Shown here: one piece after another, positions 1 to 64,000 of the stretch
Layout: every line of letters begins with the position of its first letter
How positions within the stretch are numbered: the stretch's first letter is position 1
The notes under the pieces: generated by a model
The model's input: the letters and a program-made list of their open reading frames with translations, nothing else
What the model was told of the DNA's origin: nothing
The model's database searches: none
Made by a program: the position numbers and the translations under genes
Source: Escherichia coli 042
GTDB lineage: Bacteria > Pseudomonadota > Gammaproteobacteria > Enterobacterales > Enterobacteriaceae
Length of the DNA: 64,000 nt
Reading direction: 5' to 3' (one strand)
Assembly: GCF_000027125.1 (NCBI RefSeq)
Contig: NC_017626.1

Positions 1-540
1 GTTGTTTCCGCATTTGTGAAGTGGGGGGCTGAAGTTCCATTGCCGCCACGTAGCCCGGTGGATATGTTTAATGCAGCGTGTGGCCCGGAATCATTAATCA
101 GGGCTGCTGGGCAAATTGATTGCTCCCGTAATTTTCTCAATCCTCCGTATATTTTTCTTCGAGACTGGCTAGGGCTGACAGATCCTAATGCGGCTGTTTA
201 TACCTTTGCCGGGCATGTCTTTAACTGGGTTGGCGTTACGCACATTATCTTTTCGATAGTGTTTGCCGTTGGTTACTGTGTGGTCGCTGAAGTATTTCCA
301 AAAATTAAACTCTGGCAGGGCTTACTGGCAGGTGCTTTAGCCCAACTTTTTGTTCATATGATTTCATTCCCTCTCATGGGACTGACGCCACCTCTGTTTG
401 ATCTCCCGTGGTATGAGAATGTTTCTGAAATTTTTGGACATTTAGTCTGGTTCTGGTCCATTGAAATTATTCGCAGAGATTTACGAAACAGAATTACTCA
501 TGAGCCAGACCCTGAGATCCCTTTAGGCTCAAACAGATAA
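1..540 (+). CDS. yagU: Inner membrane protein YagU (DUF1440 family), 5'-truncated by the window edge
   Basis: ORF 16..540 is open back to position 1 in frame; translation ([22 protein letters not shown]...) matches the C-terminal portion of E. coli YagU; hydrophobic segments. Confidence 0.8.
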
Positions 541-553
541 TGCATTGAATAAT

Positions 554-583
554 AAAAATGGCGCAAATGCAGCGCCATTTTTA
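554..583. terminator. Bidirectional rho-independent terminator between convergent yagU and ykgJ
   Basis: Perfect 6-bp stem TGGCGC / GCGCCA (559-564, 572-577) with a 7-nt loop, flanked by an A-run upstream and a T-run downstream. Confidence 0.6.
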
Positions 584-788
584 TAGGTTAAAAACATTGC
601 TTTTTACTTTCTGAAGCAGATAGCCAGTGAGTACATCGCGCTACTTCAGGATGCTGTAGATCCGGAGAACACTATAGAGGAAGATGCATTGTTGCTGGCA
701 GATGGAAGAAGTTTCGGGTTTTGTTATCCCTGAAAAACGAAGCCCCGCGGTTATAGCTGGCGGGGCAGTGCAATTAATTATTGCATAT

Positions 789-1118
789 TTATAACGGTGT
801 CAGCCCGTATTTAGCTCTTGCACGATTGCAAGCCTCATTGACGACTCCGTTCTCACCAGACATGGCGAATTCTCTGCACGTGGACGATCGATTTTTATAT
901 ATCGTGCAGCAGGCATTTTTGCCCGGGGTTCCTGCAAGGGCAATACATCGGGGGTTTTTCTGATTGGTACCGCTCATGCATCGGTGAAAAGGGGATATTT
1001 GTTCAGTGAGCCTGGCGGGAATGGTACCGCCAGCATCGTCGGCTTCGGCCCAGTAAAAAGAGACGCGGAAAAATGCACAACAGGCACCACACGTCATGCA
1101 TGGATTCAGATTGCTCAT
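789..1118 (-). CDS. ykgJ: YkgJ, small Cys-rich ferredoxin-like / metal-chelating protein (UPF0153)
   Basis: 109-aa ORF with N-terminal CMTCGACC cysteine cluster and further Cys pairs; length and sequence match E. coli YkgJ. Confidence 0.8.
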
Positions 1119-1430
1119 AATTCACCAGTACAGCTTTAAATCGTAAAGAGAACAGCGGTACATCGTATGTAAGAACGTACCGCGGTTGGCTGGTGTACTT
1201 TCGATAGTGTGAGTATTGAATGATTTCCAGCCTTTACCGATTTTACGTACTAATTCGTGAATAAACCACTCGTTAGCAGGCTGCCTGGTACCTTTCCGCG
1301 TCTCCTGAACACGATGGTGTACATATGAGAAAGCCCATCGTTACAGGTGACATTGACGATCGCTTCCACATTATTTAAACGATTTTTGAGTCTCTGAGGT
1401 GGAATTCTTCCCTCGTCCGATGGATAAGTC

Positions 1431-2141
1431 TTAGTCCGCCGAAGGGGGCTTAGCCGGACAGGAATCGCTAATCTTAATGAATTTGTCGTTATAGACCAGA
1501 TAATGATTCCCCGGCTGACGTAACTCAGGCTGATGAACCACGTCTCCCGGACGTAGATACCAGGCGTCGCCTTCCTCTTCGGTCGAATCACATCCTGGTT
1601 TAATCAGTAGCTTAAACCACGTGTTGCCGGTGTTACTTACCGTTCCTGTCACCTGGTCGAAGGACCATCTAAACTGAACCTGACGAGGTCGTACTACCAG
1701 AATGGTATCCATCACCACCACCGGCTCCGTGCTGACCTCGCCGCCGGTTGGGCTGCGACTTGTCTGGTTGCGAGTGGGGACCTCGCGAAATGAGACCCGG
1801 TAGTAGCGCTCGCGGTTATCCTGTGGCCCATGATAGTAAAATTTAAAATACTCGCTCTCACCAGCCTGCAACGCCAGCTGGCGGGGGGCGAAAAGCAGTT
1901 CACCATCCACCGGTCGGGTGCGCAATTCACTGCTGCCTGGGCTATCAATTGCACTGATGGCAATACGGTATATCCGCGCGCTTTTGTTGTTATTCACTAC
2001 ACGTTTGCTGACAAAGTCAGTCTCGGACGGCAGTGAAAAAGTCAGATTGCCGACCGAAATCGCCTGTGTCAAAGGTGCCGCCAGCATACAGACCACTGTC
2101 AGCAGGGCCTTAGTTAATGTTACGCCACGTCGCCTGAACAT
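1431..2141 (-). CDS. ecpE: E. coli common pilus operon protein EcpE (periplasmic chaperone-like)
   Basis: ORF 1431..2186; start placed at the internal ATG (MFRRRGVTL...) preceded by AGGAGA; signal peptide; position at the distal end of the ecp operon. Confidence 0.85.
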
Positions 2142-3753
2142 GAATTTCTCCTGAAGCGCTGACTTCGCCAAACCAGCCGTTATCATCTACCGTACGCAGC
2201 GAAATGGCGTTATCCATTGGAATCGAAAATTTGACAGTAGTCTTATCCATCTGCCCCACTTCGCCAGAGATATCAGTCCACGGTGTAGTCAGCCACAGCG
2301 CATCGGTCATATCCCGCCAGCTATCATCGCACCCGGCATCGTAGGTTTTTGTAGCTCCGTTGCGGGCAATAAAGGAAAGTGTCGCCGGGAACGGTACTTT
2401 CGCCTTACCGTCATCGGAGCTGAAGACACAATAGGAGCGCCCGCCAATCACCTGCGCGGGTCCGGTCACCTTGATCAGCACTTCGTCGGCAGCTGTTTTA
2501 CCGCTGGTGGTTACGATATAACCGAAATCGAGTGCCGACTCGCCGCTACCAACATATCCCTCCCGCGACGGTGTCTGAGTATATTCATCGGAGATAATAC
2601 TGATGCTGAAATCACGGGGTTTGATAATCAGCGTGTTGGAGGTAGAAAATTCATACCAGCCAGACTCCGGTGATGTGGTGTTCTGAAAGCGAAAGTTGAA
2701 TAGATCTTTGGTGTTGATATCGCTGATCCCGAGGTTCACCATCTGCTTAAAGAAGTTGCTCGAGAAGAAAACATAGATCGAGTCTGCGCTCTTCATCTCG
2801 TTGAAGGTGTAGTAATAGGCAGTATTGCTCACCGGTTTCCATGAACTGCCATTCAGACTGAACTGCATATCGTACGCCCCGACGGCCGAGGCTAACGACG
2901 AGTTGGCGATCGCCGGGAATATATGGATTGAGGTGTTGCTGAGTCCGTTTGTTTGCAGGGTATAGTTAACCATCTTACAACTTAATCCTGAACGGCTGCC
3001 GATGGTTTGCGTCCGGCAGTCGGCGTTCCCTTCGCCCAGAGTCGGTACTCCGTCGCTGTTGATAAATACTTCCGCCAGCGAGTGGGTATTTATCAACCGT
3101 AGATTTGCTGCTTTCGTATGGGTGACGTTGCGAACATACCAGTTGCCGGAGGCCTGATCCTTACAGCGTGCGCCGCTGCTGGCGTCATAGTTCACAGAGG
3201 TCTGGCAGGCATTGATGGTCATTGTAAAGCTGCTGCCGACGGGCATTTGTTGCAGATACTGGTAAAACGCGTCTGACAACATGCCGTGCATCCACTTCGC
3301 GCCGCCGCTGGTCACCGTCGCGCCATAAAATCCACTGGCGTCGGTGGTTTGCGGCAGGATAAGACTGGTGGTCATATTACACCCTGCGTACCAGTTGATG
3401 CAGCGCAAGCCAGTTAAAGGAGATGAAACTGGTGAATTTTCCAGCCACATATCAAACTTCCAGTTGGTATAAAGGCCGGTGTTGTAACCGTTATCAATGT
3501 AGCCGAGGCTTTGCTGATAGATGGTTCCTGAACCATTGTATTTTAAACCGGTCCAGCGGTTGGCACCGGTCAGGCGCGGATCCAGCGCCCCGCCAGGCGT
3601 GACGAAAAAGTTGTCGTCTGAGTTGTTTTCGACAAACACAAACTCGCGTGCCGGAGCATCCGCCCAGGTTGTTTTGCTCACTGCCGCTCTGAGCGCGGTT
3701 GCAGGCCAGATTAGCGCAAAGATTATCATCGCTATCAGTAGGTTAACTCTCAT
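2110..3753 (-). CDS. ecpD: EcpD, tip adhesin/polymerised tip subunit of the E. coli common pilus
   Basis: 547-aa ORF with N-terminal signal peptide; size and position in the ecpRABCDE order. Confidence 0.9.
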
Positions 3754-6268
3754 TCTCTTCTCCTGTCTGCGTCACCGCCGCCCACGATGAGAGGCCGCTG
3801 CAGACCACATCACCGACCCAGACGGCACCGCGCGCCTGGTTGAGTTCCAGTGCCACTTCGCAGGTTTTATTGCCACTGTAGCGAAAATCGATAGTGGGGT
3901 ATTTCTTGTCCACGTCCATGACAAACTCGCCGTTTTCATCGGTTCGGGTTCGGCCGATATGGTTGTTAATCCGTGCGTTAGCCAGCAGTGTGCCGTCTTC
4001 CGCACGGATACGACCGGAGACGGTAACCATCTGCTTCACCTCTGGCTCAATGACAGCGACATTGCCTGGATAGAGAGTCAGATGGCTTTTGCGACCGCTG
4101 ACGATATCGTAACTGTCGAGTGAGTTTTTGCTGTTCTGTAACTCCACCTCATATCTTCCATAGGGAGAGAGCGGGAGATAGTTACGCTTGCCGTTAAGCG
4201 GGAAAATCCGCCCGTTGATTTTGGCGCTGATCTGACCATCGTTCTCCAGGCCAGTGTCGAATATCACCCCAGCATTGCCATCGGTCCGCCCGCTGGCAGC
4301 AATGTTTTTACCCTGCCAGCCGACGCTGCCATTGGCGGTCAAGTTGGTATTGATGTAGCCGTCCGCCGCGCTATTGATGTTCAGCGTTCCGCTGGCGTAA
4401 CGAGCGTCGAACTGTGCATACGCCCCACCGCTGAGGGTTTTGTCATCACCGGTATCGCCGGAGATGGCTCGTGACAGATTGGCACCAACAGTGCGAATGG
4501 TCCCTTCATCAAACTGCTTGCGTGCTGACAGGTTTGCCATGGTGTAGCCGTTTTGATGAGTCATCCCTGCGCTAAACCAGTTGCCCAGTGGTAGCGAGAG
4601 ATCGAGAGCGATATATTTCCCTGTATTGGCGTTGCTGTCGCCGTTGTTATAGCGCTGAATACCGGCCCGCAGGCCAAGCGAACCAAAGGGACCGCTGTAG
4701 ACATTTTGATAGTAATCTGCCGTGTAATAATGGCTGTTGTAACGGCGGTCATCATTGTAGCTGATGCTGAATGTGCCCAGCTTCGACCACAGTGAGTTCA
4801 GGTTGAGTGTGCCGCCGATTGCACGGTTGTCGGCATCGCTACGTCGCAATTGATTGCCAATGCGGGTTTTTTCCTGGTTAACCCACAGCGAACTAAAGCC
4901 TCCCGGTAGAGTGGCGCTGATGCTGGCGATGTTGCTCCATGAGCTGTCACTGGCCAGCATATTTTGCAGGTTAACGTTGATCGCTCCCCCAAGCGGCAGC
5001 GTCAGACGGGTTTCACCCACCGCCTGATTATCGTATCCATATCCCGTTGCCGCCCAGCTAAGCGTACTCAGTGAGCCGGAGGTCGAGGCACCTGCCAGCC
5101 AACTCTCTTTAGCTGGTCGCGTCTTTTTCCCGTTTTCCGACCAGCGATCCATATGAAAGCTACCGCCCCATATCTGCCACGCCAGTGGTGCACCGACGCC
5201 GCGCCCCCGGCTAAACAGCTTATTGACCCGTTGAGTGCGTTTGCTGATCACGCGACCGTTAACGATGACCTCAACTTCCACATCGTAAATACCGTACGGT
5301 AGACCCCGGGTATCCACTTCATGATTGCCCATGGTGAAGTTCTGAACGCTTAGTAGCCGCCCATCACGGGTGAGATGTACTTCGCCCGCCGCCGGTAAAA
5401 AGGCGATCACTGGCGTGGCCGACTGGCTGCTGTCGAAGATGGTGGAGCTGGCCTGGTTTCCCCAGGAAAGGCCGTAAATCTTCCCTGCTGAAATGGCGGT
5501 CATCGGCCCTAAGGACTGCAAGTTCCAGGTGTCGAGCATTCCACCGGCAAATCGGTGACCGGCAAAATCGCGTTCATACATCGCTTTATATAATTCACTG
5601 TCCTGTTGACCGCTACCGATCCCGTACAGCGAGCCGTCGAGCACCACATGATGTTCGCGCAGTGCAGTAACGTTATTCAGCGACAGATAGCTGGATGTGT
5701 TGTTCCCGCCGTTACGCAACTGGTTATTATAGATGCCGAAGTTATAGCTCAGATTACTGCTGAGGGTGTTAACACTGGACTGCCCGATGTCTTCGCTACG
5801 TGAGCGTAGTACAGTGCCCAGCGCTTCGCGCTTGACCACCAGCTGCAGCAGCAGTTGGCGCAAGCTGAGATCCAGCTGCGCGTTGTCAGTCAGGGGGATG
5901 GTAAGGGCCTCATTGAACGGGGCGTTCGCCAGAGCCATCAGCTGCTGTCGAGTTTGTTCGCTGACACTGGCGTTATCTTCACTCTCTTCCAGCTGTATTT
6001 TCCGGATGCGTAGCTGTCCATCATCCAACCAGATAAAAGCGCTGCCGATTCGCTGATCGTCCTGGCGACCCTGGCTACCGGCAAGATGAATATAGAGCGG
6101 GACGCTCATGCCGTCCTGAAGCGCCTGACTGAAGGCCTGCGGAATAATCACCCCACCTATTTGCTGCGCACTTATGTCAGCAGCGCTGGCATCGGGTTGA
6201 ACGAACAAAAAGACCATGCCGAAGGCAAACTGGGCTTTCAGTCCTGGGGAGAACCGTCGTAAAGGCAT
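3743..6268 (-). CDS. ecpC: EcpC, outer-membrane usher of the E. coli common pilus
   Basis: 841-aa ORF, signal peptide, usher-sized beta-barrel protein; overlaps ecpD start by 11 nt. Confidence 0.9.
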
Positions 6269-6293
6269 TGTCGTTATCCATCTGCACAGCTAT

Positions 6294-6962
6294 CTATTTC
6301 ACGGGAATGAACTTATCACCCTGCCAAAGTGCAACCCGTCCTTTGTTATCCGCCGTGTCCACGCGGGTAAAACGACGCGACTTGCCCGGCATCAGGTAGT
6401 AATTCTCTTTACACTCCTTACCATTGGCGGCTTTCAGGCAGGGGCCATAGGCGAGGATCCGCAGCGTCGCATTTCCTGTATTTGTCAGGGAGCCGTTGGC
6501 GTACTGAAAGCGGTAGTTCGCCTGGCGGGGGGCGACGACCAGAATGGTGCCGATGCGGGCGGAAGCAGTGGCCACAGCGCTGCGGTTGGCATTCTCGCGC
6601 TGCGCATCACTGAGGGCCTGATCGAACCAGACAATGCGGTAATAGCGCTCTTTCTCATCTACTGGTCCCTTATAGAAGAAGCGGATCACTTCGCTGGCTT
6701 GGGCGGGTAGCAGCAAGCTGGCGGGAGTGAGTAGCAACTCATCCGGCTTGTCCATTGCGATAACCTGCCCGTCGTCAAGCGGTGAAGAGAGCCGTTCGAG
6801 ACGGATATTGATGAGGCGGCCACTGTCGGTACTGTTTTGGATCGTTTTGCTCAGCGTGCTGCTGTCACTGTTCATAAACGATGATATATCGCCGACATCC
6901 AGCGCCTGGGCCGGAGATATTCCGGAAAACAGCAGAGTGAGAGGCAGAAGGTGCTTTTTCAT
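6294..6962 (-). CDS. ecpB: EcpB, periplasmic pilus chaperone
   Basis: ORF 6294..7010; start placed at MKKHLLPL (ATG at 6962) giving 222 aa with a signal peptide; sequence is related to EcpE. Confidence 0.85.
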
Positions 6963-7018
6963 AACAATTCCGTCCAGGAATAAAGCAGGGGGGTACCCCT
7001 GCTGGTACATCAGAGAGA

Positions 7019-7606
7019 TTAACTGGTCCAGGTCGCGTCGAACTGTACGCTAACGTCGCCGCTCCAGATGCCTTCCGGTAGAGTGCTGTAATCGGTTACT
7101 GCGGTGGTACCATTGGTGGTGCCGCTGATGATGGAGAAAGTGAAACCATCCTGTGCGGTGGTACGATTGCTGGCATTGTAACCGTTAGCCAGTGGGCTAA
7201 GGTTGCCGCCCAGTACGCCGTTGGCGGTATCGATCATCACGGTATCGCCAGTTTTTTCGACTGCCGCGCCGTTATAATCCACGCCCACATTCAGTGTGGA
7301 ACCTGAGGTATCCAACTGGGTTAAGGTGTTGGTGATAAGACGTGAGGTCAGTTTAAAGGCGGTAGCCGTTGAGTCACCCTCGATAGCTACGTCAAATAGA
7401 CCTTTCTGTGAGTTAAAACCTTTAATGCCTTCGGCATACTGGAACGCCAGGCTACCGAGTGGCGTCACAACCAGTTTACTGGTGGTGTCTTTTTTGGCTG
7501 TTGCCGACCAGGTCGCTACAGCCTGAGCCGTTACGTCAGCAGCCTGCGCCACACCCATGCCGGTAAACACCGTTACCAGAGCTATTGCCAGAACCTTTTT
7601 TTTCAT
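7019..7606 (-). CDS. ecpA: EcpA (MatB), major subunit of the E. coli common pilus
   Basis: 195-aa ORF with signal peptide ([22 protein letters not shown]) and Thr/Gly/Ser-rich pilin-like body. Confidence 0.9.
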
Positions 7607-7680
7607 TGCATTTCTTCCCGAGTTGAATTGAGGACGTGATGTCCCTGTGAGTCATTTTTTAAAACTAACTTGCCTGGAGT

Positions 7681-8292
<612 letters not shown>

Positions 8293-9306
8293 TTACAGGT
8301 ACATTCAGTTTCTTTAGTAAATCGGAAGTAAATAAGATACGTAGCACATATCAATATAGGTTAAACGAGATTAAGTTTTAATTATTTCGATTAGGTTTAA
8401 ATTTATGTTTTTTTCCTGATGAGTGTCAATATGTGAACAGAAAAGGAATTCCATGGTTAAGTCAATATTTACAAAAAATGAAAATATTGCTTTTTTGATA
8501 AGAAGAAAAAGACATTCAGTTTCATAAGGTTATTGGCAATATAACGTTCAATTCTTACTTGCATTTTATATTAGCCAGGAACTTTGCCCTGAGGTGTTAG
8601 GAATAGTCTTAATGTGTTGTGTAATGGACTAGTAAAAAAACAAGTTTAAATGATAAGAAATAGAATATAAAACTATCATGAGTCATAATTAAAGATGATT
8701 TGCCAATCAGTAAGGTGTTTTAATGGATTAACATGCCGCACAAAATGGTTATGGGTGTTCATCCCAATAAGTGATGAAAAATTAAACAGGTGTAAGTACG
8801 TCATCTGTCCGGTAAGCCCCCTAAGAGCCAAATTAAGTGAAGTTAAACGAAGACTGCCAGTTGTCACAGGAACGATGGCCTCTTTGCCAGGGCACTGGAT
8901 TCAGTCATCTGTGCGCGTTACTCTAACTGGCACTCGAACGTCGGCGATGGGGTTACCGGTGGATCAGGCCGTTCCTGTGGCGTAAACGTTTTTATGTCAG
9001 TACCAACAGATTTACCACATTTATCATCTTAACAGTTTGAGTGTAAATGCAGGCTGCGTCGCAAAGGGAGGAAACTGAGTGGCGTGTTCAGTCTAAAAGA
9101 GGGTTGATGCCAGCATACAGGGCGAAGCTGGTCAACAAGTCAACATTAAGATAATGGAATATTCGGAGAGAAACGTCAGGCAGTTGACCTTAAATGAAGA
9201 GGAAGATATATCCCCAGGAAAATTAATGCTGGTGTAATAAATACACCAACATTAATCAGGTCTGATTATTAATCAGACAAATATCGTTAATCCGGCGAAT
9301 TATGAA

Positions 9307-9447
9307 TCAACGTTTTTTCTTACGCCCCTGAACGGCCTTAAAACGTGGATTAGATTTACAAATCACATACAGCCGTCCTTTTCGCTTCACAATCTGACAG
9401 TCTGGATGGCGTTCTTTTGCGGTACGCAGAGAGTTAAGGACTTTCAT
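9307..9447 (-). CDS. rpmJ2: Zinc-independent ribosomal protein L36 paralog
   Basis: Manually translated 46-aa [49 protein letters not shown]; its ATG overlaps the rpmE2 stop (ATGA). Below the ORF-track length cutoff. Confidence 0.9.
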
Positions 9448-9710
9448 CACGCCCCCTTTTTCGTGCTAACAAAACGACCAAAACGTTGGGTGAACCGTGC
9501 AACATTTCCTTCTGATGCTACTGTTCTCAGCTTCCCTGTATAGAACGGGTGCGATTTCGAAGAGACATCAATTGTCACGTACGGATACGTTACGCCATCC
9601 AGCTCAATCTCACGGTCTGTTTTGATAGTCGAGCCGATTTTAAAGTACTCATCAACACTGGTGTCATGGAACACCACAGTACGATACTCAGGATGGATAT
9701 TGGGTTTCAT
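9447..9710 (-). CDS. rpmE2: Zinc-independent ribosomal protein L31 paralog
   Basis: ORF 9447..9713 ([19 protein letters not shown]...); conserved L31 type-B N-terminus begins at the second Met. Confidence 0.9.
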
Positions 9711-9721
9711 CATTTTTACCC

Positions 9722-9739
9722 GTTATGTTATAACATAAC
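9722..9739 (-). promoter_or_regulatory. Zur box (zinc uptake regulator operator) upstream of rpmE2-rpmJ2
   Basis: Near-perfect palindrome GTTATGTTATAACATAAC immediately upstream of the rpmE2 start; matches the ATGTTATAA/ATAACAT core of the Zur consensus. Confidence 0.7.
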
Positions 9740-10649
9740 CGTAAAGATACATGCTCATCCGGATCATTTCAACACCCAATCCCTGTGACCATTTGTGGTA
9801 TGTGGAATTTCCTCAACGGGGAAGTCTGGCATTGTTAACAGCCATTGGCTGACGCTCCCATAAACGCCTGGATGAGTGATTGATGATGGTTTCGCTGAGA
9901 GTATGGATTTTTCGAGAATGGAGGTTATCTCCACTTTACTGGCCGATGATTTATCGCAGTATGATTGATTACCTGACAGCGTGTATTCCTCTCCCACGGA
10001 TATAATAATTACTTACAAAAAGGGAGAGGATGCATATTTTAAATATCACTGAAGTGAACAGTTTATTGCCGTTATTAATAGAAATGGAAAAATAAATAGG
10101 CGTATTCTACAATTGCGACAAAAACAACGATATTAATCAGTTTATGACTGATTTGTTGTACTTTATTCTCTTTCATTGGTACTTCCTCGCTTTAAAAAAG
10201 AGTGCACTTCGTAAGTGCCCTTATATAAATAACGAGTTTGGTCAACCAATTTTTTGACATGTATCACAAATTTGAATAGATGTATTACATCAACTATCTT
10301 TTATTGCCCCAACGTCATTGATATATGTCGCCTGAAGTCAGTTCCGGGAATGAGTCTGATCTCAAGACAGGCCCAGTCCTGGCGTTGATTAGCGCTGAGG
10401 AGCATATCGCATCTCATCATAATGTCGTATCTCCTGGGGTGTTATACAAGATATCGTTGTTGGTGACCTGGGAGAGGAATTGAGTTCTATTAAACCGTCA
10501 ACTATGCCGGATACATACTGGATTACACAGCAGGCACGCCTTATGAGAGAACGTGCCGCAGTGACGGGTTAATTATCTGAAAGAATTTGCGAGGCTGTAT
10601 CGGTTACTCATTGGTTTGATAGTTTTACTCTCGGGAGAGTAATAGATAT

Positions 10650-11792
10650 TTAATCCATTAACGGAAACCAGCCAGTTCCTTTCGATGCCTGAATTTGATC
10701 CCATAGTTTATCCGGAATGGTTAATTCAGGAACAAGTTGTGGATTAAGGGTTGTTTGAATTTCATGGCTTCTACCTGATTCAGCTAAAGTCACCCATTCT
10801 GGATTTATCACCAGCCCTTTACCGATCGCAACAAGTGGCAGGCCAGTGGAAATTGCTTCTTGAGCCTGAGACGGTGTGCGTATTTTACCTGCGGCGATTA
10901 CCGGCACTCTGCCTGCAATATGATTTAAAATCAATTCAATAGTTCGGGGGCCATTTGGCGACTCAACAGGGTAGCTATCGTTAATACTGACCAGCGAGGT
11001 ATGTATATACGAAATACCGGATGAAATGAGCCGATCAAGGAGTTTATAAGTATCCTCTATCCGCAGCCCCCCTGTTGCAGATTCTTCAGGAGATATTTTG
11101 TAACCGATGGCAAAGGGCTTTGTCGCATATTCATAGACTACATTTTTTACTTCCTGTAATACGGCCAGCGGGAAGCGCATACGTCCTTCGAGATCTCCTC
11201 CCCATCGGTCATTACGCTGGTTAAATAGAGGGGAGAAGAAATTCTGTAGAAGGAATCCGTGCGCACCATGAAGTTCAATGCCATCAAAACCTGCTTTAAT
11301 CGCCCTTTTTGTGACATCTCCGAATGCTCTAATGGTTTCCTGAATTTCGTTTTCAGTCATTTCCCTGCTTTTTACCACTCTCTTCATAAAGTCACCAGAT
11401 TTTACGCTTGATGCGCTGGCACTAATAACATCGTTATTTGGTACAAGCTCCGGGATGGCTTTATTACCGGCGTGGAAAATCTGCAAAATAGCCGGAGCAC
11501 CGCCACTTTTGGCTGCCGCTGCTAACTTTTCAAGGCTGTTAATGAAACGGTCGTCATACGCGGCAAATTCATGAGTAAACCCAATGCCGTTTGGCGTGAC
11601 ATAGGTACATCCTGTTATTACTAAACCAACATTTTGTGAGCGACGTTTATAAAATTCGAGTTCTTGCTCAGAGATGGTTCCATCAGGATTCGCTGACCAG
11701 GTCGTCATAGGAGCCATAACGATACGATTACGTAGCTTTATTTTTTCTGTCAGCATAAAAGGAGAAAACAATGATGGGTGTTTATTTGTCAT
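10650..11792 (-). CDS. NADH:flavin oxidoreductase, Old Yellow Enzyme family (FMN-dependent ene-reductase)
   Basis: 380-aa ORF with OYE hallmarks (N-terminal ...RIVMAPMTTW..., HGAHGFLL motif); GAGG SD 7 nt upstream of the ATG. Confidence 0.8.
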   Translation of the reverse strand: MTNKHPSLFSPFMLTEKIKLRNRIVMAPMTTWSANPDGTISEQELEFYKRRSQNVGLVITGCTYVTPNGIGFTHEFAAYDDRFINSLEKLAAAAKSGGAPAILQIFHAGNKAIPELVPNNDVISASASSVKSGDFMKRVVKSREMTENEIQETIRAFGDVTKRAIKAGFDGIELHGAHGFLLQNFFSPLFNQRNDRWGGDLEGRMRFPLAVLQEVKNVVYEYATKPFAIGYKISPEESATGGLRIEDTYKLLDRLISSGISYIHTSLVSINDSYPVESPNGPRTIELILNHIAGRVPVIAAGKIRTPSQAQEAISTGLPLVAIGKGLVINPEWVTLAESGRSHEIQTTLNPQLVPELTIPDKLWDQIQASKGTGWFPLMD

Positions 11793-12036
11793 AACAATAC
11801 CTCAAATGTTTATCTGATTTTGATGCGTATGTTTTAACTGGTTAGTTGTTGCCAGCTTTGGAACCAAGGTTTATGGCTTTATTTATAATTCCTTCAAAGG
11901 GTTTCTAATAATCTTAATAATTGAGTTGCTGCTTTTTTGTTTCTTTAATGAAATTTCTTTTTGAGTAATTTTATTATTGTTGTGTAGTCAATAAAGGATA
12001 AATGTCAGGGAGATAAGGAATCTCCCTGTAAGATTA

Positions 12037-12957
12037 TTACAAATGTGTTTTATAAAAAGGAATTAATTTATCGAGTGCCTGTTTCACAGGTTCTGGCTTA
12101 TCATACAGGTCGTAATGTGAATAACCTTCAACCACGACCAGCTCTTTATGTTTTGAGGCAGCGCGGCCAATAATTTCGCAGCCGTCACGGTAGGCACCAA
12201 ATGCGCCCACTCTATCGCCCACCACAACCATTATTGGTTGAGTTAACAGGACTTCTGCAAGATGAAATGCATCCCAACCCACGGCAACAGTCTGATGTGA
12301 GAATAGCGAACGATTTACCCCATTAGGTGCACAGCCTCGTGGCGAACGATAATATTCTGTGGCTTCAAAAAGGTCTATTTCTGTTAATCCCGCTTCAAGA
12401 GCTGCATCCGGAGAAGAGGGGAGTAAATCATCTACGCGAAGTTTTGCGCCGTTAGCTTCGTCTGTTCTTTGTTGCGCCATTGCTTCGAGTGCTCCGATAG
12501 GATTAAACGCTGTAAATCCCTCACGCATAAGACGCCCGTAGTTTGCACCCGTGACAGTACCAATAGCTTTAATTCGACGTTCTGTCATTGCGGCATTAAT
12601 GGCATATCCACCTCCACCACAAATACCCAGTACACCAATACGCCCGGCATCAACGTAAGGTAAGGTGGTAAGGTAATCAACGACAATGCTGAAGTCTTTT
12701 ACTCGCATTGTTGGATCTTCCAGATAACGCGGTTCTCCACCGCTGCTTCCCTGAAAACTGGCATCAAAAGCAATGACGATAAAGCCAGCTTTTGCCAGGG
12801 CGGCACCATACACACTACCCGATGTTTGTTCTTTGCAGCTTCCAATTGGATGGGCGCTGATAATGGCAGGATACTTTTTTTCACTATTAAAATCGTCAGG
12901 GAAATAGATATCAGCAGCTATATCCCAGTAAGTATGTTTTATCGAAACAGTTTTCAT
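12037..12957 (-). CDS. Alpha/beta hydrolase, dienelactone-hydrolase-like, with Cys in the nucleophile elbow
   Basis: 306-aa ORF; motif GVLGICGGGG in the place of the usual G-x-S-x-G, suggesting a Cys nucleophile as in dienelactone hydrolases; GGAG SD upstream. Confidence 0.75.
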   Translation of the reverse strand: MKTVSIKHTYWDIAADIYFPDDFNSEKKYPAIISAHPIGSCKEQTSGSVYGAALAKAGFIVIAFDASFQGSSGGEPRYLEDPTMRVKDFSIVVDYLTTLPYVDAGRIGVLGICGGGGYAINAAMTERRIKAIGTVTGANYGRLMREGFTAFNPIGALEAMAQQRTDEANGAKLRVDDLLPSSPDAALEAGLTEIDLFEATEYYRSPRGCAPNGVNRSLFSHQTVAVGWDAFHLAEVLLTQPIMVVVGDRVGAFGAYRDGCEIIGRAASKHKELVVVEGYSHYDLYDKPEPVKQALDKLIPFYKTHL

Positions 12958-13113
12958 TTCAAGCTCCGGGGAATTGCCTAAACAGATTTAAATATCATTT
13001 CTATTATCCGCAACTGGCATTCGTGTTCATGTCGAGAACGGCGTAATAGTATGACTTGTATTGGTTATCATCAATGGTCTAATATCTATCACAGTGTTAA
13101 GTTAAGGTTTACA

Positions 13114-14040
13114 ATGATGAAAATAGAGCCTTCAATTTTGCCTTCTCTTGCCTGGTTTGCGCTGATTGTTCGTGCCGGCAGTTTTTCCAGAGCCGCTTCT
13201 GAAATGGGTATTACGCGGGCCGCATTGTCCCAGAATTTAAAATCTCTTGAGGAACGTCTTAACACCAAGCTGATATACCGTACGACCCGCAATATGTCGC
13301 TTACTGAGGAAGGACAGCGTCTGTATGAAGTGCTGGTGTCGGCTTTGGGGCAAATTGATGATGCTTTGAAAGATGTTGGTGATACCCAACTTGAACCTAC
13401 AGGCCTGTTGAGAATAAATTCCTCCCGTGTTGCAGCACGGATGCTTGTTGAGCCTCATATTGGCGAGTTTCTTACTCGTTACCCCAAAACAAAGATAGAA
13501 CTCATTATGGATGACGGTTTATCTAACATTATTGCGGACGGCTGTGATGTGGGCATACGTCTTGAGCAAGGACTGGATGAGCATATGACTGCCATTCCTG
13601 TTTCTCCGCTTATTAAACTGGTTACTGTGGCATCGCCAGATTATTTAAAAGAGCACGGTATTCCTGAAACGCCTCAGGAACTGAGTAACCATAATTGCCT
13701 TCGGTTGCGGCATAAAAGTAGTGGTGCACTCTCTGCATGGGAGTTTTCTAATGTTGCGGGGGGTAATGAAGAGTTCGAAATAGAGGTTTCAGGTAAGTAT
13801 ATTTCTAATGATGACGAAAGCATGATACGAATGGCGCTGAATGGAACGGGTATCATTCAACATCTGGATTTTGCAATCGCTGAACATATCAATGCGGGCA
13901 AGTTACAGCCGATTCTTGAGGATTGGGCTGTTTCATTTCCTGGATTTTATATTTATGTTTCATCACGGGTGAGAATGCCCTCTAAAGTTCGTGCTTTTAT
14001 TGATTTTATGGTGGAGAAAAGAGTAAAACTCGAAAATTGA
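13114..14040 (+). CDS. LysR-family transcriptional regulator, divergent from the hydrolase/OYE operon
   Basis: ORF 13051..14040; start set at ATG 13114 (MMKIEP...) with AAGG SD; N-terminal LysR HTH (FSRAASEMGITRAALSQNLKSLEERL). Confidence 0.75.
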   Translation: MMKIEPSILPSLAWFALIVRAGSFSRAASEMGITRAALSQNLKSLEERLNTKLIYRTTRNMSLTEEGQRLYEVLVSALGQIDDALKDVGDTQLEPTGLLRINSSRVAARMLVEPHIGEFLTRYPKTKIELIMDDGLSNIIADGCDVGIRLEQGLDEHMTAIPVSPLIKLVTVASPDYLKEHGIPETPQELSNHNCLRLRHKSSGALSAWEFSNVAGGNEEFEIEVSGKYISNDDESMIRMALNGTGIIQHLDFAIAEHINAGKLQPILEDWAVSFPGFYIYVSSRVRMPSKVRAFIDFMVEKRVKLEN

Positions 14041-14195
14041 TGATATGTGTAATTGATGGTTGCTCTGGGCGAATATCGGTAAGAGGAATAACGTAATCAT
14101 TAGGACGCGTTTACATAATAAACTTTCTGATAATTAATACTTATTTTCTATACGGCCATAATATCAATTATCATTATCACCGGTAATGTGGTTAA

Positions 14196-17071
<2,876 letters not shown>

Positions 17072-17621
17072 TTATCGTTCATGAGAAGCATAACGTAAAG
17101 GGAAGAGCTCGATTAGACGGCAGGATTTGTCAGGGGTTATGAACGAAATTCATAAATCTGCTTGAGTGTTGCGATGAGTCGTGCAAGTTCGATATCCCTG
17201 CAATTCACAGTCTGATGAAGAAAAATGAATATCCATAAAAAATATATTGGTTTATCCTGGTGTATATACCTACTTCGACGTATTCCCAATAGCGATTAAT
17301 TAAAGACAGGTCATTATTATTCACTCTTAATAATGAATTATTCACTGCCCGCAGAGTAAGAAATATAACTTAAGTATCTATTTAATAACTTGCACAAAAA
17401 GCTAAATTTTTACCCATAAATAAAAATATAATCCCGCGCCCAACCACCTGATGAGTGGCTACAGACACTGGATATATTAGGTGGCGGTGTACTTTCTTAC
17501 ATAAAGGTATTTCCTTTTCTGCGGAAAAGGAAACCGGGAAATCCCCGGTTTTTCTGACAAGCAGACGCCATTATTTGTGTCTGCCTATGTTCGTTAATTC
17601 GTTCATCAGGAAATTATCTCA

Positions 17622-20600
17622 ATGTCACGTTATAAAACAGGTCATAAACAACCACGATTTCGTTATTCAGTTCTGGCCCGCTGCGTGGCGTGGGCAAATA
17701 TCTCTGTTCAGGTTCTTTTCCCACTCGCTGTCACCTTTACCCCAGTAATGGCAGCACGCGCGCAGCATGCGGTTCAGCCACGTTTGAGCATGGAAAATAC
17801 CACAGTAGCTGCTGATAATAATGTGGAGAAAAATGTCGCGTCGTTTGCCGCAAATGCCGGGACATTTTTAAGCAGTCAGCCAGATAGCGATGCGACACGT
17901 AACTTTATTACCGGAATGGCCACAGCTAAAGCTAACCAGGAAATACAGGAGTGGCTCGGGAAATATGGTACTGCGCGCGTCAAACTGAATGTCGATAAAG
18001 AATTCTCGCTGAAGGATTCTTCGCTGGAAATGCTTTATCCGATTTATGATACGCCGACAAATATGTTGTTCACTCAGGGAGCAATACATCGTACCGACGA
18101 TCGTACTCAGTCAAATATTGGTTTTGGCTGGCGTCATTTTTCAGGAAATGACTGGATGGCGGGGGTGAACACCTTTATCGACCATGATTTATCCCGTAGT
18201 CATACCCGCATTGGTGTTGGTGCGGAATACTGGCGTGATTATTTGAAATTGAGCGCCAATGGTTATATCCGGGCTTCTGGCTGGAAAAAATCGCCGGATG
18301 TTGAGGATTATCAGGAACGCCCGGCGAATGGCTGGGATATTCGTGCTGAGGGCTATTTACCTGCCTGGCCGCAGCTTGGCGCAAGCCTGATGTATGAACA
18401 GTATTATGGCGATGAAGTCGGGCTGTTTGGTAAAGATAAACGCCAGAAAGATCCACATGCGATTACCGCTGAAGTGAATTACACGCCAGTGCCTCTTCTG
18501 ACCCTGAGTGCCGGGCATAAGCAGGGCAAGAGTGGTGAGAATGACACTCGCTTTGGCCTGGAAGTTAATTATCGGATTGGCGAACCTCTGGAAAAACAAC
18601 TCGATACAGACAGCATTCGCGAGCGTCGAATGCTGGCAGGCAGCCGCTATGACCTGGTTGAGCGTAATAACAATATCGTTCTTGAGTATCGCAAATCTGA
18701 AGTGATCCGTATTGCTCTGCCTGAGCGGATTGAAGGTAAGGGCGGTCAGACACTTTCCCTGGGACTTGTGGTCAGCAAAGCAACTCACGGACTGAAAAAT
18801 GTGCAGTGGGAAGCGCCGTCATTACTGGCTGAAGGTGGCAAAATTACCGGTCAGGGTAGTCAGTGGCAAGTAACGCTCCCGGCTTATCGTCCAGGCAAAG
18901 ACAATTATTATGCGGTTTCAGCGATTGCCTACGATAACAAAGGCAATGCCTCGAAACGTGTGCAGACAGAAGTGGTTATTAGCGGAGCTGGTATGAGCGC
19001 CGATCGTACGGCGTTAACGCTTGACGGTCAGAGCCGTATTCAAATGCTTGCTAACGGTAATGAGCAAAAGCCGCTGGTGCTGTCTCTGCGCGACGCCGAG
19101 GGCCAGCCAGTCACGGGCATGAAAGATCAGATCAAGACTGAACTAACCTTCAAACCGGCTGGAAATATTGTGACTCGTACCCTGAAGGCCACTAAATCAC
19201 AGGCAAAGCCAACACTGGGTGAGTTCACCGAAACTGAAGCAGGGGTGTATCAGTCTGTCTTTACTACCGGCACGCAGTCAGGTGAGGCAACGATTACTGT
19301 TAGCGTTGATGGCATGAGCAAAACCGTCACTGCAGAACTGCGGGCCACGATGATGGATGTGGCAAACTCCACCCTGAGCGCTAACGAGCCATCAGGTGAC
19401 GTGGTTGCTGATGGTCAGCAAGCCTACACGCTGACACTGACAGCGGTGGACTCCGAGGGTAATCCGGTGACGGGAGAAGCCAGCCGCCTGCGACTTGTTC
19501 CGCAAGACACTAATGGTGTAACCGTTGGTGCCATTTCGGAAATAAAACCAGGGGTTTACAGCGCCACGGTTTCTTCGACCCGTGCCGGAAACGTTGTTGT
19601 GCGTGCCTTCAGCGAGCAGTATCAGCTGGGCACATTACAACAAACGCTGAAGTTTGTTGCCGGGCCGCTTGATGCAGCACATTCGTCCATCACCCTGAAT
19701 CCGGATAAACCGGTGGTCGGCGGTACAGTTACGGCAATCTGGACGGCAAAAGATGCCAATGACAACCCTGTAACAGGCCTCAATCCGGATGCACCGTCAT
19801 TATCGGGCGCAGCAGCTGCTGGTTCTACGGCATCTGGCTGGACAAATAATGGTGATGGGACGTGGACTGCGCAGATTACTCTCGGCTCTACGGCGGGTGA
19901 ATTAGAAGTTATGCCGAAGCTAAATGGACAGGATGCGGCAGCAAATGCGGCAAAAGTAACCGTGGTGGCTGATGCATTATCTTCAAACCAGTCGAAAGTC
20001 TCTGTCGCAGAAGATCACGTAAAAGCCGGTGAAAGCACAACCGTAACGCTTATTGCAAAAGATGCGCATGGCAACGCTATCAGTGGTCTTTCGTTGTCGG
20101 CAAGTTTGACGGGGACCGCCTCTGAAGGGGCGACCATTTCCAGTTGGACCGAAAAAGGTGACGGTTCCTATGTTGCTACGTTGACCACAGGCGGAAAGAC
20201 GGGCGAGCTTCGTGTCATGCCTCTCTTCAACGGCCAGCCAGCAGCCACCGAAGCCGCGCAGTTGACGGTCATCGCCGGAGAGATGTCATCAGCGAACTCT
20301 ACGCTTGTTGCGGACAATAAGACTCCAACGGTTAAAACGACGACGGAACTCACCTTCACCGTGAAGGATGCGTACGGGAACCCGGTCACCGGGCTGAAGC
20401 CAGATGCACCAGTGTTTAGCGGTGCCGCCAGCACGGGATCAGCGCGACCTTCAGCAGGAAGCTGGACAGAGCAAAGTAATGGGGTCTACGTGGCGACCTT
20501 AACGCTGGGATCGGCTGCAGGTCAGTTGTCTGTGATGCCGCGAGTGAACGGCCAAAATGCCGTTGCTCAGCCACTGGTGCTGAATGTTGCAGGCGACGCT

Positions 20601-21875
20601 TCCCGGGCAGTGATCAGTGATATGGCGGTGAAGGTGAATAACCAACTGGCAAATGGACAGTCTGCTAACCAGGTAACCCTGACCGTCGTGGACAGCTATG
20701 GTAACCCGTTGCAGGGGCAAGAAGTTACGCTGACTTTACCGCAGGGTGTGACTAGCAAGACGGGGAATACAGTAACAACCAATGCGGCAGGTAAGGCGGA
20801 TATTGAGTTGATATCAACCGTTGCAGGGGAACTTGAAATCGCGGCCGCGGTGAAAAACTCTCAGAAGACGGTCACGGTGAAATTCAACGCGGATGCCAGC
20901 ACCGGTCAGGCAAACCTGCAGGTAGACACCGCCGTTCAAAAAGTGGCAAACGGCAAAGATGCCTTTACGCTGACGGCGACCGTTGAGGATAAAAACGGTA
21001 ACCCTGTTCCAGGCACTCTGGTGACCTTTAATCTGCCCCGGGGTGTCAAGCCGCTTACTGGCGATAATGTCTGGGTGAAAGCCAACGATGAGGGGAAAGC
21101 AGAGTTGCAGGTGGTTTCCGTGACTGCCGGAACCTATGAGATCACGGCGTCGGCAGGAAATGACCAGCCTTCAGATGCGCAGACTATAACGTTTGTAGCC
21201 GATAAGGCTACCGCAACCGTCTCCGGTATTGAGGTGATTGGCAACTATGCACTGGCGGACGGCAAAGCCAAACAGACGTATAAAGTTACGGTGACTGATG
21301 CCAATAACAACCTGTTGAAAGATAGCGACGTGACGCTGACTGCCAGCCCGGCTTCGTTAAACCTGGAACCGAATGGCACTGCGACAACGAATGAGCAAGG
21401 GCAGGCTATTTTCACCGCTACCACTACTGTTGCGGCGACATACACACTCAAGGCGCAAGTGAGTCAGACCAACGGTCAGGTATCAACGAAAACTGCCGAA
21501 TCTAAATTCGTCGCGGATGATAAAAACGCGGAGCTCACCGCATCATCTGATGTGCAATCGCTGGTGGCGGATGGGAAATCGACTGCGAAGCTGGAGGTTA
21601 CCCTGTTCTCGGCAAATAACCCTGTTGGGGGGAATGTGTGGGTCGACATTGAGGCTCCGGAAGGAGTGACGGAGAAGGATTATCAATTCCTGCCGTCGAA
21701 AAATGACCATTTCGTGAGCGGAAAAATCACGCGTACATTTAGTACCAGCAAGCCTGGTGTCTATACGTTCACATTTAACGCCCTGACCTATGGCGGGTAC
21801 GAAATGAAGCCAGTGACGGTGACCATAACCGCGGTGGATGCCGATACGGCAAAGGGCGAGGAGGCGATGAAGTAA
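17622..21875 (+). CDS. fdeC: Intimin/invasin-family inverse autotransporter adhesin with tandem bacterial Ig-like domains (FdeC / EaeH), full length
   Basis: 1417-aa ORF; N-terminal signal/anchor and intimin-like beta-barrel region followed by repeated ~100-aa Ig-like units (recurring ...TLT.VD..GNPVTG... motifs). Confidence 0.9.
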   Translation: MSRYKTGHKQPRFRYSVLARCVAWANISVQVLFPLAVTFTPVMAARAQHAVQPRLSMENTTVAADNNVEKNVASFAANAGTFLSSQPDSDATRNFITGMATAKANQEIQEWLGKYGTARVKLNVDKEFSLKDSSLEMLYPIYDTPTNMLFTQGAIHRTDDRTQSNIGFGWRHFSGNDWMAGVNTFIDHDLSRSHTRIGVGAEYWRDYLKLSANGYIRASGWKKSPDVEDYQERPANGWDIRAEGYLPAWPQLGASLMYEQYYGDEVGLFGKDKRQKDPHAITAEVNYTPVPLLTLSAGHKQGKSGENDTRFGLEVNYRIGEPLEKQLDTDSIRERRMLAGSRYDLVERNNNIVLEYRKSEVIRIALPERIEGKGGQTLSLGLVVSKATHGLKNVQWEAPSLLAEGGKITGQGSQWQVTLPAYRPGKDNYYAVSAIAYDNKGNASKRVQTEVVISGAGMSADRTALTLDGQSRIQMLANGNEQKPLVLSLRDAEGQPVTGMKDQIKTELTFKPAGNIVTRTLKATKSQAKPTLGEFTETEAGVYQSVFTTGTQSGEATITVSVDGMSKTVTAELRATMMDVANSTLSANEPSGDVVADGQQAYTLTLTAVDSEGNPVTGEASRLRLVPQDTNGVTVGAISEIKPGVYSATVSSTRAGNVVVRAFSEQYQLGTLQQTLKFVAGPLDAAHSSITLNPDKPVVGGTVTAIWTAKDANDNPVTGLNPDAPSLSGAAAAGSTASGWTNNGDGTWTAQITLGSTAGELEVMPKLNGQDAAANAAKVTVVADALSSNQSKVSVAEDHVKAGESTTVTLIAKDAHGNAISGLSLSASLTGTASEGATISSWTEKGDGSYVATLTTGGKTGELRVMPLFNGQPAATEAAQLTVIAGEMSSANSTLVADNKTPTVKTTTELTFTVKDAYGNPVTGLKPDAPVFSGAASTGSARPSAGSWTEQSNGVYVATLTLGSAAGQLSVMPRVNGQNAVAQPLVLNVAGDASRAVISDMAVKVNNQLANGQSANQVTLTVVDSYGNPLQGQEVTLTLPQGVTSKTGNTVTTNAAGKADIELISTVAGELEIAAAVKNSQKTVTVKFNADASTGQANLQVDTAVQKVANGKDAFTLTATVEDKNGNPVPGTLVTFNLPRGVKPLTGDNVWVKANDEGKAELQVVSVTAGTYEITASAGNDQPSDAQTITFVADKATATVSGIEVIGNYALADGKAKQTYKVTVTDANNNLLKDSDVTLTASPASLNLEPNGTATTNEQGQAIFTATTTVAATYTLKAQVSQTNGQVSTKTAESKFVADDKNAELTASSDVQSLVADGKSTAKLEVTLFSANNPVGGNVWVDIEAPEGVTEKDYQFLPSKNDHFVSGKITRTFSTSKPGVYTFTFNALTYGGYEMKPVTVTITAVDADTAKGEEAMK

Positions 21876-21910
21876 TATTAAGAATATGAAAGTAACATTC
21901 TAATAAACAA

Positions 21911-21945
21911 TAATGGCGTTGACATCTTCAACGCCATTATTTATT
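21911..21945. terminator. Bidirectional rho-independent terminator between fdeC and ykgA
   Basis: 8-bp stem GGCGTTGA / TCAACGCC (21915-21922, 21928-21935) with a 5-nt loop, flanked by A/T-rich runs on both sides. Confidence 0.6.
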
Positions 21946-21995
21946 GAATTGCCTGACAGTAGTCTCGTTATAAATTCATGTAAACATCGCTACAG

Positions 21996-22853
21996 CTAAA
22001 CCGGGCGAACGGGGATAAAAATTTCGCAAACAATGTTATTGCTATCAATTTCGACGAAGTTTTCATTGTAATAAAATCGCTCAATATCACTGCCGTTCAC
22101 TCTGGCTAACCCCCTGGCAGGTAATTCCATCAGATAGAGGTTTCGCGCCCATTCAGGGTAGTGCTCCCACTCACCTTCATAGCGGAAAGAGGCATACAGT
22201 CCTCGGTTAATTGTCCACTCTTTCGACATCTCTGAATCGGTTTGTTTGCATACCGTACCGGCAAAAGTTTCAACTGTGAGCAAATCGACCGATTTTGTTG
22301 ACGGTTCGAATGTGGAGACGAAATAGATATCCGTCTTAAAACTCTTCATACATCTGGCTAAATGATGACGTCGCAGTTTGACTTCTTCATCCGGTGATTT
22401 ATTCGACACTTCAATGTCATATTTAAATGAATCGCCAAAAATAGGTGTCTCAGGAAAGTTGACTAATCTACACTCCGTCTTTTGCTGTTGACGTATTAAA
22501 AAAGAAGGGAAGATATTTGCGAGATCCCAATAATCACGGTGGCGGTATTCACGGGGAGAGCAGCCGAATAACTTTTTAAATTCGCGGCTGAATGACTGCT
22601 GTGAGTCAAAATGCAAAGAGAGTGCAATATCAAGCATAGATTTCGCGGTGAGTCGGACAAGAATGGCGGCACGACAAAGCCTTCGTTTGCGAATGTATTC
22701 TCCTAAAGGCACATGCATGAAATTTCGGAACAGAAGCTGGATGTTGCGCCTGCTGTAGCCAGATTTCTGTGCGATATCTTCGATTGAAATAGGGTGCTCA
22801 AGATTGCACTCAATCCACTCCAGGAGCTGCTGTAGAATCTTCTGCCTGATCAT
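21996..22853 (-). CDS. ykgA: AraC/XylS-family regulator with C-terminal GyrI-like effector-binding domain
   Basis: ORF 21996..22886 begins at GTG without an SD; start set at ATG 22853 (MIRQKILQQLLEWIE...) preceded by GGAG. N-terminal AraC HTH pair, C-terminal GyrI-like region. Confidence 0.75.
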   Translation of the reverse strand: MIRQKILQQLLEWIECNLEHPISIEDIAQKSGYSRRNIQLLFRNFMHVPLGEYIRKRRLCRAAILVRLTAKSMLDIALSLHFDSQQSFSREFKKLFGCSPREYRHRDYWDLANIFPSFLIRQQQKTECRLVNFPETPIFGDSFKYDIEVSNKSPDEEVKLRRHHLARCMKSFKTDIYFVSTFEPSTKSVDLLTVETFAGTVCKQTDSEMSKEWTINRGLYASFRYEGEWEHYPEWARNLYLMELPARGLARVNGSDIERFYYNENFVEIDSNNIVCEIFIPVRPV

Positions 22854-23085
22854 CACATTCTCCGTTAATTCTTTGTCATATCGCACATTTTCGTTATGTC
22901 CTGGGCCCTAAGTGTATCAAAAATAGCAAGTCCCAAGGCAAAAGCACTGATAGCGTCTGCTTCATTGCCCCAAAAATAGAGAGGTTTCAGTCCTACATTA
23001 TTAATGAATTTTTTGCATAAGTGATATCAAAATCCACATACTAATTTGAGGTTACGTTTTAACGTAGACTCATTGTTCATACCTA

Positions 23086-23970
23086 ATGGAGGGACTGACA
23101 GTGGAATTTTCCGTATTAAGTAACAATCTGAAAATGCCGATGATGGGATTTGGTGTTTTTCAGGTTACCGATAAAGACGTGTGCAAACAGTCAGTGTTGA
23201 ATGCTATCCGCACGGGTTATCGACTCATCGACACTGCAGCGGTATACGGTAATGAAGATGCCGTCGGTGAAGCCGTTCGTGAAGCCATATCTGAAGGTTT
23301 ATGTACCCGAGAAGAGTTATTTATAACGTCTAAATTGTGGGTGCAGGATATGTTGAATCAGGATATTGCAGCAGCAGGTATTGAAGCATCATTAAAAAAA
23401 TCGGGACTGGAATACTTCGATCTCTTTTTATTGCACCAGGCCATGCGCGATTATTTCAGTGCGTGGCGTGCACTCGAAGATGCCTATGAAGAGGGCAAAT
23501 TAAAAGCGATTGGGGTTTCCAATTTCTACCCTCATGTTCTGGCGAACTTTTGTGAAACGGTAAGAGTTAAACCGATGGTCAACCAGGTCGAGTTGCATCC
23601 CTATTTTGCCCAACCAGAGGCGCTGGCAACCATGAAGTATTATAACGTGCAGCCTGAAGCATGGGCTCCGTTAGGTGGTGGACGACATAAACCCTTTGAA
23701 AATAATCTGCTTCAGAGTATTGCAGATGCCCATCAAAAATCGATTTCTCAGGTCATTCTGCGTTGGAATATTCAACGGGGAGTGGTCGTTATTCCGAAAT
23801 CGACACATCAACAGCGTATCGAAGAAAATTTTGCTATTTGGGATTTCTCACTGACAGAGAAAGAAATGGCGCAAATTAGTTCGCTTGATTTGGGTTATGT
23901 TGGGGAATCGGTAAAACATTTTAATCCTGAGTTTGTTCGTGGTTGTCTTGCTGTAAAAATACATGATTGA
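23086..23970 (+). CDS. Aldo-keto reductase (DkgA/YvgN-like), apparently intact
   Basis: 294-aa ORF (…NNLKMPMMGFGVFQV…IDTAAVYGNE…); alternative GTG start at 23101 preceded by GGAGGG. Divergent from ykgA. Confidence 0.75.
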   Translation: MEGLTVEFSVLSNNLKMPMMGFGVFQVTDKDVCKQSVLNAIRTGYRLIDTAAVYGNEDAVGEAVREAISEGLCTREELFITSKLWVQDMLNQDIAAAGIEASLKKSGLEYFDLFLLHQAMRDYFSAWRALEDAYEEGKLKAIGVSNFYPHVLANFCETVRVKPMVNQVELHPYFAQPEALATMKYYNVQPEAWAPLGGGRHKPFENNLLQSIADAHQKSISQVILRWNIQRGVVVIPKSTHQQRIEENFAIWDFSLTEKEMAQISSLDLGYVGESVKHFNPEFVRGCLAVKIHD

Positions 23971-24129
23971 TATTAATCACTTATTTTACCTGAGACGACA
24001 AGAATCTTTTAACAGGGGAGTGATATTGATCTTCACTCTGTCATATCTCCGGTAATATGGCGTCAGGCTTCATCATCAGAAAGGGGGCCTGACGCCTGAA
24101 AAAGTGAACAACAGACAGTGTTCGGATTA

Positions 24130-24723
24130 TCAATATTCAGTTTTTAACGTTGAACTGGATTCATTACTGCGTTGTTTAAGAATTTCCCGCGCCGAATCTG
24201 CCATTATCATGACAGCACCTGCCAGCATCAGAGTATCTTTCAATACCAGGCGACCAGCACCGGATAAATAAGGGAAACCATGATGAGCGTCACCCAATGC
24301 GGGTACCCATGCCTCCGGGGTGGTGATTAAAAATGAGAGTGTTACCAACGGTGTGGTAAATGCCATCAGCCCTCCCAATAAACCTAACCAGCGATTGACA
24401 GGATTAGCCAAAACCAGCAGAGCAATAATCACCTCCACGACGCCAAGACCGTTGGAAAAACCATAGGTATTATTGGCCGTTTGCCATGCCCTTGCTTCTG
24501 GTTTGTATTCGCCTTCGTGAGTCAGATACTGTTTATAGTCTTCCGGGTGTTCATAAAAGAACGACATTAGTGGACTGTTTGCGACGAATGGTGTAATGCT
24601 GTCTGCCTCGTAAGGGACAAACTTTAATAACCCAATCCACATAAAAACAATCGCAATACTCAGACGAATCAATGTCAGGCCAATTTTATCTCCCCGACTT
24701 AACAGGTGCAGGTATTTCTCCAT
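24130..24723 (-). CDS. rclC: RclC, inner-membrane protein of the reactive-chlorine resistance operon (DUF417)
   Basis: ORF 24130..24732; start set at MEKYL (ATG 24723); multiple hydrophobic segments; last gene of rclABC. Confidence 0.8.
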   Translation of the reverse strand: MEKYLHLLSRGDKIGLTLIRLSIAIVFMWIGLLKFVPYEADSITPFVANSPLMSFFYEHPEDYKQYLTHEGEYKPEARAWQTANNTYGFSNGLGVVEVIIALLVLANPVNRWLGLLGGLMAFTTPLVTLSFLITTPEAWVPALGDAHHGFPYLSGAGRLVLKDTLMLAGAVMIMADSAREILKQRSNESSSTLKTEY

Positions 24724-24734
24724 TGTAAACATCC

Positions 24735-24971
24735 TTATCTATACAATACTGCTGTTGCGGTTGAATTATTATCAATTCGCATCGATGTGACTTTCCAGGA
24801 TGAAGCATTATATTTTCTGGCCATATCAGCAATGGCATCCTCCAGAACTGTCGGTGATGCTGATACTGACGAGACGCTGATATGTTTCAGAATTATTTTA
24901 TCATCTGCATTGGTGGAAAATGCCATAACGCCAGATAATAGTGTTGCAAATAAAACAGATTTTTTAAACAT
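24735..24971 (-). CDS. rclB: RclB, small periplasmic protein (DUF1471, YdgH/BhsA/McbA family)
   Basis: ORF 24735..24986; start set at MFKKSVLFATLLSGVMAFSTNA (signal peptide), 78 aa. Confidence 0.8.
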   Translation of the reverse strand: MFKKSVLFATLLSGVMAFSTNADDKIILKHISVSSVSASPTVLEDAIADMARKYNASSWKVTSMRIDNNSTATAVLYR

Positions 24972-25079
24972 ATAAAATACCATCAATGAAGTGATTAAGA
25001 AGTTATAGAGTAACAGAGAATTAATGAGATTCTTTTCTCTGAGACGCCAGAATATTTGTTCTGGCGTCTGATTTTGAGT

Positions 25080-26405
25080 TTATTTGACTAATGAAAATAG
25101 ATCATTGAGTGATTCGCTCATCGACGGATGAGTAAATATCTGATCGCGTAATATGCTATAAGGCAGCCCGGCATCCATCACCATTTTCACTATATTAATC
25201 ATCTCGTGGGAGTCAACACACAGCAGTGATGCCCCTAATATACGTTGGGTTTTATTATCAACAATCGCTTTTAATACCCCACGGGTATCGTTCATCACTC
25301 TTGCGCGCGGAATTGCAGCTACAGGCAATATCACCACCTGAATATCAGCACCACTCTCTTTGGCTTGTTCTTCTGTCATACCAACCCTGGACAGGGGCGG
25401 TGTCATAAATACGGAATAAGGCACATTTTTCCGATCATCAGTACTACGTTTGCCTTCACCCAGTAACTCATCACGTACAATGCGGTAATCATCCAGTGAT
25501 ATGTAAGTAAATTGCAGCCCGCCGGTAACATCTCCCATCGCCCAAATATTGTCTGCGGTGGTATGTAATCGCTTGTCAACGACAATTGCCCCGCGCTCGT
25601 TTACTGCGATACCTGCATTTTCTGGATGTAACGAAGCGGTAGCCGGTTGACGACCGGAAGCTATTAACAGTGCATCCACCGCCAGTTGGGCGTGCTCGCT
25701 ATGCACTTGCACTTGATTTTCATGGTGACTGATTCGCTCCACATGGGCATTGAGGATTATATCGACGCCCTGATCGCGTAAAATCGTCGCGATATTATCA
25801 GCAATATCCCGATCTTCCCGAGGCAAAAACAGCGAAGCTGCTTCTAAAATGGTTACCTTGCTGCCAAAATTAGCGAACATAGAGGCGAACTCAACGCCAA
25901 TATATCCGCCGCCCAAAATACCTAAATGCCCAGGCAATTCTTTTAGATTAAGTAATCCGGTGCTGTCATATACTCCTGGCGTGGTGGTAATTCCAGGAAT
26001 TGGCGGAACCACGGTTTGTGCACCGGTATTAATAAAAATTTTCTCGCCATGAATTTCCAGATTTCCCTCAGGCCGATGAACACGCAGGCTATGATTATTG
26101 ATAAACTCCGCCTGGCCGTCGATCACGTCGATATTGGGCATATCCGCAAGATTATGAAAATTCTTATTACGTAAAAAATTAACCACTTCATTTTTACGCT
26201 GTATGGCACGGACAAAATCTGTGTGCTGCTGTGCGTCATGAACCAATGTTTTGGTTGGGATGCAGCCGATATTAATACAGGTCCCGCCATACATTGCATT
26301 TGATTGTTCGATGAGAGCCACACGCCAACCTGCTTTTGCCAGCGTGACGGCTAATGTTTTTCCAGCCTTGCCAAAACCAATAATAACTGCCTGATATTTA
26401 TTCAT
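25080..26405 (-). CDS. rclA: RclA, pyridine nucleotide-disulfide (FAD) oxidoreductase
   Basis: ORF 25080..26432; start set at MNKYQAVIIGFGKAGKTLAV (Rossmann GxGxxG); conserved CINIGC redox-active disulfide motif. Confidence 0.9.
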   Translation of the reverse strand: MNKYQAVIIGFGKAGKTLAVTLAKAGWRVALIEQSNAMYGGTCINIGCIPTKTLVHDAQQHTDFVRAIQRKNEVVNFLRNKNFHNLADMPNIDVIDGQAEFINNHSLRVHRPEGNLEIHGEKIFINTGAQTVVPPIPGITTTPGVYDSTGLLNLKELPGHLGILGGGYIGVEFASMFANFGSKVTILEAASLFLPREDRDIADNIATILRDQGVDIILNAHVERISHHENQVQVHSEHAQLAVDALLIASGRQPATASLHPENAGIAVNERGAIVVDKRLHTTADNIWAMGDVTGGLQFTYISLDDYRIVRDELLGEGKRSTDDRKNVPYSVFMTPPLSRVGMTEEQAKESGADIQVVILPVAAIPRARVMNDTRGVLKAIVDNKTQRILGASLLCVDSHEMINIVKMVMDAGLPYSILRDQIFTHPSMSESLNDLFSLVK

Positions 26406-26631
26406 GATGATTTCCTGTCGAAACGCGTTCATTTGACATCATGACTATAGACGCAAAAGAGCAAATAACATTTCTTCACAACGCTTGATATTTTGTCTTA
26501 TCGTCTGGTATTTTCTTTTTCTTAATCAGAATCACAAAACAAAAATCATGATTAACTATTTGATGGTATTAGATTAATTATTGACTAAGATTGTTGGTGT
26601 TTGTAATCAAAAAACCACTCAGGAGTCTGAT

Positions 26632-27486
26632 ATGGATGCTCTTAGCCGTTTGTTGATGCTTAACGCTCCACAAGGAACGATCGATAAGAATTGCGTGTTA
26701 GGAAGTGACTGGCAACTTCCACATGGTGCCGGGGAATTGTCGGTTATTCGTTGGCATGCGTTAACGCAAGGAGCGGCGAAGCTGGAAATGCCGACGGGAG
26801 AGATTTTTACATTACGCCCGGGAAATGTGGTCCTGCTACCACAAAATTCAGCTCATCGCCTGAGTCATGTCGATAATGAATCGACCTATATTGTCTGTGG
26901 CACTCTTCGGCTGCAACATTCGGCGCGTTATTTTTTAACGTCTTTGCCGGAAACGCTGTTTGTAGCACCAGTGAACCATAGCGTGGAATATAACTGGCTG
27001 AGGGAGGCGATCCCGTTTTTACAACAGGAATCCAGATCGGCAATGCCGGGAGTGGATGCACTGTGTAGCCAGATCTGCGCTACATTCTTTATCCTCGCGG
27101 TGCGTGAGTGGATTGCACAGGTTAATACAGAGAAAAACATTCTCAGTTTGCTTCTGCATCCACGTCTTGGTGCGGTAATACAGCAAATGCTGGAAATGCC
27201 AGGACACGCCTGGACCGTCGAATCGCTGGCCAGCATCGCCCACATGTCCCGGGCAAGTTTTGCCCAGCTTTTCCGTGATGTTTCCGGAACCACGCCGCTG
27301 GCTGTATTAACAAAGTTGCGTCTACAAATAGCGGCCCAGATGTTTTCCCGGGAAACGCTCCCTGTTGTGGTGATCGCTGAGTCAGTAGGCTATGCCAGTG
27401 AATCATCTTTTCACAAGGCGTTTGTTCGCGAGTTTGGTTGTACCCCGGGAGAATATCGGGAAAGGGTCAGACAGCTTGCACCCTGA
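26632..27486 (+). CDS. rclR: RclR, redox-sensing AraC-family activator of rclABC
   Basis: ORF 26581..27486; start set at ATG 26632 (MDALSRLLML) with AGGAG SD; C-terminal AraC HTH; Cys at KNCVL and IVCGT; divergent from rclA. Confidence 0.85.
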   Translation: MDALSRLLMLNAPQGTIDKNCVLGSDWQLPHGAGELSVIRWHALTQGAAKLEMPTGEIFTLRPGNVVLLPQNSAHRLSHVDNESTYIVCGTLRLQHSARYFLTSLPETLFVAPVNHSVEYNWLREAIPFLQQESRSAMPGVDALCSQICATFFILAVREWIAQVNTEKNILSLLLHPRLGAVIQQMLEMPGHAWTVESLASIAHMSRASFAQLFRDVSGTTPLAVLTKLRLQIAAQMFSRETLPVVVIAESVGYASESSFHKAFVREFGCTPGEYRERVRQLAP

Positions 27487-28004
27487 ATAAAACCGCCAGA
27501 AATCAGGGCAAAGATAATCCGCATTCCGGGAGTTGTGAGCCTTTCAACTATTTCTATTTCCAAGTTTTTTATATATTTTTTTGAAGTGGTCTGGCTTAGT
27601 AATTAAATAAAAGATACAAACTAAATTGCTTCAATTAAATAAAATGCCGATTATTACTTGATACGTAATTATTGTTGGTGATTTTGTTTGTACACCATCA
27701 GTGTATATCTCAATAACCCCTGAATAAGTAGCACTGAATAGGTATAAGGGATGTGGCCATTTTTAAATGGATTTCTTATGCCAAAAATGATCGTCGATCT
27801 CCCCATAAAATGTGAGCGATGCCGAAAGAAATAAAATTAGTTATTGCATTTGAAGTTTGGATGAAAGATTATCATTTGTCATACAAATGAGGGGTGGTAT
27901 GTTGCTAGCCAATTAAAAAAGAACGCCATATTTATTGATGATTGCTCCCCCGGAAGGGGGGAACCATCGGGCATAAATGGGCATGAAGTAATGGAGTATT
28001 AGTT

Positions 28005-28724
28005 GTGAATGTCAATTTCTTTGTCACCTGTATTGGTGACGCCCTGAAATCAAGAATGGCACGAGACTCCGTGCTGCTACTGGAAAAACTCGGCTGTCGC
28101 GTAAATTTCCCAGAGAAACAGGGATGCTGCGGTCAGCCTGCGATCAATAGTGGTTATATCAAAGAAGCGATTCCAGGGATGAAAAATCTGATCGCCGCAC
28201 TGGAGGATAACGACGATCCCATTATTTCACCGGCTGGCTCCTGTACCTATGCCGTAAAAAGTTACCCAACGTATCTGGCGGATGAGCCTGAATGGGCATC
28301 ACGTGCCGAAAGGGTTGCCGCGCGTATGCAGGATCTCACCTCTTTTATTGTTAATACATTAGGGGTAGTCGATGTAGGTGCCAGTTTGCAAGGGAGAGCG
28401 GTGTATCACCCATCTTGTAGCCTGGCCCGTAAGCTGGGGGTGAAGGACGAGCCACTTACGTTGCTGAAAAATGTGCGTGGACTGGAGCTGTTGACCTTTG
28501 CTGAACAGGATACCTGCTGCGGATTTGGCGGCACGTTCTCGGTCAAAATGGCCGAAATATCCGGCGAGATGGTGAAAGAAAAGGTTGTGCACCTGATGGA
28601 AGTCCGCCCTGAGTATTTAATTGGTGCTGACGTGAGTTGCCTGCTGAACATCAGTGGGCGATTACAACGGGAAGGGCAGAAAGTCAAAGTGATGCATATT
28701 GCTGAAGTGCTGATGAGCCGCTGA
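28005..28724 (+). CDS. ykgE: YkgE, LutA-like Fe-S oxidoreductase subunit (CCG domains)
   Basis: 239-aa ORF starting at GTG with GGAG SD; Cys-rich CCG-type motifs (CCGQPA, CCGFGG). Confidence 0.85.
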   Translation: MNVNFFVTCIGDALKSRMARDSVLLLEKLGCRVNFPEKQGCCGQPAINSGYIKEAIPGMKNLIAALEDNDDPIISPAGSCTYAVKSYPTYLADEPEWASRAERVAARMQDLTSFIVNTLGVVDVGASLQGRAVYHPSCSLARKLGVKDEPLTLLKNVRGLELLTFAEQDTCCGFGGTFSVKMAEISGEMVKEKVVHLMEVRPEYLIGADVSCLLNISGRLQREGQKVKVMHIAEVLMSR

Positions 28725-28734
28725 GGATATAAAG

Positions 28735-30162
28735 ATGTCGATCAAAACCAGTAATACAGATTTTAAGACACGCATCCGTCAGCAAATTGAAGATCCGATC
28801 ATGCGCAAAGCGGTGGCAAACGCGCAGCAGCGTATTGGGGCAAATCGGCAAAAAATGGTCGATGAATTGGGGCACTGGGAGGAGTGGCGCGATCGGGCCG
28901 CCCAGATACGTGATCATGTTCTGAGTAATCTCGACGCTTATCTGTACCAGCTCTCAGAAAAAGTGACGCAAAACTGCGGTCACGTCTATTTTGCAAAAAC
29001 CAAAGAAGACGCTACCCGCTACATTTTACAGGTTGCCCAACGCAAAAATGCCCGGAAGGTGGTGAAATCTAAATCGATGGTGACCGAAGAGATTGGTGTC
29101 AATCATGTGTTGCAGGATGCTGGCATTCAGGTGATTGAAACCGATCTGGGTGAATACATTCTCCAGCTGGATCAAGATCCGCCCTCTCATGTTGTGGTCC
29201 CGGCAATTCATAAAGATCGCCATCAGATCCGTCGGGTGCTACACGAACGTCTGGGCTATGAGGGGGCGGAAACGCCTGAAGCAATGACCTTATTCATCCG
29301 GCAAAAAATCCGCGAAGATTTCCTCAGTGCTGAAATAGGTATTACCGGCTGTAATTTCGCGGTGGCAGAGACCGGTTCGGTATGCCTGGTGACCAATGAA
29401 GGTAATGCGCGAATGTGTACCACGCTGCCTAAAACGCATATTGCAGTGATGGGAATGGAGCGTATTGCCCCCACGTTTGCCGAGGTAGATGTATTGATCA
29501 CCATGCTGGCGCGCAGTGCCGTTGGTGCACGTTTGACGGGATACAACACCTGGCTGACAGGACCGCGCGAAGCGGGGCACGTTGATGGTCCTGAAGAGTT
29601 TCATCTGGTTATTGTCGATAACGGGCGTTCTGAGGTGCTGGCCTCTGAATTTCGGGATGTGCTGCGCTGTATTCGCTGCGGGGCTTGTATGAATACTTGT
29701 CCGGCATATCGCCATATTGGCGGTCATGGATATGGCTCTATTTATCCAGGGCCAATTGGTGCGGTGATTTCTCCGCTACTTGGCGGCTATAAAGATTTTA
29801 AAGATTTACCCTACGCCTGCTCTTTATGCACTGCTTGTGACAACGTGTGTCCGGTGCGTATTCCGCTGTCAAAACTGATTTTGCGTCATCGTCGGGTGAT
29901 GGCTGAAAAAGGGATCACCGCAAAAGCAGAGCAACGGGCGATAAAAATGTTCGCTTATGCCAATAGTCATCCAGGATTGTGGAAAGTCGGGATGATGGCT
30001 GGTGCTCATGCGGCAAGCTGGTTTATCAATGGCGGCAAAACACCACTCAAATTTGGCGCGATTAGCGACTGGATGGAAGCACGCGATCTTCCTGAAGCTG
30101 ACGGAGAGAGTTTCCGTAGTTGGTTTAAGAAACATCAGGCGCAGGAGAAAAAGAATGGATAA
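28735..30162 (+). CDS. ykgF: YkgF, LutB-like iron-sulfur protein (4Fe-4S ferredoxin domains plus DUF162/LUD)
   Basis: 475-aa ORF; two CxxCxxCxxxCP ferredoxin motifs (CIRCGACMNTCP, CSLCTACDNVCP). Confidence 0.9.
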   Translation: MSIKTSNTDFKTRIRQQIEDPIMRKAVANAQQRIGANRQKMVDELGHWEEWRDRAAQIRDHVLSNLDAYLYQLSEKVTQNCGHVYFAKTKEDATRYILQVAQRKNARKVVKSKSMVTEEIGVNHVLQDAGIQVIETDLGEYILQLDQDPPSHVVVPAIHKDRHQIRRVLHERLGYEGAETPEAMTLFIRQKIREDFLSAEIGITGCNFAVAETGSVCLVTNEGNARMCTTLPKTHIAVMGMERIAPTFAEVDVLITMLARSAVGARLTGYNTWLTGPREAGHVDGPEEFHLVIVDNGRSEVLASEFRDVLRCIRCGACMNTCPAYRHIGGHGYGSIYPGPIGAVISPLLGGYKDFKDLPYACSLCTACDNVCPVRIPLSKLILRHRRVMAEKGITAKAEQRAIKMFAYANSHPGLWKVGMMAGAHAASWFINGGKTPLKFGAISDWMEARDLPEADGESFRSWFKKHQAQEKKNG

Positions 30163-30850
30163 TCGGAGCGAATTTTTGAATAACGTTGCTCAGGCACTGG
30201 GTCGCCCGCTGCGACTTGAACCGCAAGCAGAAGATGCGCCGCTTAACAACTATGCTAACGAGCGGCTTACCGAACTTAACCAACAGCAGCGCTGTGACGC
30301 GTTTATTCAGTTTGCCAGCGATGTTATGTTGACGCGCTGTGAGCTGACCAGCGAGGCGAAGGCGGCAGAAGCTGCAATACGTCTGTGTAAAGAGCTGGGA
30401 GAGCAGTCGGTCGTGATTAGCGGTGACACGAGGTTGGAGGAATTGGGGATTAGCGAACGTTTGCAGCAGGAATGCAATGCCGTTGTTTGGGATCCGGCGA
30501 AAGGTGCCGAGAATATCTCGCAGGCAGAGCAGGCTAAAGTGGGTGTCGTGTATGCTGAATATGGTTTAACCGAATCGGGAGGCGTGGTTCTTTTTTCCGC
30601 CGCCGAGCGCGGGCGTTCATTGAGCCTGCTCCCGGAATCTTCTCTTTTTATCCTGCGTAAAAGCACAATCCTGCCGCGTGTAGCGCAACTCGCAGAAAAA
30701 TTGCATCAGAAAGCGCAGGCCGGTGAACGAATGCCGTCCTGCATTAACATCATTAGCGGCCCTAGTTCAACGGCGGATATTGAGCTTATCAAAGTCGTCG
30801 GGGTTCATGGTCCGGTGAAAGCGGTGTATCTGATTATTGAGGATTGCTGA
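30155..30850 (+). CDS. ykgG: YkgG, LutC-like protein (LUD domain)
   Basis: ORF 30002..30850; start set at ATG 30155 (MDNRSEFLNNVAQ), overlapping the ykgF stop by 8 nt; 231 aa. Confidence 0.85.
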   Translation: MDNRSEFLNNVAQALGRPLRLEPQAEDAPLNNYANERLTELNQQQRCDAFIQFASDVMLTRCELTSEAKAAEAAIRLCKELGEQSVVISGDTRLEELGISERLQQECNAVVWDPAKGAENISQAEQAKVGVVYAEYGLTESGGVVLFSAAERGRSLSLLPESSLFILRKSTILPRVAQLAEKLHQKAQAGERMPSCINIISGPSSTADIELIKVVGVHGPVKAVYLIIEDC

Positions 30851-30956
30851 GAGAGATATGAAGTCTGGACATAAACCTGAAGGCGGCATACGAGGTTGTG
30901 AATAGCGTTAAGGACAACCTGACTTAACCCCGTTCCGTCATGGTTATGCTGCTCTT

Positions 30957-30997
30957 CTGTAAATATCCTGACATTAATAATGCCAGGATATTTACAG
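30957..30997. repeat. Perfect 14-bp inverted repeat (hairpin or dyad site) between convergent ykgG and ykgH
   Basis: CTGTAAATATCCTG - 13 nt - CAGGATATTTACAG, read directly from the sequence. Confidence 0.5.
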
Positions 30998-31092
30998 TGA
31001 AAAAGACAGGAATCCATTCCTGAAGACGGGCTCCCTTCCCGGTCATTGTCACTTCAGTTTTATACAGGCACTCTCTATCAGAATGCTGTTTA

Positions 31093-31761
31093 TTACTGCC
31101 CAGAGTTTTGTTGGTATTCATCTACCATTTTTTTGACAAGACAAAACATTACAGAAATTACAATGCTTAGAAAAAATCCCAGAATCAGGCAAATGGCAGC
31201 AGGGTATTTATTTTTTATTTCTGGTGAGCTTATAGTGACACAGTCATCACCGTTCGGATACAATGACCAGTTCCTGGTCAGGTATATCATTTTTGTATAA
31301 AGCTCACTGTTAATTGCTGAAGGCGTTTGTATCTCATCAAGAACTTGCCTGCCATTATGGTATTCTGACGCATACCATTTGATAATAGACGCATGCACGC
31401 GAGATATTTCCACTTCAGCAGTTGGTAAATCTCTCTTATCTCCTGACCATTCCAGCTTTATTTCTCTGTTCTTGACATCTGGGCTGGTGTGAAAAAATGT
31501 AGTAATTCGCTGTATAACATCTTCAGTCATTGTGGTCTGACAGGCAAAGTTATTATTGCTATCACAGTTAACAAGTATGCCTGGTGTTGTCTGATTTATT
31601 TTTAGGCTGTAACTCACTTTTATATTATCTTTATTGATATACAGAAATAAAAGCACCATTGCCATACAGATGGCTATAATAAAAAGGATAACACGAATCT
31701 TTTTCTTCAGATAAAATAAAATCTCAATCAGATCGATATCCTGTTTGATTTGTTCATTCAT
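31093..31761 (-). CDS. ykgH: YkgH, predicted inner-membrane protein
   Basis: 222-aa ORF with N-terminal and C-terminal transmembrane helices. Confidence 0.8.
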   Translation of the reverse strand: MNEQIKQDIDLIEILFYLKKKIRVILFIIAICMAMVLLFLYINKDNIKVSYSLKINQTTPGILVNCDSNNNFACQTTMTEDVIQRITTFFHTSPDVKNREIKLEWSGDKRDLPTAEVEISRVHASIIKWYASEYHNGRQVLDEIQTPSAINSELYTKMIYLTRNWSLYPNGDDCVTISSPEIKNKYPAAICLILGFFLSIVISVMFCLVKKMVDEYQQNSGQ

Positions 31762-31956
31762 AATATATCCAGAAAATGAAATCTGTCGCAGATAAGGTTG
31801 TATTAATAGTCTGTATCAGGAATGTTCAGGGTAAATATCAGCAAAAAGCCAGCATCATGAATACTGGATATGAAGCATGAGAGTTACCTCAGTGTTTTAT
31901 ATAAGGATTCGGTCCTCATAGTAGAACGGTAACTCTCAATCTGATAGGTTCCTGAG

Positions 31957-33645
31957 TTAGTTCAAATCACGACTCATTTTTTTCGCTCTTACTGGCATCC
32001 CATTTGCCACAAAATATCTTGCCGTGCTCCTCGGCAACGCTTCTTGCCCGCGAATCATATCCGCTATTTTCTCGCCAATCATAATCGTCGTGGCGTTCAA
32101 ATTGCCGGTGATAATCTGCGGCATAATCGACGCATCCACCACACGCAGGCCTTCTAACCCGTGTACGCGGCCTTCGGCGTCAACCACTGCCATCTCGTCA
32201 TAACCCATTTTGCAGGTACCGCACGGATGAAACGCGGTTTCGGCGTGGTTACGCACGAACTCATCGAGCTGCTCATCCGTCTGACATTCCGTGCCGGGGC
32301 TGATTTCGCGGCCACGGTATTGATCCAGCGCGGGTTGATGCATGATCTCGCGGGTGATGCGAATTGCGTCGCGGAACTCCTGCCAGTCCTGCTCGTGCGA
32401 CATGTAGTTAAACAGAATCGCTGGATGCTGGTGCGGGTCGCGGGATTTAATCCGCACATGCCCACGGCTTGGCGAGCGCATCGAGCCGACGTGGCACTGG
32501 AAGCCGTGCTCTTTCACTGCATTCGAGCCGTTATAGTTAATCGCCACTGGCAGGAAATGGTACTGAATATTCGGCCACGCAAATTCCTCACGGCTGCGAA
32601 TAAATCCGCCTGCTTCAAAGTGGTTGCTGGCACCAACGCCGGTGCCGCCAAACAGCCACTCCGCACCGATTTTCGGCTGATTCCACCACTGCAGGGCAGG
32701 GTAGAGGGAAACCGGTTCTTTGCACTCATATTGCAGATACATCTCCAGGTGATCCTGAAGATTTTCGCCGACGCCAGGTAATTCATGCACCAGCGGAATA
32801 TCAAACTCCGCCAGCAGTCCAGCGTTGCCGACGCCGGAGCGTTGCAGGATCTGCGGTGAAGCAATCGCGCCTGCACATAACAGCACTTCTTTATTCGCCG
32901 CCGCGCGGGTCGGAATGGTGCTGTCGCCTTCCAGCCACTCGACGCCCACCGCGCGTTTGCCGTCAAAAATGATGTGATCGGTCATGGCGTGAGTACGAAT
33001 GGTCAGGTTAGGGCGCGATTTGGCCTGATCGAGATAGCCACGCGCGGTGCTGGCGCGACGGCCATGCGGCGTGACGGTGCGATCCATCGGGCCAAAACCT
33101 TCCTGCTGATAGCCGTTGAGATCGTCCGTGCGCGGGTAGCCCGCCTGCACGCCCGCTTCAATCATCGCTTCAAACAGCGGATTGACGCCGGGTTTGGAGG
33201 TGGTGACGCTCACCGGGCCATCACCGCCGTGGTAGTCGTTCTCGCCCACATCGCGAGTCTCGGCCTTGCGATAGTAGGGCAGACAGTCGAGGTAGCTCCA
33301 GTTCTCCAGACCGGGTTCTTGCGCCCAGTTATCAAGATCCAGCGCGTTACCACGGATGTAACACATGCCGTTGATCAGTGATGACCCGCCAAGCCCCTTA
33401 CCGCGTCCGCACTCCATGCGACGGTTATTCATAAACGGTTCGGGCTCCGTTTCATAGGCCCAGTTGTAGCGTTTACCCTGTAGCGGGAATGCCAGCGCGG
33501 CGGGCATCTGGGTGCGGAAGTCAAAGCGATAGTCCGGGCCGCCTGCTTCAAGCAGCAGCACGGTTGTGTTCGGATCTTCAGTCAGACGGGTAGCGAGGAC
33601 GTTGCCGGCTGAGCCGGCACCAATAATGATGTAGTCAAATTGCAA
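31957..33645 (-). CDS. betA: Choline dehydrogenase (GMC oxidoreductase)
   Basis: ORF 31957..33690; conserved N-terminus [20 protein letters not shown] begins at an in-frame TTG (33645) preceded by GGAGG, so a TTG start is proposed. Confidence 0.9.
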
Positions 33646-33658
33646 ATAAACCTCCTGG

Positions 33659-35131
33659 TTAGAATATGGACTGGAATTTAGCCATCTCAACCTGGATGGA
33701 CTTCACCTGGGTGTAACTCTGGAGCGTCATCACGCCGTTCTCGCGACCAATGCCGGAGTGTTTGTAGCCGCCAACGGGCATCTCAGCAGGGGATTCGCCC
33801 CAGGTGTTGATCCAGCAAATACCCGCTTCCAGCTGATGAATGACGCGATGCGCGCGGTTCAGGTCCGCCGTCACGATGCCCGCCGCCAGGCCGTAGTCGG
33901 TATCATTGGCGCGGCGAATCACTTCGTCCTCAGATTCATAAGTGAGAAGCGACATCACCGGACCGAAGATCTCTTCGCGCACGATAGTCATTTCGTCGCG
34001 GCAATCGGTGAACACGGTCGGTGCAACCCATGCGCCGTTATCGAAGCCATCGCCTTTCAGTACATCGCCGCCGCACAGTACGCGCGCGCCTTCCTCTTTG
34101 CCTTTGGCGATATAGCGCAGCACGTTATCGCGATGCGGGAAGCTGACCAGCGGGCCGAAGTTAGTTTGCGGATCGAAAACGTCGCCCGCGCGAATGCGCT
34201 CAACGCGCGCCAGAATCTTTTGTTCAAATGTGGCTTTGCATTTCGCCGGAACGAAGACGCGGGTGCCATTGGTACACACCTGACCGGAGCTGAAGAAGTT
34301 CGCCATCATGGCGATATCAGCGGCGAGATCGAGATCTGCATCGTCGAAAACGATCAGCGGTGATTTACCGCCCAGCTCCATGGTCACTTCTTTCAGGGAG
34401 GAAGCCGCCGAATTAGCCATCACTTTTTTGCCGCTGGCGACACCGCCGGTAAATGACACTTTGGCAATGCCCGGATGCTCGGTCAGATACTGCCCGGTTT
34501 CCGCACCTACGCCCGGCAGCACGTTAAATACGCCGTCCGGCAGGCCCGCTTCGCTGTAAATTTCGGCCAGCTTTAACGCGGTAAGCGGGGTGACTTCGCT
34601 CGGTTTGAAAATCATCGCGTTGCCTGCCGCCAGCGCCGGTGCGGATTTCCACAAGGCAATCTGGATCGGGTAGTTCCATGCGCCAATCCCTGCCACTACG
34701 CCCAGCGGTTCGCGGCGAGTATAAACAAATGACGTCTCACGCAATGGGATCTGGCTGCCTTCCAGCGACGGGATCAGCCCGGCGTAGTACTCGAGCACGT
34801 CCGCGCCGGTAACGATATCGACGGTTGAGGTTTCCGAATACGCTTTTCCGGTGTCGAGGGTTTCCAGTTTTGCGAGTTCGTCATTGCGTTCACGCAGAAT
34901 ATCAACGGCCCGACGCAGAATACGCGAGCGTTCCATAGCGGTCATCGCTGCCCAGATTTTTTGCCCCTGTTGGGCACTCTTCACGGCGCGATCGACATCC
35001 TCACGCCCGGCGGCCTGCACGGTCGCCAGCACGTTACCGTTGGCCGGGTTAATGGTCTCGAAGGTGCGACCGCTGGTGGCGGAGGTATAACCACCATGTA
35101 TATAAAGCTGCTGTTCTGCCATTCGGGACAT
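33659..35131 (-). CDS. betB: Betaine aldehyde dehydrogenase
   Basis: ORF 33659..35134; start set at [10 protein letters not shown] (ATG 35131); aldehyde dehydrogenase motifs (ELGGKSP, catalytic Cys region). Confidence 0.9.
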
Positions 35132-35144
35132 CACGTCTCCTCGG

Positions 35145-35732
35145 TTAATCGGTGGGTAAATGCTGAGAAATAAAGTGACGGGTCAGCGAGTGTGCGAGAG
35201 GTTTATCCAGCGGTTTGCCGCTCAGTGCCGCGCGCAGCCATAATCCGTCAATCAGCGCGGCAAGTCCGTAGCCCGCTTCCTGCGCCTGTTGGCGCGGTAA
35301 CTCGCGGCGAAATTCGCTCACCAGATTCGACAATAAGCGGCGGCTGCTCACCTGCTGCAAACGGTAAAGCATCGGCTGATGCATACTGCTGGCCCAGAAC
35401 GCCAGCCAGGCTTTCATCGCAGCATTACTGACCTGAGTCTCATCGAAATTCCCGTCAACAATCGCCTGTAATCGCTGCTCTGCACTGCCCTGCGGAAGTG
35501 CATGTAATCGATTCAAAACCGCGTCACGCAGCTGAGTGGTGATATCGCGCATGGTTGCTTCCAGCAGACCATTTTTGTCCCTGAAATAGTGGCTGATGAT
35601 CCCCGTAGAAACGCCTGCACGGCGGGCGATCTGCGCGATCGTTGCATCGTGCATGCCCACTTCATTTATTGCTTCCAGCGTGGCGTCGATCAGTTGTCTG
35701 CGCCGGATCGACTGCATCCCCAATTTGGGCAT
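35145..35732 (-). CDS. betI: BetI, TetR-family repressor of the bet regulon
   Basis: ORF 35145..35750; start set at [14 protein letters not shown] (ATG 35732); TetR HTH. Confidence 0.85.
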
Positions 35733-35776
35733 TTTCGCCACTCCATTCATCAGCGTTGTTTATCTATTAAAGCGGT

Positions 35777-35796
35777 TATTGATTGGACGTTCAATA
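35777..35796. promoter_or_regulatory. Dyad-symmetric candidate BetI operator in the betI-betT divergent promoter region
   Basis: TATTGA - 8 nt - TCAATA inverted repeat in the 128-bp intergenic region. Confidence 0.45.
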
Positions 35797-35860
35797 TAAA
35801 ATGTGTCTTAATTGTTACGAATTTGATTTTAAATGGTAACAATAACAGTGGGGATACTGG

Positions 35861-37894
35861 ATGACAGACCTTTCACACAGCAGGGAAAAGGACAAAATCA
35901 ATCCGGTGGTGTTTTACACTTCCGCCGGACTGATTTTGTTGTTTTCCCTGACAACGATCCTGTTTCGCGACTTCTCGGCCCTGTGGATTGGCCGCACGCT
36001 GGACTGGGTTTCTAAAACCTTCGGTTGGTACTATCTGCTGGCGGCAACGCTCTATATTGTCTTTGTGGTCTGCATCGCTTGTTCGCGTTTTGGTTCGGTG
36101 AAGCTCGGGCCTGAACAATCCAAACCGGAATTTAGCCTGCTGAGCTGGGCGGCGATGCTGTTTGCTGCCGGGATCGGTATCGACCTGATGTTCTTCTCCG
36201 TAGCCGAACCGGTAACGCAGTATATGCAGCCGCCGGAAGGCGCGGGTCAGACGATTGAGGCCGCGCGTCAGGCGATGGTCTGGACGCTGTTTCACTACGG
36301 CTTAACCGGCTGGTCGATGTATGCGCTGATGGGCATGGCGCTCGGATACTTTAGCTATCGTTATAATTTGCCGCTCACCATCCGCTCAGCGTTGTACCCG
36401 ATCTTCGGTAAACGGATTAATGGGCCGATTGGTCATTCAGTGGATATTGCAGCGGTGATCGGCACCATCTTCGGTATTGCCACTACGCTCGGTATCGGTG
36501 TGGTGCAGCTTAACTATGGCTTGAGCGTACTGTTTGATATTCCTGATTCAATGGCGGCGAAAGCGGCACTGATCGCCTTGTCGGTGATCATCGCAACGAT
36601 CTCTGTCACCTCCGGTGTCGATAAGGGCATTCGCGTGTTATCGGAACTCAACGTTGCGCTGGCGCTGGGGTTGATCCTGTTCGTGCTGTTTATGGGCGAC
36701 ACCTCGTTCCTGCTTAATGCGCTGGTGCTGAACGTTGGCGACTATGTGAATCGCTTTATGGGAATGACGCTCAACAGTTTTGCCTTCGACCGTCCGGTTG
36801 AGTGGATGAATAACTGGACGCTCTTCTTCTGGGCATGGTGGGTGGCATGGTCGCCGTTTGTCGGCCTGTTTCTGGCGCGTATCTCGCGCGGGCGCACCAT
36901 TCGCCAGTTCGTGCTGGGCACGTTGATTATTCCGTTTACCTTCACGCTGTTATGGCTCTCGGTATTCGGCAATAGCGCGCTGTATGAAATCATCCACGGC
37001 GGCGCGGCATTTGCCGAGGAAGCGATGGTCCATCCGGAGCGCGGCTTCTACAGCCTGCTGGCGCAGTATCCGGCGTTTACCTTTAGCGCCTCCGTCGCCA
37101 CCATTACTGGCCTGCTGTTTTATGTGACCTCGGCGGACTCCGGTGCGCTGGTGCTGGGGAATTTCACCTCGCAGCTTAAAGATATCAACAGCGACGCCCC
37201 CGGCTGGCTGCGCGTCTTCTGGTCGGTGGCGATTGGCCTGCTGACGCTTGGCATGCTGATGACCAACGGGATATCCGCGCTGCAAAACACCACGGTGATT
37301 ATGGGGCTGCCGTTCAGCTTTGTGATCTTCTTCGTGATGGCGGGGTTGTATAAATCTCTGAAGGTAGAAGATTACCGCCGTGAAAGTGCCAACCGCGATA
37401 CCGCACCGCGACCGCTGGGGCTTCAGGATCGCCTGAGCTGGAAAAAACGTCTCTCGCGCCTGATGAATTATCCGGGCACGCGTTACACTAAACAGATGAT
37501 GGAGACGGTCTGTTACCCGGCAATGGAAGAAGTGGCGCAGGAGCTGCGGTTGCGCGGCGCGTACGTGGAGCTAAAAAGCCTGCCGCCGGAAGAGGGACAA
37601 CAGTTGGGGCATCTGGATTTGTTGGTGCATATGGGCGAAGAGCAAAACTTTGTCTATCAGATTTGGCCGCAGCAATATTCGGTGCCGGGCTTTACCTACC
37701 GCGCACGTAGCGGTAAATCGACCTACTACCGGCTGGAAACCTTCCTGTTAGAAGGCAGCCAGGGCAACGACCTGATGGACTACAGCAAAGAGCAGGTGAT
37801 CACCGATATTCTCGACCAGTACGAGCGGCACCTTAACTTTATCCATCTCCATCGTGAAGCGCCGGGCCATAGCGTGATGTTCCCGGACGCGTGA
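35861..37894 (+). CDS. betT: BetT, high-affinity choline transporter (BCCT family)
   Basis: 677-aa ORF with multiple transmembrane segments and a hydrophilic C-terminal tail. Confidence 0.9.
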   Translation: MTDLSHSREKDKINPVVFYTSAGLILLFSLTTILFRDFSALWIGRTLDWVSKTFGWYYLLAATLYIVFVVCIACSRFGSVKLGPEQSKPEFSLLSWAAMLFAAGIGIDLMFFSVAEPVTQYMQPPEGAGQTIEAARQAMVWTLFHYGLTGWSMYALMGMALGYFSYRYNLPLTIRSALYPIFGKRINGPIGHSVDIAAVIGTIFGIATTLGIGVVQLNYGLSVLFDIPDSMAAKAALIALSVIIATISVTSGVDKGIRVLSELNVALALGLILFVLFMGDTSFLLNALVLNVGDYVNRFMGMTLNSFAFDRPVEWMNNWTLFFWAWWVAWSPFVGLFLARISRGRTIRQFVLGTLIIPFTFTLLWLSVFGNSALYEIIHGGAAFAEEAMVHPERGFYSLLAQYPAFTFSASVATITGLLFYVTSADSGALVLGNFTSQLKDINSDAPGWLRVFWSVAIGLLTLGMLMTNGISALQNTTVIMGLPFSFVIFFVMAGLYKSLKVEDYRRESANRDTAPRPLGLQDRLSWKKRLSRLMNYPGTRYTKQMMETVCYPAMEEVAQELRLRGAYVELKSLPPEEGQQLGHLDLLVHMGEEQNFVYQIWPQQYSVPGFTYRARSGKSTYYRLETFLLEGSQGNDLMDYSKEQVITDILDQYERHLNFIHLHREAPGHSVMFPDA

Positions 37895-37910
37895 TTGTTA
37901 TTGCATAAAA

Positions 37911-37936
37911 CCGCGCCATGTCTGCATATGGCGCGG
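37911..37936 (+). terminator. Hairpin downstream of betT (putative terminator)
   Basis: 9-bp stem CCGCGCCAT / ATGGCGCGG with an 8-nt loop; the trailing T-run is weak. Confidence 0.4.
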
Positions 37937-38467
37937 GAATCATTGACTCGCTGTAAAAAATTATGCATATATTATATATGATTGTCATGTCATATCCTGC
38001 AATTCCTCTTGTATCACTTCATGATTTTATATTTTATTAATTAACGATTTTATTTTGTATTAGCTGAATGGATTCAGTCCTATAGAGTTATATATTTATT
38101 AATAAGACGATTCTTATATTTTGATACCTAATAAGAGTTACCACTTTTACCGGCTGTATATTAAATGTATTTCTCTTGCTTTTGTTTATATTTTGAGTTG
38201 ATTTGAGTTCCTGGATACATATAATGCGCAGGTATTAGAGACTGGGGGGGAATGTAATGATAAAGTTAAGAGTGTTAACTTAAAATAAGTTTTCAGTAGT
38301 AACTTGCTATTTTATTACCCTCTGAACTACATACTCAGATATGTGGTTGCCAATGCTATGCAAAATTTTTGAATTTTTATATGCGATGAACAGTAACCGG
38401 AATGGCATTTAATGCGTTGCTGTTTATGCAATCTTGGTTTTATTTGGATGTATTGCTGGAGATTGTG

Positions 38468-41400
38468 ATGAATAAAATATATCGGCTAAAGTGGAACAGG
38501 TCCCGTAACTGTTGGAGCGTCTGCTCGGAGCTGGGGAGTAGAGTAAAAGGAAAAAAGTCCCGGGCTGTTTTAATTAGCGCGATAAGTTTATATTCATCTC
38601 TGGCACTGTCTAAAGATGTCGCTGTAAGTGAAGATTACACAGCTGTATTCGGTAAAGATAACCAGACTATTGATTACCGTATTTCAGTGACCGACAATGC
38701 CAATCTGGTAATCGATGCGACAGATTCTTCTCGTCCACGTCTGACTCTCGCGTCTGGTGGTGGGCTGGATATCACTGGAGGGAAGGTGCATATCAATGGC
38801 TCGCTTAACTTTTTGTTAAAAGGGACGGGGTTTCTGAACGTCGCCAATGCTGGCAGCGAGTTATATGCTGATGATTTATATGAGTCTTACTCTAATATTA
38901 CCCACGATAGAGGCTATTTTAATGTCTCCAACGGCGGCAAAATCCATGTTAAGGGCACCAGCCGTCTGACCTATTTGCAGGGAAATGTCAGCGGTGAAGG
39001 CAGCCAGGTAAATTCTAAAACCTTCTTTATGGGCGTTTACGGCAGTTACGGTGGCAATCAGTATCTGTCAGTTAATAACGGCGGTGAAGTTAATGCCAGT
39101 GAAAAAATTAGCCTAGGCTATTATGATCAAGTCTCCGATACAACACTTGCTGTTTCGGAAGGTGGTAAAATTTATGCGCCGACTATTAGTTTAAGCACCA
39201 ACTCTGAGTTAGCGTTAGGGGCACAGGAAGGAAGTGCTGCGAAGGCAGCAGGGATTATTGATGCCGAAAAAATTGAGTTTGTGTGGGCAAAGACATCCGA
39301 TAAGAAAATCACCTTAAATCACACGGATAAAAACGCGACTATTTCCGCGGATATTGTCAGTGGCAGCGAGGGCCTGGGCTATATCAATGCGCTCAATGGC
39401 ACGACTTACTTAACCGGGGATAACTCCGCCTTTAGCGGTAAAGTCAAAATTGAGCAAAATGGCGCTTTAGGGATCACCCAAAATATAGGTACAGCAGAAA
39501 TCACCAACCGCGGGAAATTACACCTGAAGGCTGACGATAGCATGACCTTTGCCAATAAGATTTCTGGCAACGGTACAATAAGTATCGACAGTGGGACAGT
39601 GACGCTGACTGGCAATAACTATGCATTCAGCGGATATATTGATGTCGCTTCTGGTGCTGTCGCGGTTATTTCTGAAGACAAGAACATCGGCCGTGCAGAA
39701 CTGGATGTTGATGGCAAATTGCAAATTAATGCCAACAAAGATTGGGTATTTGATAACGATCTTGAAGGTAGAGGCATTGTTGAAATAAACATGGGGAATC
39801 ACGAATTCTCCTTCGATGAGTTTGCCTATACAGACTGGTTCCAGGGTTCACTGGCGTTCCAGAACACGACATTTAACCTGGAAAAGAATGCTGAGTTTCT
39901 GCAGAGAGGCGGGATCACTGCGGGTCAGGGAAGCCAGGTAACAGTGGGTAAGGGCGCTCACTCCATTAGCACTTTGGGATTCTCCGGCGGAACGGTTGAT
40001 TTTGGTGCCCTGGCAGCTGGTGCACAGATGACAGAAGGGACAGTCAACGTTAGTAAAACGCTGGATTTGCGTGGCGAGGGTGTGATTCAGGTTTCTGACA
40101 GTGACGTTGTCCGCTCTGTATCTCGTGATATTGACTCTGCGTTATCGCTCACTGAAGTCGATGATGGTAACAGCACCATTAAGTTGGTTGATGCGCAAGG
40201 TGCGGAAGTTCTGGGCGATGCGGGCAATCTGCAATTGCAGGATAAAAATGGACAAATCTTCTCCAGCAGCGCCCAACGTGATATTCAGCAGAATGGGCAA
40301 AAAGCGGCCGTCGGCACTTACGACTATCGTCTGACGAGTGGGGTAAACAATGACGGTCTGTATATCGGTTACGGCCTGACCCAGCTTGAATTGCAGGCTA
40401 CCGACAGTGATGCCCTGGTGCTGAGTGCCAACGGTAAAAGCGAGAATGCCGCCGATCTTAGTGCAAAGATTACCGGCAGTGGTGACCTGGCCTTCAGCAG
40501 CCAGAAAGGTCAGACCGTATCGCTTTCTAACAAAGACAACGACTATACCGGTATTACCGATCTGCGCAGCGGGACGCTTTTGTTGAATAACGATAACGTG
40601 TTGGGTAATACCCATGAACTGCGTCTGGCGGCAGAGACTGAACTGGATATGAATGGTCACAGCCAGATCGTGGGCACGCTCAATGGCAGCGCCGATTCAC
40701 TGCTGAGCTTGAACGGCGGGAGTCTGACGGTTACCAACGGGGGCACTTCAACCGGTTCGTTAACGGGGAGCGGAGAGCTGAATATTCAGGGCGGCACGCT
40801 GGACATCGCGGGCGATAACAGCAACCTGACGGCGAATGTGAACATTGCTAATTCGGCTAATGTCCTGGTAAGTCATGCGCAGGGATTGGGTAGCGCAAAC
40901 GTTGAGAACAACGGTACCCTGGCGTTGAATAATAGCGCTGAAAAAAGAGCGGCTGCGTCTGTGAATTACACCCTGGGCGGCAATCTGACCAACAACGGTA
41001 CGCTGATGACCGGAATGTCAGGACAGCAAGCTGGCAATATGTTAGTGGTGAAGGGGAACTACCACGGTAATAACGGTCAACTAGTAATGAATACGGTACT
41101 GAATGGCGATGACTCAGTAACCGATAAATTGGTTGTCGAGGGCGATACTAGCGGCACGACTGCCGTTACGGTGAATAACGCTGGCGGTACAGGTGCGAAA
41201 ACCCTTAACGGTATCGAACTTATCCATGTTGACGGTAAGTCTGAGGGCGAATTCGTTCAGGCTGGGCGTATCGTTGCGGGGGCATATGACTACACTCTCG
41301 CGCGTGGACAAGGGGCAAATAGTGGTAACTGGTATCTGACCAGCGGCAGTGATTCTCCTGAACTGCAGCCGGAGCCAGACCCGATGCCGAATCCGGAGCC

Positions 41401-42451
41401 AAACCCGAATCCAGAGCCGAACCCTAACCCGACACCTACGCCGGGTCCGGATCTGAATGTGGATAATGACCTGCGACCGGAGGCGGGTAGCTACATTGCG
41501 AACCTTGCAGCAGCGAATACCATGTTCACCACGCGTCTGCATGAGCGTCTGGGTAATACGTACTATACCGACATGGTGACGGGTGAGCAGAAACAAACCA
41601 CTATGTGGATGCGCCATGAAGGTGGTCATAATAAATGGCGTGATGGCAGCGGCCAGCTGAAAACCCAAAGCAATCGCTATGTTCTGCAACTGGGAGGCGA
41701 TATCGCGCAGTGGAGCCAAAACGGCAGCGACAGCTGGCATGTTGGGGTCATGGCGGGATATGGCAACAGCGACAGCAAAACCATTTCCTCGCGAACTGGT
41801 TATCGTGCTAAAGCGAGTGTGAACGGATATAGCACAGGCCTCTATGCCACCTGGTATGCCGATGACGAGTCGCGTAATGGCGCGTATCTCGACAGTTGGG
41901 CGCAGTACAGCTGGTTTGATAACACAGTGAAAGGTGATGATTTACAAAGTGAATCCTATAAATCAAAAGGATTTACCGCTTCACTGGAAGCTGGATACAA
42001 ACACAAATTAGCTGAATTTAATGGCAGCCAGGGAACGCGTAATGAATGGTATGTTCAGCCGCAAGCACAGGTTACCTGGATGGGAGTCAAAGCCGATAAG
42101 CACCGCGAAAACAATGGAACCCTCGTTCATAGCAACGGTGATGGCAATGTTCAAACCCGACTTGGCGTAAAAACCTGGCTGAAGAGCCACCATAAAATGG
42201 ATGACGGTAAATCCCGCGAGTTCCAGCCGTTTGTAGAAGTGAACTGGCTGCATAACAGTAAGGATTTCAGCACCAGTATGGATGGCGTGTCCGTCACTCA
42301 GGATGGAGCCCGAAATATTGCTGAGATAAAAACCGGGGTGGAAGGACAGCTAAATGCCAACCTGAATGTCTGGGGGAATGTGGGCGTTCAGGTTGCCGAT
42401 AGGGGATATAATGACACCTCTGCAATGGTTGGCATTAAGTGGCAATTCTGA
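38468..42451 (+). CDS. ehaA: AIDA-I-type (type Va) autotransporter adhesin, EhaA-like
   Basis: ORF 38402..42451; start set at ATG 38468 (MNKIYRLKWNRSRNCWSVCSELGSR, extended signal peptide region). Repetitive passenger, Pro-rich linker PEPDPMPNPEPNPNPEPNPNPTPTPGP, C-terminal beta-barrel ending ...GIKWQF. Confidence 0.85.
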   Translation: MNKIYRLKWNRSRNCWSVCSELGSRVKGKKSRAVLISAISLYSSLALSKDVAVSEDYTAVFGKDNQTIDYRISVTDNANLVIDATDSSRPRLTLASGGGLDITGGKVHINGSLNFLLKGTGFLNVANAGSELYADDLYESYSNITHDRGYFNVSNGGKIHVKGTSRLTYLQGNVSGEGSQVNSKTFFMGVYGSYGGNQYLSVNNGGEVNASEKISLGYYDQVSDTTLAVSEGGKIYAPTISLSTNSELALGAQEGSAAKAAGIIDAEKIEFVWAKTSDKKITLNHTDKNATISADIVSGSEGLGYINALNGTTYLTGDNSAFSGKVKIEQNGALGITQNIGTAEITNRGKLHLKADDSMTFANKISGNGTISIDSGTVTLTGNNYAFSGYIDVASGAVAVISEDKNIGRAELDVDGKLQINANKDWVFDNDLEGRGIVEINMGNHEFSFDEFAYTDWFQGSLAFQNTTFNLEKNAEFLQRGGITAGQGSQVTVGKGAHSISTLGFSGGTVDFGALAAGAQMTEGTVNVSKTLDLRGEGVIQVSDSDVVRSVSRDIDSALSLTEVDDGNSTIKLVDAQGAEVLGDAGNLQLQDKNGQIFSSSAQRDIQQNGQKAAVGTYDYRLTSGVNNDGLYIGYGLTQLELQATDSDALVLSANGKSENAADLSAKITGSGDLAFSSQKGQTVSLSNKDNDYTGITDLRSGTLLLNNDNVLGNTHELRLAAETELDMNGHSQIVGTLNGSADSLLSLNGGSLTVTNGGTSTGSLTGSGELNIQGGTLDIAGDNSNLTANVNIANSANVLVSHAQGLGSANVENNGTLALNNSAEKRAAASVNYTLGGNLTNNGTLMTGMSGQQAGNMLVVKGNYHGNNGQLVMNTVLNGDDSVTDKLVVEGDTSGTTAVTVNNAGGTGAKTLNGIELIHVDGKSEGEFVQAGRIVAGAYDYTLARGQGANSGNWYLTSGSDSPELQPEPDPMPNPEPNPNPEPNPNPTPTPGPDLNVDNDLRPEAGSYIANLAAANTMFTTRLHERLGNTYYTDMVTGEQKQTTMWMRHEGGHNKWRDGSGQLKTQSNRYVLQLGGDIAQWSQNGSDSWHVGVMAGYGNSDSKTISSRTGYRAKASVNGYSTGLYATWYADDESRNGAYLDSWAQYSWFDNTVKGDDLQSESYKSKGFTASLEAGYKHKLAEFNGSQGTRNEWYVQPQAQVTWMGVKADKHRENNGTLVHSNGDGNVQTRLGVKTWLKSHHKMDDGKSREFQPFVEVNWLHNSKDFSTSMDGVSVTQDGARNIAEIKTGVEGQLNANLNVWGNVGVQVADRGYNDTSAMVGIKWQF

Positions 42452-42592
42452 TCTGAATAATGAGTAAAAGGAGAGAGAGCCGAACGGGAGATAATTCGGC
42501 TCTCTGTGTCATTTTCTTGCAGCCAGCTTTATCAGTCAGAGTGAAGACTCGCAGATTTAGCTGGCGCACAAGATTTAATCAAGGTGTGTTCA

Positions 42593-43681
42593 ATGGCTTC
42601 GCATGATTTGAGTGTTTTTTTGGAAGAGTTCGGGGCAACGGTGAATTTGACGTTGCCTGGTATCGTGTCCGAAAAAGAACGGCTTTTACTCAAGCTGCTA
42701 ATGGAGGGAATGTCGGTTACAGAAATCTCACAGTACAGAAATCGCAGTGCAAAGACAATTTCACATCAAAAGAAGCAGCTGTATGAAAAACTAGGCATCC
42801 AGAGTGATATTACCTTCTGGCGGGATATCTTTTTTCAATATCATCCGCAAGTCATCAGTGGCACGGGAAATAAAAATAATTTTTATATTCCTGATAACCG
42901 TTGTCACCATATCGTCACGCCTGAAGCCATCAGTCTGGCGTTGGAAAACCATGAATTTAAACCGTGGATCCAACCGGTTTTCTGCGCGCAGACTGGGGTA
43001 CTGACGGGCTGTGAGGTGCTTGTCCGCTGGGAACATCCACAAACGGGAATTATCCCACCGGATCAGTTTATTCCTCTGGCGGAGTCATCTGGTCTTATCG
43101 TCATAATGACTCGCCAGTTGATGAAACAGACTGCGGATATTCTGATGCCGGTAAAACATTTGCTGCCGGACAATTTCCATATTGGCATCAACGTCTCGGC
43201 GGGTTGTTTTTTGGCTGCGGGATTTGAAAAAGAGTGTCTGAACCTGGTTAAGAAATTAGGTAACGATAAAATCAAACTGGTTCTCGAGCTAACGGAACGT
43301 AACCCTATTCCGGTAACGCCAGAAGCCAGAGCGATATTTGACAGCCTTCATCAGCACAACATTACCTTTGCGCTGGATGATTTTGGTACGGGTTATGCGA
43401 CCTATCGTTATTTGCAGGCGTTTCCGGTCGATTTTATTAAGATCGATAAGTCGTTTGTGCAAATGGCGAGTGTCGACGAAATTTCCGGTCATATTGTGGA
43501 CAATATTGTCGAACTGGCGCGTAAGCCTGGTCTGAGTATCGTGGCGGAAGGGGTAGAAACCCAGGAGCAGGCGGATTTAATGATCGGCAAAGGCGTTCAC
43601 TTTTTACAGGGCTATTTGTACTCCCCGCCAGTTCCGGGTAATAAATTTATCTCTGAATGGGTAATGAAAGCAGGTGGTTGA
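42593..43681 (+). CDS. pdeL: PdeL (YahA), c-di-GMP phosphodiesterase with N-terminal LuxR-type HTH and C-terminal EAL domain
   Basis: ORF 42584..43681; ATG 42593 preferred (AAGG SD, 362 aa); LuxR HTH (MSVTEISQYRNRSAKTISHQKKQLYEKL) and EAL-domain motifs (ELTE, DDFGTGY). Confidence 0.85.
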   Translation: MASHDLSVFLEEFGATVNLTLPGIVSEKERLLLKLLMEGMSVTEISQYRNRSAKTISHQKKQLYEKLGIQSDITFWRDIFFQYHPQVISGTGNKNNFYIPDNRCHHIVTPEAISLALENHEFKPWIQPVFCAQTGVLTGCEVLVRWEHPQTGIIPPDQFIPLAESSGLIVIMTRQLMKQTADILMPVKHLLPDNFHIGINVSAGCFLAAGFEKECLNLVKKLGNDKIKLVLELTERNPIPVTPEARAIFDSLHQHNITFALDDFGTGYATYRYLQAFPVDFIKIDKSFVQMASVDEISGHIVDNIVELARKPGLSIVAEGVETQEQADLMIGKGVHFLQGYLYSPPVPGNKFISEWVMKAGG

Positions 43682-43722
43682 TGTAAACCGCTATTCACAG
43701 CGCATCGGGAGGTTGGCAGCGA

Positions 43723-44655
43723 TTAATTCTCCCGATGCAGTAAATCCTGATAGATCCCCGTTAATATGCCATTTGGCGCAAATTGTTTTTTAATCCACTG
43801 CGTCACCTGACCCGTAGCAGAATGCTGAGTCGCCAGTAACATGCGCGAATCCTGGCGCGGATTATGGATTTGTCGGGTAACCAGCAGGGATTGCGTCATC
43901 GCCTCACGGACCATGTAATCCGGCAAAAACCCAATTCCTTCACCTAAAATCTGGCACTGACATTTGGTGTTGAAATCTGGCACCAGAATCGACTCCTGCC
44001 CATGCAGCAACCAGCCCACTTTTTTATTAATCGTATGCGCGGTGTCCTCCACCATGATATTAGGATAGAGACGCAGTTGGCTTTCGGCGATCGGCTCCGG
44101 CACAAAGGCTAATGGGTGATCCGGGGCGATAGCAAAAGCCCAGCGAATTGCGCCAATCTCCGTGTAATCAATGCCGCCGCCGTCCAGCAGTGTGTCGGGC
44201 GCGCCGATAGCAATATTCGCCTGATTATTAATAATCGCATCCCAGACGCCGTTATACACTTCGGTCGTCACGGTAATCTGGCAGGTTGGAAACTGCTTTT
44301 TCAGTACCTGTAATAAGCGTGCGGTGTGTTTGGGCGTATAAAGCAGTTGGTTAATACAAATGCGCACCCGTGCTTCTATACCCTGCGAAATAGTATCGAT
44401 GCTGCGTTTGATGGCGTGAAAATCATTCAGCAGGTCGGTAGCTTTGCGGAAAAAATAACGCCCGGACTCCGTTAACTCAATGCTTCGGGTACTGCGAGTG
44501 AACAGCACCACATCCAGCCCTGTTTCCATTCGCTTGATGGTGTAGCTAATGGCGGAAGTGGTTAAACCCAACTCTTCTGCGGCTTTACTGAAACTGCCAA
44601 AACGCGCAGCGGTAGTAAATGCCAACAGATTCTCTTCGGTAAAAATTGAGTTCAT
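43723..44655 (-). CDS. yahB: YahB, LysR-family transcriptional regulator
   Basis: 310-aa ORF with N-terminal LysR HTH (FSKAAEELGLTTSAISYTIKRME). Confidence 0.85.
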   Translation of the reverse strand: MNSIFTEENLLAFTTAARFGSFSKAAEELGLTTSAISYTIKRMETGLDVVLFTRSTRSIELTESGRYFFRKATDLLNDFHAIKRSIDTISQGIEARVRICINQLLYTPKHTARLLQVLKKQFPTCQITVTTEVYNGVWDAIINNQANIAIGAPDTLLDGGGIDYTEIGAIRWAFAIAPDHPLAFVPEPIAESQLRLYPNIMVEDTAHTINKKVGWLLHGQESILVPDFNTKCQCQILGEGIGFLPDYMVREAMTQSLLVTRQIHNPRQDSRMLLATQHSATGQVTQWIKKQFAPNGILTGIYQDLLHREN

Positions 44656-44746
44656 TAAACCATTCCCGCCATTATCGAATATGAATTTCTCCAGCCATGA
44701 CTGTAGAGGTATCGGTTAAAGATAGATAATCATTTTTGAATAACTT

Positions 44747-45244
44747 TTAATACCCGTCGCGTTTAGTCGTCGCTTCGCTTAATTTTTGTCCGCCATATTC
44801 TGAAATTATCCCCACGCAGTTACCCGCCAGAAAACCCAGTAATGTCACTGTCCAGTTCATCCCGCTGGCAAAAAATAGCGTCATGCCGAGAAAGCCTCCG
44901 GGAATAAAAGACAATAAACCGAAACGTCCTTGCCAGACCACCACCGCCGAGAAGGGTACAGTCATAATCACGCTCGCCCAGAACGTGGACAATCCACTCA
45001 CCGAGGCCAGCCAGCCGGCAGCCAGCGCGGCGAAAAACGCCCACACCATCCCGGAATAATTAACCGCCAGACTTCTGATAAACCCCGATTTACCGCCGCC
45101 TGCGGCATAAAAACTGCAAAAGGCGACGAAGCCAATGGTTCCTAATAATTCCCATCCCTGAGAGAGCCCGACATGTGAAGACACTAACTGCCAAAGCCCT
45201 GCACAAATACCGACGGTGACACCCGTTGCCGTGAGTCCGTTCAT
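44747..45244 (-). CDS. yahC: YahC, small inner-membrane protein
   Basis: 165-aa highly hydrophobic ORF upstream of yahB on the same strand. Confidence 0.8.
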   Translation of the reverse strand: MNGLTATGVTVGICAGLWQLVSSHVGLSQGWELLGTIGFVAFCSFYAAGGGKSGFIRSLAVNYSGMVWAFFAALAAGWLASVSGLSTFWASVIMTVPFSAVVVWQGRFGLLSFIPGGFLGMTLFFASGMNWTVTLLGFLAGNCVGIISEYGGQKLSEATTKRDGY

Positions 45245-45501
45245 CTTGTTCCCCTCTGGTTAGACATGGACGAAAGCTACTCTTACATGTGCAGACTATA
45301 GAGAAATAAAACCTGATTGAGTGAAAGGGTATCGGGTCAAAGAAACAAATATTGCACTACCGCACACTGCGAAAAGATTGTTGAACATCATTCAACAAAA
45401 AGGCGAAATACGGCGAATTAAATTTAAGCGGGTTCTTTTATCAGATTATCGTTGCTATTCTCAATTCATCGAAAACAGCCACAAAAACCAGGGGAATGTG
45501 A

Positions 45502-46107
45502 ATGACTATAAAAAATCTACCTGCCGACTATTTATTGGCTGCGCAACAGGGTGATATCGATAAAGTAAAAACCTGCCTTGCGCTGGGTGTCGATATTAAT
45601 ACCTGCGATCGTCAGGGGAAAACGGCAATTACGCTGGCAAGTTTATATCAGCAATATGCTTGCGTTCAGGCATTAATTGATGCCGGAGCGGATATTAATA
45701 AGCAAGATCAAATATGTTCAAATCCTTTTTTAATTAGCTGCCTGACCGGCGATTTAACCCTGTTACGGATTATTTTATCGGCTAAACCCGATCTTAATTG
45801 CGTCACCCGTTTTGGCGGTGTCGGCCTGACGCCTGCCTGTGAAAAAGGCCATTTAAGTATTGTAAAAGAGCTTTTGGCGCATACGGAGATTAACGTTAAC
45901 CAGACCAACCATGTTGGCTGGACGCCGCTACTGGAAGCAATTGTGCTTAATGATGGCGGGATTAAACAGCAGGCGATTGTCCAGTTATTGCTGGAACACG
46001 GTGCCAGCCCGCACATGACGGATAAATATGGCAAAACGCCGCTGGAACTGGCGCGGGAACGAGGCTTTGAAGAGATTGCGCAGTTACTGATTGCCGCAGG
46101 TGCATAA
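45502..46107 (+). CDS. yahD: YahD, ankyrin-repeat protein
   Basis: 201-aa ORF with consecutive ankyrin repeats (G.TAL..A...G....V..LL..GADIN). Confidence 0.85.
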   Translation: MTIKNLPADYLLAAQQGDIDKVKTCLALGVDINTCDRQGKTAITLASLYQQYACVQALIDAGADINKQDQICSNPFLISCLTGDLTLLRIILSAKPDLNCVTRFGGVGLTPACEKGHLSIVKELLAHTEINVNQTNHVGWTPLLEAIVLNDGGIKQQAIVQLLLEHGASPHMTDKYGKTPLELARERGFEEIAQLLIAAGA

Positions 46108-46146
46108 ACCGGGAGGCTTGCTATCAACACACCAGAAAGACGGTGT

Positions 46147-47010
46147 GTGTGGGCGCTAACTGCGGATGCTGATTTTCTGGCGCAGCGGGGGCAAGGACAG
46201 GTTGAACAGGTCTTTGCCAGAGCGGTAAATATCGCACTTCCGGCCCGCCAGCAGTTGCTGACGCTGCTTTGTGAAGAGTACGACAATGCGCCAAACAGTT
46301 GTCGGTTGGCACTCACTCACTTTGATGATCTGTTCCGGCATGGTGATAAGGTTCAGTTTGACGATCAAGGCATTACGGTTGGTCAACATCTTCATATAGA
46401 GATGAGTCGTTGTCGGCGTTGGCTGTCCCCAACCTTGCAAATGACCGCTGTGAATTTTCACCTTATCGCCTGGCAACAGTGGCATGACATTATTCATCAG
46501 CACCTGGGGGAAAATGAAACCCTGTTTAATTATCGCGGCGATAATCCGTTTTATCAGGCGTTAAATAAAGAATTACATATTAAACGACAGGCAGTTATTC
46601 AGGCAGTAAACGATAAACAAAATATCGCCTCAGCGGTCGTCAGTATGATGGGCTTAGGGATTGGCCTTACGCCATCAGCCGACGATTATTTAACAGGTCT
46701 GGCGCTTATTTTATTTATTTCCGGACATCCGTCGGAAAAATACAAAGAGGAATTTTATCTCGGTCTGCAACGCGGCAGAAATAATACCACGTTATTAAGT
46801 GCCATAACGCTGGAAGCCGCATTACAACAACGCTGCCGGGAAAATATTCATCGTTTTATTCATAACATTATTTATGACATCCCTGGGAACGCAACTCAGG
46901 CAATAGAAAAAATTAAACATATTGGCTCCAGTTCCGGCTGCGACATGCTGTATGGCATGGCCGATGGTTGTGCGCTGAGCCAAACCTACGGAGGGAATTA
47001 TGTCAGTTAA
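46147..47010 (+). CDS. yahE: YahE (DUF2877), YlbF-like
   Basis: 287-aa ORF; overlaps the yahF start by 11 nt. Confidence 0.8.
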   Translation: MWALTADADFLAQRGQGQVEQVFARAVNIALPARQQLLTLLCEEYDNAPNSCRLALTHFDDLFRHGDKVQFDDQGITVGQHLHIEMSRCRRWLSPTLQMTAVNFHLIAWQQWHDIIHQHLGENETLFNYRGDNPFYQALNKELHIKRQAVIQAVNDKQNIASAVVSMMGLGIGLTPSADDYLTGLALILFISGHPSEKYKEEFYLGLQRGRNNTTLLSAITLEAALQQRCRENIHRFIHNIIYDIPGNATQAIEKIKHIGSSSGCDMLYGMADGCALSQTYGGNYVS

Positions 47011-48547
47011 AATAGTCATTAAACCGAATACCTATTTTGATTCTGTCTCGCTGATGTCTATCTCCACGCGTGCAAATAAACTCGACGGCGTCGAGCAGGC
47101 ATTTGTGGCGATGGCGACCGAAATGAACAAAGGCGTACTGAAGAATTTAGGGCTGCTGACGCCGGAGCTGGAGCAGGCGAAAAACGGCGACCTGATGATT
47201 GTCATTAACGGCAAAGCGGGCGCAGACAACGAGCAGTTGCTGGTGGAGATTGAAGAACTGTTCAACACCAAAGCGCAAAGCGGCTCGCACGAGGCGCGTT
47301 ACGCCACTATTGCCAGCGCCAAAAAGCATATCCCGGAAAGTAACCTGGCGGTGATTTCGGTCAACGGTCTGTTTGCTGCTCGCGAAGCGCGTCAGGCACT
47401 GCAAAACGATCTTAACGTGATGCTGTTTTCCGATAACGTCTCAGTTGAAGATGAACTGGCGCTCAAACAACTGGCCCACGAAAAAGGGCTGCTGATGATG
47501 GGGCCAGACTGCGGCACGGCGATTATCAACGGCGCGGCGCTCTGCTTTGGTAACGCCGTGCGTCGCGGCAACATCGGTATTGTTGGCGCATCTGGCACCG
47601 GCAGCCAGGAGCTGAGCGTCCGTATCCATGAATTTGGCGGCGGCGTTTCGCAACTGATTGGCACCGGCGGGCGCGACCTGAGCGAGAAAATCGGCGGCCT
47701 GATGATGCTCGACGCCATCGGGATGCTGGAAAACGATCCGCAAACTGAAATCATTGTGCTTATCTCCAAACCGCCTGCGCCTGCGGTGGCCCGCAAAGTG
47801 CTGGAACGCGCACGTGCCTGCCGCAAGCCGGTGGTGGTCTGCTTCCTCGGTCGTGGCGAAACGCCAGTGGATGAGCAGGGGCTACAGTTTGCCCGCGGCA
47901 GTAAAGAGGCGGCATTGAAAGCGGTGATGCTCTCCGGCGTGAAACAGGAACATCTCGAGCTGCATACGCTGAACCAGTCGTTGATTGCTGACGTGCGCGC
48001 TCGCCTGCAACCGCAGCAGAAATACATTCGTGGCCTGTTCTGCGGCGGTACGCTGTGTGACGAAACCATGTTCGCGGTGATGGAAAAACATGGCGATGTC
48101 TACAGCAATATTCAGCCCGATCCTGAATTCCGCCTGCAAGATATCAACCGCAGCATCAAACACACCTTCCTCGACTTTGGCGATGACGACTTCACCAACG
48201 GCAAGCCGCATCCAATGATTGACCCGACCAACCGTATCAGCCGCTTGATCGAAGAGGCGCGCGATCCAGAAGTGGCGGTGATCGTGATGGATTTTGTGCT
48301 CGGATTTGGATCGCATGAAGATCCGGTCGGTTCCACCATCGAGGCGATCAAAGAGGCGAAAGCGATCGCCGCTGCCGAAGGACGTGAGTTGATCATTCTC
48401 GCCTATGTGCTGGGTACCGATCTTGATACGCCATCATTAGAACAACAAAGCCAGATGCTGCTTGATGCCGGAGTGATTCTGGCAAGCAGCAGCACCAATA
48501 CCGGATTGCTGGCGCGTGAATTTATCTGCAAAGGGGAGGAAGCCTGA
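47000..48547 (+). CDS. yahF: YahF, FdrA-like protein with succinyl-CoA-synthetase-alpha-like CoA-binding fold
   Basis: 515-aa ORF; Gly-rich nucleotide/CoA-binding segments (GIVGASGTGSQE, GTGGRD). Confidence 0.85.
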   Translation: MSVKIVIKPNTYFDSVSLMSISTRANKLDGVEQAFVAMATEMNKGVLKNLGLLTPELEQAKNGDLMIVINGKAGADNEQLLVEIEELFNTKAQSGSHEARYATIASAKKHIPESNLAVISVNGLFAAREARQALQNDLNVMLFSDNVSVEDELALKQLAHEKGLLMMGPDCGTAIINGAALCFGNAVRRGNIGIVGASGTGSQELSVRIHEFGGGVSQLIGTGGRDLSEKIGGLMMLDAIGMLENDPQTEIIVLISKPPAPAVARKVLERARACRKPVVVCFLGRGETPVDEQGLQFARGSKEAALKAVMLSGVKQEHLELHTLNQSLIADVRARLQPQQKYIRGLFCGGTLCDETMFAVMEKHGDVYSNIQPDPEFRLQDINRSIKHTFLDFGDDDFTNGKPHPMIDPTNRISRLIEEARDPEVAVIVMDFVLGFGSHEDPVGSTIEAIKEAKAIAAAEGRELIILAYVLGTDLDTPSLEQQSQMLLDAGVILASSSTNTGLLAREFICKGEEA

Positions 48548-49965
48548 TGAGCCAGTCACTGTTTAGCCAACCGTTGAACGTTATTAACGTCGGCATCGCC
48601 ATGTTTAGCGATGATCTGAAAAAGCAGCATGTAGAAGTGACCCAACTCGACTGGACGCCGCCGGGGCAGGGCAATATGCAGGTGGTGCAGGCGCTGGACA
48701 ACATTGCCGATTCCCCGCTGGCGGACAAAATCGCCTCCGCGAATCAGCAGGCGCTGGAGCGCATTATTCAGTCACATCCGGTGCTGATTGGTTTTGATCA
48801 GGCGATTAACGTGGTGCCGGGCATGACGCCGAAAACCATTCTTCACGCCGGGCCGCCGATCACCTGGGAAAAAATGTGCGGTGCGATGAAAGGCGCGGTC
48901 ACCGGGGCGCTGGTGTTCGAAGGGCTGGCGAAAGATCTCGACGAGGCGGCTGAACTGGCGGCCTCCGGGGAGATCTCCTTCTCGCCGTGCCACGAACATG
49001 ACTGCGTGGGATCGATGGCTGGTGTTACCTCGGCCTCGATGTTTATGCACATCGTAAAAAACAAAACCTACGGCAACATCGCTTACACCAATATGAGCGA
49101 GCAGATGGCGAAGATTTTGCGTATGGGCGCTAACGACCAGAGCGTGATTGACCGCCTCAACTGGATGCGCGATGTGCAGGGGCCCATGCTGCGCGACGCG
49201 ATGAAAATTATCGGCGAGATCGATCTGCGCTTGATGCTGGCGCAGGCGCTGCATATGGGCGATGAATGCCATAACCGCAATAACGCCGGGACTACGCTGC
49301 TGATTCAGGCGCTGACGCCGGGGATTATTCAGGCGGGCTATTCCGTCGAGCAACAGCGCGAAGTGTTTGAGTTTGTCGCCAGCAGCGACTACTTCTCCGG
49401 CCCGACGTGGATGGCGATGTGTAAAGCGGCGATGGATGCGGCGCACGGCATCGAATACAGCACCGTGGTGACCACGATGGCGCGTAACGGCGTCGAGTTC
49501 GGCCTGCGGGTCAGCGGATTACCGGGGCAGTGGTTTACCGGTCCGGCGCAGCAGGTGATCGGCCCGATGTTTGCCGGTTATAAGCCGGAAGATTCTGGAT
49601 TGGATATTGGCGACAGTGCCATCACCGAAACCTACGGTATTGGCGGATTTGCTATGGCGACCGCGCCTGCAATCGTCGCGCTGGTGGGCGGTACGGTGGA
49701 AGAGGCTATCGATTTCTCCCGTCAGATGCGCGAAATCACTCTCGGCGAAAACCCCAACGTCACCATTCCGCTGCTCGGTTTTATGGGCGTGCCGTCGGCA
49801 ATCGACATCACCCGCGTGGGCAGTAGCGGCATTCTGCCAGTGATCAACACCGCCATCGCTCATAAAGATGCGGGCATCGGCATGATTGGCGCGGGCATTG
49901 TGCATCCACCATTCGCCTGCTTCGAAAAAGCCATTCTTGGCTGGTGCGAACGTTACGGCGTCTGA
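48547..49965 (+). CDS. yahG: YahG (DUF1116), YlbE-like
   Basis: 472-aa ORF; its ATG overlaps the yahF stop (TGATG). Confidence 0.85.
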   Translation: MSQSLFSQPLNVINVGIAMFSDDLKKQHVEVTQLDWTPPGQGNMQVVQALDNIADSPLADKIASANQQALERIIQSHPVLIGFDQAINVVPGMTPKTILHAGPPITWEKMCGAMKGAVTGALVFEGLAKDLDEAAELAASGEISFSPCHEHDCVGSMAGVTSASMFMHIVKNKTYGNIAYTNMSEQMAKILRMGANDQSVIDRLNWMRDVQGPMLRDAMKIIGEIDLRLMLAQALHMGDECHNRNNAGTTLLIQALTPGIIQAGYSVEQQREVFEFVASSDYFSGPTWMAMCKAAMDAAHGIEYSTVVTTMARNGVEFGLRVSGLPGQWFTGPAQQVIGPMFAGYKPEDSGLDIGDSAITETYGIGGFAMATAPAIVALVGGTVEEAIDFSRQMREITLGENPNVTIPLLGFMGVPSAIDITRVGSSGILPVINTAIAHKDAGIGMIGAGIVHPPFACFEKAILGWCERYGV

Positions 49966-49984
49966 CCTGCAAAGTGCGCGTTGT

Positions 49985-50165
49985 CTCTGCCGGATGCGGC
50001 GTGAACGCCTTATCCGGCCTACGAGTGGCGCGAGAATCTGTAGGCCTGATAAGCGTAGCGCATCAGGCATTTGTCACCATTGCCGGATGCGGCGTGAACG
50101 CCTTATCCGGCCTACGAATGGCACGAGAATTCTAGGCCTGATAAGCGTAGCGCATCAGGCAGTCT
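49985..50165. repeat. REP/BIME element pair (two inverted REP units) between yahG and yahI
   Basis: Two copies of GCCGGATGCGGCGTGAACGCCTTATCCGGCCTACG and two of TAGGCCTGATAAGCGTAGCGCATCAGGC in alternating orientation. Confidence 0.7.
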
Positions 50166-50210
50166 GGCGTTGGTCATAACCCCATCACCCTCTGTAGCGG
50201 ACATAACAAC

Positions 50211-51161
50211 ATGAAAGAACTTGTGGTCGTTGCCATTGGTGGCAACAGCATTATCAAAGATAACGCCAGCCAGTCGATTGAGCATCAGGCGGAGGCGGTG
50301 AAAGCCGTGGCCGATACGGTGCTGGAAATGCTGGCTTCCGATTACGACATTGTGCTGACCCACGGCAACGGGCCGCAGGTCGGGCTGGATTTACGCCGTG
50401 CGGAGATTGCCCACGAGCGTGAAGGGCTGCCCTTAATGCCGCTGGCGAACTGTGTGGCAGATACGCAAGGCGGCATTGGCTACTTGATCCAGCAGGCGCT
50501 GAACAACCGACTGGCGCGTCACAGCGAGAAAAAAGCCGTCACCGTGGTGACTCAGGTGGAAGTGGATATAAACGATCCGGGTTTTGCTCATCCCACCAAG
50601 CCCATCGGCGCATTCTTCAGTGAAAGCCAGCGTGACGAATTACAAAAGGCAAACCCTGACTGGCGTTTTGTTGAAGATGCCGGACGGGGCTATCGCCGCG
50701 TGGTCGCCTCGCCGGAACCGAAACGTATTGTCGAGGCACCTGCCATTAAGGCGCTGATCCAACAAGGCTTTGTCGTAATTGGTGCGGGCGGCGGTGGAAT
50801 TCCGGTAGTGCGTACTGACGCGGGGGATTACCAAAGCGTGGACGCGGTTATCGACAAAGATCTCTCTACCGCGCTGCTGGCCCGTGAAATTCACGCCGAC
50901 ATTCTGGTGATCACCACCGGCGTCGAAAAAGTCTGTATTCACTTTGGCAAGCCGCAGCAGCAGGCGCTGGATCGGGTGGATATTGCCACCATGACCCGCT
51001 ATATGCAGGAAGGGCATTTCCCGCCTGGCAGCATGTTGCCAAAAATCATCGCCAGCCTGGCGTTCCTGGAACAGGGCGGCAAAGAAGTGATTATCACCAC
51101 GCCGGAATGCCTGCCTGCGGCGCTGCGTGGTGAAACGGGCACCCACATTATTAAAACGTAA
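50211..51161 (+). CDS. yahI: YahI, carbamate kinase-like protein (ArcC family)
   Basis: 316-aa ORF; amino-acid-kinase-fold N-terminus (VVAIGGNSI...THGNGPQVG), as in carbamate kinases. Confidence 0.85.
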   Translation: MKELVVVAIGGNSIIKDNASQSIEHQAEAVKAVADTVLEMLASDYDIVLTHGNGPQVGLDLRRAEIAHEREGLPLMPLANCVADTQGGIGYLIQQALNNRLARHSEKKAVTVVTQVEVDINDPGFAHPTKPIGAFFSESQRDELQKANPDWRFVEDAGRGYRRVVASPEPKRIVEAPAIKALIQQGFVVIGAGGGGIPVVRTDAGDYQSVDAVIDKDLSTALLAREIHADILVITTGVEKVCIHFGKPQQQALDRVDIATMTRYMQEGHFPPGSMLPKIIASLAFLEQGGKEVIITTPECLPAALRGETGTHIIKT

Positions 51162-51170
51162 GGACGTAAG

Positions 51171-52550
51171 ATGAAAGAAAACAATAGCCGCCGTGAATTT
51201 CTGAGCCAGAGCGGTAAGATGGTCACCGCCGCCGCGCTGTTTGGTACCTCTGTGCCGCTCGCCCATGCGGCAGTCTCTGGCACAACCCACTGCGACGCGA
51301 ATAACACCATGAAAATCACTGACCCGCACTACTATCTCGACAACGTGCTGCTGGAAACCGGTTTTGACTACGAAAATGGCGTGGCGGTACAGACCCGCAT
51401 GGCGCGCCAGACCGTGGAGATTCAGGACGGTAAAATTGTTGCCCTGCGCGAGAACAAGCAGCATCCGGACGCCACGCTGCCGCACTATGACGCTGGCGGT
51501 AAGCTGATGCTGCCCACCACCCGCGACATGCATATTCATCTCGACAAAACCTTCTACGGCGGGCCGTGGCGCTCGCTCAATCGTCCGGCAGGCACCACTA
51601 TCCAGGACATGATCAAACTCGAGCAGAAAATGCTGCCGGAACTGCAACCGTACACTCAGGAACGAGCGGAAAAACTGATCGATTTATTGCAGTCGAAAGG
51701 CACCACCATTGCCCGCAGCCACTGCAATATCGAACCGGTTTCCGGCCTGAAAAATCTGCAAAATTTGCAGGCGGTGCTGGCGCGACGTCAGGCGGGCTTC
51801 GAGTGTGAAATTGTCGCCTTCCCGCAGCACGGTTTGCTGCTGTCGAAATCGGAACCCTTAATGCGCGAAGCGATGCAGGCAGGGGCGCATTACGTCGGCG
51901 GGCTGGACCCAACCAGTGTTGATGGCGCGATGGAAAAATCCCTCGACACCATGTTCCAGATTGCGCTGGACTACGACAAAGGCGTCGATATTCACCTACA
52001 CGAAACCACTCCGGCAGGCGTGGCAGCCATCAATTATATGGTTGAAACGGTAGAGAAAACGCCACAGCTGAAGGGCAAGCTGACCATCAGCCACGCCTTT
52101 GCGCTGGCAACGCTCAATGAGCAACAGGTAGATGAACTGGCGCACCGGATGGCGGCGCAGCAAATTTCTATCGCCTCGACGGTGCCGATTGGCACGTTGC
52201 ATATGCCGCTCAAACAACTGCACGACAAAGGCGTAAAAGTTATGACCGGCACCGACAGCGTTATCGACCACTGGTCGCCTTACGGCCTGGGCGACATGCT
52301 GGAAAAAGCCAATCTGTACGCGCAGCTCTATATTCGTCCTAACGAACAGAACCTCTCCCGCTCGCTGTTTTTAGCCACTGGCGATGTATTGCCGCTCAAC
52401 GAAAAAGGCGAGCGCGTGTGGCCCAAAGCGCAGGATGACGCCAGTTTTGTGCTGGTGGACGCCTCCTGTTCCGCCGAGGCGGTGGCGCGTATCTCGCCGA
52501 GAACGGCAACGTTCCATAAAGGACAACTGGTGTGGGGGAGTGTGGTGTAA
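51171..52550 (+). CDS. yahJ: YahJ, metal-dependent amidohydrolase/deaminase with twin-arginine (Tat) signal peptide
   Basis: 459-aa ORF; N-terminal SRREFLSQSGKMVTAAALFGTSVPLAHA is a Tat motif with h-region and AxA site; amidohydrolase-superfamily His/Asp metal-ligand pattern. Confidence 0.85.
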   Translation: MKENNSRREFLSQSGKMVTAAALFGTSVPLAHAAVSGTTHCDANNTMKITDPHYYLDNVLLETGFDYENGVAVQTRMARQTVEIQDGKIVALRENKQHPDATLPHYDAGGKLMLPTTRDMHIHLDKTFYGGPWRSLNRPAGTTIQDMIKLEQKMLPELQPYTQERAEKLIDLLQSKGTTIARSHCNIEPVSGLKNLQNLQAVLARRQAGFECEIVAFPQHGLLLSKSEPLMREAMQAGAHYVGGLDPTSVDGAMEKSLDTMFQIALDYDKGVDIHLHETTPAGVAAINYMVETVEKTPQLKGKLTISHAFALATLNEQQVDELAHRMAAQQISIASTVPIGTLHMPLKQLHDKGVKVMTGTDSVIDHWSPYGLGDMLEKANLYAQLYIRPNEQNLSRSLFLATGDVLPLNEKGERVWPKAQDDASFVLVDASCSAEAVARISPRTATFHKGQLVWGSVV

Positions 52551-52669
52551 CGTTATCAGCGAGGATATCCGGGCAGGCACTATTCCGATTTTAAAACCCG
52601 ATATCCTCTGCGTTTTGCCCATGACGTACACTGCGGATTATCTTTTTTATCCAGGGATGGATAGACGCC

Positions 52670-53317
52670 GTGAAATTTCTTTGGTTATCGCTGTTGTTTC
52701 TGAGTCAGGCCGTCCTGGCAACTTGCCCTGCTGGAAATTCACAACACGAATGCGAGGCGGTGCGCATACAGCCCCTGGTCACGCCGGAGCAGAAAAAAGA
52801 TGCCTTAACGCAATTGCAAAAGTTTCAGCAAGCGCTGAGTGCAAAGAATGCCACGAAACTAAAAACCTTCTTAAAATTCCCCTACGATACCTATTTCGGC
52901 TTTCTCGCTGAGATTGAGTTGCCTGAATCTGAACCCTTCACAGAAGCACTATTTGATCGCCATTCAGAAACCATTATGCGGCGTCTGCATAATGTCACAA
53001 AATTCACGATACATCCGGGTACCCAATGGATTGATGATTATCTCAGTCATTCGCTGACGCCAGCGGAGCAAAAAAGAAAATATTATCCCCTCAATGATGG
53101 ACGTTTCTATTACGAAGAGAAAGGGGAGCGCCACTACGTCACGGGAATATGTGAACTGGCGATGTCGGGGAATATTTCTGACGATGGCATTACGCTGAAT
53201 ATTGGTTCGCAGGCTAATGAACAAATTCCACCGGCTGTTTGTGATGGCACAACTATACTGGAATTTGGCATGATTAACGGGCAGTTAAAGTTATTGCGTG
53301 TTTCTTTTGCGGGGTAA
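52670..53317 (+). CDS. Hypothetical exported protein with four Cys, no family recognised
   Basis: 215-aa ORF from GTG with GGGATGG upstream; signal peptide MKFLWLSLLFLSQAVLA; four Cys in the mature part. No recognisable family, so whether it is a real gene is uncertain. Confidence 0.5.
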   Translation: MKFLWLSLLFLSQAVLATCPAGNSQHECEAVRIQPLVTPEQKKDALTQLQKFQQALSAKNATKLKTFLKFPYDTYFGFLAEIELPESEPFTEALFDRHSETIMRRLHNVTKFTIHPGTQWIDDYLSHSLTPAEQKRKYYPLNDGRFYYEEKGERHYVTGICELAMSGNISDDGITLNIGSQANEQIPPAVCDGTTILEFGMINGQLKLLRVSFAG

Positions 53318-53588
53318 ACGGCGTGTGCGTAATAATTGAATTTCACGGCAGTCTAATTCGCCAGTCACGATACCGCCCCGGTTTTAAGGCGGAAAAGGGA
53401 TATCGCTGGTGCCAGAAAGTGTGATCTGCCACGAAAAACGACACCACTATTGGTCATTAAACTCTCCGGTATCAACGTCTCAGAGCCCATCACGGGCAAC
53501 CATTCATTGGCTATATTGAATGAGCGAGTTTTGCTGCAAAGACGTTCCTCACATCATCCAGATACCTCTTCGAACAGGAGTGAATGCA

Positions 53589-54638
53589 ATGAATATCAAG
53601 GCTATTGGTGCTTATTCCGCGACGCAACCGCTGGAACCGATGGATATTACCAGGCGTGAACCGGGACCGCATGATGTCAAAATTGAAATCGCTTACTGTG
53701 GCGTCTGCCATTCCGATATCCACCAGGTCCGTTCCGAGTGGGCGGGGACGGTTTACCCCTGCGTGCCGGGTCATGAAATTGTGGGGCGTGTGGTAGCCGT
53801 TGGTGATCAGGTAGAAAAACATGCGACGGGCGATCTGGTCGGTGTCGGCTGTATTGTCGACAGTTGTAAACATTGCGAAGAGTGTGAAGACGGGCTGGAA
53901 AACTACTGTGATCACATGACCGGCACCTATAACTCGCCGACGCCGGACGAACCGGGCCATACGCTGGGCGGCTACTCACAACAGATCGTCGTTCATGAGC
54001 GATATGTTCTGCGTATTCGTCACCCGCAAGAGCAGCTGGCGGCGGTGGCTCCTTTATTGTGTGCAGGGATCACCACATACTCGCCGCTACGTCACTGGCA
54101 GGCCGGGCCGGGTAAAAAAGTGGGCGTGGTTGGCATCGGCGGTCTGGGACATATGGGGATTAAGCTGGCCCACGCGATGGGGGCACATGTGGTGGCATTT
54201 ACCACTTCTGAGGCAAAACGCGAAGCGGCAAAAGCCCTGGGGGCCGATGAAGTTGTTAACTCACGCAATGCCGATGAGATGGCGGCTCATCTGAAGAGTT
54301 TCGATTTCATTTTGAATACAGTAGCTGCGCCACATAATCTCGACGATTTTACCACCTTGCTGAAGCGCGATGGCACCATGACGCTGGTTGGTACGCCTGC
54401 GACACCGCATAAATCGCCGGAAGTTTTCAACCTGATCATGAAACGCCGCGCGATAGCCGGCTCTATGATTGGCGGCATTCCAGAAACACAGGAGATGCTC
54501 GATTTTTGCGCCGAACATGGCATCGTGGCTGATATAGAGATGATTCGGGCCGATCAAATTAATGAAGCCTATGAGCGAATGCTGCGAGGAGATGTGAAAT
54601 ATCGTTTTGTTATCGATAATCGCACACTAACAGACTGA
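53589..54638 (+). CDS. yahK: YahK (AhR), NADPH-dependent aldehyde reductase, Zn-dependent medium-chain dehydrogenase
   Basis: ORF 53520..54638; start set at ATG 53589 (MNIKAIGAYSA) with AGGAG SD, 349 aa; Zn-ligand motifs (GVCHSD, CKHCEECEDG) and GxGxxG. Confidence 0.85.
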   Translation: MNIKAIGAYSATQPLEPMDITRREPGPHDVKIEIAYCGVCHSDIHQVRSEWAGTVYPCVPGHEIVGRVVAVGDQVEKHATGDLVGVGCIVDSCKHCEECEDGLENYCDHMTGTYNSPTPDEPGHTLGGYSQQIVVHERYVLRIRHPQEQLAAVAPLLCAGITTYSPLRHWQAGPGKKVGVVGIGGLGHMGIKLAHAMGAHVVAFTTSEAKREAAKALGADEVVNSRNADEMAAHLKSFDFILNTVAAPHNLDDFTTLLKRDGTMTLVGTPATPHKSPEVFNLIMKRRAIAGSMIGGIPETQEMLDFCAEHGIVADIEMIRADQINEAYERMLRGDVKYRFVIDNRTLTD

Positions 54639-54678
54639 AACAATTAATAAATACCCTGTGGTTTAACATATTAACTTC

Positions 54679-54711
54679 GCTCTCCACTTAACTTTTTAGT
54701 TAAGGAGAGCG
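54679..54711 (+). terminator. Strong hairpin downstream of yahK (putative terminator)
   Basis: CGCTCTCC ... GGAGAGCG outer stem with an inner CTTAACT/AGTTAAG stem around a TTTT loop (about 14 bp total with a small bulge); no clear T-run. Confidence 0.4.
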
Positions 54712-54880
54712 AAATAATATCAAAGTAGCGGTAAAACCTATAACGTAAATTCAAATTGTTAAATTAACTCCCTCCAGGACACAATACTTCATACGTTAGT
54801 TATGAGCGATTTCTGATAGTGCCTGGTTTAATCAGGGCTTTATTATCTGCGACGTTTATTTTTATTTAAGAGAGATCGCG

Positions 54881-55696
54881 ATGATATCATTAAAAGCTCC
54901 GTACAATAATTTGATGCCATATACGCAACAAAGCATACTTAATACGGTTAAAAACAATCAGTTACCGGAGGATATCAAAAGCTCCCTGGTTTCCTGTGTC
55001 GATATATTCAAGGTTTTGATTAAACAATATTATGATTATCCTTATGATTGTCGTGATGATTTAGTCGATGATGACAAACTCATTCATCTCATGGCTGCCG
55101 TACGAGACTGTGAGTGGTCAGACGATAACGCACTTACCATAAATGTACAGTTTAATGATTTCCCGGGATTTTATGACTGGATGGATTACCCTGATTACCC
55201 GGTTAAGTTTGTTTTTCGCATACTTGAAAATCAAAAAGGGACAGTTTGGGTATATGACCAGGATGATGCGTTTCTTGATATTAAAGCAAATGTGCAGGCT
55301 GGACGCTTTACCGGGCTTAAGAAATTAGTGCAGTTTATCGATTCAGTGCGAACAGATTGCAAATGTATTCTTCTTGAACACCATATGCCTTTACTGAGAC
55401 TTTTCCCTAAAGGGAAAGAGTGTATGCATGTGGAAAAATGGCTTCGCGAAATGTCGTCTATTCCGGAGAGCGACGCACCAATTAAGCAGGCGCTTGCGCA
55501 TGGATTATTATTACACTTAAAAAATATCTACCCTGTTTTTCCTGAATCGCTGGTGATGTTATTGCTCTCTGTTCTGGACGTAAAAACATACAGAGATGAT
55601 GCGCGATTAAACGAATGGATATCGAATAGAGTGCAGGAATTAGGTGACAGATATTATCCTGTAAATAAGCACGTTAAAATCCGCTACACTCTTTAG
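54881..55696 (+). CDS. yahL: YahL, uncharacterised protein
   Basis: 271-aa ORF in the expected position and size. Confidence 0.7.
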   Translation: MISLKAPYNNLMPYTQQSILNTVKNNQLPEDIKSSLVSCVDIFKVLIKQYYDYPYDCRDDLVDDDKLIHLMAAVRDCEWSDDNALTINVQFNDFPGFYDWMDYPDYPVKFVFRILENQKGTVWVYDQDDAFLDIKANVQAGRFTGLKKLVQFIDSVRTDCKCILLEHHMPLLRLFPKGKECMHVEKWLREMSSIPESDAPIKQALAHGLLLHLKNIYPVFPESLVMLLLSVLDVKTYRDDARLNEWISNRVQELGDRYYPVNKHVKIRYTL

Positions 55697-56108
55697 TTCA
55701 GAAAGGGTTCCACCTGCAAGTTGTTATTCCAGCAGAGAGTGAATCGCAAAGCAGGTGATCATTTCATCTGTATATCCGTATGCCAAATGGCATTCCACCG
55801 CCTTTTTCGCCGATATTTTGTTGTGATCGGCGACGCTTCGCTTAAAAAATCACCAGTAGTAGTTTTGCAGCTATGTGGTGTATAAAAAATGATCTCATGC
55901 AGGTGTTTTGTGAATGTGTGGGTTGACATTCATATGAAAAAAATCATAATTCCATCATGTTTGTGTGGGGTCTTTTCTGTACCTTACGCATCGCACTCAA
56001 GCCTGACAGAAAATATGCTGTAAGGCTCATATCAAAAACCGCCATTAGCTCATCAGGAAGAGCAGACGACAACCAGGATTGTTGTATGGTACGGGGTTCG
56101 AGGCCTCG

Positions 56109-56354
56109 ATGGCGGTCCAACTTTTCATAACTCTTCTGAATCAGCTCCCCTTATTATCATCCCTGCAAAGTGAAACATTGCCATTGTTTGGCTATTCAGG
56201 GCGGGTCAGAGCAATGAAAAAAGCCCACACAGGGGAGAGTGGGCTGAAATGGGAAGCTAAAGACTCAAGTAAACTTATCGGAAATAAGGACCACGCATTA
56301 CGGGGGCTATCATCGCCGATGACCGGGATTTGGCAAATCAGGTTGATTACGTAG
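56109..56354 (+). CDS. yahM: YahM, small uncharacterised protein
   Basis: ORF 56079..56354 (91 aa); internal Met at 56109 gives 81 aa; the reality of this gene is uncertain. Confidence 0.4.
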   Translation: MAVQLFITLLNQLPLLSSLQSETLPLFGYSGRVRAMKKAHTGESGLKWEAKDSSKLIGNKDHALRGLSSPMTGIWQIRLIT

Positions 56355-56370
56355 AGAGTAAATTATCTGC

Positions 56371-57042
56371 TCACCGCTGCATCACCCCTTCGTAAATCAG
56401 GCGTAGCGCGAATATACCAATAATTGCACCAATAACCCGACTGGCAACGCGTTGCATACGCCCATAAGCACGACGCACAGCGGGCAAAGAAAACGCCTGA
56501 CTAAGAAAAACGCGCCAGATAACTGATGCGAGCACAATCCCCGCCCAGGCCATTAAACGTGCCCATGTTGGTGTTTCGGCATTTAATGTTACTGAGAAAA
56601 TACTGATAAAAAATAAAACGGTTTGCGGGTTAGAGAGATCGGTAATTAATCCACGTCGAAAAAAAACATACCAGGGGGCGCTAATCGGTTGTTGTAGTGT
56701 GCTCATTTGCGGTGTTGACTGGCGGCGCATGCTGCACCACGCAAACCATAAGAGATAAGCGCCGCCAACGATTCTGATAAGCAAAAAAATCTCCTCACAC
56801 TGCGTAATTAGCGTTGCAAGACCAAACAAACCCAACCCGGAATAAAATGCATCGCCCAACGCCACGCCCAGTCCGGTCAGCACTCCTGCGCGTCGACCGG
56901 AAGCCAGGCTGGTTTGTACTACCACAAAGAGATTGGCTCCCGGATTAAAAAAAGTAATCACGAACAGTCCTACGGTCAGATAAACGGCGTGCAAAGGATC
57001 CATAGTGATTTCATCCATAAATAAGTGAAGTAACTTCATCAT
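56371..57042 (-). CDS. yahN: YahN, LysE/RhtB-family amino-acid exporter
   Basis: 223-aa hydrophobic ORF with LysE-type topology. Confidence 0.8.
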   Translation of the reverse strand: MMKLLHLFMDEITMDPLHAVYLTVGLFVITFFNPGANLFVVVQTSLASGRRAGVLTGLGVALGDAFYSGLGLFGLATLITQCEEIFLLIRIVGGAYLLWFAWCSMRRQSTPQMSTLQQPISAPWYVFFRRGLITDLSNPQTVLFFISIFSVTLNAETPTWARLMAWAGIVLASVIWRVFLSQAFSLPAVRRAYGRMQRVASRVIGAIIGIFALRLIYEGVMQR

Positions 57043-57188
57043 ATTTCTACCAAAAATAATCGGGTGCGAGAGAGATCACAAAGTGTCTTATTTCCGGTTA
57101 CTGGCGTTTATGCCCTGACTGAACTAATTATTAATCAACCCAATAATGTGGGTGGGTGATAGTGTGATAACAACTCTGGAGCCGTAAT

Positions 57189-57464
57189 ATGAAAATAATC
57201 TCTAAAATGTTAGTCGGTGCGTTAGCGTTTGCCGTTACCAATGTCTATGCCGCAGAATTAATGACCAAAGCGGAATTTGAAAAGGTTGAATCGCAATATG
57301 AAAAAATAGGTGATATTTCAACCAGTAATGAAATGTCGACCGCAGATGCGAAAGAAGATTTGATCAAAAAAGCGGATGAAAAAGGGGCTGATGTGTTGGT
57401 ACTGACCTCTGGTCAAACTGACAATAAGATCCACGGCACGGCAAATATTTATAAGAAGAAGTAA
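57189..57464 (+). CDS. yahO: YahO, small periplasmic protein (DUF1471, YdgH/BhsA/McbA family)
   Basis: 91-aa ORF with signal peptide [21 protein letters not shown] and a single DUF1471-like domain. Confidence 0.75.
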
Positions 57465-57561
57465 TTCTGAACCCTATGTAAACATCCCCGATGCGTAAGT
57501 TTATCGGTGATCATCTATTGAAATTTATGCCGGAGAAAGCGTTCGCGCTGCATTCGGCAGT

Positions 57562-59148
57562 TCAGCTTTTCAGCCGCCGCCAGAACGTCGTCCGGCTGAT
57601 GCCTAAATAATTCGCCGCTGCTGTTTTATCGCCATTAAATTTCTCCAGTGCCTGTAGTGGTGTCAGCAAGGATGGGGCGGGAATTTTCGCCGACTCGCGC
57701 GCCAGTTCCGGCAGTAGCAGCTGCAAAAATTGCGGCGTTAAATCCGGCGTCGGTTCCACACTTAAAAACAGCGCCAGTCGCTCCATCATATTGCGCAGTT
57801 CACGAATATTGCCCGGCCAGTCGTAGTGCACCAGCACGGTTTCGCTTGCCTGTAATCCCTGGCGTAATGCGGCAGAAAACGGGGCGGAGAGCGCCGCCAG
57901 AGACACTTTCAAAAAGCTTTCCGCCAGCGGCAGAATATCCGTCACCCGCTCGCGCAGTGGTGGCAATTGCAGACGCAAAATACTCAGCCGATAAAACAGA
58001 TCACGGCGAAACTGCCCTTGCCGCATATCTTCTTCCAGATTGCAGTGAGTGGCGCTAATGACTCGCACATCCACCGGAACAGGCTGATGCCCGCCGACGC
58101 GGGTGACCTCTTTTTCTTCCAGCACCCGTAACAGGCGAGTCTGCAAAGGTAGCGGCATTTCGCCAATCTCATCCAGAAACAGCGTACCACCGTGGGCGAT
58201 TTCGAACAGCCCGGCGCGACCTCCGCGTCGCGAGCCGGTAAACGCCCCTTCCTCATAGCCAAACAGCTCTGCCTCCAGCAGCGATTCGGCAATCGCCCCG
58301 CAGTTGACGGCAACAAACGGATGTGACTTTTTGCCCTGTCGCGCATCGTGGCGGGCAAAATATTCCCGATGAATCGCCTGGGCCGCCAGCTCTTTGCCCG
58401 TCCCCGTTTCCCCTTCAATCAACACCGCTGCACTGGAGCGGGCATACAGCAAAATAGTCTGCCGTACCTGTTCCATCTGTGGTGATTGACCGAGCATATC
58501 GCCCAGCACGTAACGAGTACGCTGGGCGTTACGGGTGGCATCGTGAGTGTTATGGCGTAACGACATGCGCGTCATATCCAGCGCATCGCTGAATGCCTGG
58601 CGCACGGTGGCGGCGGAATAGATAAAAATTCCGGTCATTCCGGCTTCTTCTGCCAAATCGGTAATCAGCCCTGCGCCGACCACCGCTTCGGTGCCGTTAG
58701 CTTTCAGCTCGTTAATCTGCCCGCGTGCGTCTTCCTCTGTAATGTAGCTACGTTGGTCGAGGCGCAAATTAAAGGTTTTTTGAAACGCCACCAGCGCTGG
58801 AATGGTTTCCTGATAAGTGACAACGCCGATAGAAGAGGTGAGTTTTCCGGCTTTTGCCAGTGCCTGCAACACATCGTAGCCGCTCGGTTTAATCAAAATA
58901 ACTGGCACTGACAGGCGGCTTTTAAGATATGCGCCGTTAGAGCCAGCAGCGATGATGGCGTCACAGCGTTCGCTTGCCAGTTTCTTGCGGATGTAGGTCA
59001 CCGCTTTTTCAAAGCCAAGCTGGATAGGGGTAATGTTCGCCAGATGATCAAACTCGAGGCTGATATCGCGAAACAGCTCGAACAGGCGCGTCACCGATAC
59101 CGTCCAGATAACCGGTTTGTCGTCATTCAGCCGTGGTGGATGTGCCAT
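57562..59148 (-). CDS. prpR: PrpR, sigma-54-dependent enhancer-binding activator of the propionate operon
   Basis: ORF 57562..59160; start set at [10 protein letters not shown] (ATG 59148); AAA+ sigma-54 interaction domain ([13 protein letters not shown]) and C-terminal HTH. Confidence 0.9.
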
Positions 59149-59209
59149 AGCGCACCGCAAAGTTAAGAAACTGAATATTGGGTTTAGTCTTGTTTCATAA
59201 TTGTTGCAA

Positions 59210-59249
59210 TGAAACGCGGTGAAACATTGCCTGAAACGTTAACTGAAAC
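59210..59249. promoter_or_regulatory. Four direct TGAAAC repeats (candidate PrpR enhancer or other binding sites) in the prpR-prpB intergenic region
   Basis: TGAAAC at 59210, 59220, 59232 and 59244 with 10-12-bp phasing (aatGAAACgcggTGAAACattgccTGAAACgttaacTGAAACgc). Confidence 0.4.
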
Positions 59250-59324
59250 GCATATTTGCGGATTACTTCATGACTTTATCTCTAACAAATTGAAATAAAA
59301 CATTTAATTTTATTCAGGCAATTG

Positions 59325-59340
59325 TGGCACACCCCTTGCT
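59325..59340 (+). promoter_or_regulatory. Sigma-54 (-24/-12) promoter of prpBCDE
   Basis: TGGCAC-ACCCC-TTGCT matches the TGGCAC-N5-TTGCW consensus, 46 bp upstream of the prpB ATG and downstream of the TGAAAC repeats. Confidence 0.75.
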
Positions 59341-59386
59341 TTGTCTTTATTAACGCAAATAACAAGTTGATAACAAAGGATGGGCT

Positions 59387-60277
59387 ATGTCTCTACACTC
59401 TCCAGGTAAAGCGTTTCGCGCTGCACTGACTAAAGAAAATCCATTGCAGATTGTTGGCACCATCAACGCTAACCATGCGCTGTTGGCGCAGCGTGCCGGA
59501 TATCAGGCGATTTATCTTTCCGGCGGTGGCGTGGCGGCAGGTTCGCTGGGGCTGCCCGATCTCGGTATTTCTACCCTTGATGACGTGCTGACCGACATTC
59601 GCCGTATCACCGACGTCTGCTCGCTGCCGCTGCTGGTAGATGCGGATATCGGTTTTGGTTCTTCTGCTTTTAACGTTGCGCGCACCGTGAAATCGATGAT
59701 TAAAGCCGGTGCGGCGGGATTGCATATTGAAGATCAGGTTGGTGCGAAACGCTGCGGCCATCGCCCGAATAAAGCGATCGTCTCGAAAGAGGAGATGGTG
59801 GATCGGATCCGCGCGGCGGTGGATGCGAAAACCGATCCTGATTTTGTGATCATGGCGCGCACCGATGCGCTGGCGGTTGAAGGGCTGGATGCGGCGATCG
59901 AGCGTGCGCGGGCCTATGTTGAAGCGGGTGCCGAGATGTTGTTCCCGGAGGCGATTACCGAACTCGCTATGTACCGCCAGTTTGCCGATGCGGTGCAGGT
60001 GCCAATCCTCGCCAACATTACCGAATTTGGCGCAACACCGCTGTTTACTACCGATGAATTACGCAGTGCCCATGTTGCAATGGCGCTGTACCCGCTTTCA
60101 GCGTTTCGCGCCATGAACCGCGCCGCCGAACATGTCTACAACGTCCTGCGTCAGGAAGGCACGCAGAAAAGCGTCATCGACACCATGCAGACCCGCAACG
60201 AACTGTACGAAAGCATCAACTATTACCAGTACGAAGAGAAGCTCGACGACCTGTTTGCCCGTAGCCAGGCGAAATAA
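59387..60277 (+). CDS. prpB: 2-methylisocitrate lyase
   Basis: 296-aa ORF; isocitrate-lyase/PEP-mutase family signature (KRCGHRP). Confidence 0.9.
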
Positions 60278-60289
60278 AAAACGCCCGTT

Positions 60290-60770
60290 GGTTGTATTCG
60301 ACAACCGATGCCTGATGCGCCGCTGACGCGGCTTATCAGGCCTACGGGATGAACTGAACTGTAGGTCGGATAAGACGCATAGCGTCGCATCCGACAACCG
60401 ATGCCTGATGCGCCGCTGACGCGGCTTATCAGGCCTACGGGGTGAACTGAACTGTAGGTCGGATAAGACGCATAGCGTCGCATCCGACAACCGATGCCTG
60501 ATGCGCCGCTGACGCGGCTTATCAGGCCTACGGGGCGTGCTGAACTGTAGGTCGGATAAGACGTATGGCGTCGCATCCGACAACCGATGCCTGATGCGCC
60601 GCTGACGCGACTTATCAGGCCTACGGGGTGAACTGAACTGTAGGTCGGATAAGACGCATGGCGTCGCATCCGACAACCGATGCCTGATGCGACGCTGACG
60701 CGGCTTATCAGGCCTGCGGGGTGAACTGAACTGTAGGTCGGATAAGACGCATAGCGTCGCATCCGACAAC
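60290..60770. repeat. Tandem REP/BIME array (about five copies of a roughly 90-bp composite unit) between prpB and prpC
   Basis: Near-identical units CGACAACCGATGCCTGATGCGCCGCTGACGCGGCTTATCAGGCCTACGGGGTGAACTGAACTGTAGGTCGGATAAGACGCATAGCGTCGCATC repeated head-to-tail with point variants. Confidence 0.75.
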
Positions 60771-60809
60771 AATCTCGACCCTACAAATGATAACAATGAC
60801 GAGGACAAT

Positions 60810-61979
60810 ATGAGCGACACAACGATCCTGCAAAACAGTACCCATGTCATTAAACCGAAAAAATCTGTGGCACTTTCTGGCGTTCCGGCGGGCAATACGG
60901 CGCTCTGCACCGTGGGTAAAAGTGGCAATGACTTGCATTACCGTGGTTACGATATTATTGATCTGGCGGAACATTGCGAATTTGAAGAAGTGGCGCATCT
61001 GCTGATCCACGGCAAACTGCCGACCCGTGACGAACTCGCCGCTTACAAAACAAAACTGAAAGCCCTGCGCGGTTTACCGGCTAACGTGCGTACCGTGCTG
61101 GAAGCCTTACCGGCGGCGTCGCACCCGATGGATGTCATGCGCACAGGCGTTTCCGCACTCGGTTGCACGCTGCCAGAAAAAGAAGGGCACACTGTCTCTG
61201 GCGCGCGGGATATTGCCGACAAACTGTTGGCGTCGCTTAGCTCGATTCTTCTCTACTGGTATCACTACAGCCACAACGGCGAACGCATCCAGCCAGAAAC
61301 CGATGACGACTCCATCGGCGGTCACTTCCTGCATCTGCTGCATGGCGAAAAGCCGTCGCAAAGCTGGGAAAAGGCGATGCATATTTCGCTGGTGCTGTAC
61401 GCCGAACACGAGTTTAACGCCTCCACCTTTACCAGCCGGGTGATTGCGGGCACCGGCTCTGATATGTATTCCGCGATTATTGGCGCGATTGGCGCACTGC
61501 GCGGGCCGAAACACGGCGGGGCGAATGAAGTGTCGCTGGAGATCCAACAACGCTACGAAACGCCGGACGAAGCCGAAGCCGATATCCGCAAGCGCGTGGA
61601 AAACAGAGAAGTGGTCATTGGTTTTGGTCATCCGGTTTACACCATCGCCGACCCGCGTCATCAGGTGATCAAACGCGTGGCGAAGCAGCTCTCGCAGGAA
61701 GGCGGTTCGCTGAAGATGTACAACATCGCCGATCGCCTGGAAACGGTGATGTGGGAGAGCAAAAAGATGTTCCCCAATCTCGACTGGTTCTCCGCTGTTT
61801 CCTACAACATGATGGGCGTTCCCACCGAGATGTTCACCCCACTGTTTGTTATCGCCCGCGTCACCGGCTGGGCGGCGCACATTATCGAACAACGTCAGGA
61901 CAACAAAATTATCCGTCCTTCCGCCAATTATGTTGGACCGGAAGACCGCCAGTTTGTCGCGCTGGATAAGCGCCAGTAA
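60810..61979 (+). CDS. prpC: 2-methylcitrate synthase
   Basis: 389-aa ORF, citrate-synthase family (GFGHPVYT motif). Confidence 0.9.
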
Positions 61980-62012
61980 ACCTCTACGAATAACAATAAG
62001 GAAACGTACCCA

Positions 62013-63464
62013 ATGTCAGCTCAAATCAACAACATCCGCCCGGAATTTGATCGTGAAATCGTTGATATCGTCGATTACGTCATGAACTACGAAATTAGCT
62101 CTAAAGTGGCCTACGACACCGCACATTACTGCCTGCTCGACACTCTCGGCTGCGGTCTTGAAGCTCTCGAATACCCGGCCTGTAAAAAACTGCTGGGGCC
62201 AATTGTCCCCGGCACTGTCGTACCTAACGGCGTGCGCGTCCCCGGAACTCAGTTCCAGCTCGACCCCGTCCAGGCGGCATTTAACATTGGCGCGATGATC
62301 CGCTGGCTTGATTTCAACGATACCTGGCTGGCGGCGGAGTGGGGCCATCCTTCCGACAACCTCGGCGGCATTCTGGCAACGGCGGACTGGCTTTCGCGCA
62401 ACGCGGTCGCCAGCGGCAAAGCGCCGTTGACCATGAAACAGGTGCTGACCGCAATGATCAAAGCCCATGAAATTCAGGGCTGCATCGCGCTGGAAAACTC
62501 CTTTAACCGCGTCGGCCTCGACCACGTTCTGTTAGTGAAAGTGGCTTCCACCGCCGTGGTCGCCGAAATGCTCGGCCTGACCCGCGAGGAAATTCTCAAC
62601 GCCGTTTCGCTGGCGTGGGTGGACGGTCAGTCGCTGCGCACCTATCGCCATGCGCCGAACACCGGCACGCGTAAATCCTGGGCGGCGGGCGATGCCACTT
62701 CCCGCGCGGTACGTCTGGCACTGATGGCGAAAACGGGCGAAATGGGTTACCCGTCAGCCCTGACTGCGCCTGTGTGGGGCTTCTACGACGTCTCCTTCAA
62801 AGGTGAGTCGTTCCGCTTCCAGCGCCCGTACGGTTCTTACGTGATGGAAAATGTGCTGTTCAAAATCTCCTTCCCGGCGGAGTTCCACTCCCAGACGGCA
62901 GTTGAAGCAGCGATGACGCTCTATGAACAGATGCAGGCAGCAGGCAAAACGGCGGCAGATATCGAAAAAGTGACCATTCGCACCCACGAAGCCTGTATTC
63001 GCATCATCGACAAAAAAGGACCGCTCAATAACCCGGCAGACCGCGATCACTGCATTCAGTACATGGTGGCGATCCCGCTGCTGTTCGGACGCTTAACGGC
63101 GGCAGATTACGAGGACAACGTTGCGCAAGATAAACGCATCGACGCCCTGCGCGAGAAGATCAATTGCTTTGAAGATCCGGCATTTACCGCTGACTACCAC
63201 GACCCGGAAAAACGTGCCATCGCCAATGCCATAACCCTTGAGTTCACCGACGGTACGCGATTTGAAGAAGTGGTGGTGGAGTACCCAATTGGTCATGCTC
63301 GCCGCCGTCAGGATGGCATTCCGAAACTGGTCGATAAATTCAAAATCAATCTCGCGCGCCAGTTCCCGACTCGCCAACAGCAGCGCATTCTGGAGGTTTC
63401 TCTCGACAGAGCTCGCCTGGAACAGATGCCGGTCAATGAGTATCTCGACCTGTACGTCATTTAA
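62013..63464 (+). CDS. prpD: 2-methylcitrate dehydratase
   Basis: 483-aa ORF of MmgE/PrpD family size, in the conserved prpBCDE order. Confidence 0.9.
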
Positions 63465-63503
63465 GCAAACAGCGGTAAGGCGTAAGTTCAACAGGAGAGC
63501 ATT

Positions 63504-64000
63504 ATGTCTTTTAGCGAATTTTATCAGCGTTCGATTAACGAACCGGAGAAGTTCTGGGCCGAGCAGGCCCGGCGTATTGACTGGCAGACGCCCTTTACGC
63601 AAACGCTCGATCACAGCAATCCGCCGTTTGCCCGTTGGTTTTGTGAAGGCCGAACCAACTTGTGTCACAACGCTATCGACCGCTGGCTGGAGAAACAGCC
63701 AGAGGCGCTGGCGCTGATTGCCGTCTCTTCGGAAACAGAAGAAGAGCGCACCTTTACCTTCCGCCAGTTACATGACGAAGTGAATGCGGTGGCCTCAATG
63801 CTGCGCTCGCTGGGTGTGCAGCGCGGCGATCGGGTGCTGGTGTATATGCCGATGATTGCCGAAGCACATATTACTCTGCTGGCTTGCGCGCGCATTGGCG
63901 CTATTCACTCGGTGGTGTTTGGGGGATTTGCCTCGCACAGCGTGGCGGCGCGAATTGATGATGCTAAACCGGTGCTGATTGTCTCGGCTGATGCCGGAGC
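63504..64000 (+). CDS. prpE: Propionyl-CoA synthetase, 3'-truncated by the window edge
   Basis: Open frame from ATG 63504 (MSFSEFYQRSINEPEKFWAEQARRIDWQ...) with AGGAGAG SD, running to the window end; acyl-CoA synthetase N-terminus. Confidence 0.85.
   Translation, partial: MSFSEFYQRSINEPEKFWAEQARRIDWQTPFTQTLDHSNPPFARWFCEGRTNLCHNAIDRWLEKQPEALALIAVSSETEEERTFTFRQLHDEVNAVASMLRSLGVQRGDRVLVYMPMIAEAHITLLACARIGAIHSVVFGGFASHSVAARIDDAKPVLIVSADAG

Follow-up and report, generated by a model that had tools for sequence, protein, structure and literature searches.

The ykgEFG locus of Escherichia coli 042, very probably a LutABC-type L-lactate dehydrogenase operon, with a YieP-repressed promoter and a hairpin in its 5' leader

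The window analysed here is a stretch of 64,000 nucleotides of Escherichia coli 042 (contig NC_017626.1). Within it lie the three co-oriented genes of the ykgEFG operon, taken from the open reading frame list and, for ykgG, also from the reading of its junction:

28005-28724, plus strand: ykgE, LutA/LldE-type, 239 amino acids, GTG start
28735-30162, plus strand: ykgF, LutB/LldF-type, 475 amino acids, ATG start
30155-30850, plus strand: ykgG, LutC/LldG-type, 231 amino acids

Both junctions were read directly from the letters. The ykgE stop codon (TGA, 28722-28724) is followed by GGATATAAAG and then by the ATG of ykgF, which leaves a gap of 10 nt, and ATGGATAA at 30155-30162 is common to the ykgG start and the ykgF stop, giving an overlap of 8 nt. 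The annotated start of ykgG is the Met-52 ATG at 30155 inside a listed ORF of 30002-30850, with AGGAG 8 nt 5' of it. RefSeq annotates the same three coding sequences with identical spacing in K-12 (b0306-b0308) and in the closest strain, so that the ORF list, the junction reads and the K-12 layout agree on the three-gene overlapping operon described in an earlier note on this DNA, including its 10-bp and 8-nt junctions. Among complete E. coli genomes, about 95% have the operon, and the E-F-G order is retained in 71 of 72 orthologous loci of other species. Compared with K-12, the three genes carry 26 synonymous and 11 non-synonymous codon differences, indicating purifying selection.

The upstream region can be interpreted with the help of Reg-Seq data (2020, PMC7567609), whose positions were mapped onto the window through the register of the YieP weight matrix (window = index + 27794); the RNA polymerase (RNAP) footprint is taken from the Reg-Seq Figure 5 data for the yieP deletion strain. 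The features between this region and the ykgE start are as follows:

27807-27829, unstranded: FNR-dependent activator site AAAATGTGAGCGATGCCGAAAGA, from Reg-Seq (-102 to -80 in the construct numbering)
27844-27849, plus strand: -35 hexamer TTGCAT, at the Reg-Seq RNAP footprint of index 48-55 (27842-27849)
27867-27872, plus strand: -10 hexamer GATTAT, at the Reg-Seq RNAP footprint of index 72-78 (27866-27872)
27872-27890, unstranded: YieP operator TCATTTGT-CAT-ACAAATGA, a perfect palindrome with 8-nt arms that are 100% complementary
27946-27962, plus strand: hairpin UCCCCC-GGAAG-GGGGGA in the 5' leader, at about +67 to +83
27993-27996, plus strand: ykgE Shine-Dalgarno sequence GGAG, 8 nt before the GTG, read in the sequence

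The -35 hexamer and the 17-nt spacer are kept in other Escherichia species. Judging from the position of the -10 hexamer, transcription would start at about 27879-27881, which gives ykgE a leader of roughly 125 nt up to the GTG. The YieP operator, with its core ATTTGTCATACAAAT at 27874-27888, overlaps the end of the -10 hexamer and the start site. Each of its positions fits the YieP weight matrix of Reg-Seq; it also matches the ChIP-exo motif atTTGTaTGAcaAAT (PMC7642389) and is invariant in 13 Escherichia sequences. YieP, a GntR-family repressor whose regulon is connected with 3-hydroxypropionate (3-HP) tolerance (PMC7642389), binds this site and represses ykgEFG about 10-fold (PMC7642389, PMC7567609); both binding and repression were demonstrated in K-12 and W. 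The FNR-dependent site is identical in sequence in K-12 and is centred at about -61.5 from the putative start. Its assignment rests on Reg-Seq, as it is by eye a poor match to TTGAT-N4-ATCAA, and no better FNR consensus was found by eye near 27807-27829. The earlier note was written without this published regulatory architecture of YieP operator, FNR-dependent site and Reg-Seq promoter. A consensus-scan promoter further downstream, TTGTCA (27876) with TGnTATGTT (27903), coincides with the computational start used by Reg-Seq (index 115, window 27909); it is rejected because the Reg-Seq footprint is flat there and the information for RNAP is highest at index 48-55 and 72-78 instead.

The GTG start of ykgE, also proposed in that note, is supported by the orthologues, whose start codon at the aligned position, likewise preceded by a conserved GGAG, is GTG or ATG. 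In the alignment this Shine-Dalgarno sequence belongs to a block, AATGAAGyAATGGAGTA, kept in Escherichia, Citrobacter and Tenebrionibacter. A mini-ORF in the block (ATG AAG TAA, 27983-27991) was considered and rejected, as its ATG is conserved and its reading frame is not (2 codons in E. coli, out-of-frame read-through elsewhere); we treat 27983-27991 as part of the conserved translation-initiation region.

YkgE consists of two CCG domains (PF02754, E 1.6e-33; 115 bits against a Pfam cut-off of 20.6). Its nine cysteines are all invariant among 29 orthologues, eight of them in the spacings C9-X31-C41C42-X37-C80 and C138-X32-C171C172-X39-C212. The canonical CCG motif of HdrB is CX31-39CCX35-36CXXC, with five cysteines per domain. 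In YkgE no second cysteine follows C80 or C212, leaving four cysteines per motif with the final CxxC pair missing. The AlphaFold model of YkgE (pLDDT 88) matches the model of Bacillus subtilis LutA (9a6l_A) with 52% identity and a TM score of 0.95, and HdrB with TM scores of 0.77-0.82 (E about 1e-10). NCBIfam also gives partial matches to GlcF, GlpC, TfrB and HdrB. YkgF carries an N-terminal LUD domain, a Fer4_8 domain and a LutB_C tail in Pfam, with two CxxCxxCxxxCP [4Fe-4S] motifs, CIRCGACMNTCP at residue 312 and CSLCTACDNVCP at 362; its ferredoxin part gives a remote match to HdrC in a PDB search. Against the NCBIfam LutB/LldF equivalog TIGR00273 it scores 775 bits, far above the cut-off of 444.8. 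YkgG is a LUD protein (DUF162; PF02589, 105.7 bits against a cut-off of 22.6). Its LUD residues R154, S157, E210 and H218 are invariant. Its model (pLDDT 82) matches the LutB LUD domain (9a6l_B, E 6.6e-11) as well as the DUF162 structure 2G40 (E 1.9e-12); no NCBIfam model matches it, and RefSeq names it a 'LutC/YkgG family protein'. No transmembrane segment was found in YkgE, YkgF or YkgG, all 19-residue Kyte-Doolittle windows being at or below 1.4. The domain search thus bears out the CCG-domain and ferredoxin-type cysteine motifs that had been noticed from the sequence.

With adjacent genes on one strand, arranged A(E)-B(F)-C(G), and the domain sets of all three subunits, and with the names, layout and homology proposed earlier now backed by domains, the TIGR00273 equivalog, orthology and the LutA model, we are highly confident that the region is the chromosomal E. 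coli ykgEFG operon, orthologous to lutABC of Bacillus and lldEFG of Shewanella and encoding an Fe-S L-lactate dehydrogenase, with the mechanism and the leader reading given below. The literature already describes the operon as well as its family, repressor and L-lactate phenotype, and to the chemistry of flavin-free lactate oxidation the locus adds nothing new; its value as a discovery is small.

LutABC of B. subtilis (YvfV-YvfW-YvbY), the founding L-lactate utilisation operon, has the same gene order and the same domains as YkgEFG (two CCG domains; LUD, two [4Fe-4S] motifs and LutB_C; LUD). It is described as controlled by LutR and the iron-sparing small RNAs FsrA and RoxS, as opposed to YieP and the FNR-dependent site in E. 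coli, where LldD is also present and the ykgEFG phenotype is hence conditional, appearing in nitrate respiration. LldEFG of Shewanella oneidensis, of the same family and subunit make-up, is equated with YkgEFG in the literature (PMC9701030, PMC8827060), and this likeness is drawn from the literature rather than from sequence; LldEFG is described as the main L-lactate dehydrogenase of its host, which E. coli YkgEFG is not. Closer at hand is the lctP-dld-lutABC module on plasmids and islands of Klebsiella, E. coli and Citrobacter, with 83.6% nucleotide identity to ykgEFG and an identical 10-nt gap and 8-nt overlap. This module encodes a lactate permease and a D-lactate dehydrogenase of its own, is mobile (IncF conjugative plasmids, pFec10) and has no counterpart of the YieP-controlled promoter region found on the chromosome. 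Beside E. coli ykgEFG neither a lactate permease nor other lactate genes are present, the neighbours being rclR and ykgH-betA, whereas a lactate permease (PF02652) lies immediately upstream in 40 of 72 orthologous loci and dld is the neighbour in other loci and on plasmids. Lactate linkage is a supporting rather than a strictly defining feature of LutABC.

YkgE also shares the HdrB fold and its two CCG domains with HdrB/HdrC of heterodisulfide reductase, whose CCG kin include GlcF, GlpC and EtfD. The identity, however, is only 16-18%, the YkgE motif has four cysteines where canonical HdrB has five, and the substrate of Hdr is a heterodisulfide as against hydroxy acid and quinone for YkgEFG; YkgEFG resembles an Hdr-type electron module without being a member of Hdr. 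LdhH (NF045670), the large subunit of a quinone L-lactate dehydrogenase, is a natural fusion of LutB-like and LutA-like parts that are separate genes in E. coli. YkgF aligns with its positions 2-464 and YkgE with 468-705, at 422 and 183 bits, respectively, far under the cut-off of 800 bits, and YkgEFG differs from it in having a third subunit, YkgG. The fusion is Rosetta-stone evidence for a joint action of YkgF and YkgE.

It is proposed that YkgEFG is a flavin-independent, three-subunit Fe-S L-lactate:quinone oxidoreductase. L-lactate would be bound and oxidised at the LUD domains, formed by the N-terminal half of YkgF and by YkgG; the electrons may then pass to YkgF, an HdrC-like module with two [4Fe-4S] clusters, and from there to Cys-ligated clusters in the CCG domains of YkgE (an HdrB-like module), and YkgE would reduce the quinone pool at the membrane surface. 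Since LutABC complexes are known structurally from an integrative model only, which served for comparison, both the catalytic site and this path are what we infer. The 10-nt gap and 8-nt overlap suggest that the three genes are translationally coupled. The sigma-70 promoter serving all three would lie about 125 nt upstream of that GTG; YieP on the start-site palindrome shuts it off, and the FNR-dependent site near -61.5 would raise its activity anaerobically, making YkgEFG the putative counterpart, in anaerobic (nitrate) respiration, of the aerobic LldD.

The leader contains a hairpin that the earlier note had placed, as a C5/G5 element, at about 27940-27960 just upstream of the ykgE start. 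Structure prediction confirms it, with CCCCCGGAAGGGGGG at 27947-27961 and the stem closed by U27946-A27962 (-12.8 kcal/mol); its coordinates need a slight shift, to 27946-27962, and although it does lie 5' of the start codon, it belongs to the transcribed leader, because the Reg-Seq promoter architecture lies further upstream. Half of the hairpin falls outside the Reg-Seq construct. It forms the core of an imperfect inverted repeat of greater length (27930-27978; -18.8 kcal/mol in the extended form) and leaves the Shine-Dalgarno sequence and the start codon of ykgE free. The exact C5-N3-6-G5 pattern occurs once in the 64 kb against 0.14 expected, and at least one match was obtained in 11 of 100 shuffles; by folding energy it ranks among the top 0.34% of the 27-nt windows in the whole stretch. 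The hairpin is strong locally and not statistically extraordinary by itself. Several other identities were rejected. An intrinsic terminator or attenuator would have the stem, but no U-tract follows (the next sequence is AACCAUCGGG) and the terminator scan reports nothing there. For a riboswitch or known RNA family, there is no Rfam match up to E = 1 in 27300-31300, and none at the gathering threshold. Nor is the leader globally structured, as 27880-28034 is no stabler than its shuffles (z = -0.13).

A stem-loop with unchanged spacing to the start codon is present in 18 of 20 loci of Escherichia, Citrobacter and Tenebrionibacter, and also on plasmids, although the hairpin sequences are unrelated and only their conserved flanks align. 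Plasmids of Klebsiella and E. coli have a GC-rich palindrome (GCTTGATATCGCGATATCAAGC in the lctP-dld-lutABC module) at the homologous position between the dld stop and lutA, equally far upstream of lutA, and in C. gillenii, with dld directly upstream, an unrelated GC-rich hairpin followed by TTTT stands at the same place. We therefore regard the leader hairpin as probably a retained junction hairpin: the C5/G6 hairpin is most likely the Escherichia version of the dld-lutA junction stem-loop of related lactate modules. It could influence stability or processing, cause a weak pause, or be a mere relic; it is not expected to be a switch.

How far the hairpin has kept a function can be weighed from its variation. 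In a sample of 10 E. coli alleles it varies more than any other part of the leader, showing indels in the G run, and stem-weakening variants (GGAGGG, CCCCT and CCCCG) are in circulation. Together with the missing U-tract and the homologous position of the plasmid and C. gillenii hairpins, this would suit a non-functional relic of a post-dld intercistronic or terminator hairpin, inherited from an ancestral lctP-dld-lutABC and now drifting, with slippage of its C and G runs as a contributor. An unconstrained relic, however, should cease to pair, whereas a stem persists in every Escherichia lineage sampled, three further species among them, and the homology rests on the flanks, the hairpins themselves being unalignable. 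We consider a relic quite conceivable, if short of an even chance. Alternatively, the hairpin may be a functional cis-regulatory RNA that tunes ykgEFG as an attenuator or pause, as an RNase or protein site, or as a stability determinant, with the length of the G run leading to strain differences. The retained position despite unrelated sequences, the local energy and the fact that each sampled E. coli variant still folds (-8.8 to -12.8 kcal/mol) speak for this, but support from covariation is not convincing (RNAalifold on 12 Escherichia sequences gives a single compensatory pair and a covariation term of -0.35), and the absent U-tract and Rfam family, the z score of the whole leader, the stem-weakening alleles and the unsequestered start signals count against it. 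A weak further point is that no ykgE 3' end appears in the supplementary tables of a Term-seq study (PMC7815308), the operon being repressed under those conditions. A tuning function of this kind is unlikely in our judgement.

A further reading takes the stem-loop, which keeps its position some 35-60 nt upstream of lutA/ykgE and its flanks while its sequence differs by lineage, as a possible genuine post-transcriptional element of the lactate modules in Escherichia, Citrobacter and Tenebrionibacter and on IncF plasmids; such a hairpin, acting in processing or stability, might uncouple the expression of dld from that of lutABC. We hold this to be a rather remote prospect; if true, the E. coli stem-loop might set the survival of ykgEFG mRNA once repression by YieP is lifted, and the slippage-prone run of G5-G7 would produce heritable differences from strain to strain.

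The earlier note had called the E. coli substrate not firmly assigned, which is in part outdated. A clean deletion of ykgEFG in E. coli MP1 (2022) lowers fitness specifically when L-lactate is combined with nitrate, whereas D-lactate shows no such effect (PMC9701030). What stands of that caution is the absence of phenotypes in K-12 and in vivo: an earlier K-12 study reportedly saw none (Chai 2009, as cited in PMC7984374), and the deletion had none in mouse colitis models, where LldD matters (PMC9701030). Overexpression of ykgEFG left lactate titres unchanged. Another short 2- or 3-hydroxy acid (2,4-dihydroxybutyrate, glycolate-like or linked to 3-HP) might then be the physiological substrate of this LutABC-type enzyme, with L-lactate oxidation as a side activity. 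Besides the absent phenotypes, such a reading would draw on the oxidation of 2,4-dihydroxybutyrate reported for lldD, dld and also ykgEFG by Malfoy et al. (2024, as cited in PMC13279387), on the lack of linkage to a lactate permease or lactate regulator in E. coli, and on control by YieP, which governs ykgEFG together with the 3-HP exporter genes yohJK, and not by LldR (PMC7642389). We judge it improbable, since the nitrate-respiration phenotype is stereospecific for L-lactate, orthologues 64-95% identical stand directly behind the lactate permease in those 40 loci and beside dld on plasmids, YkgF scores so far above the LutB/LldF cut-off, and deletion of ykgEFG had no effect on 3-HP tolerance, for which deletion of yohJK mattered (PMC7642389). 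The promoter, the YieP operator and the FNR-dependent site, mapped onto the sequence, suggest that YkgEFG is an anaerobic or nitrate-linked L-lactate dehydrogenase complementing LldD, a role that agrees with the sole reported phenotype.

It is proposed that YkgEFG, the product of three translationally coupled genes, is an L-lactate dehydrogenase for anaerobic respiration. The genes are:

28005-28724, + strand: ykgE, GTG start, 239 aa (ORF table)
28735-30162, + strand: ykgF, ATG start, 475 aa (ORF table)
30155-30850, + strand: ykgG, 231 aa; the biological start is the internal Met-52 (ATG 30155) of the ORF 30002-30850

The 10-nt gap between the ykgE stop codon TGA (28722-28724) and the ykgF ATG reads GGATATAAAG and contains a GAGGA-like ribosome-binding site. 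At 30155-30162 the string ATGGATAA doubles as the beginning of ykgG and the end of ykgF (its last codons and stop), giving an 8-nt overlap, and AGGAG lies 8 nt upstream of the ykgG start. These two junctions, together with three co-oriented reading frames and a GTG-initiated ykgE, had been claimed in the earlier note and agree with the junction sequences, the ORF table, the orthologue starts and the RefSeq layout. Orthologues carry GTG or ATG at the same position, with a conserved GGAG before it, which supports GTG as the probable start of ykgE. The layout is identical in the RefSeq annotation of K-12 (b0306-b0308) and in the closest complete genome, both of which also share the neighbours (rclCBA and rclR upstream, ykgH and betAB downstream). 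The region is present in 5,235 of 5,426 complete E. coli genomes, with a coverage of at least 80% in 5,129. The allele of the window is a minority one, since only 14 of the 5,255 matching E. coli records reach an identity of at least 99% across its 3.46 kb (27487-30950), the best of them at 99.5%. The three proteins differ from those of K-12 by 4, 3 and 4 residues, and the codon differences comprise 26 synonymous and 11 non-synonymous changes, indicating that ykgEFG is intact and under purifying selection.

As judged from sequence, ykgEFG carries every character of the LutABC/LldEFG family and lacks only a supporting one, linkage to lactate transport genes. Domain search assigns two CCG domains to YkgE, a LUD domain, a di-cluster ferredoxin domain and a LutB C-terminal domain to YkgF, and a LUD domain to YkgG. 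YkgF scores 775 bits against the NCBIfam equivalog "LutB/LldF family L-lactate oxidation iron-sulfur protein" (cut-off 444.8 bits). A fused LdhH model is matched by YkgF up to position 464 and by YkgE from 468 to 705, a Rosetta-stone argument that both act as one unit. The CCG-domain and ferredoxin-type cysteine motifs reported earlier were recovered by domain search and motif reading: YkgF features CIRCGACMNTCP and CSLCTACDNVCP, and YkgE features C9-X31-C41C42-X37-C80, C138-X32-C171C172-X39-C212 and C31, all nine cysteines being invariant among 29 orthologues with identity down to 64%.

The PDB sequence search returned remote relatives only: YkgE matched HdrB, the ferredoxin part of YkgF matched HdrC, and YkgG matched the DUF162 structure 2G40. 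The AlphaFold model of YkgE (pLDDT 88) superimposes on the B. subtilis LutA chain of 9A6L, an integrative LutA-LutB model, with a TM of 0.95 and 52% identity, on HdrB chains with a TM of 0.77-0.82, and more weakly on mycobacterial EtfD. For the YkgG model (pLDDT 82) the matches are 2G40 and the LutB LUD domain, those to sugar-phosphate isomerase and eIF2B folds being sub-threshold. No experimental LutABC-complex structure was found among the structure matches for the three proteins. The LutABC homology asserted earlier thus stands on the domains, the equivalog score and the LutA superposition. YkgE and YkgF work like an Hdr-type electron module (HdrB-like and HdrC-like, respectively), but ykgEFG is not an Hdr: the identity is 16-18%, and each YkgE CCG motif has four cysteines instead of the five of a canonical Hdr CCG motif.

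The earlier statement that the E. coli substrate is not firmly assigned is partly outdated, as L-lactate is now backed by genetic evidence (PMC9701030). In the work of Taylor et al. (2022), an E. coli MP1 mutant lacking ykgEFG had a competitive defect only with L-lactate plus nitrate anaerobically and none with D-lactate, and the authors concluded that YkgEFG is a respiratory L-lactate dehydrogenase (PMC9701030). In mouse colitis models the mutant showed no defect, whereas LldD mattered (PMC9701030). Malfoy et al. (2024), as cited in PMC13279387, found 2,4-dihydroxybutyrate to be oxidised by LldD, Dld and YkgEFG, and Chai et al. (2009), as cited in PMC7984374, reportedly saw no phenotype in K-12. 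In strains engineered not to consume lactate, ykgF was deleted along with lldD, dld and glcD; overexpression did not raise lactate production. We propose that the LUD domains of YkgF and YkgG are the site of L-lactate oxidation, from which electrons would pass through the two YkgF [4Fe-4S] clusters to the CCG-domain clusters of YkgE and then to quinone at the membrane surface. Hydrophobicity analysis revealed no stretch compatible with a membrane helix in YkgE, YkgF or YkgG.

The regulation of ykgEFG is documented by Reg-Seq, a published promoter study (PMC7567609), and by ChIP-exo of the GntR-family repressor YieP (PMC7642389). The elements of the rclR-ykgE spacer are:

27807-27829: FNR-dependent activator site (Reg-Seq -102..-80, own numbering)
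27844-27849, + strand: -35 TTGCAT (Reg-Seq footprint index 48-55)
27867-27872, + strand: -10 GATTAT (Reg-Seq footprint index 72-78), 17 nt from the -35
27872-27890: YieP operator, perfect 19-bp palindrome TCATTTGT-CAT-ACAAATGA

The palindrome equals the YieP ChIP-exo motif, and ykgEFG is derepressed about 10-fold in yieP mutants of W and K-12 (PMC7642389). In Reg-Seq, mass spectrometry and a knockout assigned this same site at the ykgE promoter to YieP, and the FNR-dependent site was reported as well (PMC7567609). The Reg-Seq construct was registered through the published YieP matrix (index 80-94 = ATTTGTCATACAAAT; window position = index + 27794), which places the RNA polymerase footprints seen in the yieP deletion (index 48-55 and 72-78) on TTGCAT and GATTAT. 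Transcription would start at about 27880 (27879-27881), within the operator, explaining the Reg-Seq remark that the repressor site is downstream of the polymerase site. The FNR-dependent site, by eye a poor match to the FNR consensus, is centred about 61.5 nt upstream of this putative start, a classical class-I activator position. Activation dependent on FNR is consistent with the nitrate-dependent phenotype, and both would suit a role in anaerobic respiration. The arrangement of -35, 17-nt spacer, -10 and operator recurs in three other Escherichia species with a different spacer sequence, and half-sites resembling those of YieP lie ahead of ykgE in one C. youngae and one Proteus locus. A promoter from a consensus scan coincides with the Reg-Seq computational start and was rejected for want of an RNA polymerase footprint there. 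At 27564-27620, within the rclR-ykgE spacer, 9 bp of K-12 (CGGTGGTTT) are missing from the window, and a substitution cluster follows immediately downstream; elsewhere the AT-rich spacer, 518 bp long, hardly differs from that of K-12, and about 320 bp of it lie upstream of the mapped promoter.

A scan of one genome per species gave 72 loci encoding close YkgE relatives, ranging from Escherichia and Citrobacter to Pectobacterium, Proteus, Pasteurellaceae and Vibrionaceae. Of these, 71 retain the E-F-G order; a Serratia marcescens genome (L073, 3001-3540) has a decayed operon, with ykgE truncated after residue 78, ykgF missing and ykgG reduced to its first 77 residues. YkgG is the fastest-diverging of the three proteins across the loci. 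A lactate permease gene (PF02652) lies immediately upstream in 40 of the 72, in most cases co-oriented with it; C. gillenii and Tenebrionibacter have the respiratory D-lactate dehydrogenase gene dld in this place, and Vibrionaceae have a LysR regulator after the operon. A diverged copy with permease and dld is found on 157 plasmids (121 from Klebsiella), most of them conjugative Klebsiella IncF plasmids; it is 83.6% identical to ykgEFG, with the same 10-nt gap and 8-nt overlap:

1240-7846 of K. pneumoniae plasmid p08EU827_1 (L083): mobile lactate module, permease (- strand), dld, lutA, lutB, lutC

The module adjoins IS3-family and toxin-antitoxin genes and agrees with what has been published on pFec10 and on an E. 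coli ST127 island. Gene context ties the family to lactate independently of other evidence, and the E. coli chromosomal ykgEFG has lost this linkage. In a C. freundii-complex locus (L009, about 2860-2905) and similar ones, a dld 3'-end remnant translating to ..MNPG.SKT.KRKTGR* directly precedes ykgE and the divergent permease is intact, suggesting a dld deletion in this lineage.

Everything of substance on ykgEFG is already in databases and papers; the only novelty left, probably a minor one, is a leader hairpin conserved in position and variable in sequence. The C5/G5 hairpin noted earlier upstream of ykgE does fold (CCCCCGGAAGGGGGG at 27947-27961, -12.8 kcal/mol), but its stem, closed by U27946-A27962, is placed inside the transcribed leader by the putative start near 27880, at about +67..+83 of 125 nt. 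The hairpin makes up the core of a 22-nt imperfect inverted repeat (27930-27978, -18.8 kcal/mol). Some constraint is suggested by two observations: every variant folds (in E. coli at -8.8 to -12.8 kcal/mol, in other Escherichia species at -6.6 to -10.9), and other lineages have a stem-loop of unrelated sequence at the same place. Against a dedicated regulatory RNA, the hairpin has no U-tract and is not an intrinsic terminator (terminator scan), matches no Rfam family and does not sequester the ykgE ribosome-binding site on folding. Taken as a whole, the leader does not exceed shuffled controls in stability (z = -0.13), and the C/G-run pattern is only mildly unexpected (0.14 expected, one in 11% of shuffles). 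RNAalifold detects almost no covariation, and within E. coli the hairpin varies more than any other part of the leader, with loops GGAA, GGTG or GGT, G-runs of 5 to 7 and stem variants GGAGGG, CCCCT and CCCCG.

The stem-loops are flanked by conserved TTTTTATT and ATAAA..AATGAAGCAATGGAGTA. That of C. gillenii is CCGGCGGC/GCCGCCGG followed by TTTT, and that of the C. freundii complex and plasmid modules is GCTTGATATCG/CGATATCAAGC, about 20 nt beyond the dld stop codon in the plasmid examined; in some C. freundii-complex loci (L007, L015 and L065) the hairpin was reshaped by an additional deletion, between short direct repeats. Most economically, a dld-lutA junction hairpin would be an old feature of lactate modules, with the E. 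coli element as its local version within the leader, where it may be a stability or processing element, or a relic. The Reg-Seq construct ends at 27953, mid-hairpin, and the Term-seq supplementary tables (PMC7815308) list nothing for ykgE, the operon being repressed in those conditions.

The convergent ykgG-ykgH spacer holds a perfect 14-bp inverted repeat (30957-30998, CTGTAAATATCCTG / CAGGATATTTACAG, 13-nt loop), with no T-run after it on either strand; its arms are identical in K-12, where the loop differs, and Escherichia sp. E1V33 lacks the repeat. A terminator-like hairpin (CAGGAATGGATTCCTG, then TCTTTTTCAC; 31007-31022, - strand) lies downstream of the ykgH stop and is likely the ykgH terminator. 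The ykgH gene (31093-31761, - strand) has no Pfam match, a GC content of 0.33-0.39 versus about 0.50 for ykgEFG, and 95.7% nucleotide identity to K-12 versus 98-99% for its neighbours; by composition and divergence it looks like a faster-evolving or foreign gene. Gathering-level Rfam matches elsewhere in the window are:

546-746, + strand: IS009
50043-50112, - strand: naRNA4, one copy
60364-60714, + strand: naRNA4, four tandem copies

Follow-up and report, generated by a model that had tools for sequence, protein, structure and literature searches.

A single-copy near-palindrome between the convergent genes ykgG and ykgH of Escherichia coli and its possible role as a 3′ stem-loop of the ykgEFG transcript

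The spacer between the convergent genes ykgG and ykgH of Escherichia coli contains a 41-bp near-palindrome that is far above chance expectation and is specific to E. coli. We tentatively interpret this element, at a probability of roughly 0.35, as a stem-loop that blocks exonucleases at the 3′ end of ykgEFG transcripts terminated by Rho; a neutral origin of the palindrome is nearly as likely. The palindrome is ordinary in the sense that it would at most add another example to a class of 3′ stem-loops already described. It was analyzed within a stretch of 64,000 nt from the chromosome of E. coli 042 (hereafter, the window), and coordinates refer to this window unless K-12 is named (Table 1).

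The convergent setting of ykgG and ykgH, proposed in a first-pass annotation of the window, agrees with the RefSeq annotation of near-identical genomes, in which ykgE, ykgF, and ykgG on the plus strand are followed, after a 242-bp gap, by ykgH and betA on the minus strand. The ykgH gene has a GC content of 35.6%, versus 50–57% in its neighbors; no homologs of its product were found outside Escherichia among the 5.8 billion proteins searched, no Pfam domain was found in it, and a search of genome contigs for orthologs returned just two tiny contaminant contigs. Two YkgH protein alleles, about 95% identical, circulate, and the gene is a pseudogene in O157:H7 (contig L005, internal stop) and in RM9088 (contig L003, frameshift). 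More divergent YkgH variants were set aside as uninformative, as they are frameshifted genes, IS-interrupted genes, or G-to-A-converted reads. Two short open reading frames also occur near the palindrome. The first, of 15 codons (MKSGHKPEGGIRGCE, 30859–30906, plus strand), directly follows ykgG and was dropped as a candidate gene, given that the ST131 allele reads ATG-TAG and the frame is not conserved. The second, of 70 codons on the minus strand (31017–30805), spans the palindrome, and its start is placed downstream of the mapped ykgH 3′ end.

Table 1. Features of the ykgG–ykgH region, in window coordinates.
Feature	Position	Strand	Description or basis
ykgG (lutC), final gene of ykgEFG	30155–30850	+	stop codon 107 nt upstream of the palindrome
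Near-palindrome, 41 bp	30957–30997		perfect 14-nt arms and 13-nt quasi-palindromic center
Perfect arms	30957–30970; 30984–30997		CTGTAAATATCCTG; CAGGATATTTACAG; center ACATTAATAATGC
Palindrome center (apex)	30971–30983		ACATTA-A-TAATGC in the window strain; variable
U-tract of the ykgH terminator, TCTTTTT	31000–31006	−	directly abuts the palindrome; Term-seq, TRS
Stem-loop CAGGAATGGATTCCTG, hairpin of the ykgH intrinsic terminator	31007–31022	−	terminator scan; folding of window and K-12 alleles
ykgH 3′ UTR upstream of the terminator U-tract	31007–31092	−	does not include the palindrome
Candidate Rho-utilization region	31012–31193	+	C > G, C/G 1.2–1.9 in 78-nt windows; inferred from composition
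ykgH, AT-rich orphan gene	31093–31761	−	stop codon 95 nt from the palindrome
Equivalent of the Rho-termination peak	31310	+	about 310 nt past the hairpin; measured in K-12

The perfect 14-nt inverted repeat noted in the first-pass annotation is real, with its arms 13 nt apart, and a repeat search extends these arms to 20 nt (30957–30976 and 30978–30997), with 95% complementarity, one mismatch, and a single nucleotide between them. The half-site CTGTAAATATCCTG occurs in the 64-kb window just as the two arms themselves, even when up to two mismatches are allowed (0.23 matches expected). Perfect inverted repeats of at least 14 nt with a loop of at most 20 nt, of which the real window has two, were absent from all 100 sequences simulated for the window with a first-order Markov model; for perfect inverted repeats of at least 12 nt, there are four in the real window versus a simulated mean of 0.05. 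The RNA hairpin predicted for the palindrome has a folding energy of −22.0 kcal/mol (plus strand) or −26.2 kcal/mol (minus strand), with z about −8, and the corresponding single-stranded DNA hairpins reach −14.7 and −16.6 kcal/mol. In all four alleles described below, and on both strands, the RNA hairpin falls between −20.6 and −27.8 kcal/mol.

Three further long, perfect inverted repeats lie elsewhere in the window. Two of these, at 21909–21941 (AATAATGGCGTTGA...TCAACGCCATTATT) and 552–584 (ATAAAAATGGCGC...GCGCCATTTTTAT), resemble classic bidirectional terminators with A/T-tract flanks, and the third, at 3058–3097, has the form GTTGATAAATAC-N16-GTATTTATCAAC.

Of 5,426 complete E. coli genomes searched by BLAST, 5,141 carry a 55-nt element containing the palindrome, always at a single locus; the two places reported per genome are both strands of one palindrome. 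We looked for a recurring repeat family, a possibility raised in the first-pass annotation as evidence against its own interpretation, and the element proved to be single-copy. Among 50,697 phage records it has no significant match, its plasmid matches are exclusively F′-type or chromosome-derived E. coli DNA, and a scan of viral contigs for the dyad returned a single match, with arms of 11 nt, which falls within a phage open reading frame and is due to chance. An Rfam scan of the 3 kb around the palindrome, at E ≤ 10, returned two noise matches only. Similar to the REP/BIME and ERIC elements, the palindrome is an intergenic, hairpin-forming sequence past the 3′ end of an operon, where it may stabilize RNA; unlike those families, which are GC-rich and occur in tens to hundreds of copies, it is single-copy, AT-rich, and without an Rfam match. 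A REP/BIME/ERIC-type family or a MITE was ruled out given the one locus per genome and the absence of dispersed copies.

The genes that come after ykgG are different in other enterobacteria (DUF386, GntP, Hcp, or IS1), where the sequence is unrelated to that of E. coli right from the stop codon. The palindrome is not present downstream of the ykgG orthologs in the other genera examined. In each of four other lineages, a stable, GC-rich, U-less hairpin follows the ykgG stop codon, and in three of the four it does so at a distance of 10–15 nt.

The first-pass annotation had held that the palindrome is not a typical intrinsic terminator, and this view is supported both by the order of its flanks and by published RNA 3′ ends. 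Past the hairpin, the plus strand reads TGAAAAAGAC and the minus strand reads AAGAGCAGCA, with no U-tract in either direction, and a terminator scan does not call the palindrome. On both strands, the 5′ side is pyrimidine-rich and the 3′ side is A-rich; on the plus strand, the flanks read CTCTTC (5′) and GAAAAAG (3′), which is the opposite of the A-tract/T-tract order of a bidirectional terminator. The annotation had also described the repeat as lacking a flanking T-run on either strand. This is accurate for the 3′ side of the hairpin, where neither strand has one, but on the minus strand a T5 run (TCTTTTT, 31006–31000) abuts the 5′ side of the palindrome in the direction of ykgH transcription. 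Like intrinsic and bidirectional terminators, the palindrome is a hairpin located in a spacer between convergent genes. It differs from the window repeats at 21909–21941 and 552–584, which follow the order A-tract, stem, T-tract, in that its flanks are reversed, and it differs from intrinsic terminators in that the mapped ykgH 3′ end lies before it, at a separate small hairpin with a U-tract. Both candidate functions were rejected: that of an intrinsic terminator given the lack of a 3′ U-tract and the minus-strand ends at or before the first palindrome base, and that of a bidirectional terminator given the inverted order of its A- and T-tracts.

The small hairpin and U-tract at 31022–31000 on the minus strand, which the first-pass annotation missed, are the true terminator of ykgH. 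The K-12 coordinate equals the window coordinate plus 293,603, as derived from the ykgH coding sequence (K-12 324696–325364), and the spacer has no indels between the K-12 and window alleles. Among the Term-seq entries listed in supplementary file 1 of Adams (2021) is a strong minus-strand 3′ end at K-12 324603, detected in at least two conditions, at the junction ...GCCTGTCTTTTT/CACTGTAAAT. Similarly, the TRS entries listed in supplementary files 4–6 of PMC10687069 give a “primary” ykgH terminus at 324603 or 324600, with p down to 1e-46 and a 97-nt 3′ UTR. In the window, K-12 324603 falls on the final U of the tract (31000) and 324600 on the first base of the palindrome (30997). Because the ykgH 3′ ends map at these two positions, the mature ykgH RNA stops short of the palindrome, which is thus not the ykgH terminator.

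In K-12, this terminator has a weak stem of four base pairs (CAGG/CCUG), and the 41 nt upstream fold with an energy of −8.5 kcal/mol; K-12 has a C-to-A difference at window 31011, and the stem is better in the window allele, where it has 6 bp. In the published entries listed, K-12 shows a single, dominant, sharp ykgH 3′ end despite the weak terminator stem. The ykgH 3′ UTR is a candidate Hfq-bound, 3′UTR-derived sRNA by RIL-seq, which northern blots with probes at approximately window 31011–31048 did not verify (PMC5145812; PMC8175672). Nothing in Rfam matches the ykgH 3′ UTR. The palindrome is downstream of the end of this candidate sRNA (31000/30997) and is therefore not part of that RNA.

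On the plus strand, a Rho-termination region antisense to ykgH has its peak at K-12 324913, with a Rho score of 6.7 and p = 2e-23 (Adams 2021, supplementary file 2). Because this termination occurs ∼310 nt farther on, plus-strand transcripts cross the palindrome, and ykgEFG read-through RNA would contain its hairpin (−21 to −28 kcal/mol, with no U-tract). The stretch in which C exceeds G starts about 15 nt past the hairpin, and its enrichment is moderate. Rho-terminated transcripts of E. coli have been shown to end at stable, U-less stem-loops with a rut site directly downstream, which shield them from PNPase and RNase II (Dar and Sorek, 2018, NAR; PMC6061677). The palindrome shares with those stem-loops a stable hairpin that lacks a U-tract and is located past an operon without an intrinsic terminator, and just downstream the locus has moderate C > G enrichment, a candidate counterpart of the rut site, with Rho termination documented further on, on the same strand. 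By analogy, ykgEFG transcripts, which lack an intrinsic terminator, would read through the ykgG–ykgH spacer until Rho terminates them antisense to ykgH. The 19–20-bp, U-less stem-loop may then block 3′-to-5′ exonucleases (PNPase and RNase II), such that trimming back to the hairpin would give the ykgEFG mRNA a stable 3′ end; we infer both this trimming and its effect on stability. The first-pass annotation had suggested an RNA stability element, and its suggestion is thus divided by strand: it fails for ykgH, as the palindrome is outside the mature RNA, and it is plausible for the plus-strand ykgEFG transcript, given Rho termination and a U-less stem-loop.

Additional observations bear on the protective interpretation in both directions. 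In its favor, polymorphism spares the stem, and U-less hairpins occupy the same slot in other enterobacteria. Against it, the hairpin lies 107 nt past the ykgG stop codon, versus 10–15 nt in other species, and the alleles A and D (see below) favor opposite strands, which leaves no strand-specific signature. The stem also differs from those of Dar and Sorek (2018) in being unusually long (19–20 bp), AU-rich, and a near-perfect DNA palindrome, of which the opposite strand folds equally well. Furthermore, unlike the loci of Dar and Sorek (2018), which are defined by a steady-state 3′ end at the hairpin foot, the Term-seq and TRS entries listed include no plus-strand 3′ end at this position (K-12 about 324600–324605), and ykgEFG is weakly expressed in the conditions sampled. 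Because this mapped end is missing, the protective interpretation is held at just the probability given above.

To describe variation in the palindrome, we compared 21 sequences (14 haplotypes) from genomes and from a metagenome scan that was anchored on the flank rather than on the palindrome. Variable positions number 0 of 28 in the arms, 4 of 13 in the center, and 27 of 201 in the flanks, and the four variable palindrome sites (30971, 30972, 30977, and 30978) are all in the center. If uniformly distributed over the 41 bp, four variable sites would all fall in the central 13 nt with a probability of about 0.007 [C(13,4)/C(41,4)]. The difference between center and flanks has p = 0.10 (0.023 without singletons). 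One further genome, picked for an extra mismatch, alters the outermost pair only (30997 G>A). Four center alleles occur in E. coli: A in the window strain and ST131, B and C in O104-type and O157-type strains, and D in K-12. In alleles B and C, the palindrome is perfect (20+1+20); the central base is their sole difference, which makes them reverse complements of one another. Pairing is better on the minus strand for allele A and on the plus strand for allele D. The stem is thus preserved while the apex drifts, a pattern that fits both selection on pairing and palindrome-intrinsic correction. The difference between arms and flanks is borderline (p = 0.053), and the invariance of the arms could equally stem from hairpin-templated correction.

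The locus is also a hotspot for IS insertion (contigs L003 from RM9088, at about 3043; L004 from AH19D088, at about 3071; L034; L019), and IS1 was found inside the right arm of the palindrome. Elsewhere, the end of an IS element, annotated as an IS3-family transposase and which we take to be IS2-like, lies 36 nt upstream of the palindrome and is accompanied by a deletion reaching tauA, and IS3-family elements are present inside ykgH. In two metagenome contigs, L027 (at about 146) and L038 (at about 947), the E. coli spacer is joined to the same foreign DNA 10 nt past the palindrome (window about 31007). These two contigs carry different palindrome alleles, and the foreign DNA is Firmicute-like, with a C-terminal transketolase fragment and an FGGY sugar kinase. 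The junction is in no complete E. coli genome, and the contigs are probably chimeric assemblies despite their shared breakpoint. Two Logan contigs, L020 and L021, have a systematic G-to-A conversion (e.g., GGGAAGGGA to AAAAAAAAA), which points to libraries of damaged or chemically converted DNA, not to natural variants. Finally, a match to the half-site with two mismatches (CTGGATATTTATAG), possibly due to chance, occurs in the ykgH–hyxB spacer of O157 (L005, 2512–2525) and ST131 (L006, 2514–2527), strains in which ykgH and betA are separated by an autotransporter island (hyxB or an adhesin); the window strain is without this island.

Quasipalindromes undergo template-switch mutation and correction. 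The palindrome could be a neutral by-product, created when replication folded back or switched templates within a dispensable, AT-rich segment acquired horizontally, with its own mutation keeping the arms symmetric through templated correction and a mutable, single-stranded apex. As in quasipalindromes, its variants are found at the apex and in the outermost pair, and two alleles are exact reverse complements. The perfect symmetry of alleles B and C and the clustering of substitutions at the apex, with an inconsistent strand preference, are in keeping with such an origin, as is the lack of a plus-strand 3′ end at the hairpin among the published entries listed. The element is, moreover, single-copy and restricted to E. 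coli, like the adjacent orphan ykgH with its low GC content, and insertions of IS1, IS2, and IS3, deletions, and ykgH pseudogenization are all tolerated at the locus. On the other hand, the arms are intact in essentially all of the ∼5,140 genomes, across phylogroups with flanks that differ by about 5–6%. The confinement of the four variable sites to the central 13 nt and the recurrence, past ykgG, of U-less hairpins with unrelated sequence in other species also count against neutrality. Template switching in quasipalindromes is a mutational behavior rather than a function, and for this site it is proposed by analogy.

A role on the minus strand is a less probable alternative, and one that we consider unlikely. 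RNA reading through the weak ykgH terminator would gain the 19–20-bp hairpin, which could serve as an entry point for RNase III or RNase E, or as an insulator. The read-through RNA would then be degraded, or trimmed to an Hfq-protected U-tract, which would sharpen the 3′ end of the ykgH mRNA and of the candidate sRNA and limit antisense transcription into ykgG. Consistent with this, the mapped ykgH 3′ ends listed lie 0–3 nt from the palindrome edge, the ykgH 3′ UTR is Hfq-associated in RIL-seq, and the hairpin is perfect on this strand in the window allele (−25.1 to −26.2 kcal/mol); furthermore, the K-12 terminator is weak (−8.5 kcal/mol), yet the TRS entries listed give one dominant terminus with a very small p. 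The 3′ end is, however, at the canonical distance past a hairpin and U-tract, for which plain intrinsic termination suffices, and the hairpin of the K-12 allele is weaker on this strand (−21.1 kcal/mol). More doubtful still is a combined scheme, in which the sharp 3′ end of the ykgH mRNA and candidate sRNA would come from processing of read-through RNA at the palindrome foot and not from termination alone, and in which the palindrome would act for both units, halting exonucleases on the ykgEFG strand and, on the ykgH strand, providing an insulator or a point of nuclease entry.

We attach a similarly low likelihood to a function at the DNA level, whether as a protein-binding dyad (the other suggestion of the first-pass annotation) or as a cruciform between the convergent operons, acting as a site for a regulator or nucleoid protein or as a roadblock. 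The element is symmetric, and its DNA hairpin is stable enough to extrude. To our knowledge, it contains no known operator motif; resemblances of the center to what we take to be GntR-type (TGGT-N3-ACCA, in the K-12 allele only), Fur-like, or LexA boxes were dropped as allele-specific or poor fits. The dyad found no specific support, as arm complementarity over 19–20 positions far exceeds the needs of a regulator half-site. The half-site does not recur in the 64-kb window, and the central 13 bp, which would be the contact region for a single dimer, is the variable part. A roadblock would, judging from the footprint of RNA polymerase, place RNA 3′ ends about 15 nt upstream of the protein edge and not at the palindrome edge. 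A weak, type-C peak (intensity 5.6) was reported in the ykgG/ykgH spacer, at U00096.2 position 323832, by genomic SELEX with RNA polymerase-sigmaE holoenzyme (Shimada, 2017; PMC5493296). By coordinate conversion, and at the coarse resolution of the array, this in vitro peak would be within about 10 bp of the palindrome, which is the one hint of protein binding here; inspection of the spacer by eye revealed no convincing sigmaE promoter.

Least probable of all is a relic of a mobile element or recombination junction, such as the end of an insertion that brought in ykgH, a degenerate MITE, or an attachment site: the whole spacer from the ykgG stop codon is unrelated to the sequence after ykgG in other enterobacteria, ykgH is an AT-rich orphan, and IS insertions and island variation concentrate at the locus, but the palindrome is single-copy in each genome with no related copy in the phages, plasmids, or viral contigs searched, no transposase, target-site duplication, or second end was seen, and it lies 107 nt inside the E. 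coli-specific sequence rather than at its edge.

If the protective interpretation is true, the palindrome would be one more U-less, protective stem-loop ending a Rho-terminated E. coli mRNA, in this case that of the lactate-utilization operon ykgEFG. The analysis also has corrective value: the true ykgH terminator is the adjacent small hairpin with its U-tract, and the palindrome is neither in the candidate ykgH 3′UTR sRNA nor part of a repeat family. Furthermore, as a near-perfect palindrome transcribed from both sides, the locus could offer a small, naturally occurring system in which to tell selection on RNA pairing apart from mutation intrinsic to the palindrome.

Follow-up and report, generated by a model that had tools for sequence, protein, structure and literature searches.

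Intact ehaA of Escherichia coli 042 in an old alternative betT-pdeL haplotype, downstream of a predicted orthologue of the K-12 pdeL promoter

Background

The gene ehaA is already known as a classical adhesin gene and as the content of O-island 15, which in EDL933 measures 4643 bp and contains ehaA/z0402 as its single ORF (PMC8565820). In E. coli O157:H7 (Z0402/ECs0362; Wells et al. 2008, Environ Microbiol 10:589; reviewed in PMC8565820), EhaA has published roles in aggregation, in the formation of biofilms, and in attachment to bovine rectal cells. Published work on EhaA also describes pig loops, in which an ehaA mutant adhered less well and the gene was induced 9-fold where the loops were AE-positive. 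Related autotransporters of the AIDA-I-type group include MisL, ShdA, YfaL/EhaC, and IcsA ("Group 8" of PMC9289746), and homologues of ehaA are reported to be common in E. albertii. A second relevant system is the pdeL promoter of K-12, which comprises a Cra box, the PdeL sites CDB and CIB, and H-NS sites, and whose silencing by H-NS was established experimentally (Reinders et al., bioRxiv 10.1101/2021.10.01.462762).

Here, we describe the corresponding locus in a 64,000-nucleotide stretch of E. coli 042 DNA ("the window"), in which all features discussed lie on the + strand. We consider it very likely that this locus combines an intact allele of O-island 15 ehaA, an old alternative haplotype of the betT-pdeL interval, and a promoter orthologous to that of K-12 pdeL, which may bring Cra, PdeL, and H-NS inputs with it.

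Results and discussion

Identity and architecture of the autotransporter

A preliminary description of the window had placed an EhaA-like, AIDA-type autotransporter between betT and pdeL, and this assignment is borne out by Pfam and NCBIfam matches and by RefSeq orthologues at the same junction, which carry the name "autotransporter adhesin EhaA" in 1385 of 5426 complete E. coli genomes. The coding sequence (38468..42451) is intact, encoding 1327 aa plus a stop, with no stop codons within the ORF; translation begins with MNKIYRLKW at 38468, as in the RefSeq orthologues, within a longest frame of 38402..42451. The protein equals O157:H7 EhaA in length and is 96.6% identical to it (97% at the nucleotide level), sharing the gene order betT-ehaA-pdeL, a 4643-bp block, and the order of domains, but differing at 45 residues, 29 of which fall within the first 300 residues at the passenger tip. 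Among complete genomes, the closest allele was that of the soil isolate VCSW7 (99.2% aa identity). By these sequence comparisons, the gene product is EhaA, a type Va autotransporter of the AIDA-I type.

All of the structural hallmarks noted earlier—an ESPR start, a Gly/Asn/Thr-rich passenger, a Pro-rich linker, and a terminal WQF—are present in the ORF. The ESPR occupies residues 1-39 (38468..38584; PF13018, E 5e-10), and the full signal peptide probably extends to about residue 48, with cleavage at ALS/KD. For the passenger (38633..41347, residues 56-960; G 13.6%, N 9.3%, S 9.3%, T 8.4%), AlphaFold2 returned an all-beta model with a mean pLDDT of 88.8 and a pTM of 0.73, predicted to be a right-handed beta-helix, for which the best Foldseek matches were the IcsA passenger, Ag43, Hap, Hbp, EspP, and pertactin. 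The passenger contains an AC_1 autochaperone (40982..41299, residues 839-944; PF18883, E 3.5e-28) that matches the IcsA autochaperone 3ML3 in both sequence (E 1.8e-28) and structure (TMt 0.82); the PDB sequence search also recovered IcsA 5KE1. A beta-barrel translocator, whose absence from the C-terminal part had been named as the result that would speak against an autotransporter, was found at residues 1046-1305 (41603..42382; PF03797, E 3.6e-46), with a TIGR01414 match at E 2e-124 and homology to the AIDA-I barrel 4MEE spanning residues 1001-1327 (E 3e-92).

EhaA thus shares the ESPR, beta-helix passenger, AC_1 autochaperone, and 12-strand barrel of the AIDA-I-type group. It falls, however, under the curated cut-offs of all named NCBIfam models (339 vs 1200 for AIDA-I, 508 vs 1297 for MisL) and is therefore not an orthologue of any named member, and roughly the first 700 residues of its passenger had no match in Pfam or among PDB sequences. 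It also resembles Ag43/Cah and other self-associating autotransporters in its beta-helix passenger and in the aggregation and biofilm phenotypes known for EhaA from published work, though sequence identity in the fold alignment amounts to no more than 12-14%. Ag43 is phase-variable via Dam/OxyR and is cleaved.

From what is known of the family, the ESPR-bearing signal peptide would direct Sec export and BAM/TAM would insert the 12-strand C-terminal barrel, through which the beta-helical passenger of ~900 residues, joined to it by a disordered Pro-rich linker, would be threaded C-terminus first and fold on the autochaperone. Once displayed, the passenger would mediate cell-cell aggregation, biofilm formation, and adhesion, functions that we infer for the 042 protein because it is 96.6% identical to the orthologue in which they were demonstrated.

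A promoter region shared with K-12 pdeL

The DNA upstream of ehaA (37935..38467) is A/T-rich, as had been remarked, with 30.4% GC over 533 bp vs 49.5% for the whole window. Alignments showed it to be collinear with the counterparts in K-12, a B2-type strain, E. whittamii, and E. albertii, and its blast similarity to the K-12 counterpart exceeded that of 100/100 shuffles; overall identity to K-12 is nevertheless only about 51%, the yahV ORF of K-12 is lacking, and an Rfam search returned no family match. Judged from these alignments, the region is homologous, though diverged, to the stretch between betT and pdeL in K-12 where the pdeL promoter lies.

Within it, a predicted sigma-70 promoter, TTGATT-16-TATAAT (38198..38225; 10/12 match to consensus), corresponds to TTGATC-16-TATAAT in K-12 (L001 4011..4038), the position assigned to the pdeL core promoter by K-12 oligos 4283 and 5032. 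Two blocks, AGTTGAT and CATATAATGCGC, show no change across the six aligned sequences, and the promoter is kept in E. albertii too. We therefore predict that this element is orthologous to the pdeL core promoter and transcribes ehaA from a start at about 38232, giving a leader of ~240 nt.

Upstream of this promoter lies a candidate Cra (FruR) box, GCTGAATGGATTCAGTC (38063..38079), with a 12/16 match to the Cra consensus. The identical sequence occurs in K-12 (L001 3873..3889) as the EMSA-verified box of the pdeL promoter, within oligo 4695 ("CB CDB"), and it forms a 17-bp invariant run in the six-sequence alignment, where 0.0002 such runs would be expected. Its spacing from the promoter is likewise similar, about -161 upstream of ehaA and -164 in K-12, but a box ~160 bp upstream of the predicted start is far for a classical activator, which counts against activation by Cra. 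A putative PdeL-box-like palindrome, AATAAG-N6-CTTAT (38101..38117), has no second exact match anywhere in the 64-kb window; its half-sites and their spacing recur in the K-12 CIB palindrome (L001 3676..3692), within the EMSA fragment of oligos 4991/4997, and the element is kept in E. whittamii, with one change in E. albertii. The arrangement differs from that of K-12 in that the full palindrome is proximal in 042 (about 38 bp past the Cra box) and distal in K-12, the proximal K-12 site (CDB) being only partly conserved upstream of ehaA (7/13 by alignment inspection) and no equivalent of the distal CIB being found there. Moreover, the whole module precedes ehaA in 042, with pdeL 4.3 kb downstream.

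Because the Cra box, the PdeL-box palindrome, and the A/T-rich context bound by H-NS in K-12 are all retained in this orthologue of the pdeL promoter, Cra and PdeL probably activate ehaA when c-di-GMP is low, and H-NS probably silences it. The earlier suggestion of silencing by nucleoid proteins is accordingly plausible by analogy, since the region is homologous to one that H-NS silences in K-12. None of the papers searched links ehaA with Cra or PdeL. Possible Cra/PdeL/H-NS/c-di-GMP control of ehaA, and perhaps also of the pdeL gene that follows it, is a new lead.

Transcription of pdeL behind ehaA

The 141-bp spacer between ehaA and pdeL contains a stem-loop (42474..42505) with a stem of 11-12 bp and a stability of about -19 kcal/mol; its stem is shared with E. 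whittamii and E. albertii, whereas the loop varies among them. This hairpin is possibly a weak terminator, an attenuator, or a 3'-end stabiliser, and pdeL may be co-transcribed with ehaA through it. A serious competitor, to which we give somewhat less than an even chance, is that the two genes do not form an operon: the Cra box and promoter would drive ehaA only, the hairpin would terminate efficiently, and pdeL would rely on an unrecognised promoter of its own, situated in the spacer or within the 3' end of ehaA. The conserved stem-loop with its downstream U-run fits this arrangement, as do the 76-88% conservation of the spacer in the outgroups and the retention of the last 346 bp of ehaA in E. 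albertii NBRC 107761 (DSM 17582). In favour of the regulation proposed above, that E. albertii strain has lost most of ehaA but still has the promoter and pdeL. Against separate transcription of the two genes, the U-run sits 6 nt away from the stem, the orthologous promoter in K-12 is that of pdeL, and a scan of 42452-42592 found no sigma-70-like site of at least 9/12, so that if the hairpin does terminate transcription, pdeL would need a promoter missed by the scan.

Two old haplotypes at the betT-pdeL junction

On the left, the block is bounded by betT (35861..37894), a 677-aa ORF whose RefSeq orthologues are the choline BCCT transporter BetT and which is 98.9% identical to K-12 in nucleotide sequence. 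The first base past its stop codon is 37895, followed by a terminator-like hairpin (37911..37936) at which the left breakpoint (37934/37935) is located. By blastn, homology to MG1655 ends at 37934 and restarts at 42578, leaving a segment without alignable counterpart (37935..42577) that, at 4643 bp, has the same size as O-island 15. MG1655 has no ehaA at betT-pdeL, as the preliminary description had expected, but the simple insertion that it envisaged does not hold: K-12-type strains (3656 of 5426 genomes) carry 820 bp of different, unalignable sequence in place of the ehaA block, and the divergence extends into the first ~310 bp of pdeL (42593..43681; LuxR-type HTH and EAL c-di-GMP phosphodiesterase), with dense mismatches to K-12 stopping at 42903. 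Residues 1-104 of PdeL hold 23 of its 24 differences from K-12, and, measured against K-12, dS reaches 0.905 in codons 1-104 vs 0.13 in the EAL part. In sequence terms, the two arrangements are related by replacement rather than insertion.

Intact ehaA adjoins pdeL-yahB-yahC-yahD in both E. whittamii and E. albertii, with dS values (0.32 and 0.81, respectively) close to those of flanking yahB (0.36 and 0.81), and it is instead the K-12-type block that is the outlier, its dS to each of the three ehaA-type lineages being about 0.9. We interpret the junction as having two old alternative haplotypes, the K-12 one lacking the ehaA ORF; given its synteny in the other two species, the ehaA haplotype appears to be ancestral or long-resident and not a recent import. 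The pdeL gene of E. albertii is a mosaic; the locus therefore recombines, and a tree-like reading is approximate.

A different polarity, with the K-12 type older and a promoterless ehaA inserted long ago into the leader of a Cra/PdeL-controlled pdeL, seems to us unlikely but worth weighing. In its favour, the same promoter module stands upstream of pdeL in K-12 and of ehaA in 042, EhaA-like autotransporters of Trabulsiella, Citrobacter, and Yokenella have no adjoining pdeL, and the K-12-type block is itself old, with divergence in three bands that reach down to 90-95%. Each of the three outgroup loci examined, however, contains ehaA or its remnants, and none is of the K-12 type, which was not seen outside E. 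coli.

Less probable still, at around one chance in ten, is the originally proposed horizontal acquisition, by which ehaA would be an island at a conserved junction and K-12 the ancestral empty site. Several observations point in this direction: K-12 and about 67% of complete E. coli genomes lack the gene, the DNA upstream of it is A/T-rich, its GC3 is below that of betT (0.52 vs 0.71), and it bears the historical label "O-island". Yet there is no empty site in K-12, the block shows neither a tRNA nor an integrase nor direct repeats at its flanks, the GC content of the ORF (49.4%) matches the window mean (49.5%), and neither the syntenic orthologues, with dS equal to flanking genes, nor the outlying position of the K-12-type block fits a late arrival. 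Recent acquisition is thus largely refuted by the sequence comparisons; one predating the split of E. coli and E. albertii is conceivable. That ehaA is a silent or decaying relic in 042 is very improbable: an A/T-rich promoter that H-NS probably binds suggests low laboratory expression and truncated alleles occur in E. albertii and some E. coli, but the canonical 1327-aa ORF is intact, all domains score strongly, and dN/dS is well below 1 (0.018/0.11 vs O157; 0.042/0.32 vs E. whittamii).

Length variation in the linker

The Pro-rich linker, SDSPELQPEPDPMPNPEPNPNPEPNPNPTPTPGPDLNVDN (41348..41467, residues 961-1000; 37.5% Pro), is predicted to be disordered, with a pLDDT of 30-40 in the AlphaFold2 model. 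TRF identified within it 2.1 copies of an 18-bp tandem unit, CCGAATCCAGAGCCAAAC (PNPEPN; 41387..41424). The anticipated length variation at this PNPEP repeat does exist and is in-frame, but within E. coli it is rare, affecting about 8 of 1392 genomes (+18 bp in four, -18 bp in three, and +12 bp in one); a 3-copy allele is found in O103 RM8385, and length differences also occur between species.

An O-island 15 autotransporter between betT and pdeL

The gene at 38468..42451 (+), flanked by betT and by pdeL (42593..43681), was identified as ehaA. By megablast, the segment 37700..42700 is present whole in 1385 of 5426 complete E. coli genomes, and in all 1385 the gene between betT and pdeL is annotated as 'autotransporter adhesin EhaA'; carriers thus make up about a quarter of E. 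coli, O157:H7, O104:H4, O103 and O111 among them. The protein shares 96.6% amino acid identity with the O157:H7 allele at an equal length of 1327 aa, with 29 of the 45 substitutions falling within the first 300 residues, and the nearest allele, from a soil isolate, is 99.2% identical. The segment that differs from K-12 measures 4643 bp, the very length published for O-island 15 of EDL933, an island with ehaA/z0402 as its sole ORF (PMC8565820). Nearly identical to Z0402 of O157:H7, equally long and identically placed, the gene is the EhaA orthologue of O-island 15; taken with the published characterization and the fold matches, it is an already known member of an established family. A preliminary description had recognized an EhaA-like AIDA-type autotransporter at this position; it corresponds to the known EhaA of O-island 15, described since 2001–2008, and the gene itself adds nothing new.

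EhaA of O157:H7 is surface-located, and its overexpression leads to aggregation and biofilm formation. It promotes adhesion to bovine terminal-rectum cells, a mutant adheres less in pig ileal loops, and ehaA is induced ~9-fold in AE-positive loops; the beta-domain is a widely used display scaffold. Surface display, aggregation, biofilm formation and adhesion have been demonstrated for the O157:H7 protein only, and by analogy the 042 allele may share them.

Two database records carrying the region stand apart. NZ_CP026085.1, a 4.83-Mb genome labelled 'E. coli DH5alpha', has ehaA; K-12 derivatives are without it, and the record is probably mislabelled. JAIJJM010000200.1, a 5.1-kb contig labelled 'MAG: Collinsella sp.', matches betT-ehaA-pdeL of E. 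coli at 96% identity and represents binning contamination in a species-representative genome.

Domain architecture and predicted fold of EhaA

The interval 38402..42451 (+) is a single long frame in the ORF list. RefSeq orthologues start at ATG 38468 (MNKIYRLKW...), which is preceded by a GGAG Shine-Dalgarno sequence and gives 1327 aa with a terminal WQF. An in-frame ATG at 38402, 22 codons 5' of the annotated start, would give 1349 aa (extension 38402..38467); we favour 38468 because of the extended signal peptide region (ESPR) motif and the RefSeq annotations. Pfam places the ESPR (PF13018) at residues 1-39 (E 5e-10, above the cut-off), followed by a hydrophobic core and then ALS|KD, and the N-terminus has the predicted form of a Sec signal peptide of the extended type. 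Further along, Pfam matched the AC_1 autochaperone (PF18883, residues 839-944, 98 bits, cut-off 27) and the autotransporter barrel (PF03797, residues 1046-1305, 158 bits, cut-off 26), and the generic barrel domain TIGR01414 of NCBIfam scored 416 bits against a cut-off of 16. NCBIfam similarities to the ECSE_1600 family, MisL, AIDA-I, ShdA and YfaL were all sub-threshold. Searches of PDB sequences returned the AIDA-I barrel 4MEE (E 3e-92), IcsA fragments and the IcsA autochaperone 3ML3 (E 1.8e-28), the last of these also matching in structure (TMt 0.82).

Gly, Asn, Ser and Thr are enriched in the passenger. Residues 56-1000, modelled with AlphaFold2 from 29 homologues at a mean pLDDT of 88.8, are predicted to form an all-beta solenoid of short beta strands with a disordered linker. 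Foldseek ranked the passengers of IcsA, Ag43, Hap, Hbp, EspP and pertactin as the closest folds to this model, with a probability of 1.00 for IcsA and Ag43 and E ~2e-3 to 8e-3 for pertactin (1DAB/2IOU); the passenger is thus modelled as a right-handed, pertactin-like beta-helix. The Pfam Pertactin family (PF03212) gave no match in this allele and a weak match in orthologues. Signal peptide, barrel with aromatic end, autochaperone and beta-helix together are those of a classical (type Va) autotransporter of the AIDA-I type. Domain and fold searches therefore bear out the barrel and pertactin-like passenger expected from the sequence, and every feature of the preliminary description was recovered: the 1327-codon ORF, the ESPR, the Gly/Asn/Thr-rich passenger, the Pro-rich linker, the WQF end and the A/T-rich upstream region.

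Two ancient haplotypes at the betT-pdeL junction

Homology to K-12 MG1655 stops at 37934, just beyond the betT terminator hairpin, and restarts at 42578, 15 bp 5' of the pdeL ATG; ehaA is, as anticipated, not at this position in K-12. The accompanying reading of ehaA as accessory content at a conserved junction, if taken as a simple insertion, is not borne out: there is no empty site, K-12 instead carrying 820 bp of unlike sequence (L001 3538..4357 in the MG1655 locus), including the small ORF yahV, in place of the 4643 bp, and the divergence enters pdeL. Over its first ~310 bp pdeL is 75-89% identical to K-12 per 100-bp window, with dense mismatches ending at 42903, and beyond ~42950 identity is 95-100%; 23 of the 24 amino acid differences between the two PdeL proteins lie within residues 1-104. 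Because divergence runs past 42577 into pdeL, the true variable block is ~37935..42903.

PdeL itself exists as two deeply divergent N-terminal alleles (42593..42903, codons 1-104, dS 0.905), both joined to a near-identical EAL domain (dS 0.13) with the break between 42903 and 42952; in the recognition-helix region, residues 38-83, only 2 positions differ between them. When the K-12 PdeL N-terminus was used as a protein query for a donor lineage of the K-12-type allele, only E. coli fragments came back. Directly 3' of pdeL, yahB and yahC are annotated as frameshifted pseudogenes in O157:H7 strain 380-94 (L003 9024..10554 in that locus) and are intact in the window.

The K-12-type segment, without ehaA, occurs in 3656 of 5426 genomes, in divergence bands of >=99%, 95-99% and 90-95%, and the two types together account for ~93% of genomes. 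A tblastn search of the K-12 intergenic region with EhaA found no ORF remnant, so the K-12 segment is homologous to the ehaA upstream region only and is not decayed coding sequence.

Scanning a single genome for each species turned up a full-length ehaA orthologue in E. whittamii (91% identity) and a heavily deleted remnant in E. albertii NBRC 107761 (DSM 17582), the locus directly adjoining pdeL-yahB-yahC-yahD in both. In many other E. albertii strains the gene at this place is intact and encodes 1331 aa, and a published survey found ehaA homologues to be common in that species. Relative to the window, ehaA and yahB have dS values of 0.32 and 0.36 in E. whittamii and of 0.81 each in E. albertii. 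The pdeL 5' block of the window has a dS of 0.30 to E. whittamii and 0.42 to E. albertii, and the K-12-type block, at 0.905 to the window, stands at 0.9-1.1 to each outgroup; of the two haplotypes, that of K-12 is the deeply divergent one. The tRNA scan found no tRNA in 30000..50000, and there is no integrase and no direct repeat at the junctions, the longest word shared by the two being a chance 6-mer; GC content of the ehaA ORF is 49.4%, against a window mean of 49.5%. Given flank-like dS, GC at the mean and the lack of tRNA, integrase or repeat, the ehaA haplotype behaves as vertically inherited in Escherichia and does not have the marks of a horizontally acquired genomic island. The junction is occupied by two ancient alternative haplotypes. 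An ancient insertion of ehaA into the pdeL leader is a conceivable alternative origin. Horizontal acquisition, the origin first suggested for the gene, is unsupported for any recent time, given syntenic orthologues in two sister species, divergence that tracks yahB and no marks of mobility. 'O-island' here denotes a long-resident state common to sister species, with the K-12 reference holding the divergent allele—a caution that 'absent from K-12' need not mean 'acquired'.

Several further features of the outgroup loci were observed. In E. albertii NBRC 107761 (L022 1..1040), ehaA is cut to ~700 bp of fragments corresponding to window 39536..39651, 41582..41814 and 42106..42451, a loss independent of the K-12-type loss in which the upstream promoter block and pdeL were kept. 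Neither E. whittamii nor E. albertii has the betABIT operon to the left of ehaA: E. whittamii keeps only the last ~26 bp of betT, and the left neighbours in E. albertii are ykgEFG-like LUD genes, a LysR regulator and an aldo-keto reductase. The pdeL gene of E. albertii (L027 and L022) is a mosaic, with codons 1-104 at a dS of 0.42 to E. coli and the EAL domain at ~1.3 to all others, far exceeding the neighbours yahD (0.26) and yahB (0.81); the history of the locus is therefore not purely tree-like.

Similarity of the upstream region to the K-12 pdeL promoter

The 533 bp upstream of ehaA have a GC content of 30.4% (window, 49.5%). A first blastn against the K-12 intergenic region gave a 30-bp match only; sensitive searches revealed a weak collinear similarity that beat 100 of 100 shuffles, and going through E. 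whittamii strengthened it (52.5 bits). In multiple alignments, the region is collinear, at ~51% pairwise identity, with its counterparts in K-12, a 95% variant, a B2 variant, O157, E. whittamii and E. albertii. Within these alignments, GCTGAATGGATTCAGTC at 38063..38079 (K-12 L001 3873..3889) is invariant across the six covering sequences, with 0.0002 such runs expected, as is the promoter stretch TATTTT-AGTTGAT...CATATAATGCGC; promoter blocks are also kept in E. albertii. The predicted ehaA promoter, TTGATT-16-TATAAT at 38198..38225, aligns with TTGATC-16-TATAAT at L001 4011..4038, the K-12 position being inferred from oligos 4283 and 5032, and its core -35/-10 elements are orthologous to those of PpdeL, the K-12 pdeL promoter. 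K-12 yahV (L001 3803..3877) ends inside the Cra box; because the matching stretch, 38023..38063, consists mostly of gaps in the ehaA haplotype, the window contains no equivalent of yahV.

The oligonucleotide table in the supplement of Reinders et al. (bioRxiv 10.1101/2021.10.01.462762) ties the conserved blocks to experiments. [quoted passage not shown] The putative Cra box upstream of ehaA, the invariant block at 38063..38079, is identical in sequence to the K-12 CB in oligo 4695, which was bound in EMSA. In K-12 the proximal CDB and the distal CIB palindrome are the two PdeL boxes behind cooperativity. By inspection of the alignments, the CDB-equivalent is identical to K-12 at 7 of 13 positions. 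AATAAG-N6-CTTAT has its sole exact copy in the 64-kb window at 38101..38117, between Cra box and promoter, and is conserved in E. whittamii with one change in E. albertii; one full palindrome is thus present, and neither the alignments nor the window search found a distal (CIB) palindrome upstream of ehaA. An Rfam scan of 37700..42800 (E <= 1) had no match, so the leader holds no riboswitch or sRNA of a known kind.

In K-12, Cra and PdeL jointly activate this promoter, H-NS silences it and high c-di-GMP turns it off, resulting in bistable expression (bioRxiv 10.1101/2021.10.01.462762). By homology, the A/T-rich region upstream of ehaA, which the preliminary description took to be probably silenced by nucleoid proteins, is the orthologue of a promoter with experimentally established H-NS silencing, and its low GC content and kinship with PpdeL suggest that H-NS silencing and c-di-GMP-dependent autoregulation may apply here as well. 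The arrangement differs, however: in K-12 the PpdeL module precedes pdeL, whereas in the ehaA haplotype it precedes ehaA.

A possible ehaA-pdeL transcription unit

Transcription of ehaA probably begins at ~38232, which would give a leader of ~240 nt, and is probably controlled by Cra, PdeL and H-NS. At the scan threshold, no promoter-like site was found in the 141 bp between ehaA and pdeL. At 42474..42505 lies a stem-loop whose stem is conserved and whose loop varies in the outgroups, with the U-run displaced by 6 nt; its fold z-score over 79 nt (-0.88) is not significant against shuffles, so the case for this hairpin rests on stem conservation only. Read-through into pdeL from the ehaA promoter and a promoter of its own that the scan missed are about evenly balanced. 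E. albertii NBRC 107761, which independently lost most of ehaA and kept promoter and pdeL, fits a promoter serving pdeL, as does the K-12 arrangement itself.

We tentatively propose, giving it slightly less than an even chance, that in ehaA-positive E. coli, E. whittamii and E. albertii a PpdeL-type promoter drives an ancestral ehaA-pdeL unit with ehaA as its leading gene, that Cra and PdeL turn this unit ON when c-di-GMP is low and H-NS silences it, and that K-12 carries an ancient ehaA-less allele (dS ~0.9) with a different PdeL N-terminus and rearranged PdeL boxes. This proposal is based on sequence conservation and on the match to experimentally defined K-12 sites. In the literature searched, no paper connects ehaA or z0402 with pdeL or with regulation by Cra or H-NS, and only the promoter homology and the regulatory proposal resulting from it go beyond that literature. 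The PdeL 'digital' c-di-GMP switch has been dissected only in K-12; in ehaA strains, what follows its promoter module is an adhesin of aggregation and biofilm formation. If functional, the module would, in EHEC and many commensals, couple surface adhesion to c-di-GMP state and, through Cra, to central metabolism, and would predict heterogeneous (ON/OFF) EhaA expression.

Length variation in the Pro-rich linker

Residues 961-1000 of EhaA are 37.5% Pro, and their coding sequence contains 2.1 copies of an 18-bp unit. The PNPEP repeat had been put forward as a likely site of length variation, which holds in kind, with variants differing by the 18-bp unit; within E. coli such variants are rare. Among evenly sampled alleles, 58 of 59 are equal in length across a 421-bp linker span, and a query with a 3-copy allele, used to count variants in ~1392 genomes, found the in-frame unit at 2 copies in ~99.4% of them and only 8 variant genomes. 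These comprise four with an additional 18 bp (O103 RM8385, in which PNPEPN occurs three times rather than twice, two O111:H11 and one bovine isolate), three lacking 18 bp (two O157:H7 and one environmental isolate) and one with an additional 12 bp. Because the changes are in-frame, the linker is not a phase switch, and, almost fixed in length within E. coli, it does not behave as a repeat-mediated contingency locus. Between species and paralogues, its length ranges from ~10 to 45 residues.

What the first reader, a model, noticed from the sequence alone, without database searches (positions are those of the whole stretch)
45502..52550. yahDEFG-yahIJ: a second, uncharacterised carbamoyltransferase / carbamate-kinase-type catabolic module with a Tat-exported amidohydrolase
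Seen in sequence: six co-oriented genes with overlapping or tightly spaced starts (yahE/yahF overlap 11 nt; yahF/yahG share TGATG; yahI-yahJ gap 9 nt), split only by a REP pair. Products: ankyrin-repeat protein, DUF2877 protein, FdrA-like CoA-ligase-alpha-fold protein, DUF1116 protein, carbamate-kinase-like protein, amidohydrolase with a clear twin-arginine signal (SRREFL). Established knowledge as I recall it: YahE/YahF/YahG/YahI are paralogs of YlbF/FdrA/YlbE/YbcF from the allantoin locus, which have been linked to oxamate carbamoyltransferase plus carbamate kinase (ATP from carbamoyl phosphate). Inference: this cluster is a parallel pathway that releases carbamoyl phosphate from a different, unknown ureido/carbamoyl compound, with the periplasmic amidohydrolase and the ankyrin protein as pathway-specific extras. 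The LysR gene yahB sits just upstream on the opposite strand.
Basis: partly seen in the sequence, partly recalled or inferred. Interest (0 to 1): 0.7.

Follow-up and report, generated by a model that had tools for sequence, protein, structure and literature searches.

The report
Second AllFGH-type carbamoyltransferase operon, yahDEFGIJ
This is the E. coli yahB/yahC–yahDEFG–yahIJ locus, an uncharacterised paralogue of the recently solved allFGHK module (three-subunit transcarbamylase plus carbamate kinase) that probably makes ATP from an unknown nucleobase-like nitrogen compound.

Summary
Six co-oriented genes sit at the stated coordinates, with the stated junctions, REP elements and SRREFL twin-arginine signal.

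YahF, YahG, YahE and YahI are clear paralogues of AllF, AllG, AllH and AllK (39, 46, 25 and 38% identity). The divergent regulator YahB is 39% identical to AllS, the activator of allFGHK. AllFGH was shown in 2024 to be oxamic transcarbamylase. No paper in the searched library assigns a function to the yah genes.

- **Conservation:** the block yahB…yahJ is co-linear in 32 enterobacterial species. All genes are under purifying selection, and yahI–yahJ is present in 93% of complete E. coli genomes.
- **Ancestral form:** the older architecture carries a 516-aa AzgA/NCS2-like permease gene exactly where E. coli has the REP elements. The E. coli clade lost it once and carries yahC (DUF1097) instead.
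- **Signature across phyla:** AllH/F/G with an ankyrin-repeat protein, this permease, usually a carbamate kinase, and in most loci a deaminase. The deaminase is a Tat-exported CodA/AtzC-like amidohydrolase, or a guanine-deaminase-like enzyme in Bacillales.

Best reading: an energy-conserving route for an amino/oxo N-heterocycle, distinct from oxalurate. It is a new member of a known kind with an unknown substrate, moderately interesting and directly testable.

The parts
43723..44655 (-). yahB, a LysR-type regulator and paralogue of AllS
   Evidence: Its best NCBIfam model is AllS (7e-80, below the equivalog cutoff), followed by PunR. It is 39% identical to K-12 AllS, E 6e-73. It is conserved at 86-99% next to the operon in all 32 loci.
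44747..45244 (-). yahC, a small polytopic membrane protein (DUF1097) and candidate replacement for the lost permease
   Evidence: Annotated as DUF1097. It is present only in the 13 loci that lack the permease gene and absent from the 19 that have it. That clade is monophyletic, so this reflects a single event.
45378..45398 (.). Dyad TTGTTGAA-N5-TTCAACAA in the yahC-yahD intergenic region, a candidate YahB operator
   Evidence: It lies 124 nt upstream of the yahD ATG, inside a block conserved among the yahD upstream regions of 42 loci. Binding has not been tested.
45502..46107 (+). yahD, a 201-aa cytoplasmic ankyrin-repeat protein
   Evidence: It gives ankyrin hits and full-length matches to solved ankyrin proteins 5d66 and 3hra. 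An ankyrin or ankyrin+TPR protein accompanies AllH/F/G in every yah-type locus I examined.
46147..47010 (+). yahE, the AllH-family (formerly DUF2877) subunit
47000..48547 (+). yahF, the AllF/FdrA-family subunit (HMA-like N-terminal domain plus succinyl-CoA-synthetase-alpha-like domains)
   Evidence: It is 39% identical to AllF, E 6e-103. It scores 492 against NCBIfam PRK06091, above the cutoff of 433, and matches PDB 3dmy at 8e-83. The catalytic phospho-histidine loop of SCS-alpha is deleted.
48547..49965 (+). yahG, the AllG-family (formerly DUF1116) subunit
   Evidence: It is 46% identical to AllG, E 4e-120. It matches solved structure 3clq at 1.4e-195. It is 69-98% identical across phyla, with dN/dS about 0.025. 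Its first ~50 residues are homologous to the C-terminal tail of AllF.
49980..50165 (.). Two BIME-like REP pairs filling the slot where relatives carry a permease gene
   Evidence: The REP motifs are at 49989, 50044, 50082 and 50136. In 19 other species a 516-aa AzgA/NCS2-like permease gene lies between yahG and yahI. No remnant of it is in the window.
50211..51161 (+). yahI, a carbamate-kinase-family protein
   Evidence: It scores 641 against NCBIfam PRK12352, cutoff 266. It is 38% identical to AllK. It matches P. furiosus carbamate kinase 1e19 at 1.4e-81, and the motifs GGN(10), HGNGPQVG(51), IDKD(214) and GSMLPK(273) are all conserved.
51171..52550 (+). yahJ, a Tat-signal amidohydrolase of the CodA/AtzC subgroup (signal peptide about 51171-51269)
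   Evidence: It scores 713 against NCBIfam PRK06846, cutoff 447. Its best PDB hits are AtzC-like 6nbo (4e-44), AtzC 2qt3, then CodA. The metal and catalytic motifs HIHLDK(121), AFPQ(216), HLHE(275), SHA(307) and GTD(360) are present. The twin-arginine motif is conserved in all orthologues, including Pasteurella (48% identity) and Shinella (44%).

Best explanation
The locus is one regulated catabolic unit. It is built on the same enzyme pair as allFGHK but serves a different, still unknown, nucleobase-like substrate.

Proposed flow (all steps inferred):
1. YahB, an AllS-like LysR activator, switches on yahDEFGIJ.
2. YahJ, folded with its metal and exported by Tat, hydrolytically deaminates an amino-substituted N-heterocycle or amidine in the periplasm.
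3. The oxo product, or a related compound taken up directly, enters the cell. Entry is through the AzgA/NCS2-like permease in most bacteria, and presumably through YahC or another carrier in the E. coli clade.
4. A YahE-YahF-YahG complex, with the ankyrin protein YahD as a subtype-specific fourth component, uses phosphate to cleave a carbamoyl group from an N-acylurea-type bond and releases carbamoyl phosphate.
5. YahI transfers the phosphate to ADP, giving ATP, NH3 and CO2.

Shown here: homology, domain and motif integrity, co-linearity, purifying selection and the conserved partner set. Inferred: the direction (catabolic), carbamoyl-phosphate formation, the substrate class, the order of steps and the role of YahD.
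For: **Paralogy with the characterised system**
- All four enzyme pairs are homologous, and so are the regulators.
- AllFGH is experimentally the OXTCase and AllK a carbamate kinase (PMC11326118, PMC9843812). AllS activates allFGHK (PMC12535856).

**One unit**
- The genes overlap or nearly abut, and no terminator-like site lies on the + strand within the block.
- yahB...yahJ is co-linear in 32 species and sits in a different chromosomal context in K. aerogenes.
- dN/dS is 0.02-0.28 for every gene. yahI-yahJ is in 5035 of 5426 E. coli genomes.

**Distinct from the all system**
- The yah-type proteins form a separate clade on a long branch.
- A delta-allFGH strain makes no oxamate, in what is presumably a K-12 background, which carries the yah genes. 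I did not check the strain.

**Nucleobase-like substrate**
- A permease that sources name xanthine/AGZA-family sits inside the operon in 19 species and next to AllH/F/G in Brevibacillus, Janthinobacterium, Bosea, Pasteurella, Photobacterium and Psychrobacillus.
- Extra NCS1 cytosine/purine permeases and PucR regulators occur in some of these loci.
- Two unrelated deaminase folds fill the same place. One is the CodA/AtzC-like YahJ. The other is a CDA-fold enzyme whose best match is B. subtilis guanine deaminase.

**Periplasmic step**
- The twin-arginine motif is conserved in every YahJ orthologue.
- In Shinella the permease sits next to a Tat-signal amidohydrolase 44% identical to YahJ, with no AllHFG genes in the 21.5-kb stretch fetched.

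**Not a CoA ligase**
- YahF lacks the catalytic histidine loop of SCS-alpha.
Against: - No substrate, activity or inducing condition is known. The papers found by my yah-gene searches in the held library either only list the genes or report the delta-yahJ fitness defect.
- The operon encodes no ring-opening enzyme, so it is unclear how a heterocycle would become a linear N-acylurea.
- E. coli itself lacks the permease, and YahC transport is a guess resting on a single evolutionary event.
- YahJ occurs without YahEFGI in Erwinia, Xenorhabdus and Shewanella. AllH/F/G occur without a YahJ-type enzyme in Janthinobacterium and Photobacterium. The deaminase link is therefore facultative.
- The AllH fold gave no mechanistic clue.
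Confidence: 0.6

Rival explanations
1. The locus is a redundant second oxamic transcarbamylase. YahEFG-YahI act on oxalurate just as AllFGH-AllK do, but are switched on by a different signal or source, for example oxalurate or parabanate arising from oxidised purines.
For: The subunit set is the same and a carbamate kinase is adjacent. The regulator is AllS-like. Partial rescue of delta-allFGH by allFG (7%) or allGH (16%) could mean that Yah subunits can substitute in hybrid complexes.
Against: Delta-allFGH makes no oxamate during anaerobic growth on allantoin, in what is presumably a yah+ K-12 background. Identity is only 25-46% and the two types are separated by a long branch. Yah-type clusters always carry an ankyrin protein and a nucleobase-type permease, and usually a deaminase, none of which oxalurate would need. 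An AzgA-like permease is not an obvious carrier for an anionic ureide.
Confidence: 0.14
2. There are two unrelated modules that happen to be interleaved. One is a yahB-yahD-yahJ periplasmic deaminase unit, for nitrogen scavenging or detoxification. The other is a yahEFG-yahI unit. They share no pathway.
For: Erwinia carries LysR | YahD (65% identity)-YahJ (75%) with overlapping genes and no EFGI. YahJ stands alone in Xenorhabdus and Shewanella. Janthinobacterium and the E. coli plasmid copy lack YahJ.
Against: The gene order is fixed in 30+ species. The ankyrin protein is in all 41 AllHFG-bearing yah-type loci I examined, including those without YahJ, but in only 1 of 4 YahJ-only loci. In Bacillales an unrelated deaminase takes the equivalent place in the operon, which argues for a functional need for deamination.
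Confidence: 0.12
3. In E. coli the operon is a cryptic remnant that no longer works, because its dedicated permease was replaced by REP elements.
For: The permease is absent from the window, with no remnant. No phenotype or inducing condition has been reported, and the y-ome review lists the genes as uncharacterised.
Against: All eight genes are under strong purifying selection, even against Kluyvera and Klebsiella where dS is about 1. yahI-yahJ is retained in 93% of genomes. Delta-yahJ has a small fitness defect in an ExPEC infection model, with a competitive index of 0.70. The whole yahC-type clade has kept the operon since the swap.
Confidence: 0.08
4. The module runs in the anabolic or reverse direction. 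YahI makes carbamoyl phosphate and YahDEFG carbamoylates an acceptor amide to build an N-acylurea compound.
For: The OXTCase assay is run in the carbamoylating direction, and the reaction is reversible. YahI's best structural match is the P. furiosus enzyme. From memory, that enzyme has been discussed as a carbamoyl-phosphate-forming kinase.
Against: The partner genes are uptake permeases, deaminases and PucR/LysR regulators typical of catabolism. No biosynthetic or export genes are conserved nearby.
Confidence: 0.05

Closest known systems
AllFGH oxamic transcarbamylase plus AllK carbamate kinase of the E. coli allantoin regulon (Kim and Kim 2022, 2024, 2025)
   Same: It has the same three protein families plus a carbamate kinase in one operon. 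Both are controlled by a LysR activator of the same subfamily. YahF lacks the SCS-alpha catalytic histidine loop; from my reading of the alignment, AllF/FdrA lacks it too, but that was not aligned to SCS-alpha here.
   Different: - The gene order is H-F-G rather than F-G-H.
- Identity is 25-46%, and the two types fall in separate clades.
- A conserved ankyrin-repeat partner, a nucleobase-type permease (or YahC) and a Tat-exported deaminase accompany the yah type. None of these is in the all locus.
- A ~45-residue segment lies at the N-terminus of YahG but at the C-terminus of AllF.
- The substrate is unknown, and the yah genes do not replace allFGH in vivo.
Arginine deiminase and agmatine deiminase pathways (deiminase, transcarbamylase, carbamate kinase, transporter)
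   Same: The overall logic is the same. A hydrolytic deiminase or deaminase creates a ureide, phosphorolysis gives carbamoyl phosphate, carbamate kinase makes ATP, and a dedicated transporter is encoded alongside. This comparison rests on established knowledge of those pathways.
   Different: The transcarbamylase is the unrelated AllFGH type rather than the OTC/ATC fold. The deaminase is an amidohydrolase-superfamily enzyme and is periplasmic. This is a functional analogy only and was not tested.
Cytosine deaminase CodA and N-isopropylammelide isopropylaminohydrolase AtzC (amidohydrolase superfamily)
   Same: YahJ shares the HxHxDK, AFPQ, HxHE/D, SHA and GxD motifs and aligns over about 350 residues.
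   Different: It scores far below the CodA family cutoffs, 103 against 438. It belongs to its own NCBIfam subfamily, PRK06846. It carries a conserved Tat signal, which I do not see in the CodA or AtzC chains aligned.
Other AllFGH-like clusters: the APEC tkt1-island cluster with an isochorismatase-family hydrolase and a CodB-like permease, and the biuH/trtA-linked allFGHK of nitrifiers
   Same: AllH/F/G homologues plus a carbamate kinase are combined with a hydrolase and a nucleobase-family permease.
   Different: The accessory hydrolase family differs and no ankyrin protein is reported. YahG is only about 46% identical to the tkt1-island protein.

Membership tests
AllFGH-type (three-subunit) transcarbamylase | Adjacent genes for an AllF/FdrA-family, an AllG (PF06545) and an AllH (PF11392) protein | tested here: met
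   BLASTP gives E 6e-103, 4e-120 and 1e-10. NCBIfam PRK06091 is above its cutoff. The K. aerogenes orthologues carry the Pfam labels AllH, HMA_AllF_N/CoA_binding/Ligase_CoA and AllG.
AllFGH-type (three-subunit) transcarbamylase | Family-invariant AllH motifs (GxGxGLTPxxDD and GSSSGxD) | tested here: met
   16 columns are invariant across 25 sequences, including K-12 AllH.
AllFGH-type (three-subunit) transcarbamylase | Phosphate-dependent release of carbamoyl phosphate from an N-acylurea | not testable with these tools
   This needs an enzyme assay. It has been shown only for AllFGH.
Oxamic transcarbamylase proper (orthologue of AllFGH, substrate oxalurate) | Orthology with, or functional replacement of, AllFGH | tested here: not met
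   The yah type forms a separate clade on a long branch. Identity is 25-46%. Published delta-allFGH strains make no oxamate, presumably in a yah+ K-12 background.
Carbamate kinase (amino-acid kinase fold) | Family model above cutoff and conserved nucleotide and phosphate motifs | tested here: met
   PRK12352 scores 641, cutoff 266. The arcC equivalog TIGR00746 scores 347.7, just under its cutoff of 358.25. The GGN, HGNGPQVG, IDKD and GSMxPK motifs are conserved against 1e19 and AllK.
Twin-arginine (Tat) exported proteins | An N-terminal S/T-R-R-x-F-L motif, a hydrophobic stretch and an AxA cleavage site | tested here: met
   SRREFL at residues 6-11 is followed by a hydrophobic stretch ending in AHA. 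The motif is conserved in all orthologues down to 44% identity. YahJ is listed as a Tat substrate in PMC7549933. Export itself was not tested here.
Cytosine deaminase / AtzC equivalogs | Score above the curated family cutoffs | tested here: not met
   The cytosine deaminase models score 72-103 bits, against cutoffs of 403-483. YahJ shares the catalytic motifs but belongs to a separate subfamily.
NDP-forming acyl-CoA synthetase / succinyl-CoA synthetase alpha (the current database name 'acyl-CoA synthetase FdrA') | The catalytic phospho-histidine loop (GHAGA) | tested here: not met
   In the alignment to SCS-alpha 2yv2, the 'mGhagai' loop falls in a gap of YahF. The CoA-binding and ligase-CoA domains themselves are present.
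AllS (LysR activator of the allantoin regulon) | Equivalog-level match | tested here: not met
   AllS is the best model but scores 268 bits, below its cutoff of 372. Identity to AllS is 39%. YahB is a paralogue, not an orthologue.

The most novel reading that the evidence does not exclude
The yah-type clusters (ankyrin protein, AllH/F/G, AzgA-like permease, usually a carbamate kinase, and often a deaminase) may encode a widespread 'deiminase-pathway-like' route for a cyclic acyl-guanidine or amidine base. Candidates are guanine-, isocytosine-, ammelide-, cytosine- or creatinine-like compounds.

In this reading, deamination creates a cyclic N-acylurea. The YahDEFG complex then opens or cleaves it by phosphorolysis, so that ring nitrogen and carbon are converted into ATP without a separate ring-opening hydrolase. 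This would be a new mode of anaerobic nucleobase catabolism, present in 93% of E. coli genomes.

A side claim is that DUF1097 (YahC) is a transporter that replaced the NCS2-like permease.
Probability: 0.2. Interest if true: 0.8.

Novelty: new member of a known kind. Interest (0 to 1): 0.5.

Why it matters
The AllFGH transcarbamylase class was defined only in 2024, from a single enzyme. The yah operon is a second representative with a different substrate, and it sits in the best-studied bacterium. It is near-core in E. coli, and related clusters are spread across Proteobacteria and Bacillales.

Finding its substrate would do four things:
- remove eight genes from the E. coli y-ome;
- show how substrate range is set in this enzyme class;
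- explain why a bacterial enzyme complex keeps an ankyrin-repeat partner;
- possibly reveal an ATP-yielding route for a nucleobase-like compound in the gut.

The comparative data narrow the candidate substrates and supply a natural experimental host, namely Citrobacter strains that still carry the in-operon permease.

Tried and rejected
- **YahG model:** the AF2 model was poor (pLDDT 58.7) because the alignment is too uniform, so I ran no fold search on it.
- **YahG versus SucC:** I tested by hhalign whether YahG resembles the succinyl-CoA synthetase beta subunit. It found nothing (probability 0.2), so the 'degenerate SCS' idea stays untested at the structural level.
- **Permease families:** the permease has no Pfam, NCBIfam or PDB sequence hit. 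Its family assignment rests on names given by sources and on one Pfam Xan_ur_permease hit among its homologues.
- **Promoter and terminator scans:** they were uninformative, with fewer promoter-like sites than in shuffles and no + strand terminator.
- **A misleading prevalence figure:** '3093 of 5426 genomes with at least 80% of the query' looked like variable presence. A query without the REP elements gives 5035 of 5426.
- **Neighbours of YahJ:** the genes next to YahJ in Xenorhabdus and Shewanella are not ankyrin proteins.
- **Literature:** searches for each yah gene, DUF1116/DUF2877, allFGH and yahB found no functional study. The Huynh and Stewart purine-catabolism review could not be opened.

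Full report
**Observation**

The window is E. coli DNA. The 7-kb stretch matches complete E. coli genomes at 95-97.4% identity, and RefSeq annotates it as yahD, yahE, 'fdrA' (yahF), yahG, yahI and yahJ.
- an 11-nt yahE/yahF overlap;
- a shared TGATG at the yahF/yahG junction;
- a 9-nt yahI-yahJ gap;
- two BIME-like REP pairs in the 245-nt yahG-yahI spacer;
- an SRREFL twin-arginine motif at the start of YahJ.

The one inaccuracy concerns yahB. It is not directly adjacent, because the small membrane-protein gene yahC (DUF1097) lies between yahB and yahD on the minus strand.

**Homology with the allantoin-locus genes**

I took the all genes from K-12 and compared them pairwise:

| Yah protein | All protein | Identity | E-value |
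|---|---|---|---|
| YahF | AllF (FdrA) | 39% | 6e-103 |
| YahG | AllG (YlbE) | 46% | 4e-120 |
| YahE | AllH (YlbF) | 25% | 1e-10 |
| YahI | AllK (YbcF) | 38% | 1e-57 |
| YahB | AllS | 39% | 6e-73 |

The paralogy extends to the regulator. YahB's best family model is AllS.

A small structural shift also links the two systems. Residues ~12-53 of YahG are homologous to the C-terminal tail of AllF. The same segment is therefore attached to different subunits in the two systems, which fits F and G working as one complex.

**What is known**

- AllFGH was shown with purified protein and deletion mutants to be oxamic transcarbamylase (PMC11326118).
- AllK is a catabolic carbamate kinase (PMC9843812).
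- AllS and ArcA activate allFGHK (PMC12535856).
- The OXTCase and carbamate-kinase papers do not mention the yah paralogues.
- The 2024 y-ome review lists yahC, E, G, H, I and J as uncharacterised.
- An EHEC translatomics paper treats yahDEFGIJ as a likely operon.
- YahJ is listed as a Tat substrate, and delta-yahJ has a mild competitive defect (CI 0.70) in an ExPEC infection model.
- No paper in the library assigns a function.

**Comparative genomics within Enterobacterales**

A genome scan with YahE returned 32 species loci. In every complete locus the order is yahB, (yahC), yahD-E-F-G, a gap, then yahI-J. Two architectures exist:

| Architecture | Loci | Members | yahG-yahI spacer |
|---|---|---|---|
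| yahC present | 13 | Escherichia, Kluyvera, C. amalonaticus, Raoultella terrigena, an Enterobacter sp., a Pseudocitrobacter MAG | short |
| yahC absent | 19 | the Citrobacter freundii group, Trabulsiella, Yokenella, Buttiauxella, Atlantibacter, Serratia silvae | holds a 516-aa membrane-protein gene |

. K. aerogenes, found separately, has the yahC form.

The 516-aa protein has no Pfam, NCBIfam or PDB sequence hit. Sources name it xanthine permease or AGZA-family permease, and it is 65-85% identical across Proteobacteria and Firmicutes. The window holds no remnant of it.

A YahF+YahG tree places the yahC-type loci as one clade nested inside the permease-type loci, and the tree does not follow species relationships. 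The permease form is therefore ancestral. The swap happened once, and the whole block moves horizontally. In E. coli the REP elements occupy the former permease slot.

**Comparative genomics beyond Enterobacterales**

I followed the permease and AllG into other phyla:

| Organism | Gene content of the locus |
|---|---|
| Brevibacillus | PucR; Ank-AllH-AllF-AllG-NCS1 permease-CK-CDA-fold deaminase-permease |
| Psychrobacillus | PucR; AllH-F-G-(Ank+TPR)-CK-permease-CDA-fold deaminase |
| Janthinobacterium | Ank-AllH-F-G-permease-CK-LysR |
| Bosea | PucR; permease-(Ank+TPR)-AllH-F-G-CK, with an amidohydrolase alongside |
| Pasteurella testudinis | permease; Ank-AllH-F-G-CK-LysR-Tat amidohydrolase |
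| Photobacterium | permease-(Ank+TPR)-AllF-AllG, with AllH and LysR nearby |

An ankyrin-repeat protein accompanies AllH/F/G in all 41 such loci I examined. That covers 31 of the 32 scan loci (L006 is cut short after yahE), the six loci in the table, K. aerogenes, the two copies of the mobile E. coli cluster and strain N3.

The deaminase varies in fold. In Gammaproteobacteria it is the CodA/AtzC-like YahJ. In Bacillales it is a CDA-fold enzyme whose best solved relative is B. subtilis guanine deaminase (6e-31). I found none in Janthinobacterium or Photobacterium.

YahJ also occurs without AllH/F/G. It is paired with YahB and YahD in Erwinia. It stands alone in Xenorhabdus and Shewanella. A 44%-identical Tat-signal homologue sits next to the permease in Shinella.

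**Protein features**

- **YahI** keeps all the carbamate-kinase motifs and passes a carbamate kinase family model.
- **YahJ** has the full CodA/AtzC set of metal and catalytic motifs but fails the cytosine deaminase cutoffs. Its twin-arginine motif is conserved in every orthologue down to 44% identity.
- **YahF** has the two SCS-alpha-like domains but lacks the catalytic histidine loop. The database name 'acyl-CoA synthetase' is therefore not supported as a function.
- **YahE** modelled confidently as an N-terminal beta domain plus a helical bundle, with no close relative in the PDB.
- **YahG and YahD** already have solved close relatives. These are 3clq for YahG and 5d66 and 3hra for YahD. 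From memory, 3clq and 3hra are Enterococcus faecalis structural-genomics entries. I could not check this.

**Selection and distribution**

Pairwise dN/dS against E. albertii, Citrobacter, Kluyvera and Klebsiella is 0.02-0.13 for most genes and 0.20-0.28 for yahE. All eight genes are therefore maintained by selection. yahI-yahJ is present at 80% coverage or more in 5035 of 5426 complete E. coli genomes.

A second copy, flanked by insertion sequences, has the form LysR | Ank-AllH-FdrA-AllG-permease-CK. It sits on IncF plasmids and chromosomal islands in 142 genomes. A third AllFGH-like cluster lies in the APEC tkt1 island.

**Most likely mechanism**

By analogy with AllFGHK, YahEFG most likely uses phosphate to release carbamoyl phosphate from an N-acylurea-type bond, and YahI converts it to ATP, NH3 and CO2.

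The conserved partners argue that the substrate is a nucleobase-like amino/oxo heterocycle rather than oxalurate. These partners are a nucleobase-family permease, PucR or AllS-like regulators, and two unrelated deaminase folds. YahJ would deaminate an amino form in the periplasm before uptake. The logic resembles the arginine and agmatine deiminase pathways.

The weak point is the missing ring-opening step. One possibility is that the substrate is linear, for example an acyl-guanidine that becomes an acyl-urea. A second is that the ring opens spontaneously or through an enzyme encoded elsewhere. A third is that the YahDEFG complex acts directly on a cyclic N-acylurea. None of this has been tested.

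The role of YahD is unknown. Its perfect co-occurrence with AllH/F/G, compared with 1 of 4 YahJ-only loci, suggests it belongs to the transcarbamylase complex.

**Rivals**

- **Redundant oxalurate enzyme.** This is weakened by the zero oxamate made by delta-allFGH and by the distinct partner set.
- **Two unrelated interleaved modules.** The Erwinia locus supports this. The fixed gene order and the analogous deaminases in Bacillales weaken it.
- **A dead remnant in E. coli.** Purifying selection and 93% retention weaken this.
- **Anabolic direction.** The uptake and catabolic context weakens this.

**Verdict**

The locus is a new member of the recently defined AllFGH/carbamate-kinase kind. It has its own conserved accessories and an unknown substrate, and there is a clear experimental path to finding that substrate.

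Noticed in passing
window 52670-53317: A 215-aa ORF with a lipoprotein-like N-terminus (…LATC) and no family hit lies between yahJ and yahK. The stretch is in only 59 of 5426 complete E. coli genomes, at 99-100% identity. Strain N3 has an ASCH gene plus an ABC transporter at the same spot, so this position downstream of yahJ is variable.
   Followed up: partly
L041 5107-13540 and L042 5107-13540 (E. coli IncFII plasmid and chromosomal island): A second yah-like cluster flanked by insertion sequences has the form LysR | ankyrin-AllH-FdrA-AllG-permease-carbamate kinase, with no amidohydrolase. It occurs in 142 of 5426 E. coli genomes, with 106 of its 152 occurrences on plasmids.
   Followed up: partly
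window 48547-48710 versus L002 8100-8345: The first ~50 residues of YahG are homologous to the C-terminal tail of K-12 FdrA/AllF (E 6e-8). The same segment is therefore encoded on different neighbouring genes in the two paralogous operons.
   Followed up: yes
window 45378-45398: A perfect 8-bp inverted repeat, TTGTTGAA-N5-TTCAACAA, lies 124 nt upstream of yahD. It sits inside a sequence block conserved in the yahD upstream regions of 42 loci and is a candidate YahB operator.
   Followed up: partly
window 43723-52550 versus L001: Synonymous divergence from E. coli strain N3 jumps from 0.01-0.03 (yahB-yahE) to 0.07-0.16 (yahF-yahJ). This suggests a recombination breakpoint near the yahE/yahF junction.
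   Followed up: no
L018 (Pseudocitrobacter MAG) 7574-16385: In this MAG, yahF-yahJ are 98-99% identical in protein to the window, but yahD and yahE are only 72% and 58% identical. It is either a recombinant operon or a chimeric metagenome bin.
   Followed up: no
window 51159-51173 (yahI stop to yahJ start): The 9-nt gap is in frame. The protein database holds a few 677-780-aa carbamate kinase-amidohydrolase fusions (P0122-P0124, P0128), each a singleton. They are probably stop-codon losses or sequencing errors.
   Followed up: no
Literature, PMC11326118 Table 3: In delta-allFGH, plasmids carrying only allFG or only allGH restore 7% and 16% of oxamate production. This might reflect hybrid complexes with YahE or YahF. 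The authors do not discuss it.
   Followed up: no
L043 8279-11389 (Erwinia rhapontici): A LysR gene lies divergent from a YahD orthologue (65% identity) whose end overlaps the start of a YahJ orthologue (75% identity). There are no AllH/F/G or carbamate kinase genes.
   Followed up: yes
window 49966-50210: The REP-filled spacer corresponds to the withdrawn gene 'yahH'. An EHEC ribosome-profiling study reported footprints on an ORF there. I did not assess whether it is translated.
   Followed up: no

Follow-up and report, generated by a model that had tools for sequence, protein, structure and literature searches.

A putative exported NTF2-like accessory protein encoded between yahJ and yahK in a minority of Escherichia coli genomes

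Introduction

What is encoded between yahJ and yahK in Escherichia coli 042, and does its product have anything to do with YahJ? The two genes lie within a 64,000-nucleotide stretch of contig NC_017626.1, referred to here as the window; all positions are those of the window unless another locus is named. We asked whether the long reading frame in this gap is a gene, to which family its product belongs, how it is distributed and what it might do.

Results

An intact gene in the yahJ-yahK gap

yahJ ends at 52550 and yahK starts at 53590, and the gap contains one long frame. This frame (52670..53317, + strand; hereafter the ORF) has a GTG start and 215 codons plus stop, and is intact where the initial annotation had placed it. 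Upstream lies yahJ (51171..52550, +), here a 459-aa allele ending in ...GSVV, and yahK (53590..54638, +) begins 272 nt downstream of the ORF stop. RefSeq gives the same frame as the hypothetical protein WP_000670937.1, in Ecol_316 and in every other carrier. Since the exact frame is already annotated there, the gene model is not new; lacking from it was an assignment of the product to a family.

The ORF is a real gene, with a frame far beyond chance and clear purifying selection. It was annotated as a CDS, and never as a pseudogene, in all 59 complete E. coli genomes that carry it (59/59), and the exact protein was found on at least 1000 contigs. Frameshifts or stops in related genomes had been named in the initial annotation as grounds for giving up the prediction. 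Instead, the 215 codons and the GTG start were kept in three lineages, namely that of the window, an Escherichia-like lineage (loci L011-L013) and Pseudocitrobacter-like bacteria (L014/L015). Among these lineages dS was 0.20-0.26 and dN/dS 0.13-0.18 (Nei-Gojobori). The GC content of the ORF was 45.7% (GC3 46.8%), against 56.5% in yahJ (GC3 68.7%) and 53.6% in yahK (GC3 63.6%).

A simple scan of the + strand around the ORF detected no sigma-70-like promoter and no terminator. The best promoter candidate found by eye, TTGCCC and TATCTT separated by 18 nt, has 8/12 matches and falls under the scan threshold, and it was rejected as a sigma-70 promoter of the ORF's own. The imperfect 12-bp inverted repeat that had been reported after the yahJ stop does exist (52561..52608, +). 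Its 12-nt arms (52561-52572 and 52597-52608) are 11/12 complementary and enclose a 24-nt loop, just past the yahJ stop. The RNA of the spacer between yahJ and the ORF folds slightly better than shuffled sequences (z = -1.73, with 11/200 shuffles equal or better). The arms differ in L011 and L015 without compensatory changes, and no Rfam family matched the repeat or the spacer at gathering thresholds. Given these results and the lack of a T-run terminator, we rejected the repeat as a terminator or riboswitch-like structure.

Predicted export and a putative disulfide

Residues 1-17 (MKFLWLSLLFLSQAVLA; 52670..52720, +) form a predicted signal peptide, as read from sequence and hydropathy. The parts of a Sec-type signal are all present, so that the signal peptide first described as convincing still appears to be one: a charged n-region with one Lys (MK), a hydrophobic core of 15 residues (FLWLSLLFLSQAVLA; mean Kyte-Doolittle 2.0), where signal peptidase I substrates have cores of 10-15 residues, and V-L-A at -3 to -1, with small residues at -3 and -1. 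Signal peptidase I is predicted to cut after VLA. The product begins with MKFLWLSLLFLSQAVLA followed by TCPAGNSQHEC; once cleaved as predicted, it would have a mass of 22.4 kDa and a pI of 5.7. A signal-like N-terminus was seen in nearly all relatives examined. In the closest of them, the 317-aa metagenomic protein P0017, the N-terminus can be aligned with that of the ORF product from residue 1, and residues 1-34 of the two proteins are 53% identical.

Four Cys had been counted in the mature part, and Cys19, 28, 161 and 191 do all lie past the predicted cleavage site. Bacterial lipoproteins follow the lipobox rule [LVI][ASTVI][GAS]C at the cleavage site (PROSITE PS51257). The ORF product has L-A-T-C, in which the Thr at -1 to Cys19 misfits the lipobox, and its match to the lipoprotein model TIGR04454 is below the cut-off; a lipoprotein was rejected on these grounds.

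Cys161 (codon 53150..53152, +) and Cys191 (codon 53240..53242, +) co-vary. Across 31 family members the two positions are C/C in 21, W/(G or M) in 9 and C/S in 1. Their joint retention or loss suggests a putative Cys161-Cys191 disulfide, which would fit export into an oxidising compartment, and the co-variation lends indirect support to the reading of the N-terminus as a Sec signal.

A small family with and without DUF4431

The initial annotation could place the protein in no family, a statement that is correct for the Pfam and NCBIfam libraries. Pfam gave zero matches at E <= 10, and NCBIfam a single sub-threshold match, to TIGR04454 over the signal peptide. Membership in TIGR04454 was rejected, as the match reflects signal-peptide similarity only. 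Nothing was found in PHROGs or NCBIfam for the ORF product or its relatives. A word-indexed search of 5.8 billion proteins returned the ORF protein's own cluster only, a scan of 100,044 species-representative genomes zero relatives, and tblastn of 72,556 plasmids no matches; a profile search of PDB sequences gave noise only (E >= 0.28). The HMM search that had been proposed as a check was run with full HMMER against 1.84 billion representatives, and it recovered 19 distant relatives. By sequence comparison, the ORF product is a member of a small family for which the domain libraries have no entry. Searching the literature for DUF4431, WP_000670937 or yahJ together with yahK turned up nothing relevant.

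Enterobacterial relatives were found in Hafnia paralvei, Serratia fonticola, Siccibacter turicensis, Lelliottia wanjuensis, Pseudocitrobacter corydidari and one further species. They are 307-659 aa long and have the homologous ~180-residue domain at the C-terminus. DUF4431 (PF14485) lies upstream of the conserved domain in P0017 (residues 78-126), P0018, P0019 and P0028, and one relative additionally carries DUF4459 and YARHG. The ~48-residue PF14485 domain was not detected in the ORF product by Pfam search. The conserved domain, for which Pfam has no model, comprises residues 36-215 of the ORF product (52775..53314, +) and aligns with P0017 residues 132-317 at 39% identity, while P0017 residues 35-131 are skipped. 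Since both ends of P0017 align and its middle is skipped, the E. coli protein looks like the two-domain form minus ~97 residues, including DUF4431. In their place would be left an 18-residue remnant with two Cys (residues 18-35, TCPAGNSQHECEAVRIQP; 52721..52774, +), namely Cys19 and Cys28. The multiple alignment also shows a shorter loop before Cys191 in the ORF product. Stand-alone versions of ~200 aa occur in Sebaldella-like genomes and in metagenomes.

The loss of ~97 residues relative to the closest relative and the shortened loop could mean that the protein became functionless with the loss of DUF4431 and is a decaying remnant on its way out of E. coli. That the ORF is missing in 99% of E. 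coli and in the two representative genomes of Pseudocitrobacter would agree with decay, as would the few truncated forms within the ORF protein cluster. However, the length and start were kept in three lineages after the domain loss, at a dN/dS of 0.13-0.18 (dS 0.2-0.26). The domain is modelled with high confidence (pLDDT 95), and natural stand-alone versions of it exist in other phyla. We find decay improbable.

Predicted fold

The AlphaFold2 model of the ORF product, built on a 16-sequence alignment, was confident (pLDDT 95, pTM 0.87) and showed a single domain. NTF2-like folds are recognised as an alpha+beta cone, in which N-terminal helices pack against a curved antiparallel sheet of five or six strands, and the ~180-residue domain is predicted to have an NTF2/SnoaL-like fold of this kind. 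A model of P0017 gave the same hits. No curated NTF2-clan family (SnoaL, DUF4440, Imm-NTF2 and others) matched at E <= 1 among 16 family members. This is a new sequence family inside a very common fold, in a minor E. coli haplotype, and as such not surprising.

Many NTF2-like domains are non-catalytic binding modules. The conserved positions of the family are K42, Q48, F52, Q53, P71, Y138, Y148 and N183, among which there is no invariant acidic residue or His. Because no Asp, His or Glu is invariant and the conserved positions are K, Q, F, P, Y and N, a binding module is favoured over an enzyme, and we infer that the protein is a stand-alone periplasmic binding module. The alternative would be a small periplasmic NTF2-like enzyme, whether an isomerase, a dehydratase, or an epoxide-hydrolase-like or iota-carbonic-anhydrase-like protein. 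In addition to the lack of invariant acidic residues or His, no enzymatic NTF2 family matched in sequence at E <= 1, and the tandem arrays of paralogues described below would be unusual for such enzymes. We therefore regard an enzyme as very improbable.

Distribution and recombination

The ORF lies in a variable segment of 960 bp (52546..53505; GC 46.7%), whose limits were set by blastn comparison with K-12 and with a B2 strain. The left edge falls in the last yahJ codons and the right edge 84 nt before the yahK start. The segment was present in 59 of the 5426 complete E. coli genomes, at 99.0-100% identity and always between yahJ and yahK, and it was not found elsewhere in the 59 carrier genomes, even at low stringency. 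The segment is thus missing in about 99% of complete E. coli genomes; yahJ is retained in nearly all of these. In K-12, which lacks the ORF, in B2 and in most other strains, the site is occupied by ~300 bp of unrelated DNA, including an annotated 75-bp pseudogene fragment. This intergenic DNA of K-12 was rejected as a degraded ORF, as it has no similarity to the window segment or to any other fetched locus.

When compared in 250-bp bins, the window and Ecol_316 were nearly identical across ~52400-57400, with both flanks 2-4% different. This block of ~5 kb (approximately 52400..57400) comprises the yahJ 3' end, the ORF, yahK, yahL, a yahM-like gene and yahN. At least four flank haplotypes were found among the carriers. 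The pattern fits spread of the segment within E. coli on a larger recombination block of ~5 kb. Public assemblies contain two diverged ORF alleles, with about 92% amino-acid identity.

In the Escherichia-like loci L011-L013 the order is yahI-yahJ-ORF-yahK, and yahI-yahJ-ORF is 94% and yahK 88% identical to the window. In L014/L015 the order is yahJ-ORF-actP, with the actP-like symporter gene tail to tail with the ORF, and the downstream DNA is 92.6% identical to that of Pseudocitrobacter faecalis DSM 27453. The haplotype is common to E. coli, the Escherichia-like lineage and Pseudocitrobacter-like bacteria, and may have passed between the Escherichia and Pseudocitrobacter-like lineages in either direction. 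Recombination and indels are concentrated at the yahJ 3' end, a hot spot at which at least five different arrangements were seen among Escherichia and related bacteria.

Several other features were recorded at these loci. Between the window and Ecol_316 (L001), the diverged flanks extend over 50000-52400 (yahI-yahJ side) and 57400-59500 (prpR side). None of the complete RefSeq E. coli genomes compared with the window matched it at 99% or more over 18 kb. In the Escherichia-like metagenomic contig L011, 475 bp are inserted between the ORF and yahK (L011:3253-3727, corresponding to window 53392/53393). On the minus strand of this insertion lies a split, frameshifted yjhX-type toxin gene, with the N-terminal part in another frame and with the C-terminal 61 residues matching Pfam YjhX_toxin (E 8.6e-27). 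The same contig lacks yahL. In E. albertii NBRC 107761 (L018, 7376-7610), 236 bp separate yahJ from the yahM/yahN region, with yahK and yahL both missing. The window also contains a tandem array of a 93-bp REP/BIME-like unit (60299-60770; 5.1 copies), in which Rfam naRNA4 (RF02564) matches four times; a further naRNA4 copy lies at 50043-50112, on the minus strand in the yahG-yahI interval.

The yahD-yahJ cluster of two Pseudocitrobacter loci (L016 and L017) has 86-89% DNA identity to window 45141-52550 and directly adjoins actP-yjcH-acs, while in Citrobacter and Kluyvera the DNA identity of yahD-yahJ to E. coli is about 80-81%. The identity between Pseudocitrobacter and E. coli, together with the context, suggests that the yah cluster was transferred between genera.

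The link with yahJ is best read as positional

The initial annotation offered two readings, an independent small secreted protein and a partner or substrate-related protein of YahJ. The first of these stood. It agrees with the predicted signal peptide, the co-varying Cys pair, the confident single-domain model and the signal sequences of the relatives. The second was not supported. YahJ has a twin-arginine leader at its N-terminus (SRREFL), and PMC7549933 includes it among the predicted Tat substrates, with its function given as unknown; the ORF product could be a periplasmic partner, chaperone or substrate handler of this Tat-exported amidohydrolase, co-transcribed with its gene. Each of the three lineages with the ORF has it directly 3' of yahJ, after a 119-nt spacer, despite a differing next gene (yahK or actP), and no promoter-like site was found on the + strand of the spacer. 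This constancy leaves room for a lineage-specific link.

However, conservation of the ORF beside yahJ, proposed at the outset as a check, was not seen outside these lineages. Among the best 80 yahJ loci of other species in species-representative genomes, which include Pseudocitrobacter, E. albertii, Citrobacter, Kluyvera, Enterobacter and Serratia, none had the ORF or a family member within 6 kb (0/80). About 99% of E. coli retain yahJ without the segment, and the GC content of the ORF is far from that of yahJ. Distant relatives were never next to yahJ in the contexts examined. They adjoin actP-yjcH-acs in Siccibacter, in Serratia fonticola and in the organism of P0017, and in Hafnia and on a contig of Pseudocitrobacter corydidari type they lie at other sites, not at actP/acs.

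The alleles of yahJ give a similar picture. The 459-aa YahJ ending in ...GSVV (window 52540-52550) was seen in every ORF carrier examined as well as in L011 and the Pseudocitrobacter loci L016/L017, and the Pseudocitrobacter representatives with this allele lack the ORF. The 460-aa form ending in ...GSVAG occurs in K-12, B2 and E. albertii, and Citrobacter and Kluyvera mostly have ...VAS. In P. faecalis, yahJ of the ...GSVV type directly abuts actP, a junction compatible with deletion of the ORF; the allele is thus present there without the supposed partner. With no family member at the yahJ loci of 80 other species and the relatives placed by actP/acs or elsewhere, a dedicated partner of YahJ is unlikely, and the co-transcribed helper outlined above has, in our estimate, a small chance of being correct. 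The lack of a tie to yahJ elsewhere, the hot-spot variants and the P. faecalis junction mean that the linkage is best read as positional. Nothing ties the ORF protein specifically to YahJ.

Tandem arrays and the possibility of an immunity function

In Sebaldella-like genomes the stand-alone version occurs in tandem. One array holds six diverged paralogues (L101:2359-6266) and another three (L103:3642-5600). All have signal peptides, both arrays lie downstream of a PIN/PhoH ATPase gene, and the paralogues are 30-48% identical to each other. Arrays of diverged paralogues are a pattern typical of immunity genes. A gene for a 1411-aa DUF4280 (PAAR-like)/DUF5675 protein lies 2.2 kb downstream of the L101 array, and a phage-lysozyme gene is found 290 bp downstream of one enterobacterial relative. 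Together with the sporadic occurrence of the family at variable genomic spots, these contexts raise the possibility that the ORF product is an exported immunity or inhibitor protein, which would bind a toxin or hydrolase aimed at the envelope, whether from the cell itself or from a competitor, and so neutralise it in the periplasm.

The adjacency to toxins is not kept, however, as the L103 array has no DUF4280 gene. No toxin gene was found near the E. coli ORF or in four other enterobacterial contexts examined, and neither a Pfam immunity family nor one in PADLOC-independent libraries was matched. The lysozyme neighbour looks like part of a prophage lysis cassette. We think an immunity or inhibitor function unlikely, though it deserves to be kept in mind. 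A fuller version is somewhat less likely again. According to this version, the domain would define a new exported immunity or inhibitor family, in tandem arrays in Leptotrichiaceae (once by a PAAR-like toxin gene) and fused to the beta-rich DUF4431 in Enterobacterales, and the E. coli copy would be a trimmed, horizontally moving orphan immunity gene against an envelope weapon of competitors.

At the lysozyme locus (L099:9271-10214), the P. corydidari-type relative (326 aa) is followed by the phage-lysozyme gene and an overlapping 125-aa gene. The locus lies between argS and the flhBAE genes and looks like a remnant of a prophage lysis cassette. A conserved small downstream partner was also considered and rejected, since the 126-aa, 113-aa and 125-aa genes that follow three of the relatives are mutually unrelated.

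Discussion

Of the explanations considered, we give somewhat better than even credence, for all its parts jointly, to the following: the ORF is a real accessory gene for a Sec-exported, disulfide-bonded NTF2-like binding module without DUF4431, carried on a haplotype linked to yahJ. Present in about 1% of complete E. coli genomes, the accessory gene would encode a product exported by Sec and cleaved after Ala17. The mature protein would fold in the periplasm into one NTF2-like alpha+beta domain of ~180 residues, with a Cys161-Cys191 disulfide. The E. coli form would have lost DUF4431, which in other Enterobacterales is placed between the signal peptide and the domain. Rather than serving YahJ as a dedicated helper, the protein would be a non-catalytic module that stands alone and binds a ligand or partner in the cell envelope. 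The ORF would adjoin yahJ because it is part of a haplotype linked to the yahJ 3' end, with YahJ ending in ...GSVV. This haplotype would extend to the Escherichia-like lineage and to Pseudocitrobacter-like bacteria, the latter with the ORF between yahJ and actP, and within E. coli its movement as a ~5-kb recombination block would account for the diverged flanks.

These results give structural and evolutionary footing to a hypothetical protein that distinguishes a minority of E. coli genomes. The protein could be used to trace lineages or recombination at the yah locus. The domain family is missing from Pfam, NCBIfam and PHROGs, and a model of it would also annotate the C-terminal half of DUF4431 proteins. 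If the ORF product were an immunity or inhibitor protein, it would represent a new class of exported proteins in inter-bacterial conflict systems. If not, the ORF is an ordinary accessory gene with function unassigned, for which the annotation is still useful.

Comparison with known proteins

Several known proteins resemble parts of the ORF product. The Lepto_4Cys lipoproteins of TIGR04454 weakly match residues 3-59, covering the signal peptide and the first Cys (E 0.038), with 14.5 bits against a cut-off of 35. Unlike a lipoprotein, the ORF product has no lipobox, with Thr at -1.

NTF2/SnoaL-like proteins such as BTH_II0226 (PDB 3h3h) and ECA3500 (2rcd) share the predicted fold at 7-9% identity, and the ORF product has no match to a Pfam NTF2-clan family. 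Its domain is larger than those of the 3h3h/2rcd type, with about 180 residues against 110-140, and it is predicted to be exported and to contain a disulfide.

Periplasmic L,D-carboxypeptidases, namely Pgp2 (6xj7), Csd6 (4xzz) and Bd1075 (7o21), contain non-catalytic NTF2-like domains. These are fused to a catalytic YkuD-type domain, whereas the ORF product has no such domain. The likeness is at the level of the fold only, and a role of the ORF product in peptidoglycan metabolism is therefore speculation.

The exported DUF4431 proteins are true homologues. They include Hafnia paralvei WP_008813597.1 (473 aa), the 659-aa protein of Lelliottia wanjuensis (DUF4459, YARHG and DUF4431) and P0017. 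They differ from the ORF product in having the ~97-residue DUF4431 region, and none of them adjoins yahJ. Shared with it are the signal peptide and first mature residues, the Cys pair and the C-terminal domain of ~180 residues, which is 30-43% identical (E down to 4e-36).
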